DNA from: Parcubacteria group bacterium
GTDB lineage: Bacteria; Patescibacteriota; Patescibacteriia; UBA2169
Assembly: GCA_016181765.1 (NCBI GenBank)
Contig: JACOYR010000002.1
Location: 1 to 63,828, forward strand
Direction of reading: 5' to 3'
Length of the DNA: 63,828 bases
This document shows positions 1 through 63,828 of the stretch, piece after piece. Position numbers and translations under genes: made by a program. Numbering within the stretch: the first letter of the stretch is position 1; each line of letters opens with the position of its first letter. The notes beneath the pieces are model-generated. The model worked only from the letters and a program-made list of their open reading frames with translations. It was not told the origin of the DNA and ran no database searches.

Positions 1-24
1 AAACAAGGCTACGCTAGGAGTACT

Positions 25-1488
25 ATGGCCGATGTCAAAGAACTTCTAAAAATCATTGACGAGGAAAAACTGAAAGTGGACCGCGACCTCCTTCGCCTGG
101 CGTTTGAATTCGCGCAAGAAGCGCACCAAGGCAGAGCGCGCAAGAACGGGGAGCCCTACATCAACCACCCCTTTGAAACGGCAAAGACCCTGGCGCGGTA
201 TCATTTGGACCAGGACACCATCATCGCGGGACTCTTGCACGACGTGCCCGAAGACACGGACAAAACACTCGCGGAGGTGCGCAAAGAATTCGGCAAAGAC
301 GTGGCAGGCCTGGTGGAGGGCATCACCAAGCTCGGCAAATTGAAATACCGCGGCATTGAGCGGTACATAGAAAATCTGCGGAAAATGTTCGTTGCCATGG
401 CCTCGGACATCCGCGTCATCTTCATCAAATTCGCGGACCGCCTGCACAACCTAAAAACCTTGGACGCGCTGGAGCCCGAAAAGCGTGAGCGCATTGCGCG
501 CGAAACCCTGGAAATCTACGCCCCTATCGCAAACCGGCTCGGTATCTGGCAGCTCAAGGGCAAGCTTGAGGACCTCTCGTTCAAGCACCTCTACCCCGCG
601 GAGTACGAAAGCCTCAAGCAAGCGCTTGATAAAAATTTCAAAGAGCGCGACGAGGTGCTCAACGCCATGTGCGCGAGAATCGGAGCTGAACTCAAAAAAG
701 AACGCATGAAAGTCGTGGAAATTTCCGGCCGCACCAAGGACATGTGGAGCCTGTACAACAAGCTGCAGACCCACAACAACGAAATGCACCGCGTCCATGA
801 TATCATAGCGCTCCGCGTGGTGGTGCCCACCATTGCGGACTGCTACCGGACCCTGGGGATCATCCATAACCAGTGGAAGCCCCTGCCGAACCGGTTCAAG
901 GACTTCATTGCCCAGCCCAAGCCCAACGGCTACCAGTCCGTGCACACCACCATTTTCTGCGACCGCGGCAAAACCATTGAGGTGCAGATCAAAACCCCTG
1001 CCATGCACCACGCCGCGGAGTACGGCATTGCCGCGCACTGGCACTACGACGAGCGCGGCTCCATCAAGCTGGATAAGACATTAGACTGGGTGCAGGAGCT
1101 TTCCAAGTGGCAGCAGGAAATAAAAGACAGCGGCGAGTACCTGGATTCGCTCAAACTTGACGTGTTCGGGGACCGGATTTTCGTGTTCACCCCAAAGGGG
1201 GACGTGATTGATTTGCCCGAAAACTCAACGCCCGTTGATTTCGCGTACCACATCCACACCCAGATCGGCGACAAGGCCGGAGCGGCGCGCGTCAATAACC
1301 AGATGGCATCGCTTGATACGCCCTTAAAGAGCGGGGACATGGTTGAAATCATCGTGGAGCGCTCCCGAAAAGGCCCGAACCGCGACTGGCTCAAGTTCGT
1401 AAAAACACGGGCAGCGCGCGACAAGATCAAAGCAAAAGCGCCCCGGGGGCTCTGGGGAACCATCGCAAGCCTGCGGGAGAAGCGGTAA
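25..1488 (+). CDS. rel: RelA/SpoT-homolog (p)ppGpp synthetase/hydrolase, short form (HD + synthetase + TGS, no ACT-type tail)
   Basis: 487-aa ORF. HD-domain signature around HDVPEDT, RelA/SpoT synthetase core, and a TGS-like C-terminus (FVFTPKGDVIDLP...GDMVEI). AGGAG lies just upstream of the ATG. Confidence 0.9.
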   Translation: MADVKELLKIIDEEKLKVDRDLLRLAFEFAQEAHQGRARKNGEPYINHPFETAKTLARYHLDQDTIIAGLLHDVPEDTDKTLAEVRKEFGKDVAGLVEGITKLGKLKYRGIERYIENLRKMFVAMASDIRVIFIKFADRLHNLKTLDALEPEKRERIARETLEIYAPIANRLGIWQLKGKLEDLSFKHLYPAEYESLKQALDKNFKERDEVLNAMCARIGAELKKERMKVVEISGRTKDMWSLYNKLQTHNNEMHRVHDIIALRVVVPTIADCYRTLGIIHNQWKPLPNRFKDFIAQPKPNGYQSVHTTIFCDRGKTIEVQIKTPAMHHAAEYGIAAHWHYDERGSIKLDKTLDWVQELSKWQQEIKDSGEYLDSLKLDVFGDRIFVFTPKGDVIDLPENSTPVDFAYHIHTQIGDKAGAARVNNQMASLDTPLKSGDMVEIIVERSRKGPNRDWLKFVKTRAARDKIKAKAPRGLWGTIASLREKR

Positions 1489-1502
1489 TGCCGCGGCGTG
1501 GA

Positions 1503-1531
1503 TCCCTCGGGAATACTCGGGATAGGCTCAA
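1503..1531. repeat. Short repeat tccctcgggaatactcgggataggctc; its reverse complement recurs at 61815-61841
   Basis: Direct comparison shows about 27 nt shared with 1-2 mismatches. It sits inside a GCCGCGGC (1490-1497) / GCCGCGGC (1535-1542) stem between convergent rel and parB. Confidence 0.6.
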
Positions 1532-1552
1532 GCGGCCGCGGCGCTTTACGCG

Positions 1553-2506
1553 CTACTCCGCGGATTCATCCCCCATCAATTTCGCGACCAGGCCGGGGAG
1601 CTCCTTGGGATCGTAGAACTCAATGGCAATGACCCCCGTGTTTTTCCCTTTTCTGCCGATGGAAACGCGCGTGCCCAAAAGCTCGGTGAGCGCGCGCTCA
1701 TAGGCCTCTATGTTCGGGTCCTTGGACACGGTGCGCGTGTGCCGGTTCACCTCAACCTTGCGCGCCTCCTGGGTGGCGTCTATGATGGAGAGCCGTTCCG
1801 CGAGAATCTTTCTGAAGAGCGCCATGCGCTTTGCATCGTCATGCACCTCCAAAATGGCGCGGCCGTGCCCCGCGTTGATTTTGCGCTCGGAAAGCGCGAG
1901 CTGGATTTCCGAGGGCAGGCCCAGAAGCCGGAGGGCGTTGGAAATGAGCGGCCGGGTCTTGCCCATGCGGTCCGCAATCTGCTGGTGCGTTAACCCGAAC
2001 TCGTCGTTGAGCTTCTGGTAAGATTCCGCCTCCTCAATGGGGTTTAGGTCCGAGCGCTGGATATTCTCAATAAGCGCAATCTCCAAGCGCTCAAGCTCGC
2101 CTGACTTGCGGATGATGGCGGGCACGGTTTTCAAGCCCCCAAGCTTTGAGGCGCGCAAGCGCCGTTCCCCGGCAATCAGCTCATACTGGCCGCTCGCATC
2201 CCGCACCACAACGAGCGGCTGGATGATGCCGTGCTCACGAATGGACTGGGCCAGGCGTTCCAATTCTTCCTGGTTAAAATGCTTGCGCGGCTGGTGCCGG
2301 TTGGAAACGATTGCTCCAACCGGAATTTCAACAACAGCTGATTGCGCGGCTCCCGCTTCAACTGAAGCGTCGCCGACGACGTGCTGGTTCGCAAGCGTCT
2401 GGAGAGCAGCCTTTGATTTGCTCGGAATGAGCGAGCCCAAGCCCCGCCCGAGCCCGTGGTTTTGTTTTTTCATAGATGATAGGGAGGGGCCATATGACCC
2501 CGACAC
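1553..2506 (-). CDS. parB: Chromosome partitioning protein ParB
   Basis: GLGRGLGSL N-terminus, the IAGERRLRA ParB box, and an HTH region. A GTG start abuts the parA stop. An alternative ATG at 2473 gives MKKQNHGLGRGL. Confidence 0.9.
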   Translation of the reverse strand: MSGSYGPSLSSMKKQNHGLGRGLGSLIPSKSKAALQTLANQHVVGDASVEAGAAQSAVVEIPVGAIVSNRHQPRKHFNQEELERLAQSIREHGIIQPLVVVRDASGQYELIAGERRLRASKLGGLKTVPAIIRKSGELERLEIALIENIQRSDLNPIEEAESYQKLNDEFGLTHQQIADRMGKTRPLISNALRLLGLPSEIQLALSERKINAGHGRAILEVHDDAKRMALFRKILAERLSIIDATQEARKVEVNRHTRTVSKDPNIEAYERALTELLGTRVSIGRKGKNTGVIAIEFYDPKELPGLVAKLMGDESAE

Positions 2507-3277
2507 TTAAAAGTGCGCATGCAGTTCCAGAATCTCCCGGGCCAGGCGCTCGTACGCCTTAGCGCCCTTTGAGCCGGGGTCATAGTGCAGAATTGATTTG
2601 CCGAATGAGGGCGCTTCCGTGAGCCGCACGTTGCGCGGAATCACGCTGCGGAAAATCTTGTCCGGAAAGTACTGGTACAACTCATGCATCACCTGCTCCG
2701 AGAGCTTCTGGCGCGAGTCGTACATGGTGAGCACCGCTCCCAGCACTTTGACTTCGGGCTTGATGTTCTCCTGGATCAGGCTGATGGTGTTCATGAGCTG
2801 CCCCAGGCCCTCCAAGGCAAAGTACTCTGCCTGCACGGGTATGAGAATTTCGTCTGCCGCAACCAGGCCGTTGATGGTGAGAAGCCCCAGGCTGGGCGGA
2901 GAATCAATGATGATGTAGTCAAACTCGTGGCGCACCTGGTCTATCACGTCCAATAATCTGAATTCCCTGCGGTCCACGTTCACGAGTTCAACCGAGGCTC
3001 CGGCGAGCGCGTTCGTGGCCGGGGCCACCTTGAGGCCGTCCAGATCATGGGCCTGGATGATGGAGCGCAGATCCGTTTCCCCGCTCAACACCTCGTACAA
3101 TCCCCGTTCCAGCTCTTTGTGCTCAATGCCAATGCCGCTCGTGGCGTTTGCCTGGGGATCAAGGTCAACAAGCAGCACGTATTTCCCTAAAGCCGCAAGG
3201 TACACCGCCAAGTTAATGGACGTGGTTGTCTTGCCGACCCCGCCTTTCTGGTTAATGACCGAAATGACACGTGCCAT
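2507..3277 (-). CDS. parA: ParA/Soj partitioning ATPase
   Basis: Deviant Walker A NQKGGVGKTT directly after MARVISV. The ORF-track start at 3313 adds 12 unlikely residues. Confidence 0.9.
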   Translation of the reverse strand: MARVISVINQKGGVGKTTTSINLAVYLAALGKYVLLVDLDPQANATSGIGIEHKELERGLYEVLSGETDLRSIIQAHDLDGLKVAPATNALAGASVELVNVDRREFRLLDVIDQVRHEFDYIIIDSPPSLGLLTINGLVAADEILIPVQAEYFALEGLGQLMNTISLIQENIKPEVKVLGAVLTMYDSRQKLSEQVMHELYQYFPDKIFRSVIPRNVRLTEAPSFGKSILHYDPGSKGAKAYERLAREILELHAHF

Positions 3278-3306
3278 ATCGGATATTATACAATGAACGA
3301 GATGCT

Positions 3307-3335
3307 TTGACAATGCGGGGTGATTGGTTTAAAAT
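3307..3335 (+). promoter_or_regulatory. Sigma70-like promoter for tRNA-Leu and the CYTH gene
   Basis: TTGACA (3307-3312), 17-nt spacer, TAAAAT (3330-3335). Confidence 0.5.
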
Positions 3336-3353
3336 CTAAACGTCCCCTGTATT

Positions 3354-3392
3354 CCCCCTCCTCGTATTGAGGAGGGGGCAAGGGGGTGGTTA
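3354..3392. repeat. G-rich hairpin repeat, copy 1 (CCCCCTCCTC-gtatt-GAGGAGGGGG then cAAGGGGGTGGTTa)
   Basis: A perfect 10-bp stem followed by an AAGGGGTGGTT tail. The same architecture occurs at 7293-7330, 36397-36435 and 61801-61860. Confidence 0.8.
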
Positions 3393-3398
3393 AAACAA

Positions 3399-3485
3399 GC
3401 CGGAGTGATGTAACTGGTAAACATGCACGACTCAAAATCGTGTGACCGCAAGGTCGTGAGGGTTCGACTCCCTCCTCCGGCACCA
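3399..3485 (+). tRNA. tRNA-Leu (anticodon CAA), class II, CCA encoded
   Basis: Hand-folded, 87 nt. Acceptor GCCGGAG/CTCCGGC, anticodon loop CTCAAAA, 15-nt variable arm (GACC-GCAA-GGTC), T arm GAGGG-TTCGACT-CCCTC. Confidence 0.9.
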
Positions 3486-3500
3486 TATTTGACGGTACCC

Positions 3501-4079
3501 ATGAAAAACGAAGTTGAGGCAACGTTTCTCTCGGTCAATAGAGATGCGGTGCGGAATAAACTTAAGGCAGCCGGGTTTGAGTTAAAAACTCCGGAGTATG
3601 TGATGCGCAGAAAAACCTTTGATTTTTCCCGCGTTGCGCCGGGAAAGAACAAGTGGGGGCGCGTCCGCCAGGAATCCGACAAAGTTACCGTGACGATTAA
3701 AGAAATCCGCGGCTCGGGCATCAACGATGTGTATGAAGTTGAGCTTGTGGTCAATGACTTTGATACTGCGGTATCCTTTTTTGAAGCATGTGGCGTTCCT
3801 GTAAAATCATTCCAGGAAAATATGCGCGAAGTGTGGAAGCGCAATGGGGTGGAGGTCATGATTGACACGTGGCCCGGGCTGAATCCATTTGTGGAAATTG
3901 AAGGGGCAGATGAAACAGTCGTGCGAGAAACATCCAAGGAACTAGGATTTGATTTTGAGCAAGGGGTTTTTGGCAGTGTTGATCTGATATACGAAAAAGA
4001 GCTTGGCATACCGACCAAGGCCATTGACCGCATGCCGGAAATCACCTTTGCGCATCCGCCAAAAAAAAACGCCGCATGA
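3501..4079 (+). CDS. CYTH-domain protein (CyaB-like class IV adenylyl cyclase / triphosphatase family)
   Basis: The N-terminal EVEATF matches the ExExK-type CYTH start, and the size and strand pattern (..VTIKE.., YEVELVV, FVEIEG) fit. The ATG at 3501 lies after the tRNA; the longer ORF overlaps the tRNA. Confidence 0.65.
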   Translation: MKNEVEATFLSVNRDAVRNKLKAAGFELKTPEYVMRRKTFDFSRVAPGKNKWGRVRQESDKVTVTIKEIRGSGINDVYEVELVVNDFDTAVSFFEACGVPVKSFQENMREVWKRNGVEVMIDTWPGLNPFVEIEGADETVVRETSKELGFDFEQGVFGSVDLIYEKELGIPTKAIDRMPEITFAHPPKKNAA

Positions 4080-4109
4080 GGCAACAATAACAGCGCCGCG
4101 TACCTGTAC

Positions 4110-4144
4110 AAAAAACACCTGGCCGATTCGGCCAGGTGTTTTTT
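4110..4144. terminator. Bidirectional intrinsic terminator
   Basis: ACACCTGGCCG-att-CGGCCAGGTGT stem (4115-4139) flanked by an A-run and a T-run. Confidence 0.65.
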
Positions 4145-4218
4145 GGTAGCGGGGGAGGGATTCGAACCCTCAACCTCCAGGTTATGGGCCTGGCGAGCTG
4201 CCATTGCTCTACCCCGCG
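4144..4218 (-). tRNA. tRNA-Met (CAT), initiator-like
   Basis: Hand-folded, 75 nt. C1/U72 is unpaired, A11:U24 is present, and G30-G31:C39-C40 pair in the anticodon stem. Anticodon loop is CCCAUAA. CCA encoded. Confidence 0.85.
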
Positions 4219-4221
4219 TCG

Positions 4222-4298
4222 TGGTAGCGGGGGTCGGGATCGAACCGACGACCTGAGGCTTATGAGTCCTCCGCTCTAACCAACTGAGCTACCCCGCC
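4222..4298 (-). tRNA. tRNA with CAT anticodon, elongator type (Met, or Ile2 if lysidinylated)
   Basis: Hand-folded, 77 nt. G1-U72 paired, C11:G24, anticodon loop CTCATAA, CCA encoded. Confidence 0.85.
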
Positions 4299-4354
4299 GT
4301 AAATGTACCTCTATACATATACCACAGCCTATTTAAAAAATCAAGCATTCCTGG

Positions 4355-4360
4355 TATACT
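4355..4360 (+). promoter_or_regulatory. -10 box TATACT, 8 nt upstream of the ATG at 4369 (leaderless-type)
   Basis: TATACT-aggcacat-ATG, with a weak -35 TTAAAA 16 nt upstream. Confidence 0.4.
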
Positions 4361-4368
4361 AGGCACAT

Positions 4369-4833
4369 ATGTACATCACGGTCCACGCGGCAGCCGGAGC
4401 CGCACTCGGCACATTCACGGCACATCCGCTCTTCGCGTTCATCGCGGGATTCATTTCCCACCTCGTGCTGGACATGATTCCGCACGGAGACGAGACCATC
4501 AAAAAATGGAAACTCTTCAGGACCGTGCGGCTGCGCATTGCCGCGGCCGCCTTGCTTGACCTTATCGGCGTGGTGCTCTCACTCCTGTTTTTAGTAAACA
4601 ACGCGGATTTGCGATTCCTGCCCGGCATGCTCGCCGGCATGGCAGGCGGAATTGCGCCGGACGCCCTGTGGGGATTCCACGAGCTTACGGGCACGCCCCT
4701 CCTCAATGCGTACCGCGCATGGCACAGCAAGGGGCACGATTTCATCACCACAAAAAAAATCACTCTGTTCCAGGGATTCCTGGTGCAGCTTCCGCTCCTC
4801 GCAGTGTTCCTCTGGTTTGCTGTTTCCCGCTAG
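4369..4833 (+). CDS. Integral membrane protein, YdjM/DUF457-like putative metal-dependent hydrolase
   Basis: 154 aa with several hydrophobic helices and an [12 protein letters not shown] motif. Confidence 0.5.
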
Positions 4834-5924
4834 GAGCGGTAGTTGGGCGCCTCTTTGGTGATCTGGATATTGTGCGGGTGCGATTCGCGCGTTCCCGCAG
4901 ACGTAACTTTGATGAACTCCGCTTTTTGGTGGAGTTCATTGATGTTGGCCGCGCCCAGGTACCCCATGCCGCTCCGGATGCCGCCCGCGAGCTGGTGCAC
5001 CACGTCTTTTAAGCGCCCGCGGTACGGAATCACGCCCTCAATGCCTTCGGGAACCAATTTTGACTTCTCGCGCACCTTGCCCTGGCCGTACCGATCCGCC
5101 GACCCCCCTCCCATGGCGCCCATGGAACCCATGCCGCGGTAGGATTTGTACTGCTTCCCGTCCACTTCAATAATTTCCCCGGGGGCTTCGGCCGTGCCCG
5201 CGAACAAGCTGCCGAGCATTACGCAGTCAGCCCCGGCGCCGAGCGCTTTGATAATATCTCCCGAATACTTGATGCCGCCATCCGCAATCACGGGCACGTC
5301 CTTGTTTTTGCCGCGGCCGCGCGCTACTTCAATGATTGCGGTGATCTGCGGCACCCCGATTCCCGCCACAATGCGCGTGGTGCAAATAGACCCCGGTCCC
5401 ATGCCCACCTTGATGGCGTCAGCCCCTGCTTTGATGAGAGCTCGGGCTGCTTCTGCGGTTGCGATGTTGCCGGCAATGACATCAATCCCTCTAAACGCTT
5501 TGTCCGCTTTGAGGGCGCGAACCATCTCAATCACGCCCAAGGAGTGCCCGTGTGCCGTATCAACCACAATCACATCAACTTTAGCTTTTGCCAGCTCCCG
5601 CGCGCGGGAGAGCGCATTCTCTCCGGCACCGATCGCGGCCCCAACCAAATAAGGGCGTGATTTTGTTCCGGCCCGTTTGGCGCGCTTCACCTCAAGCGCC
5701 TGGTCGTGAATGGAGAGGTTGCGGTGGATGATGCCCATGCCCCCGAGCCGCGCAAGCTCAATGGCGAGCCTGGATTCGGTCACCGTGTCCATGGGCGCGC
5801 TCAAGAGCGGAATGGCTGCCCCTATATTTCTGGAAATCCGCGCGGAAAGGCTCGCAGACGCGGGCAAAATCTCCGAATACCGGGGCAGGAGGAGCACGTC
5901 ATCAAAGGTTAACGCCTCTTTCAT
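4830..5924 (-). CDS. guaB: IMP dehydrogenase, short form without the CBS/Bateman insert
   Basis: [12 protein letters not shown]-terminus, catalytic GSICTT, C-terminal [14 protein letters not shown]. At 364 aa, a short linker replaces the CBS pair. Confidence 0.9.
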
Positions 5925-5928
5925 ATGG

Positions 5929-5941
5929 TGCTATACTAGCA
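5929..5941. promoter_or_regulatory. Palindrome TGCTATACTAGCA holding overlapping divergent -10 boxes for guaA and guaB
   Basis: TATACT (5932-5937) lies 8 nt from the guaA ATG. TAGTAT on the other strand (5933-5938) lies 8 nt from the guaB ATG. Confidence 0.45.
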
Positions 5942-5945
5942 TCCT

Positions 5946-7760
5946 ATGAAGCACATTGCAATTATTGATTTCGGGTCCCAGTACGCGCACCTGATTGCCC
6001 GCAGAATCCGTGAACTGGGGGTACTCTCCAAGATATACCCGTCCGACATTTCCGCCCAAGAACTCAAGGACGATGTGATCGGGATCATTCTTTCCGGAGG
6101 GCCGCAGTCCGTGTATGGCTCTGCGTCCCCAAAAGTTGATGCCGCGATTTTTGATTTGGGAGTTCCGGTCCTGGGCCTGTGCTACGGCCACCAGCTCATG
6201 GCGCACATACTTGGCGGCGCGGTTGCGCCGGGAGCGGTGCGCGAGTACGGCAGGGCGCATGTTGCTGTGCATGATGCGCAGACCCTTCTTTCCGGCGTGC
6301 CTTCGTCAACGGTGTGGATGAGCCACGGGGACTCAGTGACAAAACTTCCGGAAGGATTTGCCGCAATCGGCGAAACATCCGACTGCCCCATTGCCGCCAT
6401 GGCGAACCCTGAAAAAAATTTTTACGGCCTGCAGTTCCACCCGGAAGTGCGCCACACGGAGCACGGCGTCGCGATACTGAAAAATTTCGTGTACGCAATC
6501 TGCCGCGCCGAAAAAAACTGGAACGTGGAAAACATGATAGACGGCATCATCGCAGCCATCAAAAAAACGGTTGGATCAAGGAACGTGTTTCTCCTGGTTT
6601 CGGGGGGCGTTGACTCAAGCGTTGCGTTCGCGTTGCTCACCAGAGCATTGGGCAAGGAGCGCGTGTATGGCTTGTACATTGATACGGGCTTCATGCGCTT
6701 AAACGAATCAGAAGAAATCCAAGCAAGCCTCAAAAAAGCGGGATTTGAGAATCTGCATGTGCTTGATGCGCGCGAAACGTTCTATGAACGGCTGAAAGGC
6801 GTCTGCGGCCCGGAAGAAAAACGAAAAATCATAGGGCAAACGTTTCTTGACGTAAAAGACCGGGCTGCGGAAAAACTGAACTTGAATCCGGATGAATGGA
6901 TGCTGGGCCAGGGAACGATCTACCCTGATACCATTGAGACGGGCGGCACAAAGCACGCAGACACCATCAAGACGCACCACAACCGCGTGGACGCGGTCCA
7001 GAAGCTCCTTTCCGAGGGGAAAGTGATTGAACCCATTGCGGACTTTTACAAAGATGAGGTGCGCGCCATTGGCGCGCTCCTCGGGCTTCCGCATGGCATG
7101 ATTAACCGGCACCCCTTTCCCGGGCCCGGACTCGCCATCCGCATCTTATGCCATAATGCGCTCCCACGCGATGATAAGATTGCTTCGCCTGCGGCTCGCA
7201 ATGACACGTATGACGTCCTGCCCATCCAGTCCGTTGGCGTGCAGGGCGACAACCGGACCTATGCGCACCCCGCTGTTTTGACCGCATCAAATCCCCCCCT
7301 GCCCGAGGGGGGGACAAAGGGGGGGTGGGAGTGGGAAGAGCTTGACGCAATCGCAAGCGCAATCACCAACAAAGAAAAAACAATCAACCGCGTGCTCCTA
7401 CTTCTGAACCCGGCCGGCGAATCCGTGTTCCGGCTTCCGAACGAAGCGCGCACCCTGACTCCGAACCGCACTAAGCTGCTGCAAAAAATTGACGCAATCG
7501 TGCACCAGGAAATAACAGATGCCGGGCTGTATGATGACATCTGGCAGTTTCCGGTAGCGCTTATCCCTGTGGGACACAAACACTTTGAATCAATCATCCT
7601 GCGGCCCGTGGAAAGCCAGGAGGCCATGACCGCGCGTTTTTACCGCATGCCCCAAGCGGTGCTCGCCCGCATCACCGAAAAAATCCTCGCAACTGGAACA
7701 GTTGATTACATCTTCTACGACATCACCAACAAGCCCCCCGGAACCATTGAGTGGGAGTGA
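5946..7760 (+). CDS. guaA: GMP synthase (glutamine-hydrolysing), long form
   Basis: GATase domain (GLCYGHQL), ATP-PPase P-loop SGGVDSS, RHPFPGPGLAIR, C-terminal KPPGTIEWE. It is 604 aa with a rearranged, extended C-terminal domain. Confidence 0.92.
   Translation: MKHIAIIDFGSQYAHLIARRIRELGVLSKIYPSDISAQELKDDVIGIILSGGPQSVYGSASPKVDAAIFDLGVPVLGLCYGHQLMAHILGGAVAPGAVREYGRAHVAVHDAQTLLSGVPSSTVWMSHGDSVTKLPEGFAAIGETSDCPIAAMANPEKNFYGLQFHPEVRHTEHGVAILKNFVYAICRAEKNWNVENMIDGIIAAIKKTVGSRNVFLLVSGGVDSSVAFALLTRALGKERVYGLYIDTGFMRLNESEEIQASLKKAGFENLHVLDARETFYERLKGVCGPEEKRKIIGQTFLDVKDRAAEKLNLNPDEWMLGQGTIYPDTIETGGTKHADTIKTHHNRVDAVQKLLSEGKVIEPIADFYKDEVRAIGALLGLPHGMINRHPFPGPGLAIRILCHNALPRDDKIASPAARNDTYDVLPIQSVGVQGDNRTYAHPAVLTASNPPLPEGGTKGGWEWEELDAIASAITNKEKTINRVLLLLNPAGESVFRLPNEARTLTPNRTKLLQKIDAIVHQEITDAGLYDDIWQFPVALIPVGHKHFESIILRPVESQEAMTARFYRMPQAVLARITEKILATGTVDYIFYDITNKPPGTIEWE
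7293..7330. repeat. G-rich hairpin repeat, copy 2, in frame inside guaA
   Basis: CCCCCCCT-gcccga-GGGGGGGAC-aaa-GGGGGGGTGG, translated as NPPLPEGGTKGGWEW. Confidence 0.7.
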
Positions 7761-7762
7761 TT

Positions 7763-7791
7763 TTGACATTTATCCCACTGCCCTGTATCAT
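7763..7791 (+). promoter_or_regulatory. Promoter for the amidohydrolase gene
   Basis: TTGACA (7763-7768), 17 nt, TATCAT (7786-7791), then 10 nt to the ATG at 7802. Confidence 0.5.
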
Positions 7792-7801
7792 CTAAGAAAC
7801 C

Positions 7802-9232
7802 ATGGAATCTCCGGACCACATCATAGCATCCCTCAAAACCCAGGCAAACCTCGGGACGGATGCGAGCGGGCACTCGCGGCACGCCGTGAGCAATCCAGCC
7901 GGAAAGCGCGTATTGGTCCACAATGCGCCTTTTTTGTTTACCTGCGATGAGTTTGAAAAGATCAGCATCAAGATACGCCACTCCGTGGTGATAGAGGGCG
8001 ATACCATTGTTGACGTGCTCCCCGCGGACCGCGTGAACCCGAACAACTTTGACGCGGTGTACGACGCGGGCAAGCGCGGCGGCATCGTGCTCACTCCGGG
8101 ACTCATCAACACGCACAGCCACATCCACATGTACCTTATGCGGTCAGCCATGATGCTTGATGAGGGCGAGAGCATTGATGAAACTATTGACGCAATGGCG
8201 CGCTGGCAGCGGCACGAAACCGACGAATCCTACACCATTGCCGGAATCGGCGACCTCACAGAACAGCAAAAGCACGGCATCACCGCCACGCTCACGCACG
8301 GCCCGAGTTTTTCGGCCGCGGAAATCGCGGCCGAGGCGTGCGGCCACAACCTCGTTAATGCGGTGTCCGCGGTGTCAAACTCAAGGCCTGAAAACACGCC
8401 AGAAATGGTCGCGCAGCTGTTCCAAGAAAAACGGGCGCACCACTCAACTCCGGCCATAGCCCTCCACTACCTCTACAAAACACCCGAAGAAACGCTGCGA
8501 AAAGTGCGCGCCGTCATGGACGATCATGCGGCGTTGCTGACGTTCCATATGTCCGAGTCAGAGCGCGTAACGGCCGAAACGGTGCGCGCGCACGGGGTGC
8601 GCGAAACCGAACTGCTAAAAAAATACGGGCTCCTCAACAGCCATTCGCTCGCCTCGCACGTGCTCCACGTGCATGACGAGGAGATCAGCCGGCTCGTGGA
8701 GCACCGGGTCGGCATCGCGCATTTGCCCACCTCAAACGTGATCCATAAGAGCGGCACCTTCAAATTCTGGGCGTTTGACGAAAGGGGCGGGGCGCCGTAC
8801 GTTTCGCTCGGCACGGACTCCGTGGTATCAAAAAACAGGCTGGACATCCTCACCGAGGCGTACCAGACCCGCATCACGCACCTCTATGAGCGCACCGTCA
8901 AGTTCAGCTCCCTCTTTAAAATGATGACCGTAAACGGCGGCCGCGTCCTGCACATGCCCGATCGGGGCAGGATTATAAAGGGAGCGAAAGCGGACATCGC
9001 GTTCTGGAAACTCAAAGACCGCGGGGCCATCCCGTACGACGAAGAGAATCCCGTCACCCTTCTTGGCAACATTATCACGCACGGCGGCCGCTACGTCCGG
9101 GACCTCATGATAGGCGGCCGCTTTGTCATCAAAGACCGCAGGCACCAGCTCATTGACGAAAGCAAACTGCTCTCGGAAACGCAAGCGGCGCACATGGCCA
9201 TGCGCAAGCGGGTGCGCGCCCAAAACGCTTAG
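7802..9232 (+). CDS. Amidohydrolase-superfamily deaminase (guanine / MTA-SAH / chlorohydrolase-like)
   Basis: Metal ligands in the expected order: GLINTHSHIHMY (HxH), TFHMSES, HVLHV, LGTDS. Confidence 0.75.
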   Translation: MESPDHIIASLKTQANLGTDASGHSRHAVSNPAGKRVLVHNAPFLFTCDEFEKISIKIRHSVVIEGDTIVDVLPADRVNPNNFDAVYDAGKRGGIVLTPGLINTHSHIHMYLMRSAMMLDEGESIDETIDAMARWQRHETDESYTIAGIGDLTEQQKHGITATLTHGPSFSAAEIAAEACGHNLVNAVSAVSNSRPENTPEMVAQLFQEKRAHHSTPAIALHYLYKTPEETLRKVRAVMDDHAALLTFHMSESERVTAETVRAHGVRETELLKKYGLLNSHSLASHVLHVHDEEISRLVEHRVGIAHLPTSNVIHKSGTFKFWAFDERGGAPYVSLGTDSVVSKNRLDILTEAYQTRITHLYERTVKFSSLFKMMTVNGGRVLHMPDRGRIIKGAKADIAFWKLKDRGAIPYDEENPVTLLGNIITHGGRYVRDLMIGGRFVIKDRRHQLIDESKLLSETQAAHMAMRKRVRAQNA

Positions 9233-9399
9233 GCGGCGAGAAGGATAATGACGGCAATCACAATCACCACCGCGACAATCGGCAAAATCATCTTGAGTGA
9301 TGATTTTTTTTCTTCCCCTCCCATGGATGCTGCGGGATTTGGTTGAGCCTGCTCGCGCATGCCCTGGTCCTGCGGCATCTCCTGGTTTGAAGCGTCCAT
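9229..9399 (-). CDS. Possible 56-aa tail-anchored membrane peptide
   Basis: Translated by hand as MDASNQEMPQDQGMREQAQPNPAASMGGEEKKSSLKMILPIVAVVIVIAVIILLAA. It is too short for the ORF track, lies 9 nt downstream of the preceding minus-strand gene, and has no SD. Confidence 0.35.
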   Translation of the reverse strand: MDASNQEMPQDQGMREQAQPNPAASMGGEEKKSSLKMILPIVAVVIVIAVIILLAA

Positions 9400-9408
9400 A
9401 GTATTGGC

Positions 9409-9861
9409 TTACTGGTAAATTGCTGACGTGTCAAAGTTCACGCCCACTGATTCAAGCGCGACTTCTGCGCCCGTGCCCGGATCAATGCCGTACACCTCAA
9501 CGGTTCCCCGGTCCGTTGCCTGGAACACGAACGAAATCAGCACCCCGAACGGGCCGCCGCCCTCCGGCACGCGAGTCTCTTCGCTGATCACCACGTCTCC
9601 GGCCGGGTTTTTGACGCGGACGTACACAACACCCCCGGCGAGCGCATCTGCCTCGCCTCCGACCAAAAATGGTGATTTGAGCACCTGGCCCTCCTGGGGG
9701 CTGGTGAGCCGGATTGCGCCCGGGCCTTGGACAGTATCGGAAATCGGAATCCGATCGCTTCCGGGCTTTGTTCCTGTGGTATTGGTTTGGGAAGCGCCCG
9801 TGCATCCGGCTCCGGTAAAGGCGAGCGCCGCAAGCGCGAGTGCTATAGATCGTTTTTGCAT
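9409..9861 (-). CDS. Lipoprotein with Gmad2-type Ig-like domain
   Basis: Signal peptide with lipobox (LAFTGAGC), then SPQEGQVLKSPFLVGGEA...VRVKNPAGDVV... Confidence 0.55.
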   Translation of the reverse strand: MQKRSIALALAALAFTGAGCTGASQTNTTGTKPGSDRIPISDTVQGPGAIRLTSPQEGQVLKSPFLVGGEADALAGGVVYVRVKNPAGDVVISEETRVPEGGGPFGVLISFVFQATDRGTVEVYGIDPGTGAEVALESVGVNFDTSAIYQ

Positions 9862-9864
9862 ATG

Positions 9865-10488
9865 TTATTTGGGCAGTGCGCCGATGAGTATGGGAGTGCC
9901 GGGGCGCGGGTCATAGTCAGCGGCATTGCCGTCCGACTCCAGGGTCACCATCACCGCGTCGTACGGCGCAAGCGAGAAATTGGATTCGTAAAAGAGGTAG
10001 AAACTTTCGCGGCTCGGGTTCCACTCAAGTTCTCCGAGCGCGAGCGCGTACGGCGCGTCGGAGACGCGCGAACTGAAATCAATGTTCGCGTAGGGCGTGC
10101 CGTACTGTTGGTCCGCTTCGGAGACGCTCGCCTCTCCCAGGCCTCCGAGGTTTCCGGCGTCAACGAGCCACGCTTGGAGGATGCTCCGCTCCGGCAGGCT
10201 CGCCCCGGGAGCGAGCACCACATCCACCTCCGCCTTCCCCTCTTCGCTGCCGATGCGCGCGGCTCCGGTGGTGCGCTCAAGATCCGCGTTCTGCGCGAGC
10301 GAAATGGTGGTGAGCGGAACGTCAGTCTTGTTGAGAATCACCGCAGGCAGCCCGCTCTCTCCAAAGCGGCCCTCCGCGGCATTGCCGCCGGCCTGGTACG
10401 CAAGCCAGCCAACGAGCGCCAAAAGCGCAGCCAGGATGATGCCAAGCAGAATGATGTTAAGGTATCCTCGTCTGGTCGTATAGTACAT
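9865..10488 (-). CDS. Membrane-anchored hypothetical protein
   Basis: 207 aa with an N-terminal TM helix (LNIILLGIILAALLALVGWLA). Forms an operon with 9409-9861. Confidence 0.6.
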   Translation of the reverse strand: MYYTTRRGYLNIILLGIILAALLALVGWLAYQAGGNAAEGRFGESGLPAVILNKTDVPLTTISLAQNADLERTTGAARIGSEEGKAEVDVVLAPGASLPERSILQAWLVDAGNLGGLGEASVSEADQQYGTPYANIDFSSRVSDAPYALALGELEWNPSRESFYLFYESNFSLAPYDAVMVTLESDGNAADYDPRPGTPILIGALPK

Positions 10489-10525
10489 ATACTGATGTCA
10501 GTGTACCACAAAGCCGCTCCCTGCC

Positions 10526-11083
10526 TCAAGTGACGCGCTCCACATACCCTCCGGTCTCGGTATTCACCCGCACCACGTCCCCAGCCTTCACGAACATGGG
10601 AGCCTGCACCGTGATGCCGGTTTCCAACATAACCGTTTTGGCCGGATTGTTGGCAGTGTCCCCTTTTACCGCGGGCGGCGCTTCCGTAACCTTGAGATCC
10701 ACCTTGGGAGGGAGCTTTAAGTTTACGGGGTTGTGCTCCCACACCATAATGTCAATCTCCTGCCCCTCTTTGAGGTACCCGAGGCTGTCCTCCACCACGT
10801 CCCGGGGCAGGCTGAATTGCTCGTAGGACTGGTCCATGAAGTGCGCTCCCAAATCATCAGCATACAAAAACTGCACGCGCTTGTTCGCGAGATCCGCGGG
10901 CTCAATCTTCTCGTTGCCCTGGAATGTGGTTTCCACCACGCTCCCGGTTTTGAGGTTTTTGAGTTTTGCGCGCAGCACCGCGCCCGCCCGGCCCTGTTTT
11001 GAATGGGCAGCGTCCGTAACCACGTACGGCTCGCCATTGTGCACAATGGCCATGCCGCGCTTGATTGAACCGAGTGAAATCAT
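10526..11083 (-). CDS. efp: Elongation factor P
   Basis: MISLGSIKRGMAIVHNGEPYVV..SKQGRAGAVLRAKLKNLKTG. The upstream 12 codons of the ORF track are unlikely to be real. Confidence 0.9.
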   Translation of the reverse strand: MISLGSIKRGMAIVHNGEPYVVTDAAHSKQGRAGAVLRAKLKNLKTGSVVETTFQGNEKIEPADLANKRVQFLYADDLGAHFMDQSYEQFSLPRDVVEDSLGYLKEGQEIDIMVWEHNPVNLKLPPKVDLKVTEAPPAVKGDTANNPAKTVMLETGITVQAPMFVKAGDVVRVNTETGGYVERVT

Positions 11084-11134
11084 GGGGTGATGATACCAGA
11101 TGCACGTTGCGCGCGTCAAACCGAAGAAGCGTAT

Positions 11135-11163
11135 TTGACTTTGTTTAACCGTTATGTTATCCT
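11135..11163 (+). promoter_or_regulatory. Promoter of the abiEi/abiEii operon (leaderless-type)
   Basis: TTGACT (11135-11140), 17 nt, TATCCT (11158-11163), then 6 nt to the ATG. The inverted repeat CCTGTAC-N6-GTACAGG (11161-11180) spans the start codon. Confidence 0.45.
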
Positions 11164-11169
11164 GTACAT

Positions 11170-11757
11170 ATGAGTACAGGAAAAACGAACGTACAATTCA
11201 AGCCAAAAAGCAGATTTGACGATAGATTCGCTAAAATAGCGGCCTTGGGCCACATCATCTTCCATGCAAAAGACCTGGCTAATTTATGGAGCATTGCGAA
11301 CGAAAACACGCTCCATGCCACGCTCTCGCGCTACGTCAAAAAAGGGCTTCTCTTCCGCATATACAAAGGACTGTATTCGCTCAAACCCATAGACCAGCTC
11401 GATCCGGTATTGCTAGGCATAAAAGCCTTGCACCGGTTCGCGTATGTAAGCACCGAGACCGCGCTCGCCGCTTCAGGCATGATACAGCAAGATACGCGCG
11501 AGATCACGCTGGTCAGCGACGTGTCAAAACGGTTTGCGATCGGCCCGCACCAGTATCGCTGCCGAAAACTGCATGACCGGTATCTGTACAACCCGCTCGG
11601 CATTGCGGCAAACGGCGGGTATAAAACCGCAACCGCGCCGAGGGCCGCGGCTGATTTGCTGCACTTCAATAGCCGGGCTCACTTTGACGCCCGCCGCTCA
11701 ATTGATTGGGAGCGCGTAAAAATAATCCTAAAACAAGTGTATGATGCTTCCGAATAA
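11170..11757 (+). CDS. AbiEi-family antitoxin / transcriptional regulator (type IV TA)
   Basis: N-terminal wHTH-like FHAKDLANLW...LSRYVKKGLLFRIYKGLYSL. It overlaps the downstream AbiEii gene by 17 nt. Confidence 0.65.
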   Translation: MSTGKTNVQFKPKSRFDDRFAKIAALGHIIFHAKDLANLWSIANENTLHATLSRYVKKGLLFRIYKGLYSLKPIDQLDPVLLGIKALHRFAYVSTETALAASGMIQQDTREITLVSDVSKRFAIGPHQYRCRKLHDRYLYNPLGIAANGGYKTATAPRAAADLLHFNSRAHFDARRSIDWERVKIILKQVYDASE

Positions 11758-12514
11758 AAAAGACGCGGCGCACAAAGCATGGCTGTACCGCTTGCTCTCT
11801 GCCATATACGATAATCCTGCGCTCGCGGAGCGGCTGTATTTCAAAGGTGGAACCTGCGCCGCCATGCTCGGCTGGCTTGACCGGTTTTCAATTGACCTTG
11901 ATTTTGACTGCAACGCCAAAGCCGGCGGGGTGCGCCGCGTGCAAAAAGAACTGGAATCGGTGTTTGCCGATCTCGGGCTTGAGATAAAAGACAAAAGCAA
12001 GAACGCGCCCCAGTATTTTTTGCGGTATCCTGCCGAAGAGAATGCGCGGAACACCATCAAAATAGACGTAACCATGCCCCCGCCGAAAGCAAACATCTAC
12101 CAAACGGTCCTCCTGGGCGATATTGACCGGATTGTCCCGTGCCAGACGAAAGAAACCATGTTTGCCAACAAACTGGTCGCGTTGATTGACCGGTTTGAAA
12201 AGCACGAGTCAATCGCCGGAAGGGATCTGTATGACATCCATCACTTCTTTATGAAAGGATTTTCGTACACCACGGAAGTTATTGTTGAGCGCAGAAAAAC
12301 AACGGTGCCGGTGTTTTTGAAAGGGCTGATTGATTTTGTTGAAAAGCGCATTACCGAAACAATCATAACCCAGGATTTGAGCGCATTGCTTGCGCGCGAC
12401 AAATTCCAGAAAATCCGCAAAGTGCTGAAACCGGAGACGCTGATGTTTTTGCGCGACGAACTGCAGAGAGCGGGCAAAATCTTGGATTCAAACAGGGCGC
12501 GCGCTTCAAAGTAG
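11741..12514 (+). CDS. AbiEii/AbiGii-family nucleotidyltransferase toxin
   Basis: YFKGGTCAAMLGWLDRFSIDLDFD matches the family's GG...R.S.D.D NTase core. Confidence 0.8.
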   Translation: MMLPNKKDAAHKAWLYRLLSAIYDNPALAERLYFKGGTCAAMLGWLDRFSIDLDFDCNAKAGGVRRVQKELESVFADLGLEIKDKSKNAPQYFLRYPAEENARNTIKIDVTMPPPKANIYQTVLLGDIDRIVPCQTKETMFANKLVALIDRFEKHESIAGRDLYDIHHFFMKGFSYTTEVIVERRKTTVPVFLKGLIDFVEKRITETIITQDLSALLARDKFQKIRKVLKPETLMFLRDELQRAGKILDSNRARASK

Positions 12515-12613
12515 GACATTTCTATTTCCCGTTGACACGCATAACGCCCGCTCATGACGCGATGCGCGGGGTGTGCTATACTGACAATCATTAAAAATAA
12601 CGCGCACGAACCT

Positions 12614-13066
12614 ATGCCCCACAACCCACCCCTCATCCTGTATGTGGAAGACGATGGCATGCTCCTTACCATGTACCAAGAATTCTTTACCATCTACGGC
12701 TTCGCCTTTGAGGGAGCCGCGGACTTCAAGACCGGCAGAAAGCTCATTCCGGAAAAGATGCCGGACCTGGTGCTCCTTGACCTGCTCCTGCCGGACATGT
12801 GGAGCGCAATCCCCCACCACGTAAACCACGAGCTCGGCTTGGAGATCTTGGAAGGAATCAAAGCAGACCCGAAAACGCGCGGCATTCCGGTCATCATCCT
12901 CTCCAATATTGACGAAGCCGGCGTGGTTGCGAAAGCCAAGGCGCTCGGGGCCGAGGACTTCCTGGTCAAGGCGCACGTCGTGCCCAGGGAGGTGCTCGCG
13001 GCCATCAAGAAAATTTTTGACGCGCGCGGCATTCCCCTGCCCGAGAAGCGGGTGCCGAAAACATAG
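12614..13066 (+). CDS. Stand-alone response-regulator receiver domain
   Basis: LILYVEDD, DLVLLDLLLPD, PVIILSN, and K at ..FLVKA. No output domain. Confidence 0.8.
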   Translation: MPHNPPLILYVEDDGMLLTMYQEFFTIYGFAFEGAADFKTGRKLIPEKMPDLVLLDLLLPDMWSAIPHHVNHELGLEILEGIKADPKTRGIPVIILSNIDEAGVVAKAKALGAEDFLVKAHVVPREVLAAIKKIFDARGIPLPEKRVPKT

Positions 13067-13156
13067 CAGGCCCAGGCACGGAGACTAAAAGGCAGGCAGG
13101 CATGGCGCCCGCATTCCTTGCGGGTATGGGCCGAACGTGCTATGGTAATTTCAGTT

Positions 13157-13501
13157 ATGCGCCAGAATCTGATAATACTCTTCGGCTCGCACGCAACAGG
13201 CAGAACCCGCGCCGGCTCTGATGTTGACGTTGCAGTGCTTTCCAAAAAACCATTGAGCTTAAAAGAAAAAGGGCTTGTTTCAGAAGAGTCAGCAAAACAG
13301 CTCGGCGTTTCAGAAGACAGCATAGACATCATAGATCTCTCGGTCGCCGACCCGTTGCTCCAGCATGAAGTCGCCGAGAACGGAAAGTTGCTGTCCGGAG
13401 ATAAAGACGATTTTGACCTGTTCCGGCTTTTGGCGTGGAAGCGGTACCAGGGCACGGCAAAATTCCGCCGCGCGCGCGAGCGGGCATTGGGCGTTGCATA
13501 G
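13157..13501 (+). CDS. mntA: MntA-type minimal nucleotidyltransferase antitoxin
   Basis: LILFGSHATGRTRAGSDVDVAVL (GS...DxD), sited directly upstream of the DUF86 gene. Confidence 0.8.
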   Translation: MRQNLIILFGSHATGRTRAGSDVDVAVLSKKPLSLKEKGLVSEESAKQLGVSEDSIDIIDLSVADPLLQHEVAENGKLLSGDKDDFDLFRLLAWKRYQGTAKFRRARERALGVA

Positions 13502-13507
13502 AAACAC

Positions 13508-13927
13508 ATGTCAAAAGAAGTCATCATCAAAAAGCTGGAACAATTGGGCATCCTGCTCAAAGACCTTGAGCCGCTTTTGCGCATGCCCAAAGACGAATTT
13601 GAAAACGATACGGTTGTCATCCGGGCCGCGGAACGGAACTTCCAGCTTATCGTTGAAATTGCCAGCGACATAAACACCGCCATTTTGATAGAAGAAACCG
13701 GAAAAACACCGGATACGTACAAACAGTCGTTCGTTGAACTTGAAAAAATCGGCGCAGTGCCTTCTGAAGTGATTTCTGATTTGGCGGCCAGCGCGAAATT
13801 GCGCAATATCTTGGTTCATGAATATGAATTTGAAGAGGATTACGGCAGATTTTACGATTCCGCAAAATCAATGCTGCCCGCGTACCACAGATACGCTGAA
13901 AGCATAAAAAAACACATACGCGGATAA
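13508..13927 (+). CDS. hepT: HepT/DUF86 HEPN-domain toxin
   Basis: RNILVHEY (the Rx4H HEPN motif). 139 aa. Starts 7 nt after the mntA stop. Confidence 0.85.
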   Translation: MSKEVIIKKLEQLGILLKDLEPLLRMPKDEFENDTVVIRAAERNFQLIVEIASDINTAILIEETGKTPDTYKQSFVELEKIGAVPSEVISDLAASAKLRNILVHEYEFEEDYGRFYDSAKSMLPAYHRYAESIKKHIRG

Positions 13928-13974
13928 ACACTGCATTGCGCAAGATGAGATACATCGTGTGCGCTCGTGATTTC

Positions 13975-14003
13975 ATGGGAATGCACACGATGCGGCCATC
14001 CAG
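13975..14003. repeat. 29-nt direct repeat R1 (atgggaatgcacacgatgcggccatccag)
   Basis: Matches 14936-14964 with 2 transitions. Confidence 0.8.
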
Positions 14004-14004
14004 T

Positions 14005-14508
14005 CTACTCGCCTGCCGCTTCAAGAATCTCCCGGCGCACCGATTCGCCGATCCAGACGTTTTCCGCGCGAAGCCTGGCAAGCATGCTGGCTACCTCGGG
14101 AATGTGGCCGGCCGTCTTGGCGTACACCAAAAAACCACCGAGGCCCAGCAGGCGGGTTTTGGTGAGTACGGCGCGTGCCGCTTCCCTTTCAAGCTTCTCG
14201 TCCAGCAACAAAAAATCAGCCTTTTTCCGCTCGGCGAGGATAATTGATTCGGCGTCAGCCCTGCTGATGCCGAATGTTGCAAGTTCCGGTATCGCGGCAC
14301 TGTCTGGAATGCTCTCAACCACCAGCCATCCTGTTTTATGCGCGTGCGCGATTTCCGTTGCGCCGGTTTTGCCTTTTCCCCGCACCACAAGTTCGTTGAA
14401 AACACCACCTGAAACGGTTATGTGTGTAAAGACGTCTTGCAAGAGCGAAAGCTGATTGATCCGGGCCAACGAAATAATCGGACCGCTGTCCGCGACAACA
14501 ACAACCAT
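14005..14508 (-). CDS. DUF3368-type PIN-like toxin
   Basis: VVVADSGPIISLARINQLSLLQDVF...GGVFNEL, with the partner UPF0175 gene 3 nt upstream. Confidence 0.7.
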   Translation of the reverse strand: MVVVVADSGPIISLARINQLSLLQDVFTHITVSGGVFNELVVRGKGKTGATEIAHAHKTGWLVVESIPDSAAIPELATFGISRADAESIILAERKKADFLLLDEKLEREAARAVLTKTRLLGLGGFLVYAKTAGHIPEVASMLARLRAENVWIGESVRREILEAAGE

Positions 14509-14511
14509 ACG

Positions 14512-14790
14512 CTACCGCCCGATCGCTCCGGCAAGCAAAGCTGACTCGGCGCGCACGTCACCTGGCGCATAATCAAGATAGGGAACCTGGTGCGAACCCA
14601 TCAAATCCAAAACGTCATGTATCGGAACGTTGAGCAGCTCAGCGGCCCGGGATGAGGTTATCCGCTTTTCCCGGAGCAATTCCAAAACCGAAAGCTCGGT
14701 CAGCTTCCTGCTCACTTCGTCTTCGGGCTTCCAGTAATCAAACAGCGCTTCGGGCACGCATACTGTTTTTGTCGCTTGTTGCGTAGGCAT
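14512..14790 (-). CDS. UPF0175-family antitoxin
   Basis: ..ELSVLELLREKRITSSRAAELLNVPIHDVLDLMGSHQVPYLDY. The start at MPTQQ lies 6 nt after a -10 box. Confidence 0.7.
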   Translation of the reverse strand: MPTQQATKTVCVPEALFDYWKPEDEVSRKLTELSVLELLREKRITSSRAAELLNVPIHDVLDLMGSHQVPYLDYAPGDVRAESALLAGAIGR

Positions 14791-14796
14791 GCGGAT

Positions 14797-14825
14797 AGCA
14801 TACCAAATAATGCGGGACGATGCAA
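14797..14825 (-). promoter_or_regulatory. Promoter of the UPF0175/PIN operon (leaderless-type)
   Basis: On the minus strand: TTGCAT, 17 nt, TATGCT, 6 nt, ATG. Confidence 0.45.
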
Positions 14826-14868
14826 GGCGCCGCAACGAAAAATGGGGACATGACCCATTTTTTTTATC
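14824..14868. repeat. Direct repeat DR1 with hairpin (gcgccgcaacg...AAAAATGGGgacatgaCCCATTTTT)
   Basis: Shares gcgccgcaacg and aaaaatggggacatgNcccattttt with 17168-17229. A/T runs flank the hairpin on both sides, so it resembles a bidirectional terminator. Confidence 0.75.
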
Positions 14869-14935
14869 GCCGGACCGAAGCCGCATCAGGTTTCACGAGC
14901 CACTCCACCTACAGCCGAAAACCGAGCGCATGGAG

Positions 14936-14964
14936 ATGGGAATGCACACGATGTGGTCATCCAG
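14936..14964. repeat. 29-nt direct repeat R2
   Basis: Copy of 13975-14003. Confidence 0.8.
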
Positions 14965-14973
14965 CACACTCAA

Positions 14974-15002
14974 TTGACAAAACCGACCGAAACCACTAAA
15001 CT
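14974..15002 (+). promoter_or_regulatory. Strong sigma70-like promoter of the micro-ORF / radical SAM cassette
   Basis: TTGACA (14974-14979), 17 nt, TAAACT (14997-15002). Confidence 0.55.
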
Positions 15003-15084
15003 AGTGTTAGGTTTGCATACTGCCCAGAGTCAGTATGGCGAGAACCAAAAAAATCGCACCCTAACAAGAAAGGAGGGACAAGGC

Positions 15085-15147
15085 GTGAAGACGCGCATCA
15101 GGGTCAGAATCCTGAAGTGCCGTTGCTTTACCTGCGACAGCAACTAG
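15085..15147 (+). CDS. Candidate 20-aa Cys-rich peptide MKTRIRVRILKCRCFTCDSN (GTG start)
   Basis: AAAGGAGGG lies 7 nt upstream of the GTG. Three Cys fall in the last 9 residues. It sits immediately upstream of the rSAM/SPASM gene. It is the in-frame tail of track ORF 14953-15147. Confidence 0.35.
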   Translation: MKTRIRVRILKCRCFTCDSN

Positions 15148-15164
15148 CGGCGGCACAGGCCCGT

Positions 15165-15198
15165 TACGGCCGAGGGACATGTTTGTCTTTCGGCCGTA
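15165..15198 (+). other. Hairpin between the micro-ORF and the rSAM gene
   Basis: TACGGCCGA / TCGGCCGTA 9-bp stem with a 16-nt loop and no U-tract. Confidence 0.5.
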
Positions 15199-15239
15199 CT
15201 CTTACCTCAACATACTCGCAACCTCCAAAGGAGGTCGTC

Positions 15240-16289
15240 GTGTTTGAGATTGAAACGCAAGACGCGATTTACGAAGTTGAGTTTCTCCATGCCCAAATCA
15301 ACATCACCTCTCGCTGTAATATGAGATGTGAGCACTGTCGGGGGTCTTACGGCGGCACTGTTGATTTGTCGGCGGCTGATTTTGAAACACTGTTGCTCTT
15401 CAGCCACCAGCACCTCGGCGAAGGAGGCGGTTACTTGATCTCGGGGGGAGAGCCCTTGCTCCATCCGCATCTCAAAGAGCTTCTTCTTCTGTTGAAGCAT
15501 CACTTCCGCAAAAACGGGTTTGTATCCGTCACGACCAACGGCACATTCCTCACCTCTGGTTGGCTGGATTTTCTGCAGTCACTGGCCTTTCCCGATCTCC
15601 GCATTGCCATCAGTTTGGACAGCGTTGATCCGGAAAGAAACAACGCGTTCCGTCATTCTCGCCAGGCTTTCCAAAACTCCGTCAAGGCTATTAAGCTGGT
15701 GGCGGAACGGCCGGATATCCAGTGCATTGTCCGGGCCACGATTCAAAAGGGCCAATTGCCGGAAGTGGAGCCCATGTTGGAGCTCGTTGATTCATTAGGG
15801 GGAAACGTTCTGTCTGTTTCCAGCGTCATTCCTGTGGGTCGGGCTCTGGGTAAGTCAGCATTGCACTTTGGCAAGGAAGCGAAGCAACAATTGGTCGAAC
15901 TGGCCGTGGCTCTCAATCAGCACGGTCGAAAAACCAAGGTTGATGTAAATGACCCTTTGGCTTACATCATTGATGGTGACCAGGAGGAATGTGGCATGTT
16001 CGGCGGTTGTATTGCCGGCATTGGCACTTTCAGTGTTGAGCCGGACGGCACGATGTTTCCCTGCCCGGTTCTACCCAATCAGGTGATTATGAACATCGGC
16101 GGAAAGACTCCGGAGCAAATACTGGAGGCTTACGCTCAAAGCCCTATCGTTCATTCTCTGTTGGAGAGGAGGCTTACGGGCAAGTGCGGCGGGTGTAAAC
16201 TGCGCTTTACCTGCGGCGGCTGCCGCGCCCGGGCAGAAGGCGTCATGGGCCATTACTTGGCCGAAGACCCGGACTGTTGGCTGCAGTGA
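15240..16289 (+). CDS. Radical SAM enzyme with C-terminal SPASM/twitch auxiliary-cluster domain
   Basis: CNMRCEHC (CxxxCxxC), SGGEPLL, and C-terminal CIAGIGTFSVEPDGTMFPC ... CGGCKLRFTCGGC ... C. AAAGGAGG lies 6 nt before the in-frame GTG at 15240. The track ORF begins at 15117. Confidence 0.85.
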   Translation: MFEIETQDAIYEVEFLHAQINITSRCNMRCEHCRGSYGGTVDLSAADFETLLLFSHQHLGEGGGYLISGGEPLLHPHLKELLLLLKHHFRKNGFVSVTTNGTFLTSGWLDFLQSLAFPDLRIAISLDSVDPERNNAFRHSRQAFQNSVKAIKLVAERPDIQCIVRATIQKGQLPEVEPMLELVDSLGGNVLSVSSVIPVGRALGKSALHFGKEAKQQLVELAVALNQHGRKTKVDVNDPLAYIIDGDQEECGMFGGCIAGIGTFSVEPDGTMFPCPVLPNQVIMNIGGKTPEQILEAYAQSPIVHSLLERRLTGKCGGCKLRFTCGGCRARAEGVMGHYLAEDPDCWLQ

Positions 16290-16368
16290 TGAAGTGTCCG
16301 TATTCACGCAAGATACGGGCAAGCCGCGAAAGCTTGTCCGTATTCATTTTTGCTGTTACAGTGTACGT

Positions 16369-17127
16369 ATGTTCAAACCCATACTAGACGAGTTTATCGG
16401 GCAATTCAAACGCAAGCACCCCAAAGACAACATCCGGGTTCTTGCGATGTTGGGTTTTGGCTCAAGTTTCAGCAACAAAAAAATACGGGCCAATTCGGAT
16501 TTGGATTTGTATATCGTCATTAAAGACATTGGCAAGCGATTTCGCGGAGTGATGCGCATCAACGGCATTGCGGTGGATTACTTTGCCTATCCGCTGAAAC
16601 AACTGAAAGCCGATTGGAAAAAGGTTAAAAACAGAACCGCCCCGCGGCTGACCATCGCATACATGCTGCGGGATGGCCATATTATATTAGATCAGAATCA
16701 CGCCTTGCGGAAGTTGCGCATTGAAGCCAAGAAATTTTTGCAACATGAATTAAAGAACAGTGCGATTCCGCCCAATCTGCTGGTCATCAATAAATACTTC
16801 GTTAATGATTATCTCAAAGACATAGAAGACAGCCTGCGGGACGGAGATGCGTTTGCCTGGCAATATAATGTCAATCTATTGTTTAAAGATTTGATTGATA
16901 TTTTTTGCCAATTCCATAAGATTCCCCTGGTAAAGCCGAAATACCAGAAGATGGAAATCGCCAAACGGGATAAAAAATTTGTAAGGTTGTACGAATCGGT
17001 TGCCGGTGCGCCTTCTCCAAAAGAAAAAACAAAGCGGATTAACGCATTGGCGCGGTACTGCCTGAAAACCATGGGCGGCCCGCTGCCGCGGGAGTGGGAA
17101 CTGGCGCGGCCGGTCAGGGACGTTTAA
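16369..17127 (+). CDS. Pol-beta-superfamily nucleotidyltransferase (KNTase / antibiotic-NTase-like) with helical C-terminal domain
   Basis: LGFGSSFSNKKIRANSDLDLYIV (GS...DxD). About 253 aa from the ATG at 16369. Visibly more AT-rich than its neighbours. Confidence 0.7.
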   Translation: MFKPILDEFIGQFKRKHPKDNIRVLAMLGFGSSFSNKKIRANSDLDLYIVIKDIGKRFRGVMRINGIAVDYFAYPLKQLKADWKKVKNRTAPRLTIAYMLRDGHIILDQNHALRKLRIEAKKFLQHELKNSAIPPNLLVINKYFVNDYLKDIEDSLRDGDAFAWQYNVNLLFKDLIDIFCQFHKIPLVKPKYQKMEIAKRDKKFVRLYESVAGAPSPKEKTKRINALARYCLKTMGGPLPREWELARPVRDV

Positions 17128-17167
17128 AGAGGAGGGGAAGTTGATTTACCAGTACATCGGGATGACA

Positions 17168-17229
17168 AAAGCGCCGCAACGGTTTTAACCACCCGTAAAA
17201 ATGGGGACATGGCCCATTTTTACGGGTGG
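17168..17229. repeat. Direct repeat DR2 with extended hairpin (CCACCCGTAAAAATGGGgacatggCCCATTTTTACGGGTGG)
   Basis: Shares the gcgccgcaacg and hairpin core with DR1. Likely the terminator of the cassette. Confidence 0.75.
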
Positions 17230-17276
17230 AACTGTCGTGAAGCGGGCGCCGAAAACCTAGGTGTGGATATGCCGCA

Positions 17277-17305
17277 TTGACAAAGCGCTCCCTCGCATCT
17301 ACACT
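17277..17305 (+). promoter_or_regulatory. Sigma70-like promoter
   Basis: TTGACA (17277-17282), 17 nt, TACACT (17300-17305). Confidence 0.55.
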
Positions 17306-17354
17306 GATACTTGAAAACCAAACGTGAACCTTTCAACATCAAGGAGACGGCGCA

Positions 17355-17696
17355 ATGGCGCATCCAACATACCCTGCCGTCATCTTTGATGAGGCTACTG
17401 GCAGGTATAAGTGCGAAATGCGCGACAAAAAACTCGCCAGAGTCTGGGGAGTGGGATATGGAAACACCAGAGGTGAGGCTATCGCTAACGCCCGCCGCGG
17501 TCAACCGCCTGATGGGAAAATCAAGCGTGTGATTGGGTGGGTTCAACGCCATCCGTTTCTCGTCGGCGCCGCGGTCGGCGCATATTTAGCCGCACGAAAC
17601 GGCGCTCGGACATTTAGCGAATATGCAGCCGCCTCTGTTATTGGCGGATTCGTGGGCTGGGCTGCAAGTAAAGCAGTCCGGTTCTTCACCAGATGA
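17355..17696 (+). CDS. Hypothetical protein: HicB/UPF0150-like N-terminal fold fused to two TM helices
   Basis: AAGGAG lies 8 nt upstream. AVIFDEATGRYKCEM..GVGYGNTRGEAIANAR resembles HicB-fold antitoxins. The C-terminus has PFLVGAAVGAYLAA and VIGGFVGWAAS helices. Confidence 0.55.
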   Translation: MAHPTYPAVIFDEATGRYKCEMRDKKLARVWGVGYGNTRGEAIANARRGQPPDGKIKRVIGWVQRHPFLVGAAVGAYLAARNGARTFSEYAAASVIGGFVGWAASKAVRFFTR

Positions 17697-18036
17697 ACGG
17701 AAAGGAGGTAACGCAAGATGGAACGAACCGCTGTACTGCGGAGCGTAGTGTCATCGGCCTGCGGTGTCGGATAACCGAGGAAGCGATGGCTGTCGCCCTT
17801 GTGGCTTGTCCCGTCAAACTTGTCATCGCTCCTTGATGGCATTTTACCGCAGGGATTCGCCACTTGCTGGCACGATGGCACTACGGTGCGCCGCGCCGCG
17901 CATGAGGCTTGACCCACAAGGGTCGCCCGCGCCTAAGACGCTGGTAAGAGACCAAATCCGAGGTCCACGCACATCTCCGCCATAAGTCCAAGGCTGCAAT
18001 GCCCTGGACAAGGAATCCGCGAGGATTCTGATCCCT

Positions 18037-18077
18037 AGAGGGATGGCCGCCGCAAGCGTTCATCCCTCTCTTTTTTT
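18037..18077 (+). terminator. Intrinsic terminator
   Basis: AGAGGGATG ... CATCCCTCT stem followed by C and T7. Confidence 0.65.
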
Positions 18078-18104
18078 ACTTTGCATGGGTTGTGGATAAA
18101 ACCA

Positions 18105-18133
18105 TTGACAAAAACACCATTGCGGTATAGAGT
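18105..18133 (+). promoter_or_regulatory. Sigma70-like promoter with no ORF downstream
   Basis: TTGACA (18105-18110), 17 nt, TAGAGT (18128-18133). Confidence 0.5.
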
Positions 18134-18139
18134 GAAAGT

Positions 18140-18362
18140 AAGGTGGAAACCGCACCTTGAATTGACCAATACCTACACGAGTATGGAGTCCCATGCTTGG
18201 TCAGCATGTGTTGTCCCGTACTTTAGATGAATAGGTATACGCGTTCCTTCGGAACCGCGCCAACGCGCATAGCATGAGGAGCTGTGACCGGAAAGCCTGC
18301 AAGGCTTTCAACCCCGAATCCCCATTCGGTCACCGCAACACAATCCTCGTGCTCTTTTTTTT
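18140..18362 (+). ncRNA. Candidate structured ncRNA of unknown class (about 220 nt)
   Basis: Bounded by the promoter above and by the long helix AGCATGAGGA (18271-18280) / TCCTCGTGCT (18344-18353) plus T8. Nested hairpins include GTGACCG..CGGTCAC, GAAAGCCT-gca-AGGCTTTC, AAGGTG..CACCTT and TTGACCAA..TTGGTCA. No ORF of at least 60 aa starts in it and no SD-led short ORF was seen. Confidence 0.3.
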
Positions 18363-18404
18363 ATTGCAATGTTGAGCGATGGTAAGCATACTAAATGTAT
18401 ATGT

Positions 18405-18629
18405 TCACACGGCATTCCAAAAGTCTCTTTCATTCACTTGGCCAAGTTCAAGAATACCCTTAAGGGTACCAAATGCCAATTCTTTATGCAACGGGATGAC
18501 GGTTGTAATTATCTTGTCGCCCAGGCACCGCCTTAATTTAACATGACTGCCTTTTTGGGAAACAAAGTAAAAATCAAAATGCCGACAGAGAATGTTTATA
18601 ATCTGGCGGCCTGAAAAAGTCTTAGCCAT
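18405..18629 (-). CDS. hicA: HicA-family mRNA interferase toxin
   Basis: ..QKGSHVKLRR...TTVIPLHKELAFGTLKGILELGQV. Overlaps the hicB stop by 8 nt. Confidence 0.8.
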   Translation of the reverse strand: MAKTFSGRQIINILCRHFDFYFVSQKGSHVKLRRCLGDKIITTVIPLHKELAFGTLKGILELGQVNERDFWNAV

Positions 18630-18846
18630 GCCGAACTTCAAGAGTGGTTACAAGCGGCGCCCGTTGCGAGAGATAATGGCGCACCTGTAATCTCGGCTGG
18701 TCTTCTAAATAAAGCTCAGCCGCTTCTTTTAAGTTCCTTTCGGCATCTTCAATGTTTTTACCTTGGCTCACAACCCCTAATTCCGCGCACCGAGCAACGT
18801 ACCATTTACCTTCTTGTGTAATAATTGTCGTAAATTTATAATTCAT
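18622..18846 (-). CDS. hicB: HicB-family antitoxin
   Basis: MNYKFTTIITQEGKWYVARCAELGVVSQGKNIEDAERNLKEAAELYLED. Confidence 0.8.
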   Translation of the reverse strand: MNYKFTTIITQEGKWYVARCAELGVVSQGKNIEDAERNLKEAAELYLEDQPRLQVRHYLSQRAPLVTTLEVRHG

Positions 18847-19024
18847 AATTTAAAAAATTAACTAAGGCAATGATAACACAACTATTTTATATAAGCAACA
18901 ATATCAGTAGTGTCCAATTAAAAAGACGAGTTAATAGTCAATTTGAGTTGATAATCAGCCTTGTCTCAGACGAAGATAATGTCCTGCCAAGATAATCTTT
19001 TTCCAACTCACCTAAATAAGGCGC

Positions 19025-19276
19025 TCATGCATCAAAATGCGAAGACCGCGCAAGTGAGTACTCCAAACGCTCAAAAAATTGCTCGCTGTACTTGCTGGTT
19101 TCTTTGAACGCGCGAACCACCTCGCCCGCATCGCGCGTGGGCGGCGGGGAAAAAACATCATCAGTAAGCGTGTGCCGCAGAAACTCAAAGCGCAGCTTCG
19201 CGTCCAAGAGATCCTCATACTCCCGCTTGGTCAGGGTTACTGATTCTTTGTTTTTGGTTGCTACAATTGTGGGCAT
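19025..19276 (-). CDS. Hypothetical small protein (possible antitoxin-like partner of the DUF2283 gene)
   Basis: MPTIVATKNKESVTLTKREYEDLL... Lies downstream of the DUF2283 gene on the same strand. Confidence 0.4.
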   Translation of the reverse strand: MPTIVATKNKESVTLTKREYEDLLDAKLRFEFLRHTLTDDVFSPPPTRDAGEVVRAFKETSKYSEQFFERLEYSLARSSHFDA

Positions 19277-19337
19277 ATACGCCGGCAAAGCAAACGATTG
19301 GAGGATGATGCAAGGCGCCACAGCGGGAGAATATTGA

Positions 19338-19592
19338 TTAGCGCGCCATTGTTTGCGCTACCGGAGTGAACTCCATCTCAAACGGCAGGGGGACGCTCGC
19401 GGCGCGATCCTTTGCGCGCTTCATAAAGTTGAGTATGGTAAACCCCACGGCCTTGCCACTCTTGGGGTCTATCCGCATCACCATGTCATCTCCGGTTTCC
19501 TGCGTTATTGCGTCCGCATCCGGCGCTCCCTTTGAAAAGTAGAGCACGTCCGCTTCTGCGTCGTAGTAGTATTGTGCGTTTGCGTGGTTCAT
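19338..19592 (-). CDS. DUF2283-family small protein
   Basis: YYYDAEADVLYFSKG...DMVMRIDPKSGKAVGFTILNF. Confidence 0.6.
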   Translation of the reverse strand: MNHANAQYYYDAEADVLYFSKGAPDADAITQETGDDMVMRIDPKSGKAVGFTILNFMKRAKDRAASVPLPFEMEFTPVAQTMAR

Positions 19593-19869
19593 AGCGCGTG
19601 ATGTTGTATTCTGTCGGTGAGGTACGCGGTGAGGATACGGAGAAGCAAACTGTTCCATATAGCAGAAGTATAGCGCGATTCTTTAGTTCTGCGCAACATG
19701 CGCGCCACCGGCTCTGCCACAGACGGTGTTGCGCTTACTTGTTGAACTCGCCCCCGAAGCCTGAAGACATACACTTGCGTCAAAACAAAATTTATGGTAA
19801 TGTCCACACTAGAAAAATCTATGGGTTAGTTTCTAAAATCGCACATTTACAAAGGAGGTGTAATAGTAG

Positions 19870-20496
19870 ATGCACAATCGTCTGGAGAAGATGCTTGGCG
19901 AACGCACGCTCGTGCTTATCAAACCGGACGCGGTCAAACGGGGCCTCATTGGTGTCATTTGCCAGCGCTTTGAGCAAGCTGGCCTCAAGATCGTCGCATG
20001 CAAAATGGTTCTTCCGACCCGTGAGCGGTTGGATGGCCATTTCCCTACATCCGAAGAATGGGTTCGGGGAATGGGCGAAAAGACCCTCGAGATATACCGT
20101 GAGTATGCGATTGACCCGGTTGAGATTCTCGGCACTGCCGATTCGCTCGTCATTGGATATAAGATCAAGGAGTGGAACTATCGCTACTTGATGCTGGGTC
20201 CAGTGATGGCGATGGCGCTTGAGGGAATCCACGCCGTAGATGTGGTTCGGAAGCTCATCGGGCACACACTGCCTTTCAAGGCGGCGCCCGGCACGATTCG
20301 CGGCGACTTTTCCATCAACGCGCCGGACTTGGCAAATGTCGCGGGAAGTTCCTGCAAGAATCTCGTACATGCTTCGGGTACGATCGAGGAAGCCGAGCAA
20401 GAGATCGCCAACTGGTTCAGCCCGACTGAACTGATTGCGTACGAGCGGACGGATAACTTCGTGCATTTCGTCCAAGGAGAATTCACAGACCCCTGA
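19870..20496 (+). CDS. ndk: Nucleoside diphosphate kinase, long form
   Basis: ERTLVLIKPDAVKRGLIGVICQRFEQAGLKIVACKMV, and NLVHASG around the active-site His. AAAGGAGGTG SD. At 208 aa it carries an internal insert. Confidence 0.85.
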   Translation: MHNRLEKMLGERTLVLIKPDAVKRGLIGVICQRFEQAGLKIVACKMVLPTRERLDGHFPTSEEWVRGMGEKTLEIYREYAIDPVEILGTADSLVIGYKIKEWNYRYLMLGPVMAMALEGIHAVDVVRKLIGHTLPFKAAPGTIRGDFSINAPDLANVAGSSCKNLVHASGTIEEAEQEIANWFSPTELIAYERTDNFVHFVQGEFTDP

Positions 20497-20516
20497 ACAG
20501 GAAAGGAGTAAGCGCC

Positions 20517-20825
20517 ATGCAGCACGAAACTGCCGACACAGCCGCCACCGCGCCAAAGGGGTTTCAACGCGGCTACGGGTCAGCGCCGCTCGCCGAAGAC
20601 TTCTCCGGAACTACCCGCTGTCCGGCTGCAGACCATGGCAAGCAGTGTTCCGCCGTCCTCACGTTCAGGATCAAGAGTCTCGGCGAGTTGAGGGAGGGTT
20701 CGGGCGAGACCCAAGCCTGCGCCAACCCCGATGGATTGGAGAATCATCGCGTTCTCATTTTCACTGGGAAACGCGACGGCCAGGAGTTCCCTTTCGTCCA
20801 GGCAATATTCATGCGGCACAACTAG
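20517..20825 (+). CDS. Hypothetical protein (102 aa)
   Basis: AAAGGAG lies 8 nt upstream, and third-codon positions are strongly G/C-biased in this frame. An antisense ORF (20580-20867) competes. Confidence 0.4.
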   Translation: MQHETADTAATAPKGFQRGYGSAPLAEDFSGTTRCPAADHGKQCSAVLTFRIKSLGELREGSGETQACANPDGLENHRVLIFTGKRDGQEFPFVQAIFMRHN

Positions 20826-20835
20826 GAGGCCCGCA

Positions 20836-21117
20836 ATGCAGAGCACATCTCTTGAACAGGCGCTCAACGCTCTCCGCGCTACGGACCCGAGGAACGCGGC
20901 AGAGCACGCCTACGCGCTCGCCATGCTTCACAAGCAGGCAGGCAACAGCGAACAGGCGGTTCGATTCGGCCGGGATGCCATCGCACTTTTCGGCGCATGC
21001 CGAATGGAGACGATGGAGGACTGCGCCGCGCGCAACACGGTAATTGAGGGCGTGGCGCTTCCGGATCTCATCCACCAGGATGTGGTGCGGGACCGGCTTC
21101 AGCCGCTCACGCTCTAG
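20836..21117 (+). CDS. Hypothetical helical (TPR-like) protein (93 aa)
   Basis: TAGGAGG lies 7 nt upstream of the ATG at 20836. MQSTSLEQALNALRATDPRNAAEHAYALAMLHKQAGNSEQAVRFGRDAIALF. A terminator follows. Confidence 0.5.
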   Translation: MQSTSLEQALNALRATDPRNAAEHAYALAMLHKQAGNSEQAVRFGRDAIALFGACRMETMEDCAARNTVIEGVALPDLIHQDVVRDRLQPLTL

Positions 21118-21136
21118 GTCGGTCATGAACGTCAAA

Positions 21137-21181
21137 ACCCCGCCTAATCAACTGATTAGGCGGGGCTGTTTTTTTTTTTTG
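21137..21181. terminator. Bidirectional intrinsic terminator between the hypothetical gene and gmk
   Basis: CCCCGCCTAATCA / TGATTAGGCGGGG stem, with A4 before and T12 after. Confidence 0.75.
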
Positions 21182-21194
21182 AGGCTTGCAGTTC

Positions 21195-21752
21195 TCATTC
21201 ACTGTGCACATAGCGCAGAATTCGATCCGCAGCTTCCTGCTCTTCATTGTCGTAATTCACGACAATGAAATCAAAGAGATGAGCGGAGCGCCAAGCTTCC
21301 ATATCAACTTCAAGACGACTAGTAATCTCATCTCGCGGCATACCACGCTTGAGAAGACGCTCCGTGAGCACGGCCTGCGACGGCGGCATCAGAAAAACCA
21401 GCGCCGTTTCGGGAAACTTCTCTTTTAGCAAGAACGCTCCACTGGCCGATGCAACGACGACGACATGTCTGTTTTCGTCTCGGGCCTCATTCAAATATTC
21501 AAGCCCAACGCCGTAATACTGTTCAGCCATCATCTTGTATTCCAGTATCTTGCCCGACTCAACCATGGAAAGAAACGCATCAACGTCCACAAAGTGATAA
21601 TGGACGCCGTCAATCTCTCCGGGTCGCGGCGGCCGAGTGGTGCAAGAAGGCAGTTTGGTAAAGCCAGATGTCCGACGCAGACAATCTATGACCGTGTCTT
21701 TCCCGACGCCTGAAGGACCTGTGAGAACAAGAATAATCCCTTTTGGATTCAC
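21195..21752 (-). CDS. gmk: Guanylate kinase
   Basis: P-loop GPSGVGKDT, TTRPPRPGEIDGVHYHF. GTG start with AAGGAGG upstream. Confidence 0.9.
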   Translation of the reverse strand: MNPKGIILVLTGPSGVGKDTVIDCLRRTSGFTKLPSCTTRPPRPGEIDGVHYHFVDVDAFLSMVESGKILEYKMMAEQYYGVGLEYLNEARDENRHVVVVASASGAFLLKEKFPETALVFLMPPSQAVLTERLLKRGMPRDEITSRLEVDMEAWRSAHLFDFIVVNYDNEEQEAADRILRYVHSE

Positions 21753-21810
21753 GCTCTTCCTCCTTGGTAAAGAACAAGTTGAAATTCGGTTTGGATTTTA
21801 CGTTTAGTAC

Positions 21811-21839
21811 ACTATACAGAAATATATCGGCAGGCGCAA
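21811..21839 (-). promoter_or_regulatory. Promoter for gmk
   Basis: On the minus strand: TTGCGC, 17 nt, TATAGT. Confidence 0.45.
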
Positions 21840-21846
21840 GCTACGC

Positions 21847-21880
21847 AATAAAAGAGCCGGAGCACTCACGTACTCCGGCC
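21847..21880 (-). terminator. Intrinsic terminator downstream of maf
   Basis: GCCGGAG ... CTCCGGC stem followed on the minus strand by TCTTTTATT. Confidence 0.5.
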
Positions 21881-21911
21881 ACGACCGCCTGATGCTTGAA
21901 AGGCATGGATG

Positions 21912-22526
21912 TCAAGCGCGGGCTTGCGACAAATCAACCTCCACACCTGCCCGCTGAAGTTCCGCAACCACGGTCTCAATGCCGATTCCGTAGTACTCAA
22001 TCCGATAGGGGTGATGGCCGAGCACCTGGAAGATGGTGAGCGAAATCGGATCCAAAGGATTGTACGCCGCAGCCCATTCGGTAACCGGGCAACGCGTAAC
22101 ATAATCCTCTATCTCCGGTTCACTCAACTTCCGGCACTGGATATCCAGTATTGAGAGCGCAGTAACTTCGCGCGGCTCCTGCGTATTGATGACACAGACG
22201 CCGCTCAAGACATGGCCGATGTGCCCGGAAAACTCGCGCAACATTTCTCTGGCCTCACCTAAGTCTTTCGGCTTATGGTACTGTTTGCCGTTGTAGACGG
22301 AGAACGTGTCCGCCGCAATAATCAATCCAGGATGCTCGGCGGCCACCTGCCGGGCCTTGGCTTGGGCTATGGCCTGCACCTTCTTTCCGAGATCGTGATG
22401 GTCTATTGCTTCTTCGTCTATACGACTGGGAACCGCAGAAAACGCAATCCCCAGAGACGACAGGAGCTGGCGCCGATTTTCAGATTGTGATGCCAGGACA
22501 ACGTTGATTGGTTGCTTCATACTCAT
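21912..22526 (-). CDS. maf: Maf-family nucleoside triphosphate pyrophosphatase
   Basis: VVLASQSENRRQLLSSLGIAFSAVPSRIDEE...IIAADT. Confidence 0.85.
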   Translation of the reverse strand: MSMKQPINVVLASQSENRRQLLSSLGIAFSAVPSRIDEEAIDHHDLGKKVQAIAQAKARQVAAEHPGLIIAADTFSVYNGKQYHKPKDLGEAREMLREFSGHIGHVLSGVCVINTQEPREVTALSILDIQCRKLSEPEIEDYVTRCPVTEWAAAYNPLDPISLTIFQVLGHHPYRIEYYGIGIETVVAELQRAGVEVDLSQARA

Positions 22527-22557
22527 CCTTTATAGCAAATGTGCTACATGGCGTCAA

Positions 22558-24099
22558 TCAGACGCATGGTGACGTGAGACTTCCCGAAAGACTGGAGCCG
22601 TAAAACGCTTCCAAAGCTCCGGTAATATACGCCCGTACTTCTCCGCTTGGTATTTCCGCTATCCGCAGATCGTCCGGTAGCCAAACATGGTTTTCCGCGC
22701 TTTCCCGTGCACGGCCGGCCAAATCGGTATATGTCCGCTTCAGATAGGAAAGTTGTGGTACCAAGTCTGGTCGCTCAGCCACAAGCAAGCCAAACTCTTC
22801 GGTCCCTGGGTAGGGCTTGAACTGGAAAATACCGGCCTCGGTCATGCCTATGGTTTTCAGGTCTGCGATAAACCGAACGGTATCCTCAATCTGTGACCGG
22901 GTCTCGCCTGGAAAACCAAGCACAAAGAAGCCTTTCGGCTGGATGCCAAACCGAACCAACTTTTGAACGGCTTGTACCACTTGATGAGTCGCGACCTTCT
23001 TCTTGATGCGCTTTAAGACAACATCGTTGCCGCTCTCAACACCCAGCGCTATCTTCCAAGCGCCAGATGCTTGCATCATGCCCATGACCTCGTCGTTGAA
23101 GTCCCGCCGCAAAATCACCGGCGCGCGCGTCAAACCGCGCCACATAAACTTGCCCAAGAGATCACGACTCTCCAGACCGAGATAGAAATCACGGATGTTT
23201 TCGCCGGAAATGAAAGCCATGTCATCTAGAAAGTGCACTGCGTCGGCTCCCAAACCGCTTACCACATACTCGACTTCGTCAAGTATTCGCGACACCTCAG
23301 GTCGGGCATAGGGCACGTCGTTGCCGCGATTCACCATTATCGGCGAAGCGCAGAATGTACACTCAAACGGACAACCATACGTCACGAACAGCGTGGCCTC
23401 GCTGACCTCTTTGAACGCACCGGCATGATGGATTGTATGCCGGTAAAGCGGCTCCTCTATGTACACATCCTGCCTGATCATCGGGATGTCGTCCGGCGCC
23501 AGCTTGGGCGCATATTCAGTAACAGGCAACAGACTCTGCCCTTTGTACCAAATCCCGGACAGGCGCTTTTCAACGCCGCGAAAAGCGACAGAAAGAATTT
23601 CTCCTATCGCAACCTCGCCGTTGCCGCGAACAATCGCGAAAGCATTAGGAAAATCCTGAACCGCATTACACAAGTCAAGCGTGGCATGAATACCGCCCAG
23701 AATATAGGGCACGCCAATCCGGTCGCAAACCCGGGCAATGGCAATGGCTTCGGGAACATTCACAGATGTGGGATTTAGTCCCACCAACTTGGCTCCCGAT
23801 GCCTTGATTTGCGCTCCAATCTGTTCGGGTTGCAGCCGCAAACGGTGCGCGTCCAGAAGGCCTGCCTTGAAACCGAACTTCTCACGAGCCGTTGCGACGA
23901 CTCTCAAAAATCCCCACGGCGGCTCCTCGCCATCAGGAATCAATCCCTGTTGGTACGTCGAGGGCACATTGATGCCCAGAAAATCAAAACCATACTCTTC
24001 TGCGGGCATGGCCCAGTGTGTTCGGCCTTCTGTATGTAACTCGCTGATACGATGGCTCTGGTTGAAGATGGTTAAGCCAAACTGACCATTCTTTGACAC
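22558..24099 (-). CDS. B12-binding-domain radical SAM enzyme (class B)
   Basis: N-terminal Rossmann-like cobalamin-binding region (KLVGLNPTS...ILGGIH) and the rSAM cluster YGCPFECTFCAS. Confidence 0.85.
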   Translation of the reverse strand: MSKNGQFGLTIFNQSHRISELHTEGRTHWAMPAEEYGFDFLGINVPSTYQQGLIPDGEEPPWGFLRVVATAREKFGFKAGLLDAHRLRLQPEQIGAQIKASGAKLVGLNPTSVNVPEAIAIARVCDRIGVPYILGGIHATLDLCNAVQDFPNAFAIVRGNGEVAIGEILSVAFRGVEKRLSGIWYKGQSLLPVTEYAPKLAPDDIPMIRQDVYIEEPLYRHTIHHAGAFKEVSEATLFVTYGCPFECTFCASPIMVNRGNDVPYARPEVSRILDEVEYVVSGLGADAVHFLDDMAFISGENIRDFYLGLESRDLLGKFMWRGLTRAPVILRRDFNDEVMGMMQASGAWKIALGVESGNDVVLKRIKKKVATHQVVQAVQKLVRFGIQPKGFFVLGFPGETRSQIEDTVRFIADLKTIGMTEAGIFQFKPYPGTEEFGLLVAERPDLVPQLSYLKRTYTDLAGRARESAENHVWLPDDLRIAEIPSGEVRAYITGALEAFYGSSLSGSLTSPCV

Positions 24100-24565
24100 T
24101 GGTCCACGCTCCTTTCTTTATGTTGTGAATGTACTACTTTTAAGAAATCTACTACAGATTTCTTCTAGCGTGGAATTTATCACAATTCTTATTTATACGC
24201 AATGGAAGTCTCGCCACTCAACCTGCAATTACCAAACGATGCTGGGGCATAAAAACTGGATCACACTGTATAAGCCAGTCCGCTTACCGCTTCCGGAGCT
24301 GATAGCGCAGGGCGCTTCCCTTGCAACAGAGTTCCTCGTGCAACTGCATGAGAAGTCTCTTTTTTGGTTAGTAGTACAACGTCTGGTGCGAAGAGCGCCA
24401 GTCACACCTGATCTCATTTACGGAGTTGCAGTAATCAACTCCAGCCGGGCCAAAAAATAAAACGGCGCATTGTGAGCATGCATAGGGTATGGTGTTTATT
24501 TGGCTTACACTAGCTACAGAATACCATATTTACCAACCACAGAATGAACAGTGCCGTACACAATC

Positions 24566-24595
24566 TTGACAAAACATCCCAAATGTGTATATAAT
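24566..24595 (+). promoter_or_regulatory. Promoter for the secreted protein gene
   Basis: TTGACA (24566-24571), 18 nt, TATAAT (24590-24595). Confidence 0.5.
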
Positions 24596-24764
24596 AGAGG
24601 CATAAATTGCTCCTTCCGCCCTTTCCCAATATACAATCCATCCATATCCCACACACCTGTACCTTCACCTCCTGTTGGAACCCAGCCGGAGCCGTACATA
24701 CCAAGCCAACAAGAACGAAACTCACACCAATCTCCTTGCAAAGGAGAAAGAAAGAAGGCAGAAG

Positions 24765-26408
24765 ATGAAGCGCACAATCGCAGTATTCCTTGCGGGAGCT
24801 TTGTTCCTGCTCGGAAGCGGCACGGCAAGCGCGGCTCCGCGCTACCTCTATGAATTCCCCTGGCAGCCCGCGAACAAAGGGCTTGCCAGCTTCTTCCAGC
24901 AGGTTGGGATTGCCTCTCCGCCCGCAATCCCGACGGACCAGGAAATCAGCCTGGCGGACACCACCATGGTGCTGGAAACCGGCACCTATGACACGGTCTA
25001 CGTCCGGTCAGGCGATGTCGTCTTGTACCACGGTGTGGAAGTCACGGGAATGCTCACTGTGGAACCTGGAGCGTACATCCTTCCCGCAGACAAAGATGCG
25101 TGGCTCAATGTGACCGGGGTAAACGCGACCGCAACCATTGGCGCGCCTGGAGGGGAATTCGTCCAGATCCTGGGCGTCGGCGTGTTCAACCCCTTTCCGA
25201 ACACGAAGGGCATTCAGGTGCTGTTCGGCGCGGCCGCGGTAATGCACAACGTGCTGACTGCCGGTGTGGGTAGGGGAACAGTCGTATACTCCGACCTGGA
25301 TGATGCGGTCAGTTCTCTGCAGGCCACCAGGTTGTACATGACCAACAACGGGTACGGCGCCGCAATCATGGAGAGCAATGTTGAGCTGGCGCAGTCAGCT
25401 ATCTGGGACAACTCCAAACTGGCGCTTTTCTTCTCTGATGGCAGCCGAAAGACAAGCAGACATTTCCGGGCAACCGAATCCTGGTTCAGTGGACAATTGG
25501 ACCTCTCCCTCGGTAACCGCGCCTCCTCAATTGTCTTTGACCGGTGCATCCTGCCGGACGGGTTTGTGGACTGGCTCTACAGCGGCCGGGACAACCCAAA
25601 CTACACCGAGGAGGCCAAATCCGGGAAGTGGGACTACCTCATCGACTTCAGTGGATACGGCGACCTACGCGACATTGATCTTTCCAGGGCCTACAAAAAC
25701 CATGGGCTGGACCGCGTGACCGTGTTGGAGAGCCGGCCATTGGGTACGGTGCAGGTGCACCCCTTGGAACAACAGCTCCTCGCGGCCAACTTCACCGGAA
25801 GCGGCGACGTCAATGATGAGGACATCAGGCTCTGGGCGGAAGCGTTCGGCAGCCCCCGGGACTCTGTCGCGTTTGGGAATCTGTATGATCTGAACCGCGA
25901 CGGCATGGTGAATATGCCGGACATGGAGGAACTGGCTTACGCATTCGCAGGCTTGGAACGCTCTCAACCGGCAACAGCCCTTGGCGCGAGCCCGAAGCTG
26001 CCGGAGTTCCTGGCCGCTGTGACACGGTACCCCGCAGTGGTCAGCGCCGCCGAGAGCGACCCGGTATTCGGTCCGCTCATCCAAGCGTATATGGCGCCGA
26101 CTGTGGTCGCCGAGGTTTCGGGTGAGACGCCGAACGAGTTCTCGTTGGAGAACTACCCGAACCCGTTCAACTCGGGCACCACTATCCGATTCCAGCTTCC
26201 CAAGGAAGCAGATGTCGTGCTCACGGTCTACAACGTCAACGGCCAGGTGGTTGCCCGTCTGGTTGACGAGCGACTGCAGGCCGGTGCGTATACCCAGACT
26301 TGGGATGGATTGGGGGCAGATGGCAATTCTGTTAGCACGGGCACGTACTTCTACCGCCTCAACGCGGGAGACTACACCCATGCCAACAAGATGACCCTGC
26401 TCCGGTAA
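24765..26408 (+). CDS. Secreted protein: signal peptide, beta-helix-like core, dockerin-like repeats, T9SS-type / FlgD-Ig-like C-terminal domain
   Basis: MKRTIAVFLAGALFLLGSGTASA signal peptide. GDVNDEDIRLW and DLNRDGMVNMPDMEEL are dockerin-type Ca loops. The C-terminus reads LENYPNPFNSGTTIRFQLP...VYNVNGQVVARL...GTYFYRLNAG. Confidence 0.8.
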   Translation: MKRTIAVFLAGALFLLGSGTASAAPRYLYEFPWQPANKGLASFFQQVGIASPPAIPTDQEISLADTTMVLETGTYDTVYVRSGDVVLYHGVEVTGMLTVEPGAYILPADKDAWLNVTGVNATATIGAPGGEFVQILGVGVFNPFPNTKGIQVLFGAAAVMHNVLTAGVGRGTVVYSDLDDAVSSLQATRLYMTNNGYGAAIMESNVELAQSAIWDNSKLALFFSDGSRKTSRHFRATESWFSGQLDLSLGNRASSIVFDRCILPDGFVDWLYSGRDNPNYTEEAKSGKWDYLIDFSGYGDLRDIDLSRAYKNHGLDRVTVLESRPLGTVQVHPLEQQLLAANFTGSGDVNDEDIRLWAEAFGSPRDSVAFGNLYDLNRDGMVNMPDMEELAYAFAGLERSQPATALGASPKLPEFLAAVTRYPAVVSAAESDPVFGPLIQAYMAPTVVAEVSGETPNEFSLENYPNPFNSGTTIRFQLPKEADVVLTVYNVNGQVVARLVDERLQAGAYTQTWDGLGADGNSVSTGTYFYRLNAGDYTHANKMTLLR

Positions 26409-26466
26409 CACTGCTCCCTGCCGAAACCGGCGTAGTAGTAGGGTGTCGCCCCTAAGCGACAACAAC

Positions 26467-26501
26467 GGCCTCTCGCACAGTTGCGGGGGGCCTCTTTTTT
26501 T
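26467..26501 (+). terminator. Intrinsic terminator
   Basis: GGCCTCTCGCA-cagt-TGCGGGGGGCC stem with two G-U pairs, then CTCT8. Confidence 0.6.
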
Positions 26502-26515
26502 GTGACAAGCGCGCC

Positions 26516-29500
26516 CTACTGATACGTAAAAGAGACAGGCGAAGAATAATTTCCGCACACCAGATTGTTGCAGCCGCGAACTCGCGCCTGCACGCTGGCC
26601 AAACCCTCGGGTTCATAAGGTATTGCGTAAAATATATCAGCCGCGTCAATGGTAACCGGCGCGCCGTTGTCTTTGGTGATTTCAACTTCGTAAAAATCAG
26701 CCAAAGACACAGGAGGACCCCAATTCACCGTTACTTCATCGCCGAAAGCCGGTATTCCCGGCGCAAAACTGGAGATAACCGCCTGCATAGGCTTAAACGC
26801 AACAAACTGCGTTGCAGGCGGCCCGCACCCATCATCCGTGCAGGTGCGCGCCTGGAACAAGAGCGACTTCAAATTTTGATCCCCTATTATGATTAATGAG
26901 CGTTCATCCTCCCCCTGATGGGCTCCGCTGGGTTCAACCACTGTTGAACCATTGCTGAAATCTTTTTTTACCCTTACCTTATACCCCGTAATCCCGGTCT
27001 GGCTTGCGGGCGCATCCCATGCAAAGGTTACGCCCGCGCCTTGGCTGATATCGCCTGCCGGATCCGTGATGCGCAGATTTTCCGGCGGCATAATGCTCAA
27101 ATCCAAATACTCAATCTGCAGAACCGGGGTATTGGGGTTATAGCTTGACCATGAATAGACACCCCAGTTGTCCTCCACGCGCACCTTGGGCGAAACAGGA
27201 CCCGCTTTTTGGTACACGTGCGTAAACACGAACGGTTTATTATTGCACGCGGCCGGTTTCCTACCCCACTCTGGCAGTCCCTCGCCGCAGTCCCAGCGGT
27301 GGTTCTTGAAGTTGCCGGATATGGTTGTAATATCCTCGGGCGCAGCATTGGTGTTTCCGTCGCCGTCCGTATCCCCCACCCAGTCAATGGTGATCTTGCG
27401 CAAGGGAAGCTGTTCCCCGTTGAAGTTATATCCATAAAACTCAAGTCGCACTTCTTCGCCCACATACGCCTCAATGGAATTATTCGGCTCTCCGGATGCC
27501 TTGCCCGCGCCTGAATGGGCAATAGGCGTTCCATTGATGGAATACCGGCCGTAATTATTACTGATGCCGCAGTTGCTATTTATTGGCACATTCTTTTCAT
27601 TGTCTTCTGGCTCATATCCGCGCTCACTCCGTCTTGCGGCCTGAATCACCGGGCACTGGCCAAATGTTGGATTAATTATTGCCGCATCGCCGACAACAGT
27701 ACTGAATACCGGATTTAATGGATCACCATCTGGATATTCTGTATTCACATTTGTGGCGCTGCTGACGTATCTCGCCAACCCAGTGCTCCATTGCCACCAC
27801 CTATATACCTTGGCAAAAATTTGCTTGAGGTACGTCATAGCGGTCCTGTTTGATATAGCATCAGTATCAACGCCCCCGATCCAAGTCGTCTCAATTGCGG
27901 GACTGTCGCTTGACGGCGGAACAATGCAACCCCCGGGACCTTTACAGCTGTACGGACTGCCGGCGCGCACCTGTCCTATGGAATCCTCCACATAGAGCGG
28001 CTGTACGCCCGGCTCCAGCGCCTTGGTTTCCCCGGTAAACTCATCTTTCTCTTCATCAAGCCGCGCATCCCATTTTGTTGGGTCGTAGATGGTCTCCGCG
28101 GGAGGCGTAATCGCGCCAAACGGCTTTGCGTCCTGAACAAACATAAAATCAGTCGTATATAATTCCTGGAACAATCCGCCATTATCCAACAAGTATTTAG
28201 TTGCCGCAATAAACCAATCCTTGCCGTTGCCCTGAATCCTGCCGGTCCATGCCTTGTTCTCTCCTTCTTCACCGGTCACAGCCACCACGTCTGTGCACCA
28301 TTCGCGAAGCTGGAACTTAATCTGGAAGTCAACCCAGCCAGTATCATTGGTATTATCGCAGAATCCGCCTTCAAACCCAAGGAACTGGTACGGATTTATC
28401 GGACTTGCGTCGCCGCGTATACTGCCGGGAGGGAATGAAGGCGGTCCGTTGCCGCCAACATTGGTACCATTGACGTTAAACCCATCAACGCTGCCATCTG
28501 GCCCCGCAAACCGCGCGCGCAGGGCAAAAATGTTAGTATTATTACCGGAGCTGATAGGATCAGCCCCGCCCTCGCCGCAGTTGTCTGAATTCATGATTGG
28601 CAGCATAAACTTGTCCCACGAATACTCTCCGCCAAAATCGCAGTTTGCGTTCCGGGAGCCGCCGCACCACAAAGTGGTCCATCGGTTATCCCGAGTTTCG
28701 GGAAGCACGCCAAGACTGCTTCTGGCAGAGCCATCGCGGTTGATGATGAACTCTTCATTAGCCGTCGGCCAACCCGAATCTTGCTGTCTTTTAACCACTA
28801 GCTTGATTGCTTCAATATCATACTCGTAAAGCTTGCCGAGCGGGGATTGAGGCTTTACGGGAAACTGCAAGAGTCCGGTAGCAGATTGTTGACCTGCACC
28901 CGTCGCAGTATTTCCTTGCACCAACGGCCTGACAGGATGGTCTATACCTCCTCCTGACCCGCGCGTTCCATCCACTTTGCAAAAGTCGTTAGTTGCGCTG
29001 CACTCATAAAAATTAGCATCATACGCAACACGCCGGGCTTCTGGGTCCCCTCCTTCAGCAAGCGCCAGCACATACGTATTATCCCGCTCTTCCCCTGGTG
29101 TAATAAAGAACGTTGAGTTATCAATCCTATTCCCTTTCCCGGCTGCGCAGTAATACAGCGGCTGGCTCGCAACAAATCCGGCTTCCGGATGGTTCTCAAA
29201 CACATTGGGCTTGCCCTGGACCACATCAACCGGCCACCAGGCAAGGCACGCAGAATTGCCGGATGGGTCAAGAACCGGAGAGCGCTCCAGGCAATAGCCG
29301 TACCAGCCCTGGTGCGAGGAAATCTGGCGCGTGTCAGCCGGGAGCGCGCGCTGGGACGCCTTGGGCAGATACACGGTCTGGTCCAGGGCATCCACTTTCT
29401 TGTAGGAGCACTGGCAGTTCTCCCCGCTCTCCTCGCACAAATTCAAATTCCTCAAGCGGGAGCTCTGGCCGAAATTTACGGGCTGTGAGTAGTTGGAACG

Positions 29501-32500
29501 CTCCTGGATTGAGCCGCGCGAGAACGGGGAATCCTGCTCCGGGTACCCGCGGCACTCAAGGCCCATGGCCCCGGCCCCAAGGTAGCCGAGCCGCGTGTCT
29601 GCGCCGGTTCCGCTCTCGGCCAGAACCTCAACCGGGTACTGGTTGGGCAGAGAGTAGCCCGAGTAGTCCCAGGCTCCGCTGTAAATGGTCTTGCCGCCGT
29701 CGTACCGACCCCGATACTCATCAAGGTCAAACACGGTTGCAACGCCGCCGTCTTTATACGCGGGCGGATAATCGCCGGAGAGCGGCGTAACCCACTTGAC
29801 GCACGCGGTTCCTGATGGATTCATCTGCTGGCACCTGCCGAGATCGTAGGTGACGGTGCGCTCGGCCTGGGTGCTGGGTTCTTTGGCCTGGCTCGTGGTG
29901 GTCGGGGCGAGCCACTCCGCGCACTGCCGGGCCTGGGTTACGGAAAGCACGCCTGGCTCGGCGTCTGAAAACTTTGACTTCGGAATTGCGGCAGGATCAT
30001 ACTGGCCCGATGCCGAGGTAAAGTGCCCCTTGCTGAATTCAACACAACCCGCATCAACGCTCGGCCCTGTGCAATCTCCGGCGCTGACCTCATCAGCAAT
30101 CCGGAATAAGGTTGTTGCCGCGCCTTCGGAAAGGTCGGAACGGGTTGGCTTGTACGCGGTGCAGGAGTTTGCTTCAGCCGGGCAAAGGGGCACATACCCG
30201 CCCGTGGTGTTGCATAAGGCATTGGGATCATCCGGCTGGACAAACCCGCCTTGCCCATTGGTTCCCGGGGCATCCGGATTCCAGGCGCAGAGCTTGTCCC
30301 CGGGGTCGCGGAAATAGTACGTGCCTCCGCTTGCGGCTGTAAACGCTTCGCACCACAATCCCTCCTGGTTGCACAAGCTGCCGTTGGCCCCGGTAAACTC
30401 ATCCGGATCAACGCGCTTGTACGCAGCGCTCCAGTCGGCAACGGCTGTGTCCGGATCAGATCCTGCCGGAGGAGAACCCAAGGCAGTGCACCCTGCCGCG
30501 GACGCGGCAACTTTGTTGGCCGGATCAATGTACCGGTAGTTCACTGTGTCCGCGGGAACCGCGTGCCAGGCCGGGCTTGCTTCCGTGCCCATGCTGAATG
30601 CCTGGCTGTAGGGGTAGTCCGAGTTCCGGGTGTCAATCACCGCAGTGCAGGTCAAAGACCGCGCGTTTCCGAACAGCTTGTCAAACTCGGAAACATAGTA
30701 GGTGTTGCTCTTGTCATCGCGGTAGGCTTGGCAGGAGTTCCAGCGCGGAATGGTCCTATCAAGCGCCGGGTCGCCGTCCGGATCAGGGTTGTAGCATGCG
30801 TCCGGCTGATTGCCGCCCTGGGTTCTGGAAACAGTTGAGCTCTCAAGCCGGTAGTAGGTGTCCGGAATCTGCACCAGCTCCATATCATCAAGCAGCAGCG
30901 CGCCGCCCCCGACCGTGATGCGTAAAAACGCGGGCTCTTCATCGCGCGGCCAGTAGAGCGGGCCGAGCGCATAGTCGCGCCACTGCTCGGGCGCGATGAT
31001 ATTCGGGGGATCGCCCGCAACCGCGTTCGGACTGCCGGATCCGCGGAAAAACCACTCATCTCCGCCCCCTGCGGTGGTCAGGTGCGCTCCGGTAATCGCA
31101 ACCCCGCCCAGGCTGGTTCCCTTTGCCACAAACCGCAATTCATACGTGTTGCCCGCAAAGGAACGCCCGGCAATGGCGTCCGCAAACGCCTGCATCATTG
31201 AGAGGCGGGCATCAAACAGCACGGACCGGCCCTGGTTCGCGGCCGTATCGCTTGAAAGTCCGACATTGGGAATATCCCACTGGCTGGCATCTTGGTAGTC
31301 GTCCAATTCCCCTTCAAACGGCTCGGTGAACAGGGACCGCACCACGTTCGCCCGCTTGCCCTTGTACTCGCGGCATCCGACCGCGGCGGATGAGCACTGG
31401 TTCGCCTCGCTCGGGATAAAGTACCAGGATTCCTGCACTCCGCCCGCTTCCGCGGCGCGCCGAAACTGGGTGCACTGGCCGGAAGCGGTTACAATCTTGT
31501 TGGCATCGCGCCGGTACTCAACCCCGTTTTCATCTGAAATAAACGTGCGGCACAGCGTACCCTGCTCATCGTCGCTGCACACCGGCGAACCGCCGGCTTG
31601 GTCCTGGCATGAGGCGCTGGCCGGGTCAACCGCGCCCTGGCGCGCTCCCTGCGGAAACACGGCGCACGGGCCTCCTGAATGTACATCTTTCAACAACTGC
31701 CATGTCTTAAGATTGTTCCCTTCCCAGGTATAGAACGTGGCAGTGTTCGGATTGGCGTCAAGCACGCAGGATTCAATGCGGTTGAAGTAGGCGCGCGCCT
31801 CGGTTTGCGCATTGGTAAACGCCTCGCACCCGACCTGCTCCCGGGTGCAGCTTTGGGCCTGGTTCGGTATGAACTGCGCCCGAGTGGGCCGCGTGTTCGG
31901 GTCAACAAGCCTCTCAATGGGGGTTGGCATGGCAAGCAGGGTGTCAAACCCGTTGCACGCCGCCGCGCACAAGCCGTTCGCGGTCAGGCGCGCGTACCTC
32001 GCGGATCCGCCCGCAACCGGAGTGTACGGCCGGGCGCTTGTTTCTTCGGCAGTGCACTCGCCTGCGTCCGCAAACACGCTCTTGTTCTCGGTTCCATACG
32101 CCTTGTATGCGGTAGTCGGGGATGCAACGTTAAAAGAACCGCTCACCGGAACCGTGTTCAGCGTTGCAATACCTTTTTGTGATGCGATTGCTACCGTTGC
32201 AATGGCATCTGCCCCTTGCTGAAGCTTTATTTCCTCAAGCTGGATGTCATCGTACAGCGCCCGATTTTTGAGGTGAATAACAACGCGCGTTTGGTTCGCG
32301 CTGTAGAACGTTGCCGCAAACCGCGAACCTTGGTATGTTCCCAGGTTTGGAACGGCCAAAGTAAGGGTGTTGGATTCGGCAAAGCTGTAATCCGGGAATG
32401 AGACGCTCTTCAGGGGCCCGCTTGCGCTGACCTCAATGATTGCATCAAGAACGGCTGCGTCATTCGGATTCGGGAACGCGAAAAACGAGAACGTGTAATA

Positions 32501-34570
32501 GGTATAGGGCTTGATAGTGATTTCCTGCGATGCGTCACTCGGCGCAATCGCGCCGGCTCCGGGCACATATATGACATTCAAATCCTCTCCGTTCAAATTC
32601 CAGCCACCTTCTTCGGGTGCCGGAGGAACAAGCGAACCGATGGAGCCGATTCCCGAAGGCCTTGCGCTAAACAACTCTTCATCAAACCCCGGGTTCTTGA
32701 TGTAGTTGACTCCCGGGACCAGTGGAATCACCTCCTGGCTTTCTGCTTGGGATGCGCTACAGGACTGGGCGTTGTTGTTCAAATAAATCTTTTTGCTCTG
32801 GTCCCACGCATCTCCGCTCGGCTTGGTGCTGTACCACTTGCATCCGGCGGCCTGGGCCGTGCACCCCGCATTATCCACGTATGCGGTTAATAGATTAAGG
32901 GGCTTGGGCGAGGTAAAGCTCTGGCAGGTCGCGTACTGGGGTTCGCACGATTGGCCGGTAAGCTGCCAGGTAACGCGCTCCCGCGTGCAGTACCCAAATC
33001 CGCCGGTGCAGTTTCCGTTCGCATCTTCGTTCAAACAGCTTGCCAGGTCAACGCACACGCTCTGCCGGTTCGGGGACTGGGCGTGCTCCGGCAAAGAGCT
33101 GTACGCGAGCGCCCGGCACTCGGCCTGGGGCAAGGCGAGCACCCACGCCGGATCAACTAAATGGGAAATGCTCTGGCCGCCTTCGGGGCACCCCTCGGCG
33201 CCAGCCGGGACGTCAAAACAATCAAGCAATTTCTTGAACGGAACAGCCTGGGATCCCAAACGGCTTGCCGCAAGCTCCCATCCCAGGGGAACCACGCGCA
33301 AGAACCGCAAGCGCTTGAGGTTTTCCTCGGAGAGGTTGGGCTGGCTTGCAACGTGGGCCTGGGGGAACAGCGTGTCTCCCGGAATCATGCCCTGCTCCAC
33401 TGCCTGTGCCACGGTAAGCTTCTGCTCCACAGCCTGTTTGAACCCGTCCGAGAGCAAACAGTTGTACGGAGACTGGTACACGTTCGGGTCCTCCGAAGCC
33501 GGGCAGATGCTCATATCTGAAATCAGATTAACGGAGCCGCCGGAAATCCCGAACGACGGCGGCTCGCCGAACACGTTCTTAAACGACGCCTGGGAAACCG
33601 CGGCAGTGGACCCCAAACCCCCGGGACCCCGGCCGCCGGTCCTGGCAATGTTCCCGCGCAACAGCCCCCTCTGGAGCCTGCGCAAATAGGTCTGCGCGAA
33701 CGTGTTCGCGAAAATCGCGGCCGCGTCCACAAATATGTCTCCGGTGGGCTGTACGTCCTGCTTTAAAGCTTTCTCGGTGGCCTGTTTTTGTGTCTCGGTC
33801 ACCTGGAACGAAGGCGTGACAGTCACGCCGGTAATCAAATCTTTGACTGCCTTTGGCACTTCTCCGGCGCGCTCTATCTTTTCCTGCTCTATCTGCTTCT
33901 GCTTCTCTTTTTGCACGTTCTCGCGCAATACCAAAAACGCTCCCAGCTCATTGCGGTCAAGCTCAAATCCCTTGGAAAGATTCTTAAAAGCCTGCTTCTG
34001 GTTTGCGAATGCGGCGCCGAAATTGCCCGTGATATCCGAAAGGCTGCATCCGGTCTTTCCTAAATCACCGGATGTGGCAAGGCCAGGGCGATCCGGAAAC
34101 AAATCAATATCCTGGATTGATTTTGAAACGCCAATGGTCAGCTTCAAACGGGACTGCACGCTTTGCGGGCTGCACAAGTTGATGGGCAGGCCCTGGGACA
34201 CGTTCACCAGAAACGTTCCCGCGATTTGGTCGCCAATATCCGTAAGCGCGTCCCCCAGGGGCTGCTGGAACACGAGCGGCTTTTTGCCTTTGTCCCCGCT
34301 CGCAAGCCAGACCGCGCTGTCCTGCGCCAGGCGGTAGGTAATGAAGCGCAATGCCGAGTGGAACGCGACCGAACCCACGACTTTCTTGATGCGACTAAAA
34401 ATGCTTTCCGTTTTACGCGGCACATCTTCAACCGTAACAACAGGAATCACCGCGTGGCTGGGCGCAACACTCCCAACAAACATAAAAACCATCACTGACA
34501 GCGCCAGTAGTATCCGCGCTCCTCTGGGTTGGTTCCGCCTCTTCGGCGGATATATTTTGTGTGTATGCAT
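26516..34570 (-). CDS. Giant (2684 aa) Cys-rich extracellular/surface protein with C-terminal PKD-like and two Fn3-like domains
   Basis: One uninterrupted ORF. N-terminal signal/anchor ARILLALSVMVFMFVGSVAPSHA. Recurrent C-x(4-8)-C-x-[AEKW]-[FYW] modules. C-terminal FVFTHVYQKAGPVSPKVRVEDNWG (PKD-like) and ..GYKVRVKK.. (Fn3-like). Confidence 0.85.
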   Translation of the reverse strand: MHTHKIYPPKRRNQPRGARILLALSVMVFMFVGSVAPSHAVIPVVTVEDVPRKTESIFSRIKKVVGSVAFHSALRFITYRLAQDSAVWLASGDKGKKPLVFQQPLGDALTDIGDQIAGTFLVNVSQGLPINLCSPQSVQSRLKLTIGVSKSIQDIDLFPDRPGLATSGDLGKTGCSLSDITGNFGAAFANQKQAFKNLSKGFELDRNELGAFLVLRENVQKEKQKQIEQEKIERAGEVPKAVKDLITGVTVTPSFQVTETQKQATEKALKQDVQPTGDIFVDAAAIFANTFAQTYLRRLQRGLLRGNIARTGGRGPGGLGSTAAVSQASFKNVFGEPPSFGISGGSVNLISDMSICPASEDPNVYQSPYNCLLSDGFKQAVEQKLTVAQAVEQGMIPGDTLFPQAHVASQPNLSEENLKRLRFLRVVPLGWELAASRLGSQAVPFKKLLDCFDVPAGAEGCPEGGQSISHLVDPAWVLALPQAECRALAYSSLPEHAQSPNRQSVCVDLASCLNEDANGNCTGGFGYCTRERVTWQLTGQSCEPQYATCQSFTSPKPLNLLTAYVDNAGCTAQAAGCKWYSTKPSGDAWDQSKKIYLNNNAQSCSASQAESQEVIPLVPGVNYIKNPGFDEELFSARPSGIGSIGSLVPPAPEEGGWNLNGEDLNVIYVPGAGAIAPSDASQEITIKPYTYYTFSFFAFPNPNDAAVLDAIIEVSASGPLKSVSFPDYSFAESNTLTLAVPNLGTYQGSRFAATFYSANQTRVVIHLKNRALYDDIQLEEIKLQQGADAIATVAIASQKGIATLNTVPVSGSFNVASPTTAYKAYGTENKSVFADAGECTAEETSARPYTPVAGGSARYARLTANGLCAAACNGFDTLLAMPTPIERLVDPNTRPTRAQFIPNQAQSCTREQVGCEAFTNAQTEARAYFNRIESCVLDANPNTATFYTWEGNNLKTWQLLKDVHSGGPCAVFPQGARQGAVDPASASCQDQAGGSPVCSDDEQGTLCRTFISDENGVEYRRDANKIVTASGQCTQFRRAAEAGGVQESWYFIPSEANQCSSAAVGCREYKGKRANVVRSLFTEPFEGELDDYQDASQWDIPNVGLSSDTAANQGRSVLFDARLSMMQAFADAIAGRSFAGNTYELRFVAKGTSLGGVAITGAHLTTAGGGDEWFFRGSGSPNAVAGDPPNIIAPEQWRDYALGPLYWPRDEEPAFLRITVGGGALLLDDMELVQIPDTYYRLESSTVSRTQGGNQPDACYNPDPDGDPALDRTIPRWNSCQAYRDDKSNTYYVSEFDKLFGNARSLTCTAVIDTRNSDYPYSQAFSMGTEASPAWHAVPADTVNYRYIDPANKVAASAAGCTALGSPPAGSDPDTAVADWSAAYKRVDPDEFTGANGSLCNQEGLWCEAFTAASGGTYYFRDPGDKLCAWNPDAPGTNGQGGFVQPDDPNALCNTTGGYVPLCPAEANSCTAYKPTRSDLSEGAATTLFRIADEVSAGDCTGPSVDAGCVEFSKGHFTSASGQYDPAAIPKSKFSDAEPGVLSVTQARQCAEWLAPTTTSQAKEPSTQAERTVTYDLGRCQQMNPSGTACVKWVTPLSGDYPPAYKDGGVATVFDLDEYRGRYDGGKTIYSGAWDYSGYSLPNQYPVEVLAESGTGADTRLGYLGAGAMGLECRGYPEQDSPFSRGSIQERSNYSQPVNFGQSSRLRNLNLCEESGENCQCSYKKVDALDQTVYLPKASQRALPADTRQISSHQGWYGYCLERSPVLDPSGNSACLAWWPVDVVQGKPNVFENHPEAGFVASQPLYYCAAGKGNRIDNSTFFITPGEERDNTYVLALAEGGDPEARRVAYDANFYECSATNDFCKVDGTRGSGGGIDHPVRPLVQGNTATGAGQQSATGLLQFPVKPQSPLGKLYEYDIEAIKLVVKRQQDSGWPTANEEFIINRDGSARSSLGVLPETRDNRWTTLWCGGSRNANCDFGGEYSWDKFMLPIMNSDNCGEGGADPISSGNNTNIFALRARFAGPDGSVDGFNVNGTNVGGNGPPSFPPGSIRGDASPINPYQFLGFEGGFCDNTNDTGWVDFQIKFQLREWCTDVVAVTGEEGENKAWTGRIQGNGKDWFIAATKYLLDNGGLFQELYTTDFMFVQDAKPFGAITPPAETIYDPTKWDARLDEEKDEFTGETKALEPGVQPLYVEDSIGQVRAGSPYSCKGPGGCIVPPSSDSPAIETTWIGGVDTDAISNRTAMTYLKQIFAKVYRWWQWSTGLARYVSSATNVNTEYPDGDPLNPVFSTVVGDAAIINPTFGQCPVIQAARRSERGYEPEDNEKNVPINSNCGISNNYGRYSINGTPIAHSGAGKASGEPNNSIEAYVGEEVRLEFYGYNFNGEQLPLRKITIDWVGDTDGDGNTNAAPEDITTISGNFKNHRWDCGEGLPEWGRKPAACNNKPFVFTHVYQKAGPVSPKVRVEDNWGVYSWSSYNPNTPVLQIEYLDLSIMPPENLRITDPAGDISQGAGVTFAWDAPASQTGITGYKVRVKKDFSNGSTVVEPSGAHQGEDERSLIIIGDQNLKSLLFQARTCTDDGCGPPATQFVAFKPMQAVISSFAPGIPAFGDEVTVNWGPPVSLADFYEVEITKDNGAPVTIDAADIFYAIPYEPEGLASVQARVRGCNNLVCGNYSSPVSFTYQ

Positions 34571-34578
34571 GCTTCCTT

Positions 34579-34619
34579 GTCATTGCGAGCCCGTCTCCTT
34601 GGCGGGCGAAGCAATCCTA
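34579..34619. repeat. Inverted-repeat element, forward arm (GTCATTGCGAG-hairpin-GAAGCAATC)
   Basis: Same arm as at 38263-38290. The reverse arm is at 35514-35551. Confidence 0.75.
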
Positions 34620-34625
34620 TCGTCG

Positions 34626-35495
34626 CTACAGGGCTTGCGCCTGACGTATCCTCTTTCTTAATATTTTTTTCTCCGGATTTTTCAAAAAATTCTTTCTGGA
34701 TACAACCGATCGCCCCAGCCTCTTTTCCAGCTTTTTTCTGGCTCCGCCGGCAATATCCCCGCCAGCTTTGGCGTCGGCTTTAAGTTTTGGCATGCCTTGC
34801 GAATCCTCGGTGCGGTGGATTTCGGTAGTGGCACGCTCGCCCAGCATATTAAAAATCAATTCAAAATCATCCATATGGTCGCGCAGATTCTGCCGTTTGA
34901 GGCCCTTGAGCTTTTTGTACTGGCTCGGCGTGATGCCAAACGCGGCTTTGGAAATCTCGGCGGTTAAAATTTCGTAATCCTTCTGCTCCTGCGCGCCCCG
35001 CTTCTGCCATTCATCCGTCAACTCCTCGCGGATGGCAATGCCCCGCATCCGCTTTTCAATCCAATCATCGCTGTAGCCCTTGAGTTTGTAAAGCATCCTT
35101 GTCCGTTTAGTGGCCAGTTCCGGATTTTCTATCTCTTGCAAACGCTCATAGCCGACCTTGGCCAGCCAGCGCTTAAACGGTTCGGCTTTGGGAGAGGGAA
35201 TAGACTGAATGAGCCGAAATATACCCTCCGTATTCCAGCAATACATTTTTTGCCTTCCTCCGCCAGTTCCCATTTCCAGCATAAGGGGTGGTACAAATTG
35301 TACCCCCCCTTGGTCAGTAAGTTTTGCCAACTCATCATCTCTCTGCTTTAATCTTTTAAAATATTGAGCCGGATCATTAGAATCTGTCAGTGACTCAATA
35401 ACATCATTAACCACAAACCACCACTCGTTGTTATAAAGTGTTTTCCTGATCTGCTTGCCTTTGAATAAGGCGATTTTGGTTTGCGTGTATGACAT
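34626..35495 (-). CDS. Bro-N-domain protein (DinD / phage antirepressor-like)
   Basis: ALFKGKQIRKTLYNNEWWFVVNDV...YCWNTEGIFRLIQSIPSPKAEPFKRWLAKVGYERLQEIENPE. The start at MSYTQTK avoids the 19 repeat-encoded codons of the track ORF. Confidence 0.7.
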   Translation of the reverse strand: MSYTQTKIALFKGKQIRKTLYNNEWWFVVNDVIESLTDSNDPAQYFKRLKQRDDELAKLTDQGGVQFVPPLMLEMGTGGGRQKMYCWNTEGIFRLIQSIPSPKAEPFKRWLAKVGYERLQEIENPELATKRTRMLYKLKGYSDDWIEKRMRGIAIREELTDEWQKRGAQEQKDYEILTAEISKAAFGITPSQYKKLKGLKRQNLRDHMDDFELIFNMLGERATTEIHRTEDSQGMPKLKADAKAGGDIAGGARKKLEKRLGRSVVSRKNFLKNPEKKILRKRIRQAQAL

Positions 35496-35513
35496 GCTTC
35501 CTCGCGAAATTAA

Positions 35514-35551
35514 GATTGCTTCGGCCTTGAATACAAGGCCTCGCAATGACA
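35514..35551. repeat. Inverted-repeat element, reverse arm (GATTGCTTC-hairpin-CTCGCAATGAC)
   Basis: Reverse complement of the 34579-34619 arm type. Confidence 0.75.
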
Positions 35552-36154
35552 TTATGGCGTTTGTTGTTCCTCCGCAACTTCCTGGAACAGTTGCACCAAA
35601 TCTTCGTCCGAAGTTCCGGCAAGCTGGTCTTCCGGAATGCCGGAATCGCGCAAGAGCGCGCGGATCTGTTCGGCAGTGGGAATGCCCCCGGCCTCAAGCG
35701 CATCCAGGGCAGCCTGGGACTCCGGAGAAAAATCCGTTGCTTCCGGCGAACCTTGCCCTGCTTCTGCCGAAGCCCCCAGCTCGGCTGCGGTGAGCTCTTC
35801 CTGGATGCCCTCAAGCGTATTAATGATGTCGCTGCCGCATACCCTGCCCGCGGGGCAGACCGGATCCGTGCCAAGGGCAACTTCTTCCGAATCCGTTGCC
35901 CCGTCCGAATCCGAATCAGCAAGATACGGCGAGGTTTTGTGCACGTTCAGCTCGCTCCAGTCATCAAGCCCGTCTTCGTCCGTATCAATCACCCGGAGCC
36001 GCGCATCATCAAACGCGGCGGCGCTGGTTGCGGCATTGGATTCCTGGGTTCCCACGTTCACAATCTTGATCTTTTGGTTGATGCTCGCCGCCCCGAAAAA
36101 CACCGCAGTTGCCGCAAACACCCAGAACCCTATTTTAATCAATTTGTCGTGCAT
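35552..36154 (-). CDS. Membrane-anchored protein with thrombospondin type-3-like Ca-binding repeats
   Basis: N-terminal TM helix (IGFWVFAATAVFFGAA), DTDEDGLDDWSE, DSDSDGATDSEE. Confidence 0.7.
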   Translation of the reverse strand: MHDKLIKIGFWVFAATAVFFGAASINQKIKIVNVGTQESNAATSAAAFDDARLRVIDTDEDGLDDWSELNVHKTSPYLADSDSDGATDSEEVALGTDPVCPAGRVCGSDIINTLEGIQEELTAAELGASAEAGQGSPEATDFSPESQAALDALEAGGIPTAEQIRALLRDSGIPEDQLAGTSDEDLVQLFQEVAEEQQTP

Positions 36155-36182
36155 GTGAGTGGATGTATTATATCACAAAACA

Positions 36183-37049
36183 CTATGTTTTTCCTAGAGC
36201 CCCCACAAGGCGAATCCAATCCGGAATTGAGAGCTCCTGGGCTCGTGCGGTTTCGGGCAGTTTTGATTGCTTGAGCGCCTTCTTAATGGCGTCTTGCGGC
36301 AGTGATAAGCCTGCGGCCAGGTTGTTGCGCAGTTGTTTCCGCGGACTTGCAAAACCAATGTGGCTAATCTGCCAGAATCGCTTCTCATCAATTACCTTCC
36401 CCTCCTTTATTAAGGAGGGGATTAAGGGGTGGTTCGGTATTGCGCTGACATCGTCTATCACCAAAAGCGCGGAATCAACCCGGGGCTCGGGCCAAAACGC
36501 TTCCCGCGGGACATTAAACGCGATAGAGGGCTTGGCGTACAGCTGAACCGATAATCCGAGCAAGCTTAAATCCCCGGGCGCGGCGCATACGCGTTCCGCA
36601 ACTTCTTTCTGCACCAAAAGCACCAAGCCCGCGGGCTTCGGCAATTCAGATGACACGAACTTCTTGATGATGCGGCCGGTAATGTGGTACGGAATGTTTG
36701 AAACAACGCGGTACGGCTCCTTGTTAAACCACGCCGCAATTTCTTGGTTTGAGAATGAGAGTATGTCGCCCTGGATAACGCGCACTGGCTTTGATGCGCC
36801 AAACTCGTTTGAGAGGTAGTGTGCGAGCTTTCTATCAAATTCAACCGCAACAACATTCGCCCCGCGACCGGCCAGCGCGCGCGTTAACACCCCGAATCCG
36901 GGCCCGATTTCAAGAATGTTCTCATTTTTTTTGGGTGCAGCGGCTATAATGATGCGTTCAAGAACTTTCTCATCAACCAAAAAATGCTGGCCCGAATCAG
37001 GGGAAGGCCGCACGCCCAGCTTCTCTGCCAGTGTCTGCGGGTTCGGCAT
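36183..37049 (-). CDS. rsmA: 16S rRNA (adenine1518/1519-N6)-dimethyltransferase
   Basis: GQHFLVD, EIGPGFGVLT, NIPYHIT. Also known as KsgA. Confidence 0.9.
   Translation of the reverse strand: MPNPQTLAEKLGVRPSPDSGQHFLVDEKVLERIIIAAAPKKNENILEIGPGFGVLTRALAGRGANVVAVEFDRKLAHYLSNEFGASKPVRVIQGDILSFSNQEIAAWFNKEPYRVVSNIPYHITGRIIKKFVSSELPKPAGLVLLVQKEVAERVCAAPGDLSLLGLSVQLYAKPSIAFNVPREAFWPEPRVDSALLVIDDVSAIPNHPLIPSLIKEGKVIDEKRFWQISHIGFASPRKQLRNNLAAGLSLPQDAIKKALKQSKLPETARAQELSIPDWIRLVGALGKT
36397..36435. repeat. G-rich hairpin repeat, copy 3, in frame inside rsmA
   Basis: CCCCTCCTT-tatt-AAGGAGGGG-att-AAGGGGTGGTT. Read on the minus strand it encodes PNHPLIPSLIKEGK. Confidence 0.75.
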
Positions 37050-37052
37050 AGG

Positions 37053-38252
37053 TTAGCGCCGTAAAAGCCGGATCGGTTCGTACTTGATGAGCGAATACAA
37101 GAGCGTCATAAGAGCCGCGATGATGAAGAGTGCCCTGAACGATTCCGGAAACCGCCAAAACACGACGAGTGATGCGAGTATTGCCAGAATCTTGCCCACA
37201 ATCAGGGACATTTCAAAAAAGATCACGGTCTTCATGATGCTCGTCTGGTTTGCGTGGTCATAGGTTTCCGCCATCATGGGAATCACCACCACGTTCTTGG
37301 TGGTCCTGCCCAGGGCGTCCGTTGCGAACACGCCGAACACTCCTGCCACCCACAGGCGCAAGAGCCACACCAGAGAGCTGAACATCGCGCCCGCCTTGAG
37401 AATAGCCCTGCGGCCTCCCCGGTCCCCGTCCACCATGCGCCCCACGTACAACAGCACCACGGTTGTGGCAAGCGTGGATAGCGCAACCACGGACCCGATT
37501 TCAAAAAAGTTGGTAAGTATGGTGTAGATGAACACCGGCCAGATCACCATCACAATGAGCTCTTCACCGAACCCCAGGTACCCGATGAAATTCCTGCGGT
37601 TCTCGCGGTAAAAAAGCCTCCGGAAACTATGGAAGTATGAGAACGGCACCGGCGTAAACCGCTCCGGAGTCGCGAGCAGGGGCAAATTGGAGGCAAGGAT
37701 GATGATGGTTGCGGCCGCGAACAGCGCCTTGAATCCCCATGCCGCGAGCAGGGCGCCGCCGAGGAGCGGCCCGGCAATGGACATGATCATGGTTGCGAGG
37801 AGCAAGTTGGAAAGCTCGCGCCCGCGTTCGCTCCCCCTCCCGAACCGCGCAAAGTCCGCAAGGTACCCGGGCCAGTAGAACATTTTCTGCACCACGAACG
37901 CGGCAATGGCAAGCCCGACAAACGCCGGGTTCTGGGGGATGAGGAAGAGGAAGATGTAGTAGAGCGCCAAAAACGGGCTCCCCACCAAGATGGCCTTCTC
38001 GTACCCGAACCTGCGCGCGAATTTCGCGCCCAGAGGGATGAACGCCAGATACAGCGCGTACACCGCAAGGTAGAAGAGCAGTATCTGCCGGAGCGAAAAC
38101 CCGAGCTGGTACAGGTAGATGGGCTCAAAAATCGCGACCATGGCCGCGGCGAACGTCACAATGGAAACCGAAAGGTAGAGCTCCCGCACCTGGTACGAAA
38201 GCCGGGTCGCAAAAAAGGTTTTAACGGTTGCAAGCGGCTTGAAACTTGGCAT
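37053..38252 (-). CDS. MFS-type transporter
   Basis: 399 aa with about 12 hydrophobic segments. Confidence 0.75.
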   Translation of the reverse strand: MPSFKPLATVKTFFATRLSYQVRELYLSVSIVTFAAAMVAIFEPIYLYQLGFSLRQILLFYLAVYALYLAFIPLGAKFARRFGYEKAILVGSPFLALYYIFLFLIPQNPAFVGLAIAAFVVQKMFYWPGYLADFARFGRGSERGRELSNLLLATMIMSIAGPLLGGALLAAWGFKALFAAATIIILASNLPLLATPERFTPVPFSYFHSFRRLFYRENRRNFIGYLGFGEELIVMVIWPVFIYTILTNFFEIGSVVALSTLATTVVLLYVGRMVDGDRGGRRAILKAGAMFSSLVWLLRLWVAGVFGVFATDALGRTTKNVVVIPMMAETYDHANQTSIMKTVIFFEMSLIVGKILAILASLVVFWRFPESFRALFIIAALMTLLYSLIKYEPIRLLRR

Positions 38253-38262
38253 TTTGTTTTAT

Positions 38263-38367
38263 GTCATTGCGAGGCCGAAGGCCGAAGCAATCTTATCAAC
38301 GCGCTAAAGCATGCAATACACATACTCAAAATCGTTGATAGGATTGCTTCACTTCGTTCGCAATGAC
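38263..38367. repeat. Complete small inverted-repeat element (both arms plus inner TATCAACG/CGTTGATA repeat)
   Basis: GTCATTGCGAGGCCGAAGGCCGAAGCAATC ... GATTGCTTCacttcgtTCGCAATGAC. Confidence 0.8.
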
Positions 38368-38930
38368 AACTTTATCGCCCCTTCGCGGAGCACCGTTACG
38401 TTATTATCCCATACTTTTACGAAGGTTGAAACTCTTTTTTGGGGCAACGGGCCTTCGTCAACCACGCAATCAATGAGTGTGAACGCATCGCCGAGCGATT
38501 GTTGAACCGCTTCCACCGCATAGCAGCTCGGCTCGCCTGCCCTGTTCGCTGATGTTGAGACCAGGGGGGCGCCGAGCGCTTTGGAAAGTTCGCGCGCGGT
38601 ACTGTTATCCGGAACGCGGATGGCGATGCATCCGTCTTTGACAGCCAGCGGAGCAAGCCCCTGCTTTTTCGCGGGTAGCACGAGCGTCAATGGTCCGGGC
38701 CAGTGTGCGGCCGCGAGCTCCTCCGCTTTTCCGGAAAATTCTGCCCAGGCTCTGGCCATATCAGCATCAGCCGCAATCAAGGGCAATGTCTTTGACTCTT
38801 CGCGGCCTTTTATCCGAAAAATCTTTTTCACGGCATCCTCATTCGTGGCATCGCACCCCAAAGCATACGCCGTGTCAGTGGGGTACACAATCACTCCCCC
38901 ATTTTTCAAAACTGAAACTGCATCTGTCAT
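38349..38930 (-). CDS. tsaC: L-threonylcarbamoyladenylate synthase (YrdC/Sua5 domain)
   Basis: GGVIVYPTDTAYALGCDATNEDAVKKIFRIKGR...PLVSTSAN. The last codons and the stop lie inside the repeat at 38263-38367. Confidence 0.85.
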   Translation of the reverse strand: MTDAVSVLKNGGVIVYPTDTAYALGCDATNEDAVKKIFRIKGREESKTLPLIAADADMARAWAEFSGKAEELAAAHWPGPLTLVLPAKKQGLAPLAVKDGCIAIRVPDNSTARELSKALGAPLVSTSANRAGEPSCYAVEAVQQSLGDAFTLIDCVVDEGPLPQKRVSTFVKVWDNNVTVLREGAIKLSLRTK

Positions 38931-38938
38931 ATTTTAAT

Positions 38939-39052
38939 CGTCATGCTGGAGCCATGTACTCATGGCGATAGCATCTCCGCGACTGACAGACAAGATTCTA
39001 TCCTATCGCTACGCTCCAGGATGACGCGGCGAGTACGCCTCCAGAATGACGC
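38939..39052. repeat. Second inverted-repeat family (GTCATGCTGGAGC ... GCTCCAGGATGAC, plus a third arm CTCCAGAATGAC)
   Basis: Arms at 38940-38978 and 38993-39024 are mutually complementary. An extra half-arm lies at 39037-39052. Confidence 0.7.
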
Positions 39053-39056
39053 AAAG

Positions 39057-41498
39057 TCATCCCGCAACAAAATTAACCAGCTTACCCTTCACAAACACAG
39101 CCCTGGCAACCGCCTTCCCTTCCAAATGTTTCTTGACGTTCGCGAGCGCCAAGGCTTTCTTCGTGACTTCACCTTCATCCGCGCCCGCACGTATGACGAC
39201 ATTCCCGCGCAGCTTGCCATTCACCTGCACCGCATAGTTGATTTCATCCTGCGCCAAAAGCAGAACGTCAACCTCGGGCCACTTCTCTTTTTCAATCACC
39301 TCCTTGTGCCCGAGCATCTCCCACAGCTCATTGGTGATGTGCGGGGCAAACGGCGACAGAACTTTGAGGAACGTTTCCCAGTGATGCGCGCTGATGCGCT
39401 CGTGCTTGTACACCAGATTGATGAAAATCATGAACTGCGCAACAGCCGTGTTGAATCCGAACGACTGGATGTCGTCTTCTGTTTTTTTTACGGTCCTGGC
39501 AAGCTCGCGGCCAACAATGAGCTCTTGTTCTCTGTTCAGGTAAACAGTATCCACAAACGCGTGGCTGTTCCACACGCGCTCCAAAAATCTCCGCACCCCC
39601 ACAATGCCGTTCGTGTCCCAGGGCTTGGCATCCTCCAATGGCCCCATGAACATCTCGTACATGCGCATCGTATCCGCGCCGAACCGCGCTATCACGTCAT
39701 CCGGGTTAATCACGTTGCCGCGGGACTTGGACATCTTCTGCCCGTCCGGCCCTAAAATAAGGCCCTGGTTGCGCAGCTTTAAGAACGGCTCTTCAAAATT
39801 AAGATAACCCAAATCATGCAAAGCCATGGCGATAAACCGGCTATACAAAAGATGCATTACCGCGTGCTCTGCGCCACCGACATACGTATCAACCGGCAAC
39901 CAGGCTTTGATCTTTTTCTTGTCCGCAAACTCTTTTTGATTCTTTGGGTCCGTGTACCGCAGAAAGTACCACGAAGAATCCACAAACGTGTCCATGGTGT
40001 CTGATTCTCTTCGCGCCGGTGACTCACAGTTTGGACATTTCACGTCATGGAAAGACTTTGACCGCGCCAAAGGCGACTCCCCTTTTGGCAGGAAGTCAAC
40101 ATCATCCGGCAGAGTGACGGGTAAATTTTCTTCTTTCACGGGCTGTTCGCCGCACTTGTCGCAGTAGATGATGGGAATGGGCGCGCCCCAATATCTTTGG
40201 CGAGATATCAGCCAATCACGCAACTTGTACTGGATGGTCAGCCTGCCTTTGACCGCATCAGTGATTTTCCATTTTGCTTCTTCGGATGAATCTCCTGAAA
40301 ATGTATCAGAATTGATCAAGACTCCGGACCCGACGTATGCCTCTTCTTTTTTGTCCCCATCGGTAAAGTCCGCATCAGTAATCACTTGCCTGATGGGCAA
40401 ACCATATTTTTTCGCAAACTCATAATCGCGCTCATCATGCGCTGGTACCGCCATAATAGCGCCAGTGCCGTATGTGGCCAAAACGTAATCCGCAATCCAC
40501 ACCGGAATCTCTTCTTTGGTTCCCGGATTGATGGCAGCTACGCCTTTCAGCTCAACGCCGGTTTTCTCTTTTGCCAGATCCGTGCGCTCCAACTGGCTCT
40601 TGCCGGAGGCGGCTTTGACGTACTGCTGCACTTCATCCCAATTTTCAATTTGACCCTTCAGCTCGCGGATGAGCGCGTGCTCCGGCGCAAGCACCATGTA
40701 CGTTGCCCCGAACAAGGTATCCGGCCGCGTGGTAAATACCTTAATTTTTGATGACGAACCCTTGACCTCAAACTCCAGTTCCGCACCCTCGCTTTTGCCG
40801 ATCCAGTTCCGCTGCATGTGTCTAATAGGCTCTGGCCAATCTAACTTTTCCAAATTTAACAGTAAGCGTTCCGGATACGAGCCGTTCTTTCCTTTGGGGT
40901 CTGTTCCCGTAACATTAAAAAACCACTGCTCCAGATTTTTCTGGATGACTTCAGAACTGCACCGCTCGCAGTTGCCGTCTATCACCTGCTCGTTGGCCAG
41001 GACTGTTTGGCAATCAGGGCACCAGTTCACGGGCGCTTCCTTTTTGTACGCAAGCCCCGCGTGGTACAGCTGTAAAAACAGCCACTGGGTCCATCGGTAG
41101 TAATCCGGGGATGATGTGGAAAGCTCCCGCGACCAGTCATACGAAAATCCAAGCGACTTGATCTGGCGCGTAAAAGTTTTGATGTTTTGTTCCGTGCTCT
41201 CGCGGGGGTGCACCTTGCTCTTGATGGCGTAGTTTTCCGCGGGCAATCCGAACGCGTCCCAGCCCATGGGGTGCAAGACCTCATGCCCGTTCATGCGCAC
41301 ATACCGCGCATAGATGTCCGTGGCCGTGTACCCCTCCGGGTGGCCCACGTGCAAGCCAGCTCCTGACGGATACGGAAACATGTCCAGAATGTACTTCTTT
41401 TTACCGGCTTTCGGCTTATCCGATGCCGCAAAAACAGCGTCCTGTTCCCAGCGCTCCTGCCACTTTGACTCAATTGCGTTATGGTTGTATGCTCCCAT
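39057..41498 (-). CDS. leuS: Leucyl-tRNA synthetase
   Basis: PYPSGAGLHVGHPEGY (HIGH-type), KMSKSRGN, CP1 editing-domain region. 813 aa. Confidence 0.95.
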   Translation of the reverse strand: MGAYNHNAIESKWQERWEQDAVFAASDKPKAGKKKYILDMFPYPSGAGLHVGHPEGYTATDIYARYVRMNGHEVLHPMGWDAFGLPAENYAIKSKVHPRESTEQNIKTFTRQIKSLGFSYDWSRELSTSSPDYYRWTQWLFLQLYHAGLAYKKEAPVNWCPDCQTVLANEQVIDGNCERCSSEVIQKNLEQWFFNVTGTDPKGKNGSYPERLLLNLEKLDWPEPIRHMQRNWIGKSEGAELEFEVKGSSSKIKVFTTRPDTLFGATYMVLAPEHALIRELKGQIENWDEVQQYVKAASGKSQLERTDLAKEKTGVELKGVAAINPGTKEEIPVWIADYVLATYGTGAIMAVPAHDERDYEFAKKYGLPIRQVITDADFTDGDKKEEAYVGSGVLINSDTFSGDSSEEAKWKITDAVKGRLTIQYKLRDWLISRQRYWGAPIPIIYCDKCGEQPVKEENLPVTLPDDVDFLPKGESPLARSKSFHDVKCPNCESPARRESDTMDTFVDSSWYFLRYTDPKNQKEFADKKKIKAWLPVDTYVGGAEHAVMHLLYSRFIAMALHDLGYLNFEEPFLKLRNQGLILGPDGQKMSKSRGNVINPDDVIARFGADTMRMYEMFMGPLEDAKPWDTNGIVGVRRFLERVWNSHAFVDTVYLNREQELIVGRELARTVKKTEDDIQSFGFNTAVAQFMIFINLVYKHERISAHHWETFLKVLSPFAPHITNELWEMLGHKEVIEKEKWPEVDVLLLAQDEINYAVQVNGKLRGNVVIRAGADEGEVTKKALALANVKKHLEGKAVARAVFVKGKLVNFVAG

Positions 41499-41592
41499 AG
41501 TTATAAAGGGTATTAAACCCTGTGTTAGCTCCTCGGCTCGGAAATGAAAAGAGTACTTTTCATTTCACTCGCTCTACGTCGCTAATGAAGGT

Positions 41593-41621
41593 AGCATATC
41601 GGTTTTTTACCCAAAAATCAA
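41593..41621 (-). promoter_or_regulatory. Candidate leuS promoter
   Basis: On the minus strand: TTGATT, 17 nt, TATGCT. It precedes a ~90-nt leader containing the hairpin GAAATGAAAAG/CTTTTCATTTC. Confidence 0.35.
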
Positions 41622-41663
41622 TGCATTTCCACCCGCTGGGTAACATTTACCCGTATAATGCGG

Positions 41664-41669
41664 TATAAT
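41664..41669 (+). promoter_or_regulatory. -10 box TATAAT, 6 nt upstream of the ATG at 41676 (leaderless-type)
   Basis: Tandem TATAAT boxes at 41654-41659 and 41664-41669. Confidence 0.4.
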
Positions 41670-41675
41670 GCGCAT

Positions 41676-43073
41676 ATGGCATTGAAACACGGAAACAGTT
41701 ACCTGCGCATGCGCCAGCCCTCACGCAATGCGCTGCTCGCCAAAAAAAACGCAGTGCTCCTGCTTGGACTGGCAAGCAGCCTGGTGGTGCTCGCCCTAAA
41801 AATCATCGGGGGCGCAGTTTGGGTATTAAAATTCCTGGCAACGAAAACGTTCCGCATCCTGGTGCGTTTCTTTGGGCTGCCCGTGTACCGGGCGTTTAAG
41901 TCCGCGGAAGCGAAATTCGCGCATAGCGTCGGCTATGCGCGCGGCGAGTTCGGCGAAAACTTCAGCCGCAACGTGGTGCTCTACGGGGGGCTGATTGTGC
42001 TCTCATTGTTTGCGGCAGTCTCAAACCTCAAAGCGCGCGAACTCCGGCCCGAGGAAGTCGGAAGAAACTCGGGCATGTACGAGCTCCTGGTGGCGCAGGG
42101 CGACTATGAGCTGTACGTGGAAGAGAGCCTCTCGGAATCAGACTCGGGCGCGCTACGGACAACGGCTCCGGAACGCGCTCTCTCGGAAATAGGAGTGCAG
42201 AGCACCGTGGCCCCGACCGGCGAGCTTGCCGACACCGAGGATACCGCGCTGGTTTCGGGAACCGGGGACGCGCTCATCAAGCCGGATCTTCCGGGAACCG
42301 ACGTAACGCCCAAGCCGCGCGACTCAATCATCACGTACGCGGTGCAGGACGGGGATACGATTTCACAAATCGCGGAGCGCTTCAACCTCAACACCAACAC
42401 TATTCTCTGGGCGAACAACATAGGGCCCCGCGACTTCATCCGCCCGGGCCAGGAGCTCGTGATACTGCCGGTTTCGGGAGTAACGCACACGGTCAGCCGC
42501 GGGGATACGCTCAATGCCATCGCAAGCAGATACCGCGCCAAAGCAGAAGACATCCTGGAGATCAACAAGCTTGGCAGCGCTTCCGAATTGGTGATCGGCG
42601 CAAAGATCGTGGTGCCGGACGGCATTCCTCCTGCGCCGGCGCGCCCTGCCGCGGCCCCGTCGTCCGGACTCGCGGACCTCGGGAGCATCTTTAAGCCGGC
42701 TCCGGCTGCGGCCGGAGCCTTCAACTGGCCCACCACGGCCCGCCGCATTACCCAATACTTCCGCGGCTGGCGGCACACGGGAATTGACATAGGCAACAAG
42801 ACCGGCCAGCCCGTGTATGCGGCTGATGACGGCGTGGTCACCACCTCGGGCTGGAACTCGGGCGGGTACGGGTACTACGTCATCATTGACCACGGCAACG
42901 GCATCCAAACCCTGTACGCGCACAACAGTAAAAATGGGGTTTCGGTCGGAGACCGCGTGAGCAAGGGAGGCGTGATTGCAGCCATCGGCTCAACCGGCCG
43001 CTCAACCGGGCCGCACGTGCACTTTGAGGTGCGCGTCAATGGCACCCGCGTCAATCCGCTAGACTACCTCTAG
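41676..43073 (+). CDS. LysM-domain M23 family metallopeptidase
   Basis: TM helix, two LysM repeats (ITYAVQDGDTISQIA.., HTVSRGDTLNAIAS..), and M23 motifs HTGIDI and GSTGRSTGPHVHFEV. Confidence 0.85.
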   Translation: MALKHGNSYLRMRQPSRNALLAKKNAVLLLGLASSLVVLALKIIGGAVWVLKFLATKTFRILVRFFGLPVYRAFKSAEAKFAHSVGYARGEFGENFSRNVVLYGGLIVLSLFAAVSNLKARELRPEEVGRNSGMYELLVAQGDYELYVEESLSESDSGALRTTAPERALSEIGVQSTVAPTGELADTEDTALVSGTGDALIKPDLPGTDVTPKPRDSIITYAVQDGDTISQIAERFNLNTNTILWANNIGPRDFIRPGQELVILPVSGVTHTVSRGDTLNAIASRYRAKAEDILEINKLGSASELVIGAKIVVPDGIPPAPARPAAAPSSGLADLGSIFKPAPAAAGAFNWPTTARRITQYFRGWRHTGIDIGNKTGQPVYAADDGVVTTSGWNSGGYGYYVIIDHGNGIQTLYAHNSKNGVSVGDRVSKGGVIAAIGSTGRSTGPHVHFEVRVNGTRVNPLDYL

Positions 43074-44584
43074 TCGTCCTTGGGCCGGTACTGCAGGGCC
43101 TCGGCAATGTGCGCGGCGGTGATTTCGGGTTCGCCCCCAAGGTCCGCAATAGTGCGGCTCACTTTGAGCACGCGGTGGAATCCGCGCGCCGAAAGGTGCA
43201 GCATATCAACCGCCTGCCGGATGAGGCTGCGGGATGGCGCGTCCAGCACGCACAGCTGCCGCACCAGCCGTGCCTCCATCTCGCTGTTTGAAATCACGTT
43301 GAACGGCTTCAAGCGCTCAAGTTGTATGCCGCGGGCGCGGTTCACGCGCTCGCGGATGAGCGCGGACGTTTCCAAGCCGCGCGCTTCCAGTTTTTCAAAC
43401 GAAACGCGCGGCACGTCCACATGCAGATCAATCCTATCCGCGATGGGGCCGGATATTTTTGTGCGGTATCTGACAATTTGCGACTGCGTGCACACGCACG
43501 CGCGCTCGGAATCACCCAAAAACCCGCACGGGCACGGGTTGAACGAGGCAACCAGTATGAAGCGGGCCGGAAACGTAACGCTCCCCTGCGCGCGCGAAAC
43601 TGTTATGCGCCCGTCCTCAAGCGGCTGGCGCAGGTTTTCCAAAACGCTCCGCGAGAACTCCGCGAATTCATCCAAAAAAAGGACGCCGCGGTGCGCCAGG
43701 CTTATTTCTCCAGGCCGCGGGAACGCCCCGCCCCCGACCAGGGCAATGCCGGACGCGGTGTGGTGGGGGCTGCGGAACGGGCGGACCGAAACGAGCGGCG
43801 TGTCCGGGGGGAGCGCGCCCGCAATGCTGTAAATTTTCGTAACCTCAAGCTGTTCGGGAAACGTCAGATCCGGCAGAATCGTGACCATGGCGGAAGAGAG
43901 CATGGTTTTGCCGCTCCCGGGCGGGCCGGACATGGCGATGTTGTGCGAGCCGGCCGCGGCAATCTCCAGGGCGCGCTTTGCGTGCTCCTGGCCCGCAATG
44001 TCGGCCATGTCAATGGAGTGCGCCTGCTCTGCGCGCTCTGCAGGCTCAAGCTTCTCAACCGGGATGATTGTCTGCTGCCCGTTGAGGTGGACAACGAGCT
44101 GTGAGAGTGTTGCAACGGGCATGATGCGTATGCCGGAAACCACGCTCGCCTCGCGCGCGTTCGCCGAGGGAATATAGAGGTGCTCGTAGCCCGCATCCCG
44201 CGCCCAGATGGCAATGGGGAGCATGCCGCGGCCCGGGCGCAGGCCCCCGTCCAGCGCAAGCTCGCCGACAAACAAGGAACGCGAGAGGTCGCCGCGGATC
44301 TGTTCCGTAGAAAACAGGATGCCGACTGCAATGGGCAGATCGTAGGACGCGCCCTCTTTTTTTAAATCAGCCGGGGCAAGGTTGACAACCACGCGCTTTG
44401 CGTACGGATAGAGGAAGCCGGAATTGCGGATGGCCGTGGGAATGCGCTGGCGCGATTCGGAAACTGCGGTGTCCGGCAATCCCACCACAATAAACATGGG
44501 GTACCCGCGCGACACATCCACCTCAATGGTGATCTTTTCGCCGGAGAGCCCTATCACCGCGCACGAGAGGACATTAGTGAGCAT
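43070..44584 (-). CDS. YifB/ComM-family Mg-chelatase-like AAA+ ATPase
   Basis: MLTNVLSCAVIGLSGEKITIEVD start, Walker A GPPGSGKT, VLFLDEF. The track ORF's 92 extra N-terminal codons overlap lspA. Confidence 0.85.
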   Translation of the reverse strand: MLTNVLSCAVIGLSGEKITIEVDVSRGYPMFIVVGLPDTAVSESRQRIPTAIRNSGFLYPYAKRVVVNLAPADLKKEGASYDLPIAVGILFSTEQIRGDLSRSLFVGELALDGGLRPGRGMLPIAIWARDAGYEHLYIPSANAREASVVSGIRIMPVATLSQLVVHLNGQQTIIPVEKLEPAERAEQAHSIDMADIAGQEHAKRALEIAAAGSHNIAMSGPPGSGKTMLSSAMVTILPDLTFPEQLEVTKIYSIAGALPPDTPLVSVRPFRSPHHTASGIALVGGGAFPRPGEISLAHRGVLFLDEFAEFSRSVLENLRQPLEDGRITVSRAQGSVTFPARFILVASFNPCPCGFLGDSERACVCTQSQIVRYRTKISGPIADRIDLHVDVPRVSFEKLEARGLETSALIRERVNRARGIQLERLKPFNVISNSEMEARLVRQLCVLDAPSRSLIRQAVDMLHLSARGFHRVLKVSRTIADLGGEPEITAAHIAEALQYRPKDD

Positions 44585-45014
44585 AGCGCTTGCCGGGAAC
44601 CGCGAGCAGTGCGGCCCCGAGAACCACGAGCGCGTCCGCAATGTTGAACGCTCCGCCAAAAGGAACGGCCAGGTAATCAACCACGCCGCCGTAGAACAGG
44701 CGGTCAATGGCGTTTGAGAGCGCGCCAATAGCCACAAGCCCGAGCGGGCCTGCCGCCGAGGGGTGGGCACGTTTTGTGTACAGTGCGGCTCCGAGGACCG
44801 CAATGGCGGGAACCATGATCCAGAGTACTGCGGCATTGGGGACCGGCAGGCTCCACGCAAAAAATTCGTTTAGGGAGAGCCGCAGGCCGAACGCGGAATC
44901 AAAAACAAAAACCCCGCGCCCGAGCGCCGGGCTTCCCAGGGCATACTGCTTCAGCGCCCGATCAAGCGCAAATCCCAAAACCGCGAGCGTGGTGATGGCG
45001 CTACGGCTCCTCAT
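44574..45014 (-). CDS. lspA: Lipoprotein signal peptidase II
   Basis: SNAIDRLFYGGVVDY, FNIAD, four hydrophobic segments. Confidence 0.85.
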   Translation of the reverse strand: MRSRSAITTLAVLGFALDRALKQYALGSPALGRGVFVFDSAFGLRLSLNEFFAWSLPVPNAAVLWIMVPAIAVLGAALYTKRAHPSAAGPLGLVAIGALSNAIDRLFYGGVVDYLAVPFGGAFNIADALVVLGAALLAVPGKRYAH

Positions 45015-45373
45015 GGCGTGATATCGGTTTCCGCGGCAGGATTTGCGCGGAGCCGATTCTCTCGGATGGGCTTGCCCGTCCGAGCGTCCATGCCATAGGC
45101 GCCCTTCTCAATGCGGAGGAGGGCTGCGTTGACCGCCTCAAGCTCGTGCTCAAGCTCTTCCACTACGTCGAGGTTGGTTTCGGTCTGCGCGTACTCGGCG
45201 GCATTGGACTCCTCATCATCCCCGTACTCCTGGTACGCGGTTTTGTAATCCGAAGAGTCTGGCCCCTTTCTGGCGCCGCGTGAAGACAAATCAGCTTCAA
45301 GCTGGTCTTTCTTGGCAAGCAGAGCCTGTTTTTGCTCTTTAATGAATGACGTGCTCAACGGTGTAGCGCTCAT
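45011..45373 (-). CDS. DksA/TraR-like protein lacking the zinc-finger cysteines
   Basis: Coiled-coil region plus IEKGAYGMDARTGKPIRENRLRANPAAE, which aligns to the DksA C4 region but has no Cys. A TATAAT box lies 9 nt upstream of the ATG. Confidence 0.55.
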   Translation of the reverse strand: MSATPLSTSFIKEQKQALLAKKDQLEADLSSRGARKGPDSSDYKTAYQEYGDDEESNAAEYAQTETNLDVVEELEHELEAVNAALLRIEKGAYGMDARTGKPIRENRLRANPAAETDITP

Positions 45374-45827
45374 AGTATGGGAATTATAGCATACAATCGC
45401 CTCCTGAAACAAAAAAACAGGCCATACGCCTGCATCATTCGCCCCTCCCCAAAGAATTTCGTGGAGGGCGCACAGTGCGCCTCTGTTATATGAATAACTA
45501 GGACATGTGCGCCCCCTGATGGCTGTTTGTGGCAGCTGAGGAACGCACTATGAGCGCGCTCTTCAACATTTTGCTTTCAAGCAGCCCTACGTTTAGGGCA
45601 CGGATCCGACTTAAGGTGCCAGTTCTCTACCGTCTATGTGGTTGCGTCCATCTGTGTATGGGCGAACCGCACTTTTTTTTGTTTTTGTTTCCCGGCCAGA
45701 CACCGTTTGTTTTTGTTTTTGTTTTTGAATTGGAGGTCGGTCTCCAATGTTAAAGTTCAAGAAAGTAGAGAACATATACATTGTAGCATACCTAAACGCA
45801 AAAGTCAATCATCCTCGTTCGGGGACT

Positions 45828-47408
45828 CTATTCGCCTGCAAGTTGAGCGCAGCCAAAAATTCCAAATTCAGGAGATTCAGTGATGGTGATGCTCGTAACA
45901 GGCTGAAGCGCGGGAAAAATATTGGATAGAAAGCCGCCGGAAAGGCGGACGCTTCCGGTTGAGGGGCCGCCCAATGAGCAGGACCCAATACCGGCTGATG
46001 CGCGAGTGCCCGAAAGCAGGGACATGTCATTCGTCAGTACCCTTCCCAAGCCAGGAATCACGCCCGTGGCCAATCCGCGCGGCTCGCCTACTCCCCGGAG
46101 CTCTTTTAATGGAAACTCGCGGCCTTCGTAGGGCGCCGAAACCTGCTCCCATAGAAAATCACCAATATCAGCCCGCAATTCAACCATGCTCGTGCCGTCC
46201 GCAAGCGGGATTTCTTTGGCAAGCGGGTGCGCCACCGCAAAGAGCGTCTCCGCAATAGGCCCAACCAGGTCTTCGGGCACGCTTTCACTTACAAGCACAA
46301 TCCAGGATGGCTTGCTTGGAGCGCCGGTTTCCGGATATCTTAAGAGAAAAACAAGCTCGGAACCGGCCAGCGCGGAAAGCAGGGACTGGGTATCAATATG
46401 GTAAAAGGCCCCTAAAAGCTCCTCTACGCTGCGTACGCCATCCTGCAGGTTTCCGGAAAGCCCGGAAAACCACGCACCCTGCAATGAGCCTGCATCTGCC
46501 GCGTACACAGCCACGTCCCCGCTGAATTGCCCGTACAGCGCATACAAGGGGCTTGCGGAAGCGCTTGACAAATCTGTTCTGCCGCTCTTTTGAGCTGCTC
46601 GTTGCGATGAAAAAGTTATTTTTCCTGGGGAATAGTAAAAGTCAAGTACCCCGGGAAGATCTGCTCCTTGGAGTAAAAGCCGGATGGCGGGGTGGCTTGC
46701 AATCACGCCCTGGTTTTCGCGGGAAACAGCGATTGTTCCCATGCTCCCCTTGGGCGGCGCGGAAAGTGTTTGCGCGAGCGGTGCTGTAGGCTCTGCGCCA
46801 AGTTCCGATGCCACAGATGCGCTGGTTGCAATATACAGCCTTCCATCCCGCATAAACCACACCCATTCCGGGCTTTTGCGCGCCCACAATCCCCCTGCCG
46901 GACCGACACCGGGGTAGATTGCGCCCTCCTGGGGCTCGGAAACGCCCGAAACAGCAGCCCACGTTTCCGCCTCTGCAAGGGTTCCGGCAAGCACGAGCTC
47001 CCCGCTCTTAAGTTCCGCAAACTCAAGAGTCCCGGAAAACAAGCTTTGTACTTCCTTGAATGGCCTGTTGTCCCAGGAGAGCACGTCAATCCGGGAAACG
47101 AGATCGCGCACCGGATCTGTTGGGAGCGCTGTGCGCTTCCATAAGAGCGCGCGATCGTACCAGTAGGAACCCGCGCCGAGGTCCGCGCTCGCGTAGAACG
47201 GAGTTGCGGCCGGAAGCGCGCGCGCCAACGGGCGGGCGCGCCCGTGCGCAGACCAAAACAGCGCCCCTGCAACAAGCGCCGCGGCAACTGCCGCGTACCC
47301 GGCAAGCCGCAGCCGGCTCGTACGCGGCGATTTGGTGGCCAGCACGCTCTGGCCGATGCCCAAACCTCCGATGCGCTGTTTCAGTTCGTTGTCATACCTC
47401 TGGTACAT
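45828..47408 (-). CDS. Membrane-anchored hypothetical protein (526 aa)
   Basis: N-terminal TM helix (LAGYAAVAAALVAGALFW). TAGAAT lies 6 nt upstream of the ATG. Confidence 0.65.
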   Translation of the reverse strand: MYQRYDNELKQRIGGLGIGQSVLATKSPRTSRLRLAGYAAVAAALVAGALFWSAHGRARPLARALPAATPFYASADLGAGSYWYDRALLWKRTALPTDPVRDLVSRIDVLSWDNRPFKEVQSLFSGTLEFAELKSGELVLAGTLAEAETWAAVSGVSEPQEGAIYPGVGPAGGLWARKSPEWVWFMRDGRLYIATSASVASELGAEPTAPLAQTLSAPPKGSMGTIAVSRENQGVIASHPAIRLLLQGADLPGVLDFYYSPGKITFSSQRAAQKSGRTDLSSASASPLYALYGQFSGDVAVYAADAGSLQGAWFSGLSGNLQDGVRSVEELLGAFYHIDTQSLLSALAGSELVFLLRYPETGAPSKPSWIVLVSESVPEDLVGPIAETLFAVAHPLAKEIPLADGTSMVELRADIGDFLWEQVSAPYEGREFPLKELRGVGEPRGLATGVIPGLGRVLTNDMSLLSGTRASAGIGSCSLGGPSTGSVRLSGGFLSNIFPALQPVTSITITESPEFGIFGCAQLAGE

Positions 47409-47439
47409 GCCCCTATTCTAGCACGCATGCCGCTATCCC

Positions 47440-47470
47440 AAAAGCGCCCGCAGGACCTGCGGGCGCTTTC
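47440..47470. terminator. Terminator downstream of pnp
   Basis: AAGCGCCCGCAGG / CCTGCGGGCGCTT stem with T-rich flanks. Confidence 0.6.
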
Positions 47471-47518
47471 TTATCACTGAACACAATTTGTGTACGGTGT
47501 TTGGACTGCCACTGCTAG

Positions 47519-49726
47519 CTACCTCGGGCGGAATGGCCGGCCGCGGCCAGGCGGCCCGCCTCTGCGGCCTTCGTGGCCGCCGCCAAAACCCGCGCCTCGG
47601 GGCCGGGGCTCTTTGGTCACGCCCTGCACTTTGAGGTTGATTCTCCCCTGCTCATCAATCTCCATAACTTCAACAGCAAGCGCATCGCCGACTTTAACAA
47701 CATCTTCCACGCGGTCAACGCGCCCTTGCGCAAGGTTTGAAATGTGCACCAAGCCTTCCTTGCCCGGAAGCACTTCCACGAACGCGCCGAAGTCCATGAT
47801 GCGCGTAACTGTGCCCTCGTACTTCTCTCCAGCTTCCACATCGTGCGTCAAGTTCTTGATCCATTCTTCGGCTTTGGCTGCTCCCTCCGGGGTTTCGGAC
47901 GTAATCATCACTAGGCCGTCATCATCAATGTCAATCTCAACTCCGCACGCGTCAATGATTTCGTTGATGGTCTTGCCGCCCGAGCCGATGACAAGGCGGA
48001 TCTTGTCCGGATTGATGGACAAACTGGTGATGCGCGGCGCGTACTGCGAGAGCTCGTTCGGCTGTGCGATGACCGCTTCAATCTTATCAAGAATTTCCAG
48101 GCGGGCTGTTTTTGCCTGCGCGAGCGTTTCTTGTATGATCTGGTTGGTGAGCCCCTGTGTCTTCGTATCAAGCTGGATGGCTGTAATGCCGTCCCGCGTT
48201 CCCGCGACCTTGAAGTCCATGCCGCCGAGCCCGTCTTCCAAATCCTGCAAGTCCGTGAGGATCTTGTAGTTGCCCTCATCATCCGAAGCCAAGCCCATGG
48301 CAATGCCCGAAACCGGCTTTTTGATGGGAACTCCGGCATCCAAAAGCGCGAGCGTTGAGCCGCACACCGAACCCATGGAACTGGATCCGTTTGAACCCAG
48401 GACTTCCGATACCACGCGGATGGTGTACGGAAACTCTTCTTTGGGCGGCAGCATGGGGACAATGGCTTTCTCGGCCAGGGCGCCGTGCCCGATTTCCCTG
48501 CGCCCAGGGCCGCGCAAGGGTCCTGCTTCCCCGACTGAAAACGGCGGGAAATTGTAGTGGTGGAAGTAGCGCTTCTTGGTGTCATTCTCCTCAAGGGTGT
48601 CAAGGATCTGTTCCGAACCCGGCGAATCCAGGGTTGCAACCGAAAGAATCTGGGTCTCTCCGCGGGAGAACAATCCGGAACCGTGCGTGCGCGCCAGCAG
48701 GCCCGCTTCCAGAGTAATGGGCCGGATTTCATCCAACGCCCGTCCGTCAACGCGTTTTCCTTCTTTAAGAATGGCAACGCTCACGCTGCGCTCAATGAAC
48801 TTGGACGCGGCAGCCGCCCCGATCTTGCGCTTTTCCTTGCCCACCTGAAGCGTACGCAAGCGCTCTTCCAGTTGTTCCAAGAGCCCTGCCACGGCCTGCT
48901 TGCGCGAACTCTTGGTCTCCTTGGGGCCAGTAAACAGCACGCCATTGATGCGCTCGGCAACGAACTGCTCCGCTTCCTTGGCCGGGTCAATGCCGGATCC
49001 GTCGTCTTCCGTGGCAAGCGCCTCGGGCTCCTTGAACTTCTCAAGCCCGATTTCGCCCTGCATCTTGGAAAACAAATCAGTGAGTACACCCAACTGCTTT
49101 TGCGCATACCCAACGCCTTCATACACAAGATCTTCGCCCGCCTCTTTGGCGTCAGCCTCAATCATGAGCGTCTTTTCCGCAGTCCCGGCAACCACCAGGT
49201 TCAGCTCTGATTCGCGGCGCGCCGCATAGGACGGGTTGACCGCCCACTCGCCGGCCGCGCTTGATACGCGCACCGCGGCAATGGGCCCCTTCCACGGCAC
49301 GTCGGAAATGGAGAGCGCGGCCGAGGCCGCATTCAAGCCCACGATGTCCGGATCATTCTCCTTGTCAAACGAGAGCACGGTCAGAATAACCTGCACGTCG
49401 TTCTTGAGCCACTTCGGGAACAGGGGCCGCACGGCGCGGTCCACGAGCCGGGCAGAGAGGATGGCCTCGTCAGTGGGCCGTCCCTCGTGCTTAACGAACC
49501 GCGAGCCCTTGATCTTTCCGGCTGCATACAGCTTTTCTTCGTAGTCAACCATTAAAGGAAAGTAGCCAATGTCTTCCCGCGGCTCCCCGGGCATCACCAC
49601 TGTGGCGAGCACCTCGGTGCCGCCGAAGCGCGCCAAAACGCTCGCATTGGCCTGCAAGGCGAGCTTGCCCGTCTTAAACACGAATTCACCTCCGTTCACT
49701 GATACGGTATACTGTTTCTCTTCCAT
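47519..49726 (-). CDS. pnp: Polyribonucleotide nucleotidyltransferase (PNPase) with Arg/Gly-rich C-terminal tail
   Basis: Two RNase PH domains, KH (IGSGGKTINEI), S1 (GTVTRIMDFGAFVEV), and tail RPRGAGFGGGHEGRRGGPPGRGRPFRPR. Confidence 0.95.
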   Translation of the reverse strand: MEEKQYTVSVNGGEFVFKTGKLALQANASVLARFGGTEVLATVVMPGEPREDIGYFPLMVDYEEKLYAAGKIKGSRFVKHEGRPTDEAILSARLVDRAVRPLFPKWLKNDVQVILTVLSFDKENDPDIVGLNAASAALSISDVPWKGPIAAVRVSSAAGEWAVNPSYAARRESELNLVVAGTAEKTLMIEADAKEAGEDLVYEGVGYAQKQLGVLTDLFSKMQGEIGLEKFKEPEALATEDDGSGIDPAKEAEQFVAERINGVLFTGPKETKSSRKQAVAGLLEQLEERLRTLQVGKEKRKIGAAAASKFIERSVSVAILKEGKRVDGRALDEIRPITLEAGLLARTHGSGLFSRGETQILSVATLDSPGSEQILDTLEENDTKKRYFHHYNFPPFSVGEAGPLRGPGRREIGHGALAEKAIVPMLPPKEEFPYTIRVVSEVLGSNGSSSMGSVCGSTLALLDAGVPIKKPVSGIAMGLASDDEGNYKILTDLQDLEDGLGGMDFKVAGTRDGITAIQLDTKTQGLTNQIIQETLAQAKTARLEILDKIEAVIAQPNELSQYAPRITSLSINPDKIRLVIGSGGKTINEIIDACGVEIDIDDDGLVMITSETPEGAAKAEEWIKNLTHDVEAGEKYEGTVTRIMDFGAFVEVLPGKEGLVHISNLAQGRVDRVEDVVKVGDALAVEVMEIDEQGRINLKVQGVTKEPRPRGAGFGGGHEGRRGGPPGRGRPFRPR

Positions 49727-49844
49727 AAAAACTCCTCGGCAGTGGAGGCCGCACCGGAGTCTATTTAATCTCGCCTCATCGCAGAATGAGAAGAGGTTAA
49801 ATAAACCCGCTCGCGTAGGCCCTGGCTGCCCTACTAATAATTGC

Positions 49845-50345
49845 TTATCGCTTGATTAAGAACTTTTTGCTTTCTCCCAGGTCAGTGAACAGGTCAGCTG
49901 ATTCCTTGAGCTTGCTGGACGCGGTCTTGGTGAACGCCATGACCTCCACCACGCATCCTTCGCTGTACTTGAGGTACGAAACCAGCGGCTCAAAGTCGCC
50001 GTCCCCGGAAACGAGCACCACGGCATCCAGCTTTGCGGCCATGCGGATCGCGTCCATGCAGATGCCCACGTCCCAGTCCCCCTTTTTGGCGCCCCCGAGG
50101 AACACCTGCAGCTCGCGCGACTTGACCTCAAACCCGATTTTTGCGAGCGCCGCAAAAAAATTATCTTCATCTGACTGCGGGCCTTTCACGGTATACGCAA
50201 TGGCGCGGATGAGCTCGCGCTCACCCACGGCCTCCTCCAGGACCTTCCCGAAATTCACTTTTGCATCAAACAAATTTTTGGCTGAATAGTACATGTTCTG
50301 GATATCCACGAACACGCCTACCCTCTGTGCTTTGTACTGTGCCAT
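49845..50345 (-). CDS. NYN-domain (LabA-like) protein
   Basis: RVGVFVDIQNMYYS...VVLVSGDGDFEPLV. Confidence 0.8.
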   Translation of the reverse strand: MAQYKAQRVGVFVDIQNMYYSAKNLFDAKVNFGKVLEEAVGERELIRAIAYTVKGPQSDEDNFFAALAKIGFEVKSRELQVFLGGAKKGDWDVGICMDAIRMAAKLDAVVLVSGDGDFEPLVSYLKYSEGCVVEVMAFTKTASSKLKESADLFTDLGESKKFLIKR

Positions 50346-50351
50346 ATGCCT

Positions 50352-50380
50352 ACACTACAAAAAAATATATAAAAAGTCAA
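50352..50380 (-). promoter_or_regulatory. Promoter of the NYN gene (leaderless-type)
   Basis: On the minus strand: TTGACT, 17 nt, TAGTGT, 6 nt, ATG. Confidence 0.5.
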
Positions 50381-50405
50381 GTATTGACGGTTCTTTGTCG
50401 GCGCT

Positions 50406-52481
50406 TTATGAACTGCTGCGGCGCGCATACTCATCGGCCGTCCGCCACACTGATGCCGGAATTGCGGGGTGCACCAGGCCCGGCCCAAAACGCAGGGTGT
50501 GCGCGATCTCGGACGAGGTGTACCCTCCGTACAGATACGCGTTCACGAGCTTGGGCCAGTGCGAGCGCGGATTCGGAATTCTTCCGGAGCCGAACTCAAG
50601 CTCCAGGGCCGACCGGAGTTCTGCGGCTTGGTACCGCTCCTCGGCAAGCGAGGAAAGGCGCGCTCTGCCGTACGCAAACGATCCCGCAACGGATGCGGCA
50701 TCGGAAACCAATGCTTTTCTGCCCGGGCCCAAAGGGTCGTAGCCGTTGAGCGCCTCGGTGCCGTCGCTGTGCCCGTCCTGGTCTGAATCGGCATCCCAGG
50801 GGTCAGTGCCATACTGGTACTCAAAAAAGAGGGGGAGCCCGTCTGCGTCATGGTCAGCTAAAACATCATCCTTAAGGTGCGGGTGGAAGCCGTGGACGCG
50901 CTCCCACGCATCCGGCAAGCCGTCCGCGTCCGTGTCAAAACCTGTGTCAAGGCTTGAGAGCGTTGCAATGCCAGGTACCTGCGGATTGCGCTCGGACTGC
51001 AGGCCGTTTTGGTCAACCGCAACCACGGTGTAGTAGTACTGCTGGTTTGCCTGCACGGAGCGTGTGTTCAAAAACCCGCTGCCGCGGTATCCGGAAGCAA
51101 CGAGATCCCCCTGCGTTGCGGGGTCAGTGCTGCGGTAAATGGAAACAGACGCGTACAAGTGCGGTTCGGGGTTCTGCCACGCAAGCTTAAGGGAAGTCCC
51201 GTCCCCGAGGTCGCGCACCGAGAGTTTGGCAACCGGAGGCGGGGGCGTGGAACCGCGGGTGCGCGCAAACGGGAATGCGCTCGCCAATGTTGCATCCGCA
51301 CCCTCGCGGCCTGCGCTGTCCACGGTCTTAACCGCGTAATAGTACGTAATGCCGTTTTCCAGTGAACGGTCCTCGTACCAGGATCCGCCCACGCGGTCCG
51401 CAACCAGGCTGCCCAGGGCAGGAACCGTATTCCGGTAGATGCGCAGGTACGAAAAATTGTTTGATGGCGGGTTCTGCCACGAAAGCTTGACGGCTCCGGA
51501 AGACCCAGTCCCCTGGGCCACAAGGCCCGTAACCGGCAGCAAAACGTCCTGGCCCGCTGCATCGGCAACAACCGCGCGCCTGGGCTCGCTCTCGCTTTTC
51601 ACCGCGCGGTTTGCGCCCAATGCCTGCACGCGGTAGTAGTACGCGGTGCCGCGGGGCAGATCGCGTTCCGTAAAGCTCCGGGACGTGGTTTCAATGCGAA
51701 AATCACCCCGCTCGTTTTCGTTCTGCGAGCGGTACACGCGGTATGCGGAAACGTCCGCGTCCGAGGGCTTAGTCCAGGAAATGGACACTCCTCCGGCACG
51801 ATCCGCTCCTCCGGACAGCACGGGCTTTTCCGCTTCCAAGGCACTCGCGGAAGCGCTCGCAACGCCCGAGTCCCCGGACTGCACGTTGCCGGTGTTTACG
51901 GAACGCACGCGGTAGTAGTACGCAATCCCGTTGTTTACGGACCGGTCAATGTACTCGGTCCCGGACACCCGGCTTCCAACGCGCGAACCTGCGGATGCGA
52001 GCGCGGTTGAGCGGTACACATCAAACGTAAGCACGAGCCCGGGGTCAGGCCGCTCCCAGGTAACCTTGATGCTCCTGCCCTCGCCCGTATCCTGCGCCGC
52101 GACCGCAACCGGAGCCGGGACCACGGGCTTTGCGGATGCCTGCTGGGAAGGCGCGGAATCAATGCCCGCACTGGTCGCGACCACGCGGTAATAGTAGGTG
52201 ACGTTGAACGAAACGCCGGAGTCAATAAACTCAAGGCCCGAAACCAGGCCGAGCGAGGTGCCCAAGCCCCCGCCCGTGGCAGAGCGGTGCACGCGGTACA
52301 GGCTTGCGCTCGCGGTAGGAGATGCCGCCCACGCAACGCGCACGGCCTGGCTAAAGCCGTGCTGGGCTGCGGACACATCTGGCGGCGGCTCAATCACATC
52401 TTGGCCGGTCGCAACCCCGGCGCTCCCGGCAGAGAGCGCGATCAGCCCGAGCGTCGCAATGGTGGTAAAAAACGGTTTCAT
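50406..52481 (-). CDS. Secreted protein with about six Fn3-like repeats and Tsp3-like Ca-binding repeats
   Basis: Signal peptide, then a repeated ...Y.VYRS....G......S...Y.D..V.NG..YYYRV pattern. DTDADGLPDAWE, DHDADGLP, DADSDQDGHSDG. Confidence 0.8.
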   Translation of the reverse strand: MKPFFTTIATLGLIALSAGSAGVATGQDVIEPPPDVSAAQHGFSQAVRVAWAASPTASASLYRVHRSATGGGLGTSLGLVSGLEFIDSGVSFNVTYYYRVVATSAGIDSAPSQQASAKPVVPAPVAVAAQDTGEGRSIKVTWERPDPGLVLTFDVYRSTALASAGSRVGSRVSGTEYIDRSVNNGIAYYYRVRSVNTGNVQSGDSGVASASASALEAEKPVLSGGADRAGGVSISWTKPSDADVSAYRVYRSQNENERGDFRIETTSRSFTERDLPRGTAYYYRVQALGANRAVKSESEPRRAVVADAAGQDVLLPVTGLVAQGTGSSGAVKLSWQNPPSNNFSYLRIYRNTVPALGSLVADRVGGSWYEDRSLENGITYYYAVKTVDSAGREGADATLASAFPFARTRGSTPPPPVAKLSVRDLGDGTSLKLAWQNPEPHLYASVSIYRSTDPATQGDLVASGYRGSGFLNTRSVQANQQYYYTVVAVDQNGLQSERNPQVPGIATLSSLDTGFDTDADGLPDAWERVHGFHPHLKDDVLADHDADGLPLFFEYQYGTDPWDADSDQDGHSDGTEALNGYDPLGPGRKALVSDAASVAGSFAYGRARLSSLAEERYQAAELRSALELEFGSGRIPNPRSHWPKLVNAYLYGGYTSSEIAHTLRFGPGLVHPAIPASVWRTADEYARRSSS

Positions 52482-52524
52482 ATTACACTAAACCCTACAC
52501 AGATAGGTAGGGTTTAGATGAAGA

Positions 52525-52890
52525 TTAACTGTGGCCGCCGGAAGCGTCCGCCGGCGCTTCCTCTTCTGATGAACCCTCCTCGGTTATCGCGGTTTCGTCC
52601 TCCGGAGCCAGCGTGTGCTCGGCGCGCCTCTTGATGTGCAGCGCCTTGATGATGCTCTCGTAGGATTCCCCGTTTTCGCGCTGCAGGTAGTGCAGGAGCT
52701 TGCGGCGCTGCGAAACCTTTTTAATGAGGCCCCGGCGCGAAGAAAAGTCTTTCTTGTGCCCCTTCAGGTGTTCGGTGAGATCCTTGATCTCGGCCGAGAG
52801 AATGGCAATCTGCACCTCCGGAGACCCGGTGTCATTCTCGTGGGTCTTGTACTTTGCAATGATGCGATCTTTCTTCTTCTTATCAAGCAT
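52525..52890 (-). CDS. rpsO: Ribosomal protein S15 with acidic C-terminal extension
   Basis: HENDTGSPEVQIAILSAEIKDLTEHLKGHKKDFSSRRGL, plus about 33 extra residues rich in E/S/A. Confidence 0.9.
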   Translation of the reverse strand: MLDKKKKDRIIAKYKTHENDTGSPEVQIAILSAEIKDLTEHLKGHKKDFSSRRGLIKKVSQRRKLLHYLQRENGESYESIIKALHIKRRAEHTLAPEDETAITEEGSSEEEAPADASGGHS

Positions 52891-52992
52891 ATCGTTGATA
52901 GTTAGTGATAGGCGGCATCCGAGTGGGCGGCGATCAAGCGCGCACCAAGGTACCGTAGCATGATGATTGCAATCTACCTGATTTGAGGCTTG

Positions 52993-53021
52993 TTGTCAAG
53001 AACGCGCAAGTGTCTTACAAT
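52993..53021 (+). promoter_or_regulatory. Promoter of the recombinase gene (leaderless-type)
   Basis: TTGTCA, 17 nt, TACAAT, 6 nt, ATG at 53028. Confidence 0.5.
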
Positions 53022-53027
53022 AATAGC

Positions 53028-53969
53028 ATGAAAAAACTTTCTTCCCTCATCACTGATTTCCTTGAGTACCTTGAGATAGAAAAAGGGCGCGCCCCGGCAA
53101 CGCTCGGGAATTACGATTTCTACTTGCGGCGCTTTGCGCAGTGGGCGCGCGACCCCGGCCCGGGGCACATCACCATGGACGCGGTGCGCAGGTACCGGCT
53201 CTGGCTCAACCGCTACCAGGACCCGAAAACCCGCCAGCAGCTTTCCGCTAAAACCCAGAACTACCACCTGATTGCCCTGCGGAGTTTTTTGAAGTACCTC
53301 GCGCGCCAGGACATCCAGTCCTTGGCTCCCGAAAAAATTGAGCTCGGCCGCCAGGTGACCAGGGAGGTTGATTTTTTGGACGCTGATGACGTGGAGCGCC
53401 TGCTCGGCGCTCCTATGAAATCCGATGCAGCGGACATCATCAAGCTGCGCGACAAGGCGATTCTTGAAACGCTGTTCTCAACCGGCTTGCGCGTTTCGGA
53501 ACTGACTGCATTGACGCGCGAAATGGTTAGCCTCGCCAAGGATGAATTCACGGTGCGCGGCAAAGGCGGAAAGCTGCGCCTCGTGTTTCTATCTGATGCG
53601 GCCAAAGACGCCATCAGGCGCTACTTGGACAAGCGGACCGGCGTTGAGGGAGCGCTCTTTATCTCGCACGACCGCGCGCAAAAAGCCGAGTCAAGAAAAA
53701 ACAGCGCATCGCGCGCGCTGACCCCGCGGTCCGTGCAGCGCATCGTGGAAAAGCATGCCGTTGCCGCGGGCATCACAAAAGAAATCACTCCCCACACCCT
53801 GCGGCACTCGTTTGCCACTGACCTGCTCTCAAACGGCGCGGACCTGCGCGCGGTGCAAACCATGCTCGGGCACGAATCAATCACCACCACCCAGATTTAC
53901 ACGCACGTCACCAATAAACGGCTCAAAGACGTCTACCGCGCGTACCACGGAACAGCGGCCGCGCATTGA
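53028..53969 (+). CDS. xerC: Tyrosine recombinase, XerC/XerD-like
   Basis: N-terminal SAM-like domain and the catalytic residues in GLRVSEL, HTLRHSFAT, LGHESITTTQIYTH. Confidence 0.85.
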   Translation: MKKLSSLITDFLEYLEIEKGRAPATLGNYDFYLRRFAQWARDPGPGHITMDAVRRYRLWLNRYQDPKTRQQLSAKTQNYHLIALRSFLKYLARQDIQSLAPEKIELGRQVTREVDFLDADDVERLLGAPMKSDAADIIKLRDKAILETLFSTGLRVSELTALTREMVSLAKDEFTVRGKGGKLRLVFLSDAAKDAIRRYLDKRTGVEGALFISHDRAQKAESRKNSASRALTPRSVQRIVEKHAVAAGITKEITPHTLRHSFATDLLSNGADLRAVQTMLGHESITTTQIYTHVTNKRLKDVYRAYHGTAAAH

Positions 53970-54029
53970 CAAAACTGATTTTTTTCTGTTAAATGGCTAG
54001 TATCCTCAAAAGGACCGAGCCTACGACGA

Positions 54030-54104
54030 GCCCTCGTAGTTCAATGGATAGAACACCAGCCTTCTAAGTTGGTTATGCAGGTTCGATTCCTGCCGAGGGT
54101 ACCA
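54030..54104 (+). tRNA. tRNA-Arg (TCT), CCA encoded
   Basis: Hand-folded, 75 nt. Anticodon loop CTTCTAA, T arm GCAGG-TTCGATT-CCTGC. Confidence 0.9.
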
Positions 54105-54105
54105 T

Positions 54106-54180
54106 GGCGGCTATAGTTTAATGGCAGAACATCGGGTTGTGGTCCCGAATGCGAGGGTTCGATTCCCTCTAGCCGCCCCA
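54106..54180 (+). tRNA. tRNA-His (GTG) with encoded G-1, CCA encoded
   Basis: Hand-folded. Anticodon loop TTGTGGT. An extra 5' G sits opposite the discriminator C. Confidence 0.9.
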
Positions 54181-54181
54181 C

Positions 54182-54211
54182 AAAAAAACCCGCCGAACCG
54201 GCGGGTTTTTT
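54182..54211. terminator. Bidirectional intrinsic terminator
   Basis: ACCCGCCG-aacc-GGCGGGT stem with an A7 / T6 flank. Confidence 0.7.
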
Positions 54212-54223
54212 GCATCAAACGTT

Positions 54224-54463
54224 TTACCTGAAAATGTTGAGTATTGATTTCCAGCCCGTGTACCGGGGCCGCTCATCCCCCTTTTCGGAATCATCAGAAT
54301 CAAGAGCTGTAGTATTCCCCTTAACATACTCAAGGGGCGCAACGTATGCGCCGGTGTAGCGGGTGTAATTCTTGACCATGACCATGGCGTTTGCCGATGG
54401 GGCCAGAAACAGGGAAGCAGCCAGTACCAAGCAGAAAAGTGCCCTATATATGCCTGTTTTCAT
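54224..54463 (-). CDS. Small secreted protein (79 aa)
   Basis: AAGGAG lies 8 nt upstream. Signal peptide MKTGIYRALFCLVLAASLFLAPSANA. Confidence 0.5.
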   Translation of the reverse strand: MKTGIYRALFCLVLAASLFLAPSANAMVMVKNYTRYTGAYVAPLEYVKGNTTALDSDDSEKGDERPRYTGWKSILNIFR

Positions 54464-54562
54464 ATGTATACTCCTTGTTAAAAACAAGAGTATATGGTAC
54501 TCCTTTTGGGCCAAAAAGTCAACCCCTCCGCCTGCGGGCAGAGGGGTTGGACGGAAAACGCA

Positions 54563-55291
54563 TTAGTTCAGTACCGAATCAAAAAACGACTTGAGCTGGG
54601 CGTAGGAAACTGATCCGTTCACGGGAATCTTTTCCCCGTCCGGGGTCACGATCACGGAGTAGGGCGTGCCCTGCCCGCCCGCAACAACCGCGTCATTGGC
54701 CTGCTGCTGCACTTTCTCGGCCCAGCGGCCGGACTCAAGGCACGCGGTAAAATCCGCGCGGTCAATGCCTGCGTACTCGGCAATATCCGGGAGCTCGTCC
54801 ACATCAAGCCCGTTATTGGAAGGGGTCACCTCAAACACGCGGTCAATAAACGCCCAGAACCCGTCATTGCCTCCGAGCTCGCCCGCGCACTCTGCTGCTT
54901 CAGCTTCTTTTGGAGCCTTGGGGTGGATTGAGGTCAAAGGAAAATGGCGGTACACCCAACGCACGCGGTCTTTGTATTCGTCAACGGCCTGGGAAATTTC
55001 GGGATGGAAGCTCTTGCAGTACGGGCACTCAAGGTCCGAGTACTCAACAATGGTAACTCCGGCTTCGGGGTTTCCGCGCATCCAATCCGAATCCGTGACC
55101 GGGGCGAAATTGATGGCCGGAGCCTCGGGTGCCGCATTCCCGGCAACCGCGGACGGGTTTGCCGCCTGCGGAGCAGGAGCTTCTTCTGTGCGTAAAACCA
55201 TGATGAGGAGCACAAAAAAGCCGACCACGAAAAATACGGCCAAAGCCGCGCCAATGCCCGCCAGGAAGCTCTGTTTGGTTGAGAGTGCCAT
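54563..55291 (-). CDS. Membrane-anchored DsbA-family thiol:disulfide oxidoreductase
   Basis: TM helix and thioredoxin-fold active site CPYC (YSDLECPYCKSFH). Confidence 0.8.
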   Translation of the reverse strand: MALSTKQSFLAGIGAALAVFFVVGFFVLLIMVLRTEEAPAPQAANPSAVAGNAAPEAPAINFAPVTDSDWMRGNPEAGVTIVEYSDLECPYCKSFHPEISQAVDEYKDRVRWVYRHFPLTSIHPKAPKEAEAAECAGELGGNDGFWAFIDRVFEVTPSNNGLDVDELPDIAEYAGIDRADFTACLESGRWAEKVQQQANDAVVAGGQGTPYSVIVTPDGEKIPVNGSVSYAQLKSFFDSVLN

Positions 55292-55474
55292 GTGTGTATG
55301 TGGTTACTGTTCAAACGTGGTGTTAAAGGTACCAAACCAAGCGCGCCCCTGTCAAGGCGCGTGTTGATAAAGACGCTGGTCAATACCGGCGGCTTTGTGG
55401 TAGGTTGAAAGCATCACTCGGAGGGCACGCGCGGTGCCCTTTTACAATCCACCGAGCAGAAGAGGAGGCTCCTC

Positions 55475-56269
55475 GTGCAAAACACAGATTGCTATGTTGA
55501 TCTGAAGTGCGGCGAGCGGGAGACTATGCTCTTTTTCCTGCTCAACGCGCTCCTGCAGTCGCGGATAGAGACGGGCCACGAGTCAGACGGCGACGAAGAG
55601 GTTAATGTCTACATGGCCGGACTCTTGCACTCACTGGTGGACGGCAGGTTCTATGTGGACAATGCCGACCACCTGGCCGCGTCACCGCTTGATGTGGCAC
55701 ATATAGCTGATCAGGCCGGAACAACCCGCGGCAAAGCCAACGTCTACCGCACCAATGCCGACCACCTCCTTGCGGCGTTTGGCTTGTTTGGCGGAGACGG
55801 GAACCGTATCTCGCGGTACCACAGGGCCATGGTTCTCCAGCAAACCGAAGCGAGTCTTGAGCACGCTCGCGAGTTCTACGAATGGGCAGTCTTGTTCTAT
55901 GCCCGCATGCCAGCCCGGTATCGCGGCCTGGCCCTGACCTTGAACAAGCTCTCTGCCGGGTTTGACACCTACCGCCAGGTGCTTAGCCACATGGGCGCAA
56001 ACTACATCGGTCTGCTCGCACGGCTGTCTGCGGGCCAGATGGCGCATCTGGAGCACGATGCCCACCAGGCGGCACTGCCTGCGATTGCGGAGCATGCCCT
56101 TGACCGCATGCTGGACGCGTACACCCGCTGGCGCGGCCAACCGACCGCTGCCAACCGGCGGCGCTTCATGGAGGCAAGCGGCCCGTACTGCCAGCTCAAA
56201 CCCGACTTCAATCCCGCAACACTCGTTCCTGAACCGCCGACACAAGGAGGAAACGCAAGAGAAAACTAG
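55475..56269 (+). CDS. Hypothetical protein (264 aa)
   Basis: GAGGAGG lies 6 nt upstream of the GTG. A terminator follows. I recognise no motif. Confidence 0.55.
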   Translation: MQNTDCYVDLKCGERETMLFFLLNALLQSRIETGHESDGDEEVNVYMAGLLHSLVDGRFYVDNADHLAASPLDVAHIADQAGTTRGKANVYRTNADHLLAAFGLFGGDGNRISRYHRAMVLQQTEASLEHAREFYEWAVLFYARMPARYRGLALTLNKLSAGFDTYRQVLSHMGANYIGLLARLSAGQMAHLEHDAHQAALPAIAEHALDRMLDAYTRWRGQPTAANRRRFMEASGPYCQLKPDFNPATLVPEPPTQGGNAREN

Positions 56270-56287
56270 GATGGGAGACCCCATCCG

Positions 56288-56328
56288 AAAAGCCCCGCCC
56301 GGAACACCGGACGGGGCTTCCTTTTTTT
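56288..56328. terminator. Bidirectional intrinsic terminator
   Basis: AAGCCCCGCCCGG-aaca-CCGGACGGGGCTT stem, then CCT7. Confidence 0.7.
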
Positions 56329-56342
56329 ACCATGATGACGAT

Positions 56343-57866
56343 TTAGCGCGCGTACTCTATGACACGGGTTTCGCGGATCACGTTCACTTTGATCTCGCCC
56401 GGGTACTTAAGCTCCGCCTCAATCCGATCCGCAATCTCGCGGGCCAGCTCGTGCGCACGGAAATCATCCACCTTGCCCGGAGTCACGAACACGCGGATTT
56501 CGCGGCCCGCCTGGATGGCGTACGCCTTTTCCACGCCCTCAAATCCGGTTGCAATGTCTTCCAGCTCGCCGAGGCGCTGGAGGTACTGCTCGTACGTGTC
56601 CTTGCGCGCGCCCGGGCGCGCGCCCGAAACCGCGTCCGCGACTTTCACGATCACGGTCTCAAGCTGGGCCGGGTGGTCGTCGTGGTGCGTGAGGCAAATC
56701 TGCGCAACCTCTTCGGGCAGGCCGAACTTCTTGCAGATGTCATACCCGATCTTGGGATGCCCGCCCTCAATCTCGTGGTCAACGGCTTTACCGATGTCGT
56801 GCAAGAGTCCGCCCTTGCGCGCGAGCTCAACGTTGGCGCCCAGCTCTTCGGCCAGCAATACGGACAGGTGCGCGATTTCAACAGAATGGGACAGCACGTT
56901 CTGGCCGTAGGATGTGCGGTACTTCAAGCGGCCGATGATCTGCACGAGCTTGGGGTGCAAACCCGCAACCCCGGCGTCGTAGGCCGCCGCCTCGCCCGCC
57001 TTTTTCATGTCAACCGCAATTTCCTTTTTGGCCTGCTCCACGGTCTCCTCAATGCGGCCCGGGTGGATGCGGCCGTCAACCATCAAGCGCTCCAGCGCTT
57101 TCTTGGCCAAGTGCCTGCGGATCGGCGAGAAGCCGGAAATCATGAGCGTCAGCGGGGTCTCATCAATAATCACCTCAACGCCGGTGAGCTGCTCAAGGGT
57201 CTTGATGTTGCGGCCCTCTTTTCCGATGATGCGGCCCTTCATTTCATCAGACGGCAAAGTCAAAGATGTGGTCGTGGTTTCTACGGCGTGGTTGGATGCG
57301 CACCGCTCCATTGCCAAGGACAAGAGCTGGCGCGCTTTCTCGTCCCACTCGTCGCTCCCTACCTCATCCAGCTTGCGCAGCCTCGTGAGCAAGTCATCCT
57401 TGGCGCGGATCTCTATGTTCTCAAGCAGCACGTTCTTGGCTTCCTCCTGCGAAAGGCCGGCAACTTTTTCCAGCTTCTCCATCTGCTGGACCTTGATTGC
57501 CTGGATCTGCTCTTTGGCCGCATCCAGCTGCTTATCCTTTTCCGCGAGCGCGGTCTGCTTGCCTTCCAAATCCAAAAGCTTCTGGTCAAACAGGCTCTCC
57601 CGCTTTTCCAGCCTGTCCTGGCTCGCCATAACCTCGCGCCTGCGCGTTTCCTCGTCCCGCTTTGCCTCTTCAATCACTGCCAAAGCGCGGTCCTTGGCCT
57701 CAAGCAGGACTTCTTTTTCTTTTGATTTCGCCTCCTGGATAATCTGCTCTGCCCGCGCCTCTGCCGAAGACACGCTCCGCGTGGCCGCGAGCTTGCGCAC
57801 AATGTATCCCAACACAAAACCGCCCGCTACTGCTGCGACGATTCCTATGAGAATAAATGGGTTCAT
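56343..57866 (-). CDS. rny: Ribonuclease Y
   Basis: N-terminal TM helix, long coiled coil, KH (RIIGKEGRNIKTLE), HD (LLHDIGKAVDHE). Confidence 0.92.
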   Translation of the reverse strand: MNPFILIGIVAAVAGGFVLGYIVRKLAATRSVSSAEARAEQIIQEAKSKEKEVLLEAKDRALAVIEEAKRDEETRRREVMASQDRLEKRESLFDQKLLDLEGKQTALAEKDKQLDAAKEQIQAIKVQQMEKLEKVAGLSQEEAKNVLLENIEIRAKDDLLTRLRKLDEVGSDEWDEKARQLLSLAMERCASNHAVETTTTSLTLPSDEMKGRIIGKEGRNIKTLEQLTGVEVIIDETPLTLMISGFSPIRRHLAKKALERLMVDGRIHPGRIEETVEQAKKEIAVDMKKAGEAAAYDAGVAGLHPKLVQIIGRLKYRTSYGQNVLSHSVEIAHLSVLLAEELGANVELARKGGLLHDIGKAVDHEIEGGHPKIGYDICKKFGLPEEVAQICLTHHDDHPAQLETVIVKVADAVSGARPGARKDTYEQYLQRLGELEDIATGFEGVEKAYAIQAGREIRVFVTPGKVDDFRAHELAREIADRIEAELKYPGEIKVNVIRETRVIEYAR

Positions 57867-58155
57867 ATACTATCTCTCAAACGCAGACACCGATGAGATA
57901 GTATGGATAGAAGAAGATGGGTTGCCAGAAATCACGAACAACGTGCGCTCTCCAAAAGGCGGCTATTCCAATCCAATAGGGGAAAACGCTATGAACATGG
58001 TTTCTATTTTTCTTGACGTTTTAGCAAAAACCTAAGGGGTTTGTTGCGGCAATTCTATCCAAGACTATCGGGCTACGGTAAACTGCTCAATTAATAATTA
58101 CCTGTATTGAGCTTACCACAAAGGATTTTGCGTGTCAAGGCGGCTATGGCCGGCC

Positions 58156-58764
58156 CTATTCAATGATTTTATCAACCAATCCGTACTGCTTGGCCTCTTC
58201 CGCGGTCATAAAAAAATCGCGGTCCGTGTCCTTCTCAATTTTGGCGATGTCCTGGCCCGTGTGTTTCGCCAAAATCTGATTGAGGCGTGCGTGCAGCTTT
58301 AAGATGTGCTCGGCCCGGATTTTGATGTCCGATGCCTGGCCCTCGGCGCCCCCCATGACCTGGTGCAGCATGACCTCGGAGTTCGGAAGGCTAAAGCGCT
58401 TGCCTTTTGCGCCGGATGCGAGCAGTGTGGCTGCCATGGACGCCGCGATCCCCACGCAGATGGTTGAGACGTCGGACGTAACGTACTGCATGGTGTCGTA
58501 GATGGCAAGCCCGGCCGTGACCGAGCCCCCCGGAGAGTTGATGTACATCTTGATGTCCTTTTCCTGTCCTTGAGAATCCAAAAACAAAAGCTGGGCAATG
58601 ACCGTGTTTGCAAGATCATCGTAAATGCCCGAACCCAGGAATATGATGCGCTCCTTTAAGAGGCGCGAGTAGATGTCGTACGCCCGCTCCCCTGCGTGCG
58701 ACTTTTCAATGACGGTCGGGATCAGGTGAAAATTATGCGGTTCCTGTGGCATAGCATTATTCAA
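58156..58764 (-). CDS. clpP: ATP-dependent Clp protease proteolytic subunit
   Basis: ERIIFLGS..., [19 protein letters not shown] (Ser), MLHQVMGG (His). Confidence 0.95.
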
Positions 58765-59713
58765 TTATTTTCCAGCCGTGTTCCGTTTCCGTAATGGTGC
58801 CCTTGACGGTAAAGCCCGCTGCTTTGGCGTGGCCTCCTCCGCCCATCAGTTTAGCAATTTGCGACACATCAATCAATTCATGGGTCGTGCGCAGGGAGCC
58901 TTTCACGGTGCCGTCCGGCAGCTCGCGCAGGAGCATGGACATCTTGACGTCCGCCAAATGGTTGAGTAGTGATGCCACGCCTTCGGCATCATCCGGTTCT
59001 GCGCTGCACTCGGCAAAATCGCTATGCCGCAGCACGGTCACGGCAATGCCCTTCTTGGGATCCAAGCGCAAGCGCTCCAGGGCGCGTCCCCAGAGCTTGA
59101 GGGACGCCAGGGACTTGTTGCGCATGGTGTTGGCCGTAAGGTCCTTAAAGTTCGCGCCGAGTTTCAATAACTCTGACGAGACTGCCAGTGATTCGGGCGT
59201 GGTGCCTAAATTAGTAAACGCGTCCGTGTCCGTATACACCCCGGCCAAAAGGCAGGTTGCTGTATTCTTATCAATCGCGAATCCATCCTCAACGAAAAAC
59301 TGGTACAAAATCTCCGCGGTTGCGGCGCGCTTCTCAAACACCACATTCACAGTTCCGTACCGCGGGTTGCTTAGGTGGTGGTCAATGTTCAGGACCACGC
59401 GCCCGGCAAGCTCGTCGCGGAGGGTAGTACCGGCCATGCTCAAGTCCCCGCAGTCAACCATGACCACCGCAGAAGCCTGCTTCCAAAAATCATCCCCCGG
59501 CTTTCGTATGGTGTCCGCGCCGGGCAGGAACTTCAGCGCTCCCGGCACTTCGTCAACGCAGTAGCTCTGGACCGGCGCGCCCAGGCGCACAACGTAGGAA
59601 GCGAGCGCCAAAAGCGAGCCAATGGCGTCCCCGTCCGGCCGCTTGTGTGTGATGAGCGCAATTGGCGCATAGCGCTCAAGCGCTTGTTTGAATTGGGCAA
59701 ACTCTTCTCGCAT
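58757..59713 (-). CDS. nrnA: DHH/DHHA1 phosphoesterase (NrnA-like)
   Basis: [29 protein letters not shown]. Confidence 0.8.
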
Positions 59714-59752
59714 AGCCAGGCAGACTACCACACCCAGAGCGCTGTGGCAAGC

Positions 59753-61789
59753 CTACTTCACCACGCGCTCTTCTTCAACAAAACAGTTCAAAATATCGCC
59801 CTCGCGGAACCCGCGCGCCCCTGCCACCTTCATGCCGCCTTCAATGCCCTCTTTCAGTTCAGGCATGGGCTGTTTGTTCTGCTGGAGCTCCATAATTTTT
59901 CCCTCATCAATGGGGTCTCCGTTCCGCAGCAGCCTAAATTTCGCAGACGCAGTAATGGGCGCGCGCTTGACCCGTCCGCCGATGATGGACTCGGCCTTGG
60001 AATCCTTGAACACCTTGAGTACCTCAAAGTCGCCCTGCGGCACTTCCACGATCTCGGTTTTTATGAACTGCTTGAGGCGCGCGGCCGCATCATCCAAAAG
60101 CTCGTAAATGATTTTGGAAATTTTAATTTCGGATTTCCGGTTGTAGCTCGCCTGCTTTGCCTCCGGGGAAAGCTGAACGCTGAATCCGTAAATCACGGCA
60201 TGTTCGGCTTCCGCGAGCAGCACGTCCGACTCCGTGATGTTGCCCAAGCCCTGCTTGAGGATTGCGACGCGCACGTCCGGGCGCTCCAGATGCTTGAGGG
60301 ACGCGATGAACGCCTCCAGCGAGCCGAGCACGTCCGCTTTGATGATCACGCTGAACTCCGGAACCTTTGGCTTGTCGCCCTCCTGGCCCGCCGCCTCCCC
60401 GCCGGAGAGGCGGGAAGAAGCAGAACCCTTCGGGGCCTTTTCAATAGGCGTGGCAGCTTCTCCAGTATCAACCAAGTGGTACTGCTTGGTGCTCTTCTTG
60501 CGCATGGCCCTGCCAACCTCGCCCACGTTCAGGATGTCCCCCACTGAAGGCGTGCTCTTTAAGCCCAAAATTTTAGCGGGCATGGAGGGCGTTGCCGCAT
60601 CAATGTTCCCGCCGTTCCAGTCTTTGAGCGCCTTGATCTTGCCGAAGGTTTCGCCGATGACCACGCTATCCCCGACCCGCAACGTGCCCTCGTGCACCAA
60701 GACCGTGGCAACCGGCCCTTCGCCGCGGTCCACGTGGGACTCAATGATAACGCCCTGCGCCGCTTTGGAGGCGTCCGCGGTAAAGGTTTCCAAATCAGCC
60801 ACCAAAAGCACCATGTCCAAAAGCTCGTGGATGCCCTCGCCCTTTTTGGCGGACACCTGGGCAGTCACCACCTTGCCGCCCCAGTCCTCGGGGTTCAGGT
60901 TGATTTCGGTGAGCTCTTTCTTGACGCGGTCAACATCAGCCCCGGGCTTGTCTATTTTGTTGATGGCAACCACGAACGGCAGATTCTCTTTCTGTATCAC
61001 GTTGATGGATTCCAATGTCTGGGGCTTGAGGCCGTCGTCCGCCGCAACCACGAGAATGGCAACGTCAGCCACCTGGCCGCCCCGCTCGCGCATGGCCTTG
61101 AATGCCTCGTGCCCGGGCGTATCCAGGAAGGTGATGATGCGGCCTTTCTCTTCCACTTGGTACGCGCCGATGTGCTGGGTGATGCCGCCGGACTCGCCTG
61201 CCACCACATTGGTTTTGCGGATCGCGTCCAGGAGCGTGGTTTTGCCGTGGTCAACATGTCCCATGACCACCACCACGGGCGGCCGGACCGAACCTGCCTT
61301 AGCTTCCCTGCGCTTTGCCTTAAGGTCGCGCAAAGTCTCTCTGCCCGCTTCGGCTGCTGTTGCGGCGGCTTGGCCCCGCACAGCCTTGAACCCGTAGTCC
61401 TCGGCAACGATTGACGCGGTTTCAAAGTCAATCTGCTCGTTCAAGCTCGCCATGATGCCCTGCTTCATCAAATACCCGATGAGGTGCGGCACGGCGGTGC
61501 CGAGCTTCTGCGCGAGGTCGTTGACGGAAATTTTTTCGGGGACCGCGAGCTCTCTCTGCGGGGCGTCCTTGCGCGCTTCCGCGGCCTGGCGGACCGTTGC
61601 CTGCTTGTCCATTTTTTCGCGCAAGCGCTCGTGCCGCGCCGCCTCGCCCCAGGCGCGCTTGATGCGCTCTGCCTGGGCCGTGTCCACTTTAATGGCGCGC
61701 AGGCCAATGTCAAAGCCAAGCTCCGGAAGTTTTTCCAAAAGCTCTGTCCTGGTGGTGCCGAGTTGCCGCGCGAGTTCCGTTACGTTCAT
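59753..61789 (-). CDS. infB: Translation initiation factor IF-2
   Basis: GTPase motifs VVVVMGHVDHGKTTLLD, DTPGH, NKID. 678 aa. Confidence 0.95.
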   Translation of the reverse strand: MNVTELARQLGTTRTELLEKLPELGFDIGLRAIKVDTAQAERIKRAWGEAARHERLREKMDKQATVRQAAEARKDAPQRELAVPEKISVNDLAQKLGTAVPHLIGYLMKQGIMASLNEQIDFETASIVAEDYGFKAVRGQAAATAAEAGRETLRDLKAKRREAKAGSVRPPVVVVMGHVDHGKTTLLDAIRKTNVVAGESGGITQHIGAYQVEEKGRIITFLDTPGHEAFKAMRERGGQVADVAILVVAADDGLKPQTLESINVIQKENLPFVVAINKIDKPGADVDRVKKELTEINLNPEDWGGKVVTAQVSAKKGEGIHELLDMVLLVADLETFTADASKAAQGVIIESHVDRGEGPVATVLVHEGTLRVGDSVVIGETFGKIKALKDWNGGNIDAATPSMPAKILGLKSTPSVGDILNVGEVGRAMRKKSTKQYHLVDTGEAATPIEKAPKGSASSRLSGGEAAGQEGDKPKVPEFSVIIKADVLGSLEAFIASLKHLERPDVRVAILKQGLGNITESDVLLAEAEHAVIYGFSVQLSPEAKQASYNRKSEIKISKIIYELLDDAAARLKQFIKTEIVEVPQGDFEVLKVFKDSKAESIIGGRVKRAPITASAKFRLLRNGDPIDEGKIMELQQNKQPMPELKEGIEGGMKVAGARGFREGDILNCFVEEERVVK

Positions 61790-61800
61790 ACTTCTGATTT

Positions 61801-61860
61801 CCCCTCCTTACCAAGAGCCTGTCCCGAGTATTCCCGAGGGAAGGGGACTAAGGGGTGGTT
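61801..61860. repeat. G-rich hairpin repeat, copy 4 (expanded loop), overlapping the infB SD
   Basis: CCCCTCCTT ... GGGAAGGGGACTAAGGGGTGGTT. Its minus-strand AAGGAGGGG lies 10 nt before the infB ATG. The loop contains the 27-nt repeat also present at 1503-1531. Confidence 0.7.
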
Positions 61861-61934
61861 AATAAAACTATTACAGTCTACCGAAAATTAAGCATTTAGT
61901 CAATGCTTTGCTGAAACAATGGCGCTGTATCAAC

Positions 61935-62432
61935 CTATTCAACGCGCACCACGCGATACCTTGTTTCGCCGTTTTTTGTTTTGATGATTGCCTCATCCCC
62001 TGCGCGCTTTCCCATAAGCGCCGCACCGATTGGCGACTGATAGGAAATAATCCCGCTCTCGGGCTTGGCTTCGGACGAACCCAGGATGCGGAACGCCTTT
62101 TGGCTTCGGTTTGATTCAACCGTCACGGTGCTGCCCAGGTGCACGGCGCCGTTTGCGGAACCCGGAGTGATGATGACAGCCTGGTTCAGGTGCGATTTGA
62201 TTTCCTCCATGGCACGGTTCAATCCGCGCAGCTTGCCCTTGGCAATCTGGTATTCCGCGTTCTCGGAAAAATCCCCGTTCTCCGCAAGGCGGGCCACTTC
62301 TTTCACGAGCGCCGGGCGCGACTGCTTCATGCGGCTAAGCTTTGATGAAAGCTCATCAAATTTCTCCCGCGTCATGTGCGGATCAACGGAGGGGTGCGTG
62401 TACTTTTCGGACTTGCGGATGGGTACTCTCAT
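61935..62432 (-). CDS. greA: Transcription elongation factor GreA
   Basis: MTREKFDELSSKLSRMK..RPALVKEVARLAENGDFSENAEYQIAKG...PIGAALMGKRAGDE. Confidence 0.85.
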   Translation of the reverse strand: MRVPIRKSEKYTHPSVDPHMTREKFDELSSKLSRMKQSRPALVKEVARLAENGDFSENAEYQIAKGKLRGLNRAMEEIKSHLNQAVIITPGSANGAVHLGSTVTVESNRSQKAFRILGSSEAKPESGIISYQSPIGAALMGKRAGDEAIIKTKNGETRYRVVRVE

Positions 62433-62436
62433 GCCT

Positions 62437-63300
62437 TTAGTATAACTCGCCAGTGAGCCGATCAATCACCTGAGTTCCATCCCAACATGCGGGAACCAAC
62501 TCCCATGGAACACTATGCTGATCCAGTAGCATGCAGTCTGGAGACTCCTGGCCGGTATAGATTTCTTTAAATTGTCCGGCTGTCTCCCCAAGAACCACGT
62601 AGTATCCGGTTCTCGCCAATCCGACTTCCACCCGATAGAAATCCCCAGAACTGTCAATATGCTCAATAGTGGCATTCATGTGCTGAAACTTGAGGGTATC
62701 CAAAAACGGCTTTTGTTCCTGTAAATTTTTAGCGATCGTCTCACGACTGGTGCATGCAATACTCATTGATATGGACGAGTCAGACCCCCAAATATCCGTA
62801 TTTACTCCGACAGAACACGCCTCATCATCGTTTTCATAGGGCTTCGCATAATCGTACAGCGCATAATCGTTCTCCGTGCCCGAATAGTTCGCTTGGTTCA
62901 ATGTATATCCGTTGTCCTCAAACTTTTTGGAGGCGATAGTAATAATGTCCGAAAAATCAGAATCGGTTTCCGGAGAATCATCCGCGGACGCGTACCATTT
63001 TTTATTAATCACGATGGCTTCGTAGGGAGTGTTCGAGAGCGTGTAGCCCTCATCCGTTATCCACCGCATGTATGCATCTTCACTGCGATTCACCTGAATG
63101 CCGCTTCGTACGCCGATACTATTCACAATAGATCTAAGTACATCATTCTGGAACCCAAGTAAATCCGCACGAGGCACAGTGCTCATAGCTAGCTCCGGCT
63201 CTGCGTGTCTGCGCAATACCAAAAATCCCGCCAATACGGCAATGACGCATAGTATGACAATCACAATAAAATATGTGGACTTCCTGCTCACATCTATCAC
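62437..63300 (-). CDS. Membrane-anchored hypothetical protein (287 aa)
   Basis: N-terminal TM helix (YFIVIVILCVIAVLAGFLVL). No recognised motif. Confidence 0.6.
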   Translation of the reverse strand: MIDVSRKSTYFIVIVILCVIAVLAGFLVLRRHAEPELAMSTVPRADLLGFQNDVLRSIVNSIGVRSGIQVNRSEDAYMRWITDEGYTLSNTPYEAIVINKKWYASADDSPETDSDFSDIITIASKKFEDNGYTLNQANYSGTENDYALYDYAKPYENDDEACSVGVNTDIWGSDSSISMSIACTSRETIAKNLQEQKPFLDTLKFQHMNATIEHIDSSGDFYRVEVGLARTGYYVVLGETAGQFKEIYTGQESPDCMLLDQHSVPWELVPACWDGTQVIDRLTGELY

Positions 63301-63302
63301 TC

Positions 63303-63425
63303 TTAATTATCCCGCTTCTCAAACGTCTCTTTTTTCTTTTCCTTTATGCGCCGGACAATCAAGTACACTAAAAACGCCGCGATGACCCCGTAGAACAGTA
63401 TCACAAACAATGCTCCGCCGTTCAT
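63303..63425 (-). CDS. Possible 40-aa membrane peptide
   Basis: Hand translation: MNGGALFVILFYGVIAAFLVYLIVRRIKEKKKETFEKRDN. Packed tightly between two minus-strand genes. Confidence 0.3.
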   Translation of the reverse strand: MNGGALFVILFYGVIAAFLVYLIVRRIKEKKKETFEKRDN

Positions 63426-63429
63426 ATGG

Positions 63430-63744
63430 TTATGAAAGCTTTACCGCGGTGCCATATACCAGAATCTCGGACGCAGCCTGCATGATCATGGACGTGTGCA
63501 TGCGCACATTGATGACCGCATCCGCGCCCAGCTTTTCCGCATCCTGCTGCATGCGCTGGAGCGCCTGCTCGCGCGACTCTGCCTGCAGCTGGGTGTACTC
63601 CGTGATTTCGCCGCCCACGATGTTCTTAAAACCCGCGAGTACGTCCCGGCCAATGCTCCGCGCCCGCACTGTGCTGCCCCGCGCAATTCCCAGAATCTCG
63701 CTAACTTCTTTTCCGGGGATATGCTCCCCTGTGGTGAGTATCAT
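63430..63744 (-). CDS. YbjQ/UPF0145-family protein
   Basis: MILTTGEHIPGKEVSEILGIARGSTVRARSIGRDVLAGFKNIVGGEI..YGTAVKL. Confidence 0.8.
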   Translation of the reverse strand: MILTTGEHIPGKEVSEILGIARGSTVRARSIGRDVLAGFKNIVGGEITEYTQLQAESREQALQRMQQDAEKLGADAVINVRMHTSMIMQAASEILVYGTAVKLS

Positions 63745-63828
63745 ATGGTTCGTTTAATGCTGCCTTGAGTATAGCAAAAAATCAGCTTTTAATCAGTAAG
63801 AGCTTCTCTTTCCGTGACAGCGCCATGC

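What the first reader, a model, noticed from the sequence alone, without database searches (positions are those of the whole stretch)
14974..17127. Promoter, 20-codon Cys-rich micro-ORF, hairpin, radical SAM/SPASM enzyme and nucleotidyltransferase: a minimal RiPP-like (or defence-like) cassette
Seen in the sequence:
- A near-consensus promoter: TTGACA, 17 nt, TAAACT.
- AAAGGAGGG 7 nt before a GTG at 15085 that opens MKTRIRVRILKCRCFTCDSN. The N-terminal half is basic. The last 9 residues hold three Cys interleaved with Thr/Asp/Asn.
- A 9-bp hairpin at 15165-15198 with no U-tract.
- A second strong SD (AAAGGAGG) before the GTG at 15240 of an rSAM enzyme. It carries CNMRCEHC and a C-terminal multi-Cys SPASM-type region.
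- An AT-rich pol-beta NTase gene follows.

Established knowledge: SPASM-domain rSAM enzymes frequently crosslink short ribosomal peptides (sactipeptides, ranthipeptides, PqqE acting on the ~23-aa PqqA). A precursor-maturase hairpin is a common stoichiometry device.

Inference: the micro-ORF is the substrate.

Two things are unusual. The leader is extremely short, and there is no visible RRE/PqqD, protease or exporter. The cassette also sits in a toxin-antitoxin island next to an NTase, so a defence role is an alternative.
Basis: partly seen in the sequence, partly recalled or inferred. Interest (0 to 1): 0.72.

Follow-up and report, generated by a model that had tools for sequence, protein, structure and literature searches.

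The report
Unannotated radical-SAM-modified peptide cassette in CPR bacteria
A 20-codon gene for a basic, cysteine-containing peptide, the radical-SAM enzyme next to it and, often, a dedicated nucleotidyltransferase form a conserved cassette in ultra-small (Patescibacteria) bacteria, which looks like a previously undescribed family of enzyme-modified ribosomal peptides.

Summary

- **Conservation:** In 16 distinct homologous loci (rSAM identity 37-100%), an SD-led micro-ORF lies directly upstream of the enzyme. In only 1 of 30 loci of unrelated SPASM enzymes does any upstream ORF end in such a CxxC motif.
- **Peptide:** All 16 have a basic leader, in most an alternating one (KRIRVRV-like), and a C-terminal core. 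Group 1 ends RC[FN]TC[DS]xN*. Group 2 ends GKGSCxxC(G)D* or ENSCSICN*.
- **Selection:** Across the 11 RCFTCDxN loci, the seven conserved core codons vary only synonymously.
- **RNA elements:** A hairpin of unrelated sequence follows the ORF in 12 of 14 loci that have a gap of at least 60 nt.
- **Enzyme:** It has the CX3CX2C motif and 7 invariant SPASM cysteines. It has no RRE but carries a family-specific acidic N-terminal beta-hairpin. No NCBIfam model, including NirJ/AhbD, reaches its cutoff.
- **NTase:** The 252-aa downstream protein has a kanamycin-nucleotidyltransferase-like fold and an intact catalytic motif. Its close homologues appear to occur only beside such rSAM genes. A terminator precedes it and it has no SD.
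- **Annotation:** Peptide and enzyme are absent from NCBIfam, and the peptide is almost never annotated.

Best reading: a new RRE-less RiPP family, probably with a Cys-X3-Asp/Asn thioether, carrying an optional nucleotidylation or immunity enzyme. The chemistry is untested.

The parts
14974..15002 (+). Sigma-70-type promoter, TTGACA-17-TAAACT
   Evidence: A TTGACA-like -35 box with a 16-18 nt spacer and TAnnnT lies 73-144 nt upstream of the peptide start in 9 of 16 homologous loci (73-115 nt in eight of them).
15015..15037 (+). Stem-loop in the 5' UTR, GCATACTG...CAGTATG
   Evidence: RNAfold. A 5'-proximal hairpin of different sequence is predicted in most homologous 5' UTRs. No Rfam match. 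Its function is inferred to be mRNA stabilisation or regulation.
15069..15077 (+). Shine-Dalgarno AAAGGAGGG, 7 nt before the GTG start
   Evidence: A GGAGG- or GGGG-type SD precedes the peptide start in about 12 of 16 loci; the rest have a weaker AAGG/AGGA-type match or none.
15085..15147 (+). Precursor peptide gene, 20 aa: MKTRIRVRILKCRCFTCDSN. It has a basic beta-strand-like leader and the C-terminal core RCFTCDSN.
   Evidence: Conserved in 16 loci plus 2 further database peptides. R, C, T, C and N are invariant in the 12 aligned group-1 peptides. The conserved core codons differ only synonymously across the 11 RCFTCDxN loci.
15165..15198 (+). 15-bp RNA hairpin between the precursor and enzyme genes, with no U-tract
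   Evidence: A hairpin of unrelated sequence is present in 12 of 14 loci with a gap of at least 60 nt (z <= -2.2, mean z -3.3). Some carry T-runs (L186, L001, L168).
15221..15235 (+). Mini-hairpin ACCTCC-AAA-GGAGGT, which contains the SD of the rSAM gene (AAAGGAGG, 15227-15234)
   Evidence: Specific to the window. SD occlusion is inferred only.
15240..16289 (+). Radical SAM/SPASM peptide maturase, 349 aa. It has C26x3C30x2C33 and seven invariant SPASM cysteines (257, 275, 316, 319, 325, 328, 346). It has no RRE. Its N-terminal acidic beta-hairpin reads FEIETQDAIYEVEF.
   Evidence: AF2 model pLDDT 92. The Foldseek top hits are SkfB, SuiB, CteB, PqqE and anSME.
16312..16344 (+). Intrinsic-terminator-like hairpin (13 bp) followed by CATTTTTGCT, between the rSAM and NTase genes
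   Evidence: A stem plus T-run is found at this position in 7 of 7 loci that carry the NTase.
16369..17127 (+). Pol-beta-superfamily nucleotidyltransferase, 252 aa, with a kanamycin-NTase-like two-domain fold. Invariant G31 S32 ... D44xD46 ... D70. No SD. AT-rich.
   Evidence: The close family (16 non-self homologues) is apparently found only beside SPASM rSAM genes.
17189..17229 (+). 17-bp perfect hairpin downstream of the NTase gene, a likely transcript end. Its core AAAAATGGGGACATGGCCCATTTTT is repeated at 14838-14862.

Best explanation
The region is a self-contained biosynthetic cassette for a ribosomally synthesised, radical-SAM-modified peptide (RiPP). It belongs to a family that is essentially confined to Patescibacteria (CPR) and is unannotated.

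**Shown by sequence and comparison**
- A dedicated promoter drives a transcript with a strongly SD-led 20-codon precursor gene.
- A stable hairpin follows, then an SD-led rSAM/SPASM gene, then a terminator.
- Last comes an SD-less gene for a kanamycin-nucleotidyltransferase-like enzyme.

**Inferred mechanism**
1. The hairpin and terminator grade expression, so that precursor >> maturase >> NTase.
2. The alternating basic/hydrophobic leader (RIRVRI) docks as a beta-strand onto the enzyme's family-specific acidic N-terminal beta-hairpin (IETxxAIYE.EF). This would replace the missing RRE.
3. A core cysteine thiolate binds the auxiliary cluster I, which has only three invariant Cys ligands.
4. The 5'-deoxyadenosyl radical abstracts a hydrogen from an acceptor residue. 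A thioether ring then forms in the C-terminal core. The most likely link is Cys14 to Asp18 (a Cys-X3-Asp motif, as in PapB-type ranthipeptides). Thr16 and the terminal Asn20 are alternative acceptors.
5. The NTase either nucleotidylates a hydroxyl of the peptide as a tailoring step (Thr16 or Ser19), or inactivates the product as a self-immunity step.

The biological role of the small cationic cyclised peptide (antimicrobial, signal or intracellular) is unknown.
For: **The window is a Parcubacteria/Patescibacteria chromosome.** Its LeuRS is 85% identical to that of a groundwater Parcubacteria MAG.

**Conserved precursor**
- All 16 loci spanning 37-100% rSAM identity carry an upstream micro-ORF.
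- Two more such peptides are in the protein database.
- Group-1 peptides end RC[FN]TC[DS]xN* and group-2 peptides end GKGSCxxC(G)D* or ENSCSICN*. The peptide core therefore tracks the enzyme clade.
- Arg, Cys, Phe, Thr, Cys, Asp and Asn codons vary only synonymously among the 11 RCFTCDxN loci.
- Control: only 1 of 30 generic SPASM loci has any upstream ORF ending in CxxC-x0-3-stop.
- Reverse test: all 5 pattern hits in GTDB genomes that have a basic leader carry the rSAM directly downstream.

**Enzyme**
- It has the Radical_SAM domain, and 70 NCBIfam SPASM-type families match, all far below their cutoffs.
- It has 7 invariant SPASM cysteines. The 8th (C251) is present in only 21 of 38 sequences.
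- The best structural neighbours are the peptide maturases SkfB, SuiB, CteB, PqqE and anSME (TM 0.64-0.75).
- Residues 1-15 are conserved in both groups. They are not covered by tblastn matches to generic SPASM enzymes, which start at residues 5-22, mostly 16-21.

**RNA elements:**

**NTase**
- The catalytic motif is invariant.
- AF2 pLDDT is 83, and the Foldseek top hits are ANT(4') 1KNY (E 1e-7), LinB and ANT(6).
- It is present downstream in 7 of 12 group-1 loci inspected.
- 11 of 16 non-self homologues share their longest-contig length with an rSAM homologue.
- In GTDB genomes all 3 close copies lie next to a SPASM rSAM, including a divergent one.

**Other loci carry different candidate tailoring genes** in the NTase position: SAM methyltransferases in L081, L194 and L170, a P-loop protein in L169 and an NTP_transferase in L195. 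This is typical of RiPP clusters.

**PapB precedent:** PapB makes Cys-X3-Asp/Glu thioethers and tolerates n = 0-6 (PMC9413430).
Against: - There is no biochemical, transcript or proteomic evidence.
- No leader peptidase, exporter or RRE is present in any locus. The product may therefore not be a secreted natural product.
- The nearest NCBIfam models by score are the non-peptide enzymes NirJ2 and AhbD.
- The maturase scores only 65 bits against the PapB model, whose cutoff is 340. The thioether chemistry is thus an analogy, not a classification.
- Two peptides break the Cys-X3-Asp/Asn spacing: L169 (RCNTCSGN) and L197 (SCSSCGD).
- The NTase is missing from 5 of 12 group-1 loci and from all group-2 loci. 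It is separated from the rSAM gene by a terminator, so it may not act on the peptide.
- L196 (Faecalitalea, 34% identity) has no detectable precursor.
Confidence: 0.8

Rival explanations
1. The modified peptide is an intracellular toxin, or otherwise harmful, and the KNTase-like enzyme is its antidote. This would make the cassette a toxin-antidote or defence-type module, analogous to MNT/HepT type VII systems in which an NTase AMPylates the toxin, rather than a natural-product pathway.
For: - In the window the cassette lies inside a toxin-antitoxin island (AbiEi/AbiEii, MNT/HepT, DUF3368-family/UPF0175).
- TA genes are close by in L161, L167 and L170.
- The NTase is separately controlled, behind a terminator and without an SD, as expected for a constitutive antidote.
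- The structural relatives of the NTase are inactivating (resistance) enzymes.
- No exporter is present.
Against: - There is no specific PADLOC match. The only hit is generic rSAM similarity to pVip.
- 5 of 12 group-1 loci and all group-2 loci lack the NTase yet keep the peptide and rSAM.
- In L163, L165, L168 and L001 the neighbours are housekeeping genes.
- The C-terminal domain has no conserved HEPN Rx4-6H motif.
- The cassette is absent from viral, phage and plasmid collections.
Confidence: 0.1
2. The micro-ORF is a cis-regulatory leader or arrest peptide. Its translation, together with the downstream hairpin, attenuates transcription of the rSAM gene. On this view it is not the enzyme's substrate.
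For: - A short ORF followed by a stable hairpin, sometimes with a T-run, directly upstream of an enzyme gene is the classic attenuator layout.
- Arrest peptides such as TnaC and SecM are conserved at the amino-acid level (established knowledge).
Against: - The conserved part is a C-terminal 8-residue motif with several different invariant residue types (R, C, F, T, C, D, N). It is not a run of regulatory codons.
- The core changes together with the enzyme clade, group 1 versus group 2.
- L165 and L195 keep the peptide but have gaps of only 14 and 5 nt with no hairpin.
- The hairpin starts 18 nt after the stop codon.
- The enzyme's structural relatives are peptide maturases.
Confidence: 0.05
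3. The peptide is the precursor of a small redox or metal-binding cofactor, as PqqA is for PQQ and MftA for mycofactocin, or it is itself a CxxC metal-binding peptide matured by the rSAM.
For: - The C-terminal core is extremely conserved across 47-100% enzyme identity, as in PqqA and MftA.
- No protease or exporter is present.
- PqqE and the mycofactocin rSAM are among the SPASM matches.
Against: - None of the additional enzymes needed by known peptide-derived cofactor pathways is present in any locus.
- Scores to the PqqE and MftC models are far below cutoff: 60 against 381 and 63 against 265.
- The distribution is patchy, and the cassette sits in variable, accessory-like neighbourhoods.
Confidence: 0.04
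4. The rSAM is an AhbD/NirJ-like tetrapyrrole enzyme and the upstream ORF is a chance ORF.
For: The top NCBIfam hits are NirJ2 (128 bits) and AhbD (110 bits). JGI labels some homologues 'AdoMet-dependent heme synthase'.
Against: - The scores are about a quarter of the 500-bit cutoffs.
- No haem or sirohaem genes lie nearby.
- The ORF is conserved in 16 of 16 loci under purifying selection, whereas an upstream ORF ending in the CxxC motif occurs in only 1 of 30 control loci.
Confidence: 0.01

Closest known systems
Ranthipeptides made by PapB-type rSAM/SPASM maturases (freyrasin; also the NxxcB Asn-linked type)
   Same: - A short Cys-containing precursor is encoded directly upstream of a SPASM rSAM.
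- The core contains Cys-X3-Asp (RCFTCD, SCARCD) or Cys-X3-Asn (SCSICN). This is the spacing PapB crosslinks (PMC9413430).
- The auxiliary cluster I is probably open for a substrate thiolate.
   Different: - The maturase scores 65 bits against the 340-bit cutoff of the PapB model.
- The core holds a single motif at the extreme C terminus instead of six repeats.
- The leader is basic and only 12-36 residues long.
- There is no RRE, and the host lineage is CPR.
- A dedicated KNTase-like partner is present.
- The chemistry has not been demonstrated.
Sactipeptide/SCIFF maturases CteB, SkfB and AlbA, and the streptide maturase SuiB
   Same: These are the best structural matches to the AF2 model (SkfB, SuiB and CteB, TM 0.64-0.75). 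The model shows the SPASM/twitch architecture.
   Different: - Those enzymes are 380-450 aa and carry an N-terminal RRE-type peptide-binding domain.
- This enzyme is 349 aa. It starts 25 residues before the CX3CX2C motif and has only a 17-residue acidic beta-hairpin there.
Anaerobic sulfatase-maturating enzyme (anSME)
   Same: It is also an RRE-less SPASM enzyme of similar size that binds a peptide directly. It is the best PDB sequence hit (E 1e-17), with TM 0.72.
   Different: - The substrate motif (C/S)xPxR is absent from the peptide.
- anSME has fully Cys-ligated auxiliary clusters (own knowledge). Here the 8th Cys is not conserved.
- A dedicated small precursor gene is present here.
AhbD/NirJ haem and haem-d1 rSAM enzymes
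   Same: These give the highest-scoring NCBIfam models. They have a similar length and also lack an N-terminal domain.
   Different: The scores are about 25% of the cutoffs, and there is no tetrapyrrole gene context. A conserved precursor peptide is present.
Microcin C-type peptide-nucleotide antibiotics
   Same: The precursor is very short and has an obligatory C-terminal Asn: 12 of 12 aligned group-1 peptides and 2 further database peptides. An adjacent nucleotidyl-transferring enzyme is present.
   Different: - MccB is a ThiF/E1-like enzyme (own knowledge). Here the enzyme has a Pol-beta/KNTase fold.
- Group-2 peptides mostly end in Asp.
- An rSAM enzyme is the core partner.
- No transporter or immunity genes of the mcc type are present.
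Aminoglycoside/lincosamide O-nucleotidyltransferases ANT(4'), LinB and ANT(6)
   Same: The fold has the same two domains and the same size (252 against 253 aa). The GS...DxD...D catalytic residues are present.
   Different: - Sequence identity is 9-16%.
- Pfam Polbeta scores below its cutoff (18.2 against 26.9), and there is no PDB sequence hit.
- The genomic coupling is to an rSAM-peptide cassette rather than to resistance contexts.

Membership tests
rSAM/SPASM-dependent RiPP system (generic) | Radical SAM CX3CX2C cluster motif | tested here: met
   C26, C30 and C33 are invariant in 38 of 38 sequences. Pfam Radical_SAM E 1.5e-18.
rSAM/SPASM-dependent RiPP system (generic) | C-terminal SPASM 7-Cys motif (C-x9-15-G-x4-C ... 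CxxCx5Cx2-3C ... C) | tested here: met
   C257, G270-x4-C275, C316xxC319x5C325xxC328 and C346 are all invariant.
rSAM/SPASM-dependent RiPP system (generic) | Co-oriented precursor peptide gene conserved next to the maturase across orthologues | tested here: met
   16 of 16 family loci have it, whereas only 1 of 30 generic SPASM loci has an upstream ORF ending in the CxxC motif. The reverse pattern scan agrees.
rSAM/SPASM-dependent RiPP system (generic) | RRE (PqqD-like) leader-recognition domain, fused or encoded nearby. This is common but not universal. | tested here: not met
   Only 25 residues precede the first cluster Cys. No PqqD family appears among the neighbours of 14 loci.
rSAM/SPASM-dependent RiPP system (generic) | Enzyme-dependent covalent modification of the peptide | not testable with these tools
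   Needs co-expression and MS/MS.
Ranthipeptide (PapB family) | Maturase reaches the NF047865 PapB equivalog cutoff | tested here: not met
   65.4 bits against a cutoff of 340.
Ranthipeptide (PapB family) | Cys-Xn-Asp/Glu (or Asn) motif in the core peptide | tested here: met
   RCFTCD gives Cys-X3-Asp in 11 of 12 group-1 loci. SCARCD and SCRICD also give Cys-X3-Asp, and SCSICN gives Cys-X3-Asn. The exceptions are L169 and L197.
Ranthipeptide (PapB family) | Non-alpha-carbon thioether crosslink in the product | not testable with these tools
   Needs MS/MS or NMR.
AhbD/NirJ tetrapyrrole rSAM enzymes | Score at or above the NCBIfam equivalog cutoff | tested here: not met
   NirJ2 127.9 against 500, AhbD 109.9 against 500, NirJ 89.8 against 515. 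The same holds for group 2.
AhbD/NirJ tetrapyrrole rSAM enzymes | Sirohaem, haem or d1 biosynthesis gene neighbourhood | tested here: not met
   None in the window or in the homologous loci.
anSME | Substrate motif (C/S)-x-(P/A)-x-R | tested here: not met
   Absent from all 18 peptides.
Microcin C-like peptide-nucleotide | C-terminal Asn on the precursor | tested here: met
   All group-1 peptides end in Asn. Group 2 mostly ends in Asp.
Microcin C-like peptide-nucleotide | MccB-type ThiF/E1-like adenylyltransferase | tested here: not met
   The adjacent enzyme has a Pol-beta/KNTase fold. No ThiF family appears in any neighbourhood.
KNTase-like (ANT(4')/LinB) nucleotidyltransferases | Pol-beta catalytic signature hG[GS]...DxD plus a third acidic residue | tested here: met
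   G31, S32, D44, D46 and D70 are invariant in 17 sequences.
KNTase-like (ANT(4')/LinB) nucleotidyltransferases | Two-domain fold: N-terminal NTase plus C-terminal helical domain | tested here: met
   AF2 pLDDT 83. Foldseek 1KNY E 1.3e-7 with TM 0.54, followed by LinB and ANT(6).
KNTase-like (ANT(4')/LinB) nucleotidyltransferases | Sequence-level family membership (Pfam or NCBIfam cutoff) | tested here: not met
   Polbeta 18.2 against 26.9. No NCBIfam hit and no PDB sequence hit.
MNT/HEPN type VII toxin-antitoxin | HEPN partner or domain with the Rx4-6H motif | tested here: not met
   No conserved R-x4-6-H occurs in the C-terminal domain alignment. No HEPN gene lies within the cassette.
Known anti-phage defence systems (PADLOC) | Specific model match | tested here: not met
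   Only generic rSAM-core similarity to pVip (50 bits) and a 16-bit NTase hit.

The most novel reading that the evidence does not exclude
The family makes a peptide-nucleotide conjugate. In this reading a radical-SAM-cyclised, cationic mini-peptide with an obligatory C-terminal Asn is nucleotidylated by its own KNTase-fold enzyme. The nucleotidylation would be either the final maturation step or a reversible self-immunity or antidote switch. The cassette would then be a RiPP-based toxin/antidote module carried by genome-reduced, episymbiotic CPR bacteria. It would also be the first RiPP class whose leader is recognised by a short acidic beta-hairpin instead of an RRE.
Probability: 0.2. Interest if true: 0.85.

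Novelty: new variant of a known kind. Interest (0 to 1): 0.62.

Why it matters
- **A natural-product candidate in CPR bacteria.** CPR/Patescibacteria have tiny genomes and, to my knowledge, few recognised natural-product pathways. The full-text searches found no paper describing this system. A conserved, self-contained RiPP cassette there offers a testable molecule that could mediate their episymbiotic lifestyle or competition.
- **A compact system for enzymology.** The 20-aa substrate and 349-aa RRE-less maturase would be one of the most compact rSAM-RiPP systems. That makes it useful for studying leader recognition and for peptide-cyclisation biotechnology, in the same way PapB is used.
- **Possible new tailoring or immunity chemistry.** The apparently exclusive coupling of a kanamycin-NTase-like enzyme to rSAM-peptide cassettes hints at peptide nucleotidylation or a new immunity logic.
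- **A gap in annotation.** Only 5 members of the peptide family are called as genes among 5.8 billion protein clusters, so such precursors are largely invisible to current annotation.

Tried and rejected
- **Single-protein scan of GTDB genomes with the rSAM** found nothing. The alignment-based scan worked.
- **Most alignment-scan hits were generic.** Most hits from the genome and metagenome scans were SPASM enzymes at about 30% identity (Planctomycetota, Selenomonadaceae and others). They were used only as negative controls.
- **One locus returned no DNA** (P0041).
- **Integron-like reading of the flanking repeats was rejected.** No attC-like structure was seen. The repeats are short and confined to the TA island. 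By my own reading of the sequence, two of them overlap paralogous 5' regions or a gene's 3' end.
- **Rfam** found nothing in the 5' UTR, the micro-ORF or the hairpin region (14780-15300), at either gathering or E <= 1 thresholds.
- **PADLOC** gave only generic rSAM similarity.
- **Viral, phage and plasmid searches were negative**. The single viral pattern hit, L279, has no rSAM.
- **Scans for the wider NTase family failed.** Alignments A5 and A6 had no sufficiently conserved stretch.
- **The peptide profile search first failed** on parameter limits and then ran with a 44-aa first row.
- **L196 marks the edge of the family.** A precursor was sought upstream of the Faecalitalea homologue (34% identity) and none was found.
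- **Literature searches** for CPR, SPASM, RiPP and NTase combinations returned no description of this system.

Full report
**1. What is in the window**

Reading 14700-17400 and the consensus scan confirm each element of the finding.
- A TTGACA-17-TAAACT promoter lies at 14974-15002.
- AAAGGAGGG at 15069-15077 lies 7 nt before a GTG at 15085.
- That GTG opens a 20-codon ORF (15085-15147) encoding MKTRIRVRILKCRCFTCDSN.
- A hairpin lies at 15165-15198.
- A second SD (AAAGGAGG, 15227-15234) precedes the GTG at 15240 of a 349-aa protein. Coordinates were checked.

As RNA the hairpin is a 15-bp stem (dG -26 kcal/mol). The whole 92-nt gap folds with z = -4.9 against dinucleotide shuffles.

The 349-aa protein has a Pfam Radical_SAM domain (E 1.5e-18) and matches 70 NCBIfam SPASM-type families. 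All fall far below their curated cutoffs. The best are NirJ2 at 128 against 500, TIGR04053 at 117 against 395, and AhbD at 110 against 500. PapB scores 65 against 340.

The downstream 252-aa ORF (16369-17127) gives only a sub-threshold Polbeta hit. It is AT-rich: 42% GC against 52-58% in the adjacent 500-nt windows.

Upstream lie AbiEi/AbiEii, MNT/HepT and a DUF3368-family protein with UPF0175. The rest of the window carries RelA/SpoT, GMP synthase, LeuRS, PNPase and IF-2. The LeuRS is 85% identical to that of a groundwater Parcubacteria MAG. The window is therefore a Patescibacteria (CPR) chromosome.

**2. Is the micro-ORF real?**

The rSAM has 242 relatives at E <= 1e-10. They fall into two sets, named here by the sources mostly as Patescibacteria:
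- Group 1: about 46 clusters at 47-100% identity.
- Group 2: about 58 clusters at 31-41% identity.

I retrieved DNA for 16 distinct loci. In every one, a micro-ORF lies directly upstream of and co-oriented with the enzyme.

Group-1 peptides (20-44 aa) end in RC[FN]TC[DS]xN*. Examples:
- MQKRIRVRVLKCRCFTCDSN
- MNKKRIKVKVLKCRCFTCDTN
- MKTAKKIRRIRISKCRCFTCDSN
- ...KVIRVKVSKRRCFTCDSN
- ...KIIPVKILKARCFTCDTN
- ...VQKVRVSPNRCNTCSGN

Group-2 peptides end in GKGSCARCD*, GKGSCRICD*, GKGSCSSCGD* or ENSCSICN*. All carry a basic leader, and in most it has an alternating [KR]-[IV]-[KR]-V-[KR]-[IV] segment.

In the alignment of 12 group-1 peptides, R, C, T, C and the terminal N are invariant. At the DNA level, the seven conserved codons of the 11 RCFTCDxN loci differ only synonymously: CGT/CGC/AGA, TGC/TGT, TTT/TTC, ACC/ACT/ACG/ACA, GAC/GAT and AAC/AAT. 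This is the signature of selection on the peptide.

About 12 of the 16 starts have a GGAGG- or GGGG-type SD; the rest have a weaker match or none.

Two controls support specificity.
- Only 1 of 30 generic SPASM loci (about 30% identity) has any ORF ending in CxxC-x0-3-stop within 400 nt upstream.
- A degenerate DNA pattern for R-C-F-T-C-D-x-N-stop found 23 places in 185,579 genomes. The five with a basic leader, all CPR, have the rSAM immediately downstream. No rSAM homologue was detected in the other 18 loci, and I read those as chance matches from their lack of a basic leader.

The peptides are almost never annotated.
- Of 10 exact sequences, 3 are in the 15-billion-protein collection. The two that carry a name are called 'hypothetical protein'.
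- A profile search finds only 5 called members.
- No NCBIfam model matches them.

**3. The enzyme**

All 38 aligned orthologues keep C26x3C30x2C33 and seven SPASM cysteines (257, 275, 316, 319, 325, 328, 346). An eighth upstream Cys (251) is present in only 21 of 38.

By analogy with CteB-type thioether synthases (my own knowledge), three protein ligands on auxiliary cluster I would leave a site for a substrate thiolate.

The AF2 model is confident (pLDDT 92). Its best PDB neighbours are peptide-modifying SPASM/twitch enzymes: SkfB, SuiB, CteB, PqqE and anSME, with TM 0.64-0.75. The profile-to-PDB sequence search agrees.

There is no room for an RRE, because the cluster motif starts at residue 26. 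No PqqD-like gene occurs in any neighbourhood.

Instead, residues 1-15 form a family-specific acidic beta-hairpin.
- Its motif is F-E-I-E-T-x-x-A-I-Y-E-x-E-F.
- It is conserved in groups 1 and 2.
- It is not covered by the matches to generic SPASM enzymes, which start at residues 5-22, mostly 16-21.

The alternating acidic/hydrophobic pattern mirrors the alternating basic/hydrophobic leader. I infer, but have not shown, that the leader docks there by beta-strand pairing.

**4. RNA-level organisation**

- **Promoter.** A TTGACA-like box, a 16-18 nt spacer and TAnnnT lie 73-144 nt upstream of the peptide start in 9 of 16 loci, and 73-115 nt upstream in eight of them.
- **5' UTR.** It usually begins with a stem-loop. 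Rfam finds nothing there.
- **Peptide-to-rSAM gap.** It contains a strong hairpin of unrelated sequence in 12 of 14 loci with a gap of at least 60 nt (z <= -2.2, mean -3.3). Several have T-runs (L186, L001, L168). Two loci have gaps of 5 and 14 nt and no hairpin.
- **rSAM-to-NTase gap.** All 7 loci that carry the NTase have a stem followed by a T-run. In the window this is at 16312-16344. None of the NTase genes has an SD.

The inferred logic is graded expression, with precursor >> maturase >> NTase. The NTase may be transcribed from its own start close to the ATG.

**5. The nucleotidyltransferase**

- Sixteen non-self homologues at 54-69% identity were found. Eleven of them share their longest-contig length with an rSAM homologue.
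- I saw the gene directly downstream of the rSAM in 7 of 12 group-1 loci.
- G31, S32, D44, D46 and D70 are invariant.
- The AF2 model (pLDDT 83) is closest to kanamycin NTase ANT(4') (1KNY, E 1e-7), then LinB and ANT(6). These are all O-nucleotidyltransferases acting on small cationic antibiotics.
- An exhaustive profile search finds 345 representative clusters, but only 11 at E <= 1e-30.
- In GTDB genomes the three close copies all lie beside a SPASM rSAM. One, in Portnoybacteria (L282), lies beside a different rSAM pair at 30% identity. The 23%-identical Paenibacillus relatives have no detectable homologue of the window rSAM.

Loci without the NTase carry other candidate tailoring genes in that position:
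- SAM methyltransferases in L081, L194 and L170.
- A P-loop protein in L169.
- An NTP_transferase in L195.

This variability around a fixed peptide-rSAM core is typical of RiPP clusters. NTase-homologous tailoring enzymes have a precedent in the lasso peptide pseudomycoidin (PMC9266682).

**6. Mechanism proposed**

*Shown:* a conserved precursor/maturase pair under purifying selection, with dedicated expression signals.

*Inferred:*
1. The rSAM crosslinks the C-terminal core. The conserved feature common to both groups is a Cys followed three residues later by Asp or Asn (CFTCD, CARCD, CSICN).
2. PapB makes Cys-X3-Asp/Glu beta-thioethers and tolerates n = 0-6 (PMC9413430). An Asn-linked type (NxxcB) is also known (own knowledge; named in PMC11851443).
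3. I therefore favour a Cys14-Asp18 thioether, at about 45%. Thr16 and Asn20 are alternative acceptors.
4. The NTase then either nucleotidylates a hydroxyl (Thr16 is invariant in group 1) or serves as immunity.

**7. Rivals**

- **Attenuator or arrest peptide.** This is disfavoured for three reasons. The conserved residues are diverse and C-terminal. The core co-varies with the enzyme clade. Two loci lack the hairpin but keep the peptide.
- **Toxin-antidote or defence module.** The TA-island setting in the window and nearby TA genes in three other loci are compatible with it. Against it, there is no PADLOC match, the NTase is dispensable in many loci, other loci sit between housekeeping genes, and the cassette is absent from viral, phage and plasmid data.
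- **Cofactor precursor.** This is unlikely because no further pathway enzymes are present.
- **AhbD/NirJ assignment.** This is refuted by the scores and the genomic context.

**8. Novelty**

The kind of system, an rSAM/SPASM enzyme with a short Cys-containing precursor, is well known. The following are not described in NCBIfam release 20, in Pfam or in the searchable literature:
- this precursor family;
- the RRE-less enzyme with its acidic N-terminal hairpin;
- the near-restriction to CPR bacteria;
- the exclusive KNTase-like partner.

I rate it a new variant of a known kind, with interest 0.62. The main uncertainty is the complete absence of experimental evidence for translation, modification and function.

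Noticed in passing
window 14838-14862 and 17197-17221; 13045-13066 and 17239-17260; 13975-14010 and 14936-14971; 14819-14837 and 19307-19325: Short repeats occur only within the toxin-antitoxin island and bracket its cassettes.
- The palindrome AAAAATGGGGACATGRCCCATTTTT lies both upstream of the peptide promoter and downstream of the NTase.
- GAAGCGGGYGCCGAAAACMTAG forms the 3' end of the response-regulator-like gene 12554-13066 (by my reading, ...EKRVPKT*). It recurs as an orphan copy at 17239.

The repeats suggest cassette accretion or recombination. No attC-like structure was seen.
   Followed up: partly
window 16312-16371, and the rSAM-to-NTase gaps of L161, L163, L167, L168, L001 and L181: All seven NTase genes are preceded by a stem plus T-run terminator and have no Shine-Dalgarno sequence. 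In the window a TAnnnT hexamer (TACAGT) ends 6 nt before the ATG, and L001 (TATAAT, 7 nt) and L163 have -10-like hexamers 7-9 nt upstream. These genes may therefore be transcribed as leaderless mRNAs.
   Followed up: partly
window 15221-15235: The mini-hairpin ACCTCC-AAA-GGAGGT pairs the rSAM gene's SD with an upstream anti-SD. It is seen only in the window, not in the homologous loci. It may reduce translation of the maturase.
   Followed up: no
5' UTRs: window 15009-15084, L001 1835-1888, L167 1142-1200, L168 3738-3816, L181 (reverse strand), L002 3538-3598: The 5' UTRs share a 5' stem-loop. In several loci they also share a TCGTTCATTTYAAA-like stretch that can pair with the SD of the peptide gene. 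This is a possible translational control element with no Rfam counterpart.
   Followed up: partly
L282 (Candidatus Portnoybacteria, JAQUNU010000030.1) 14-2605: A 46%-identical copy of the NTase lies directly downstream of two tandem SPASM-type rSAM genes that are only about 30% identical to the window enzyme. The contig ends before any precursor could be seen. The NTase-rSAM coupling therefore extends beyond this peptide family.
   Followed up: partly
L165 2142-3860, and the P0041 locus (no DNA) 2103-3818: In two distinct loci, threonyl-tRNA synthetase is the gene immediately upstream of the peptide-rSAM pair. This may be coincidence or a preferred insertion site.
   Followed up: no
window 22558-24099 (- strand): A second, unrelated radical SAM protein lies 5 kb downstream of the cassette. 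It is 513 aa and has a B12-binding domain.
   Followed up: no
window 26516-34570 (- strand): A giant ORF of 2684 aa. It was not analysed.
   Followed up: no
L196 (Faecalitalea cylindroides homologue, 34% identity): This rSAM relative, from a cultured Firmicute according to its source name, has no detectable CxxC precursor upstream. It is preceded by two HTH regulators. It marks the outer limit of the peptide-linked family.
   Followed up: partly
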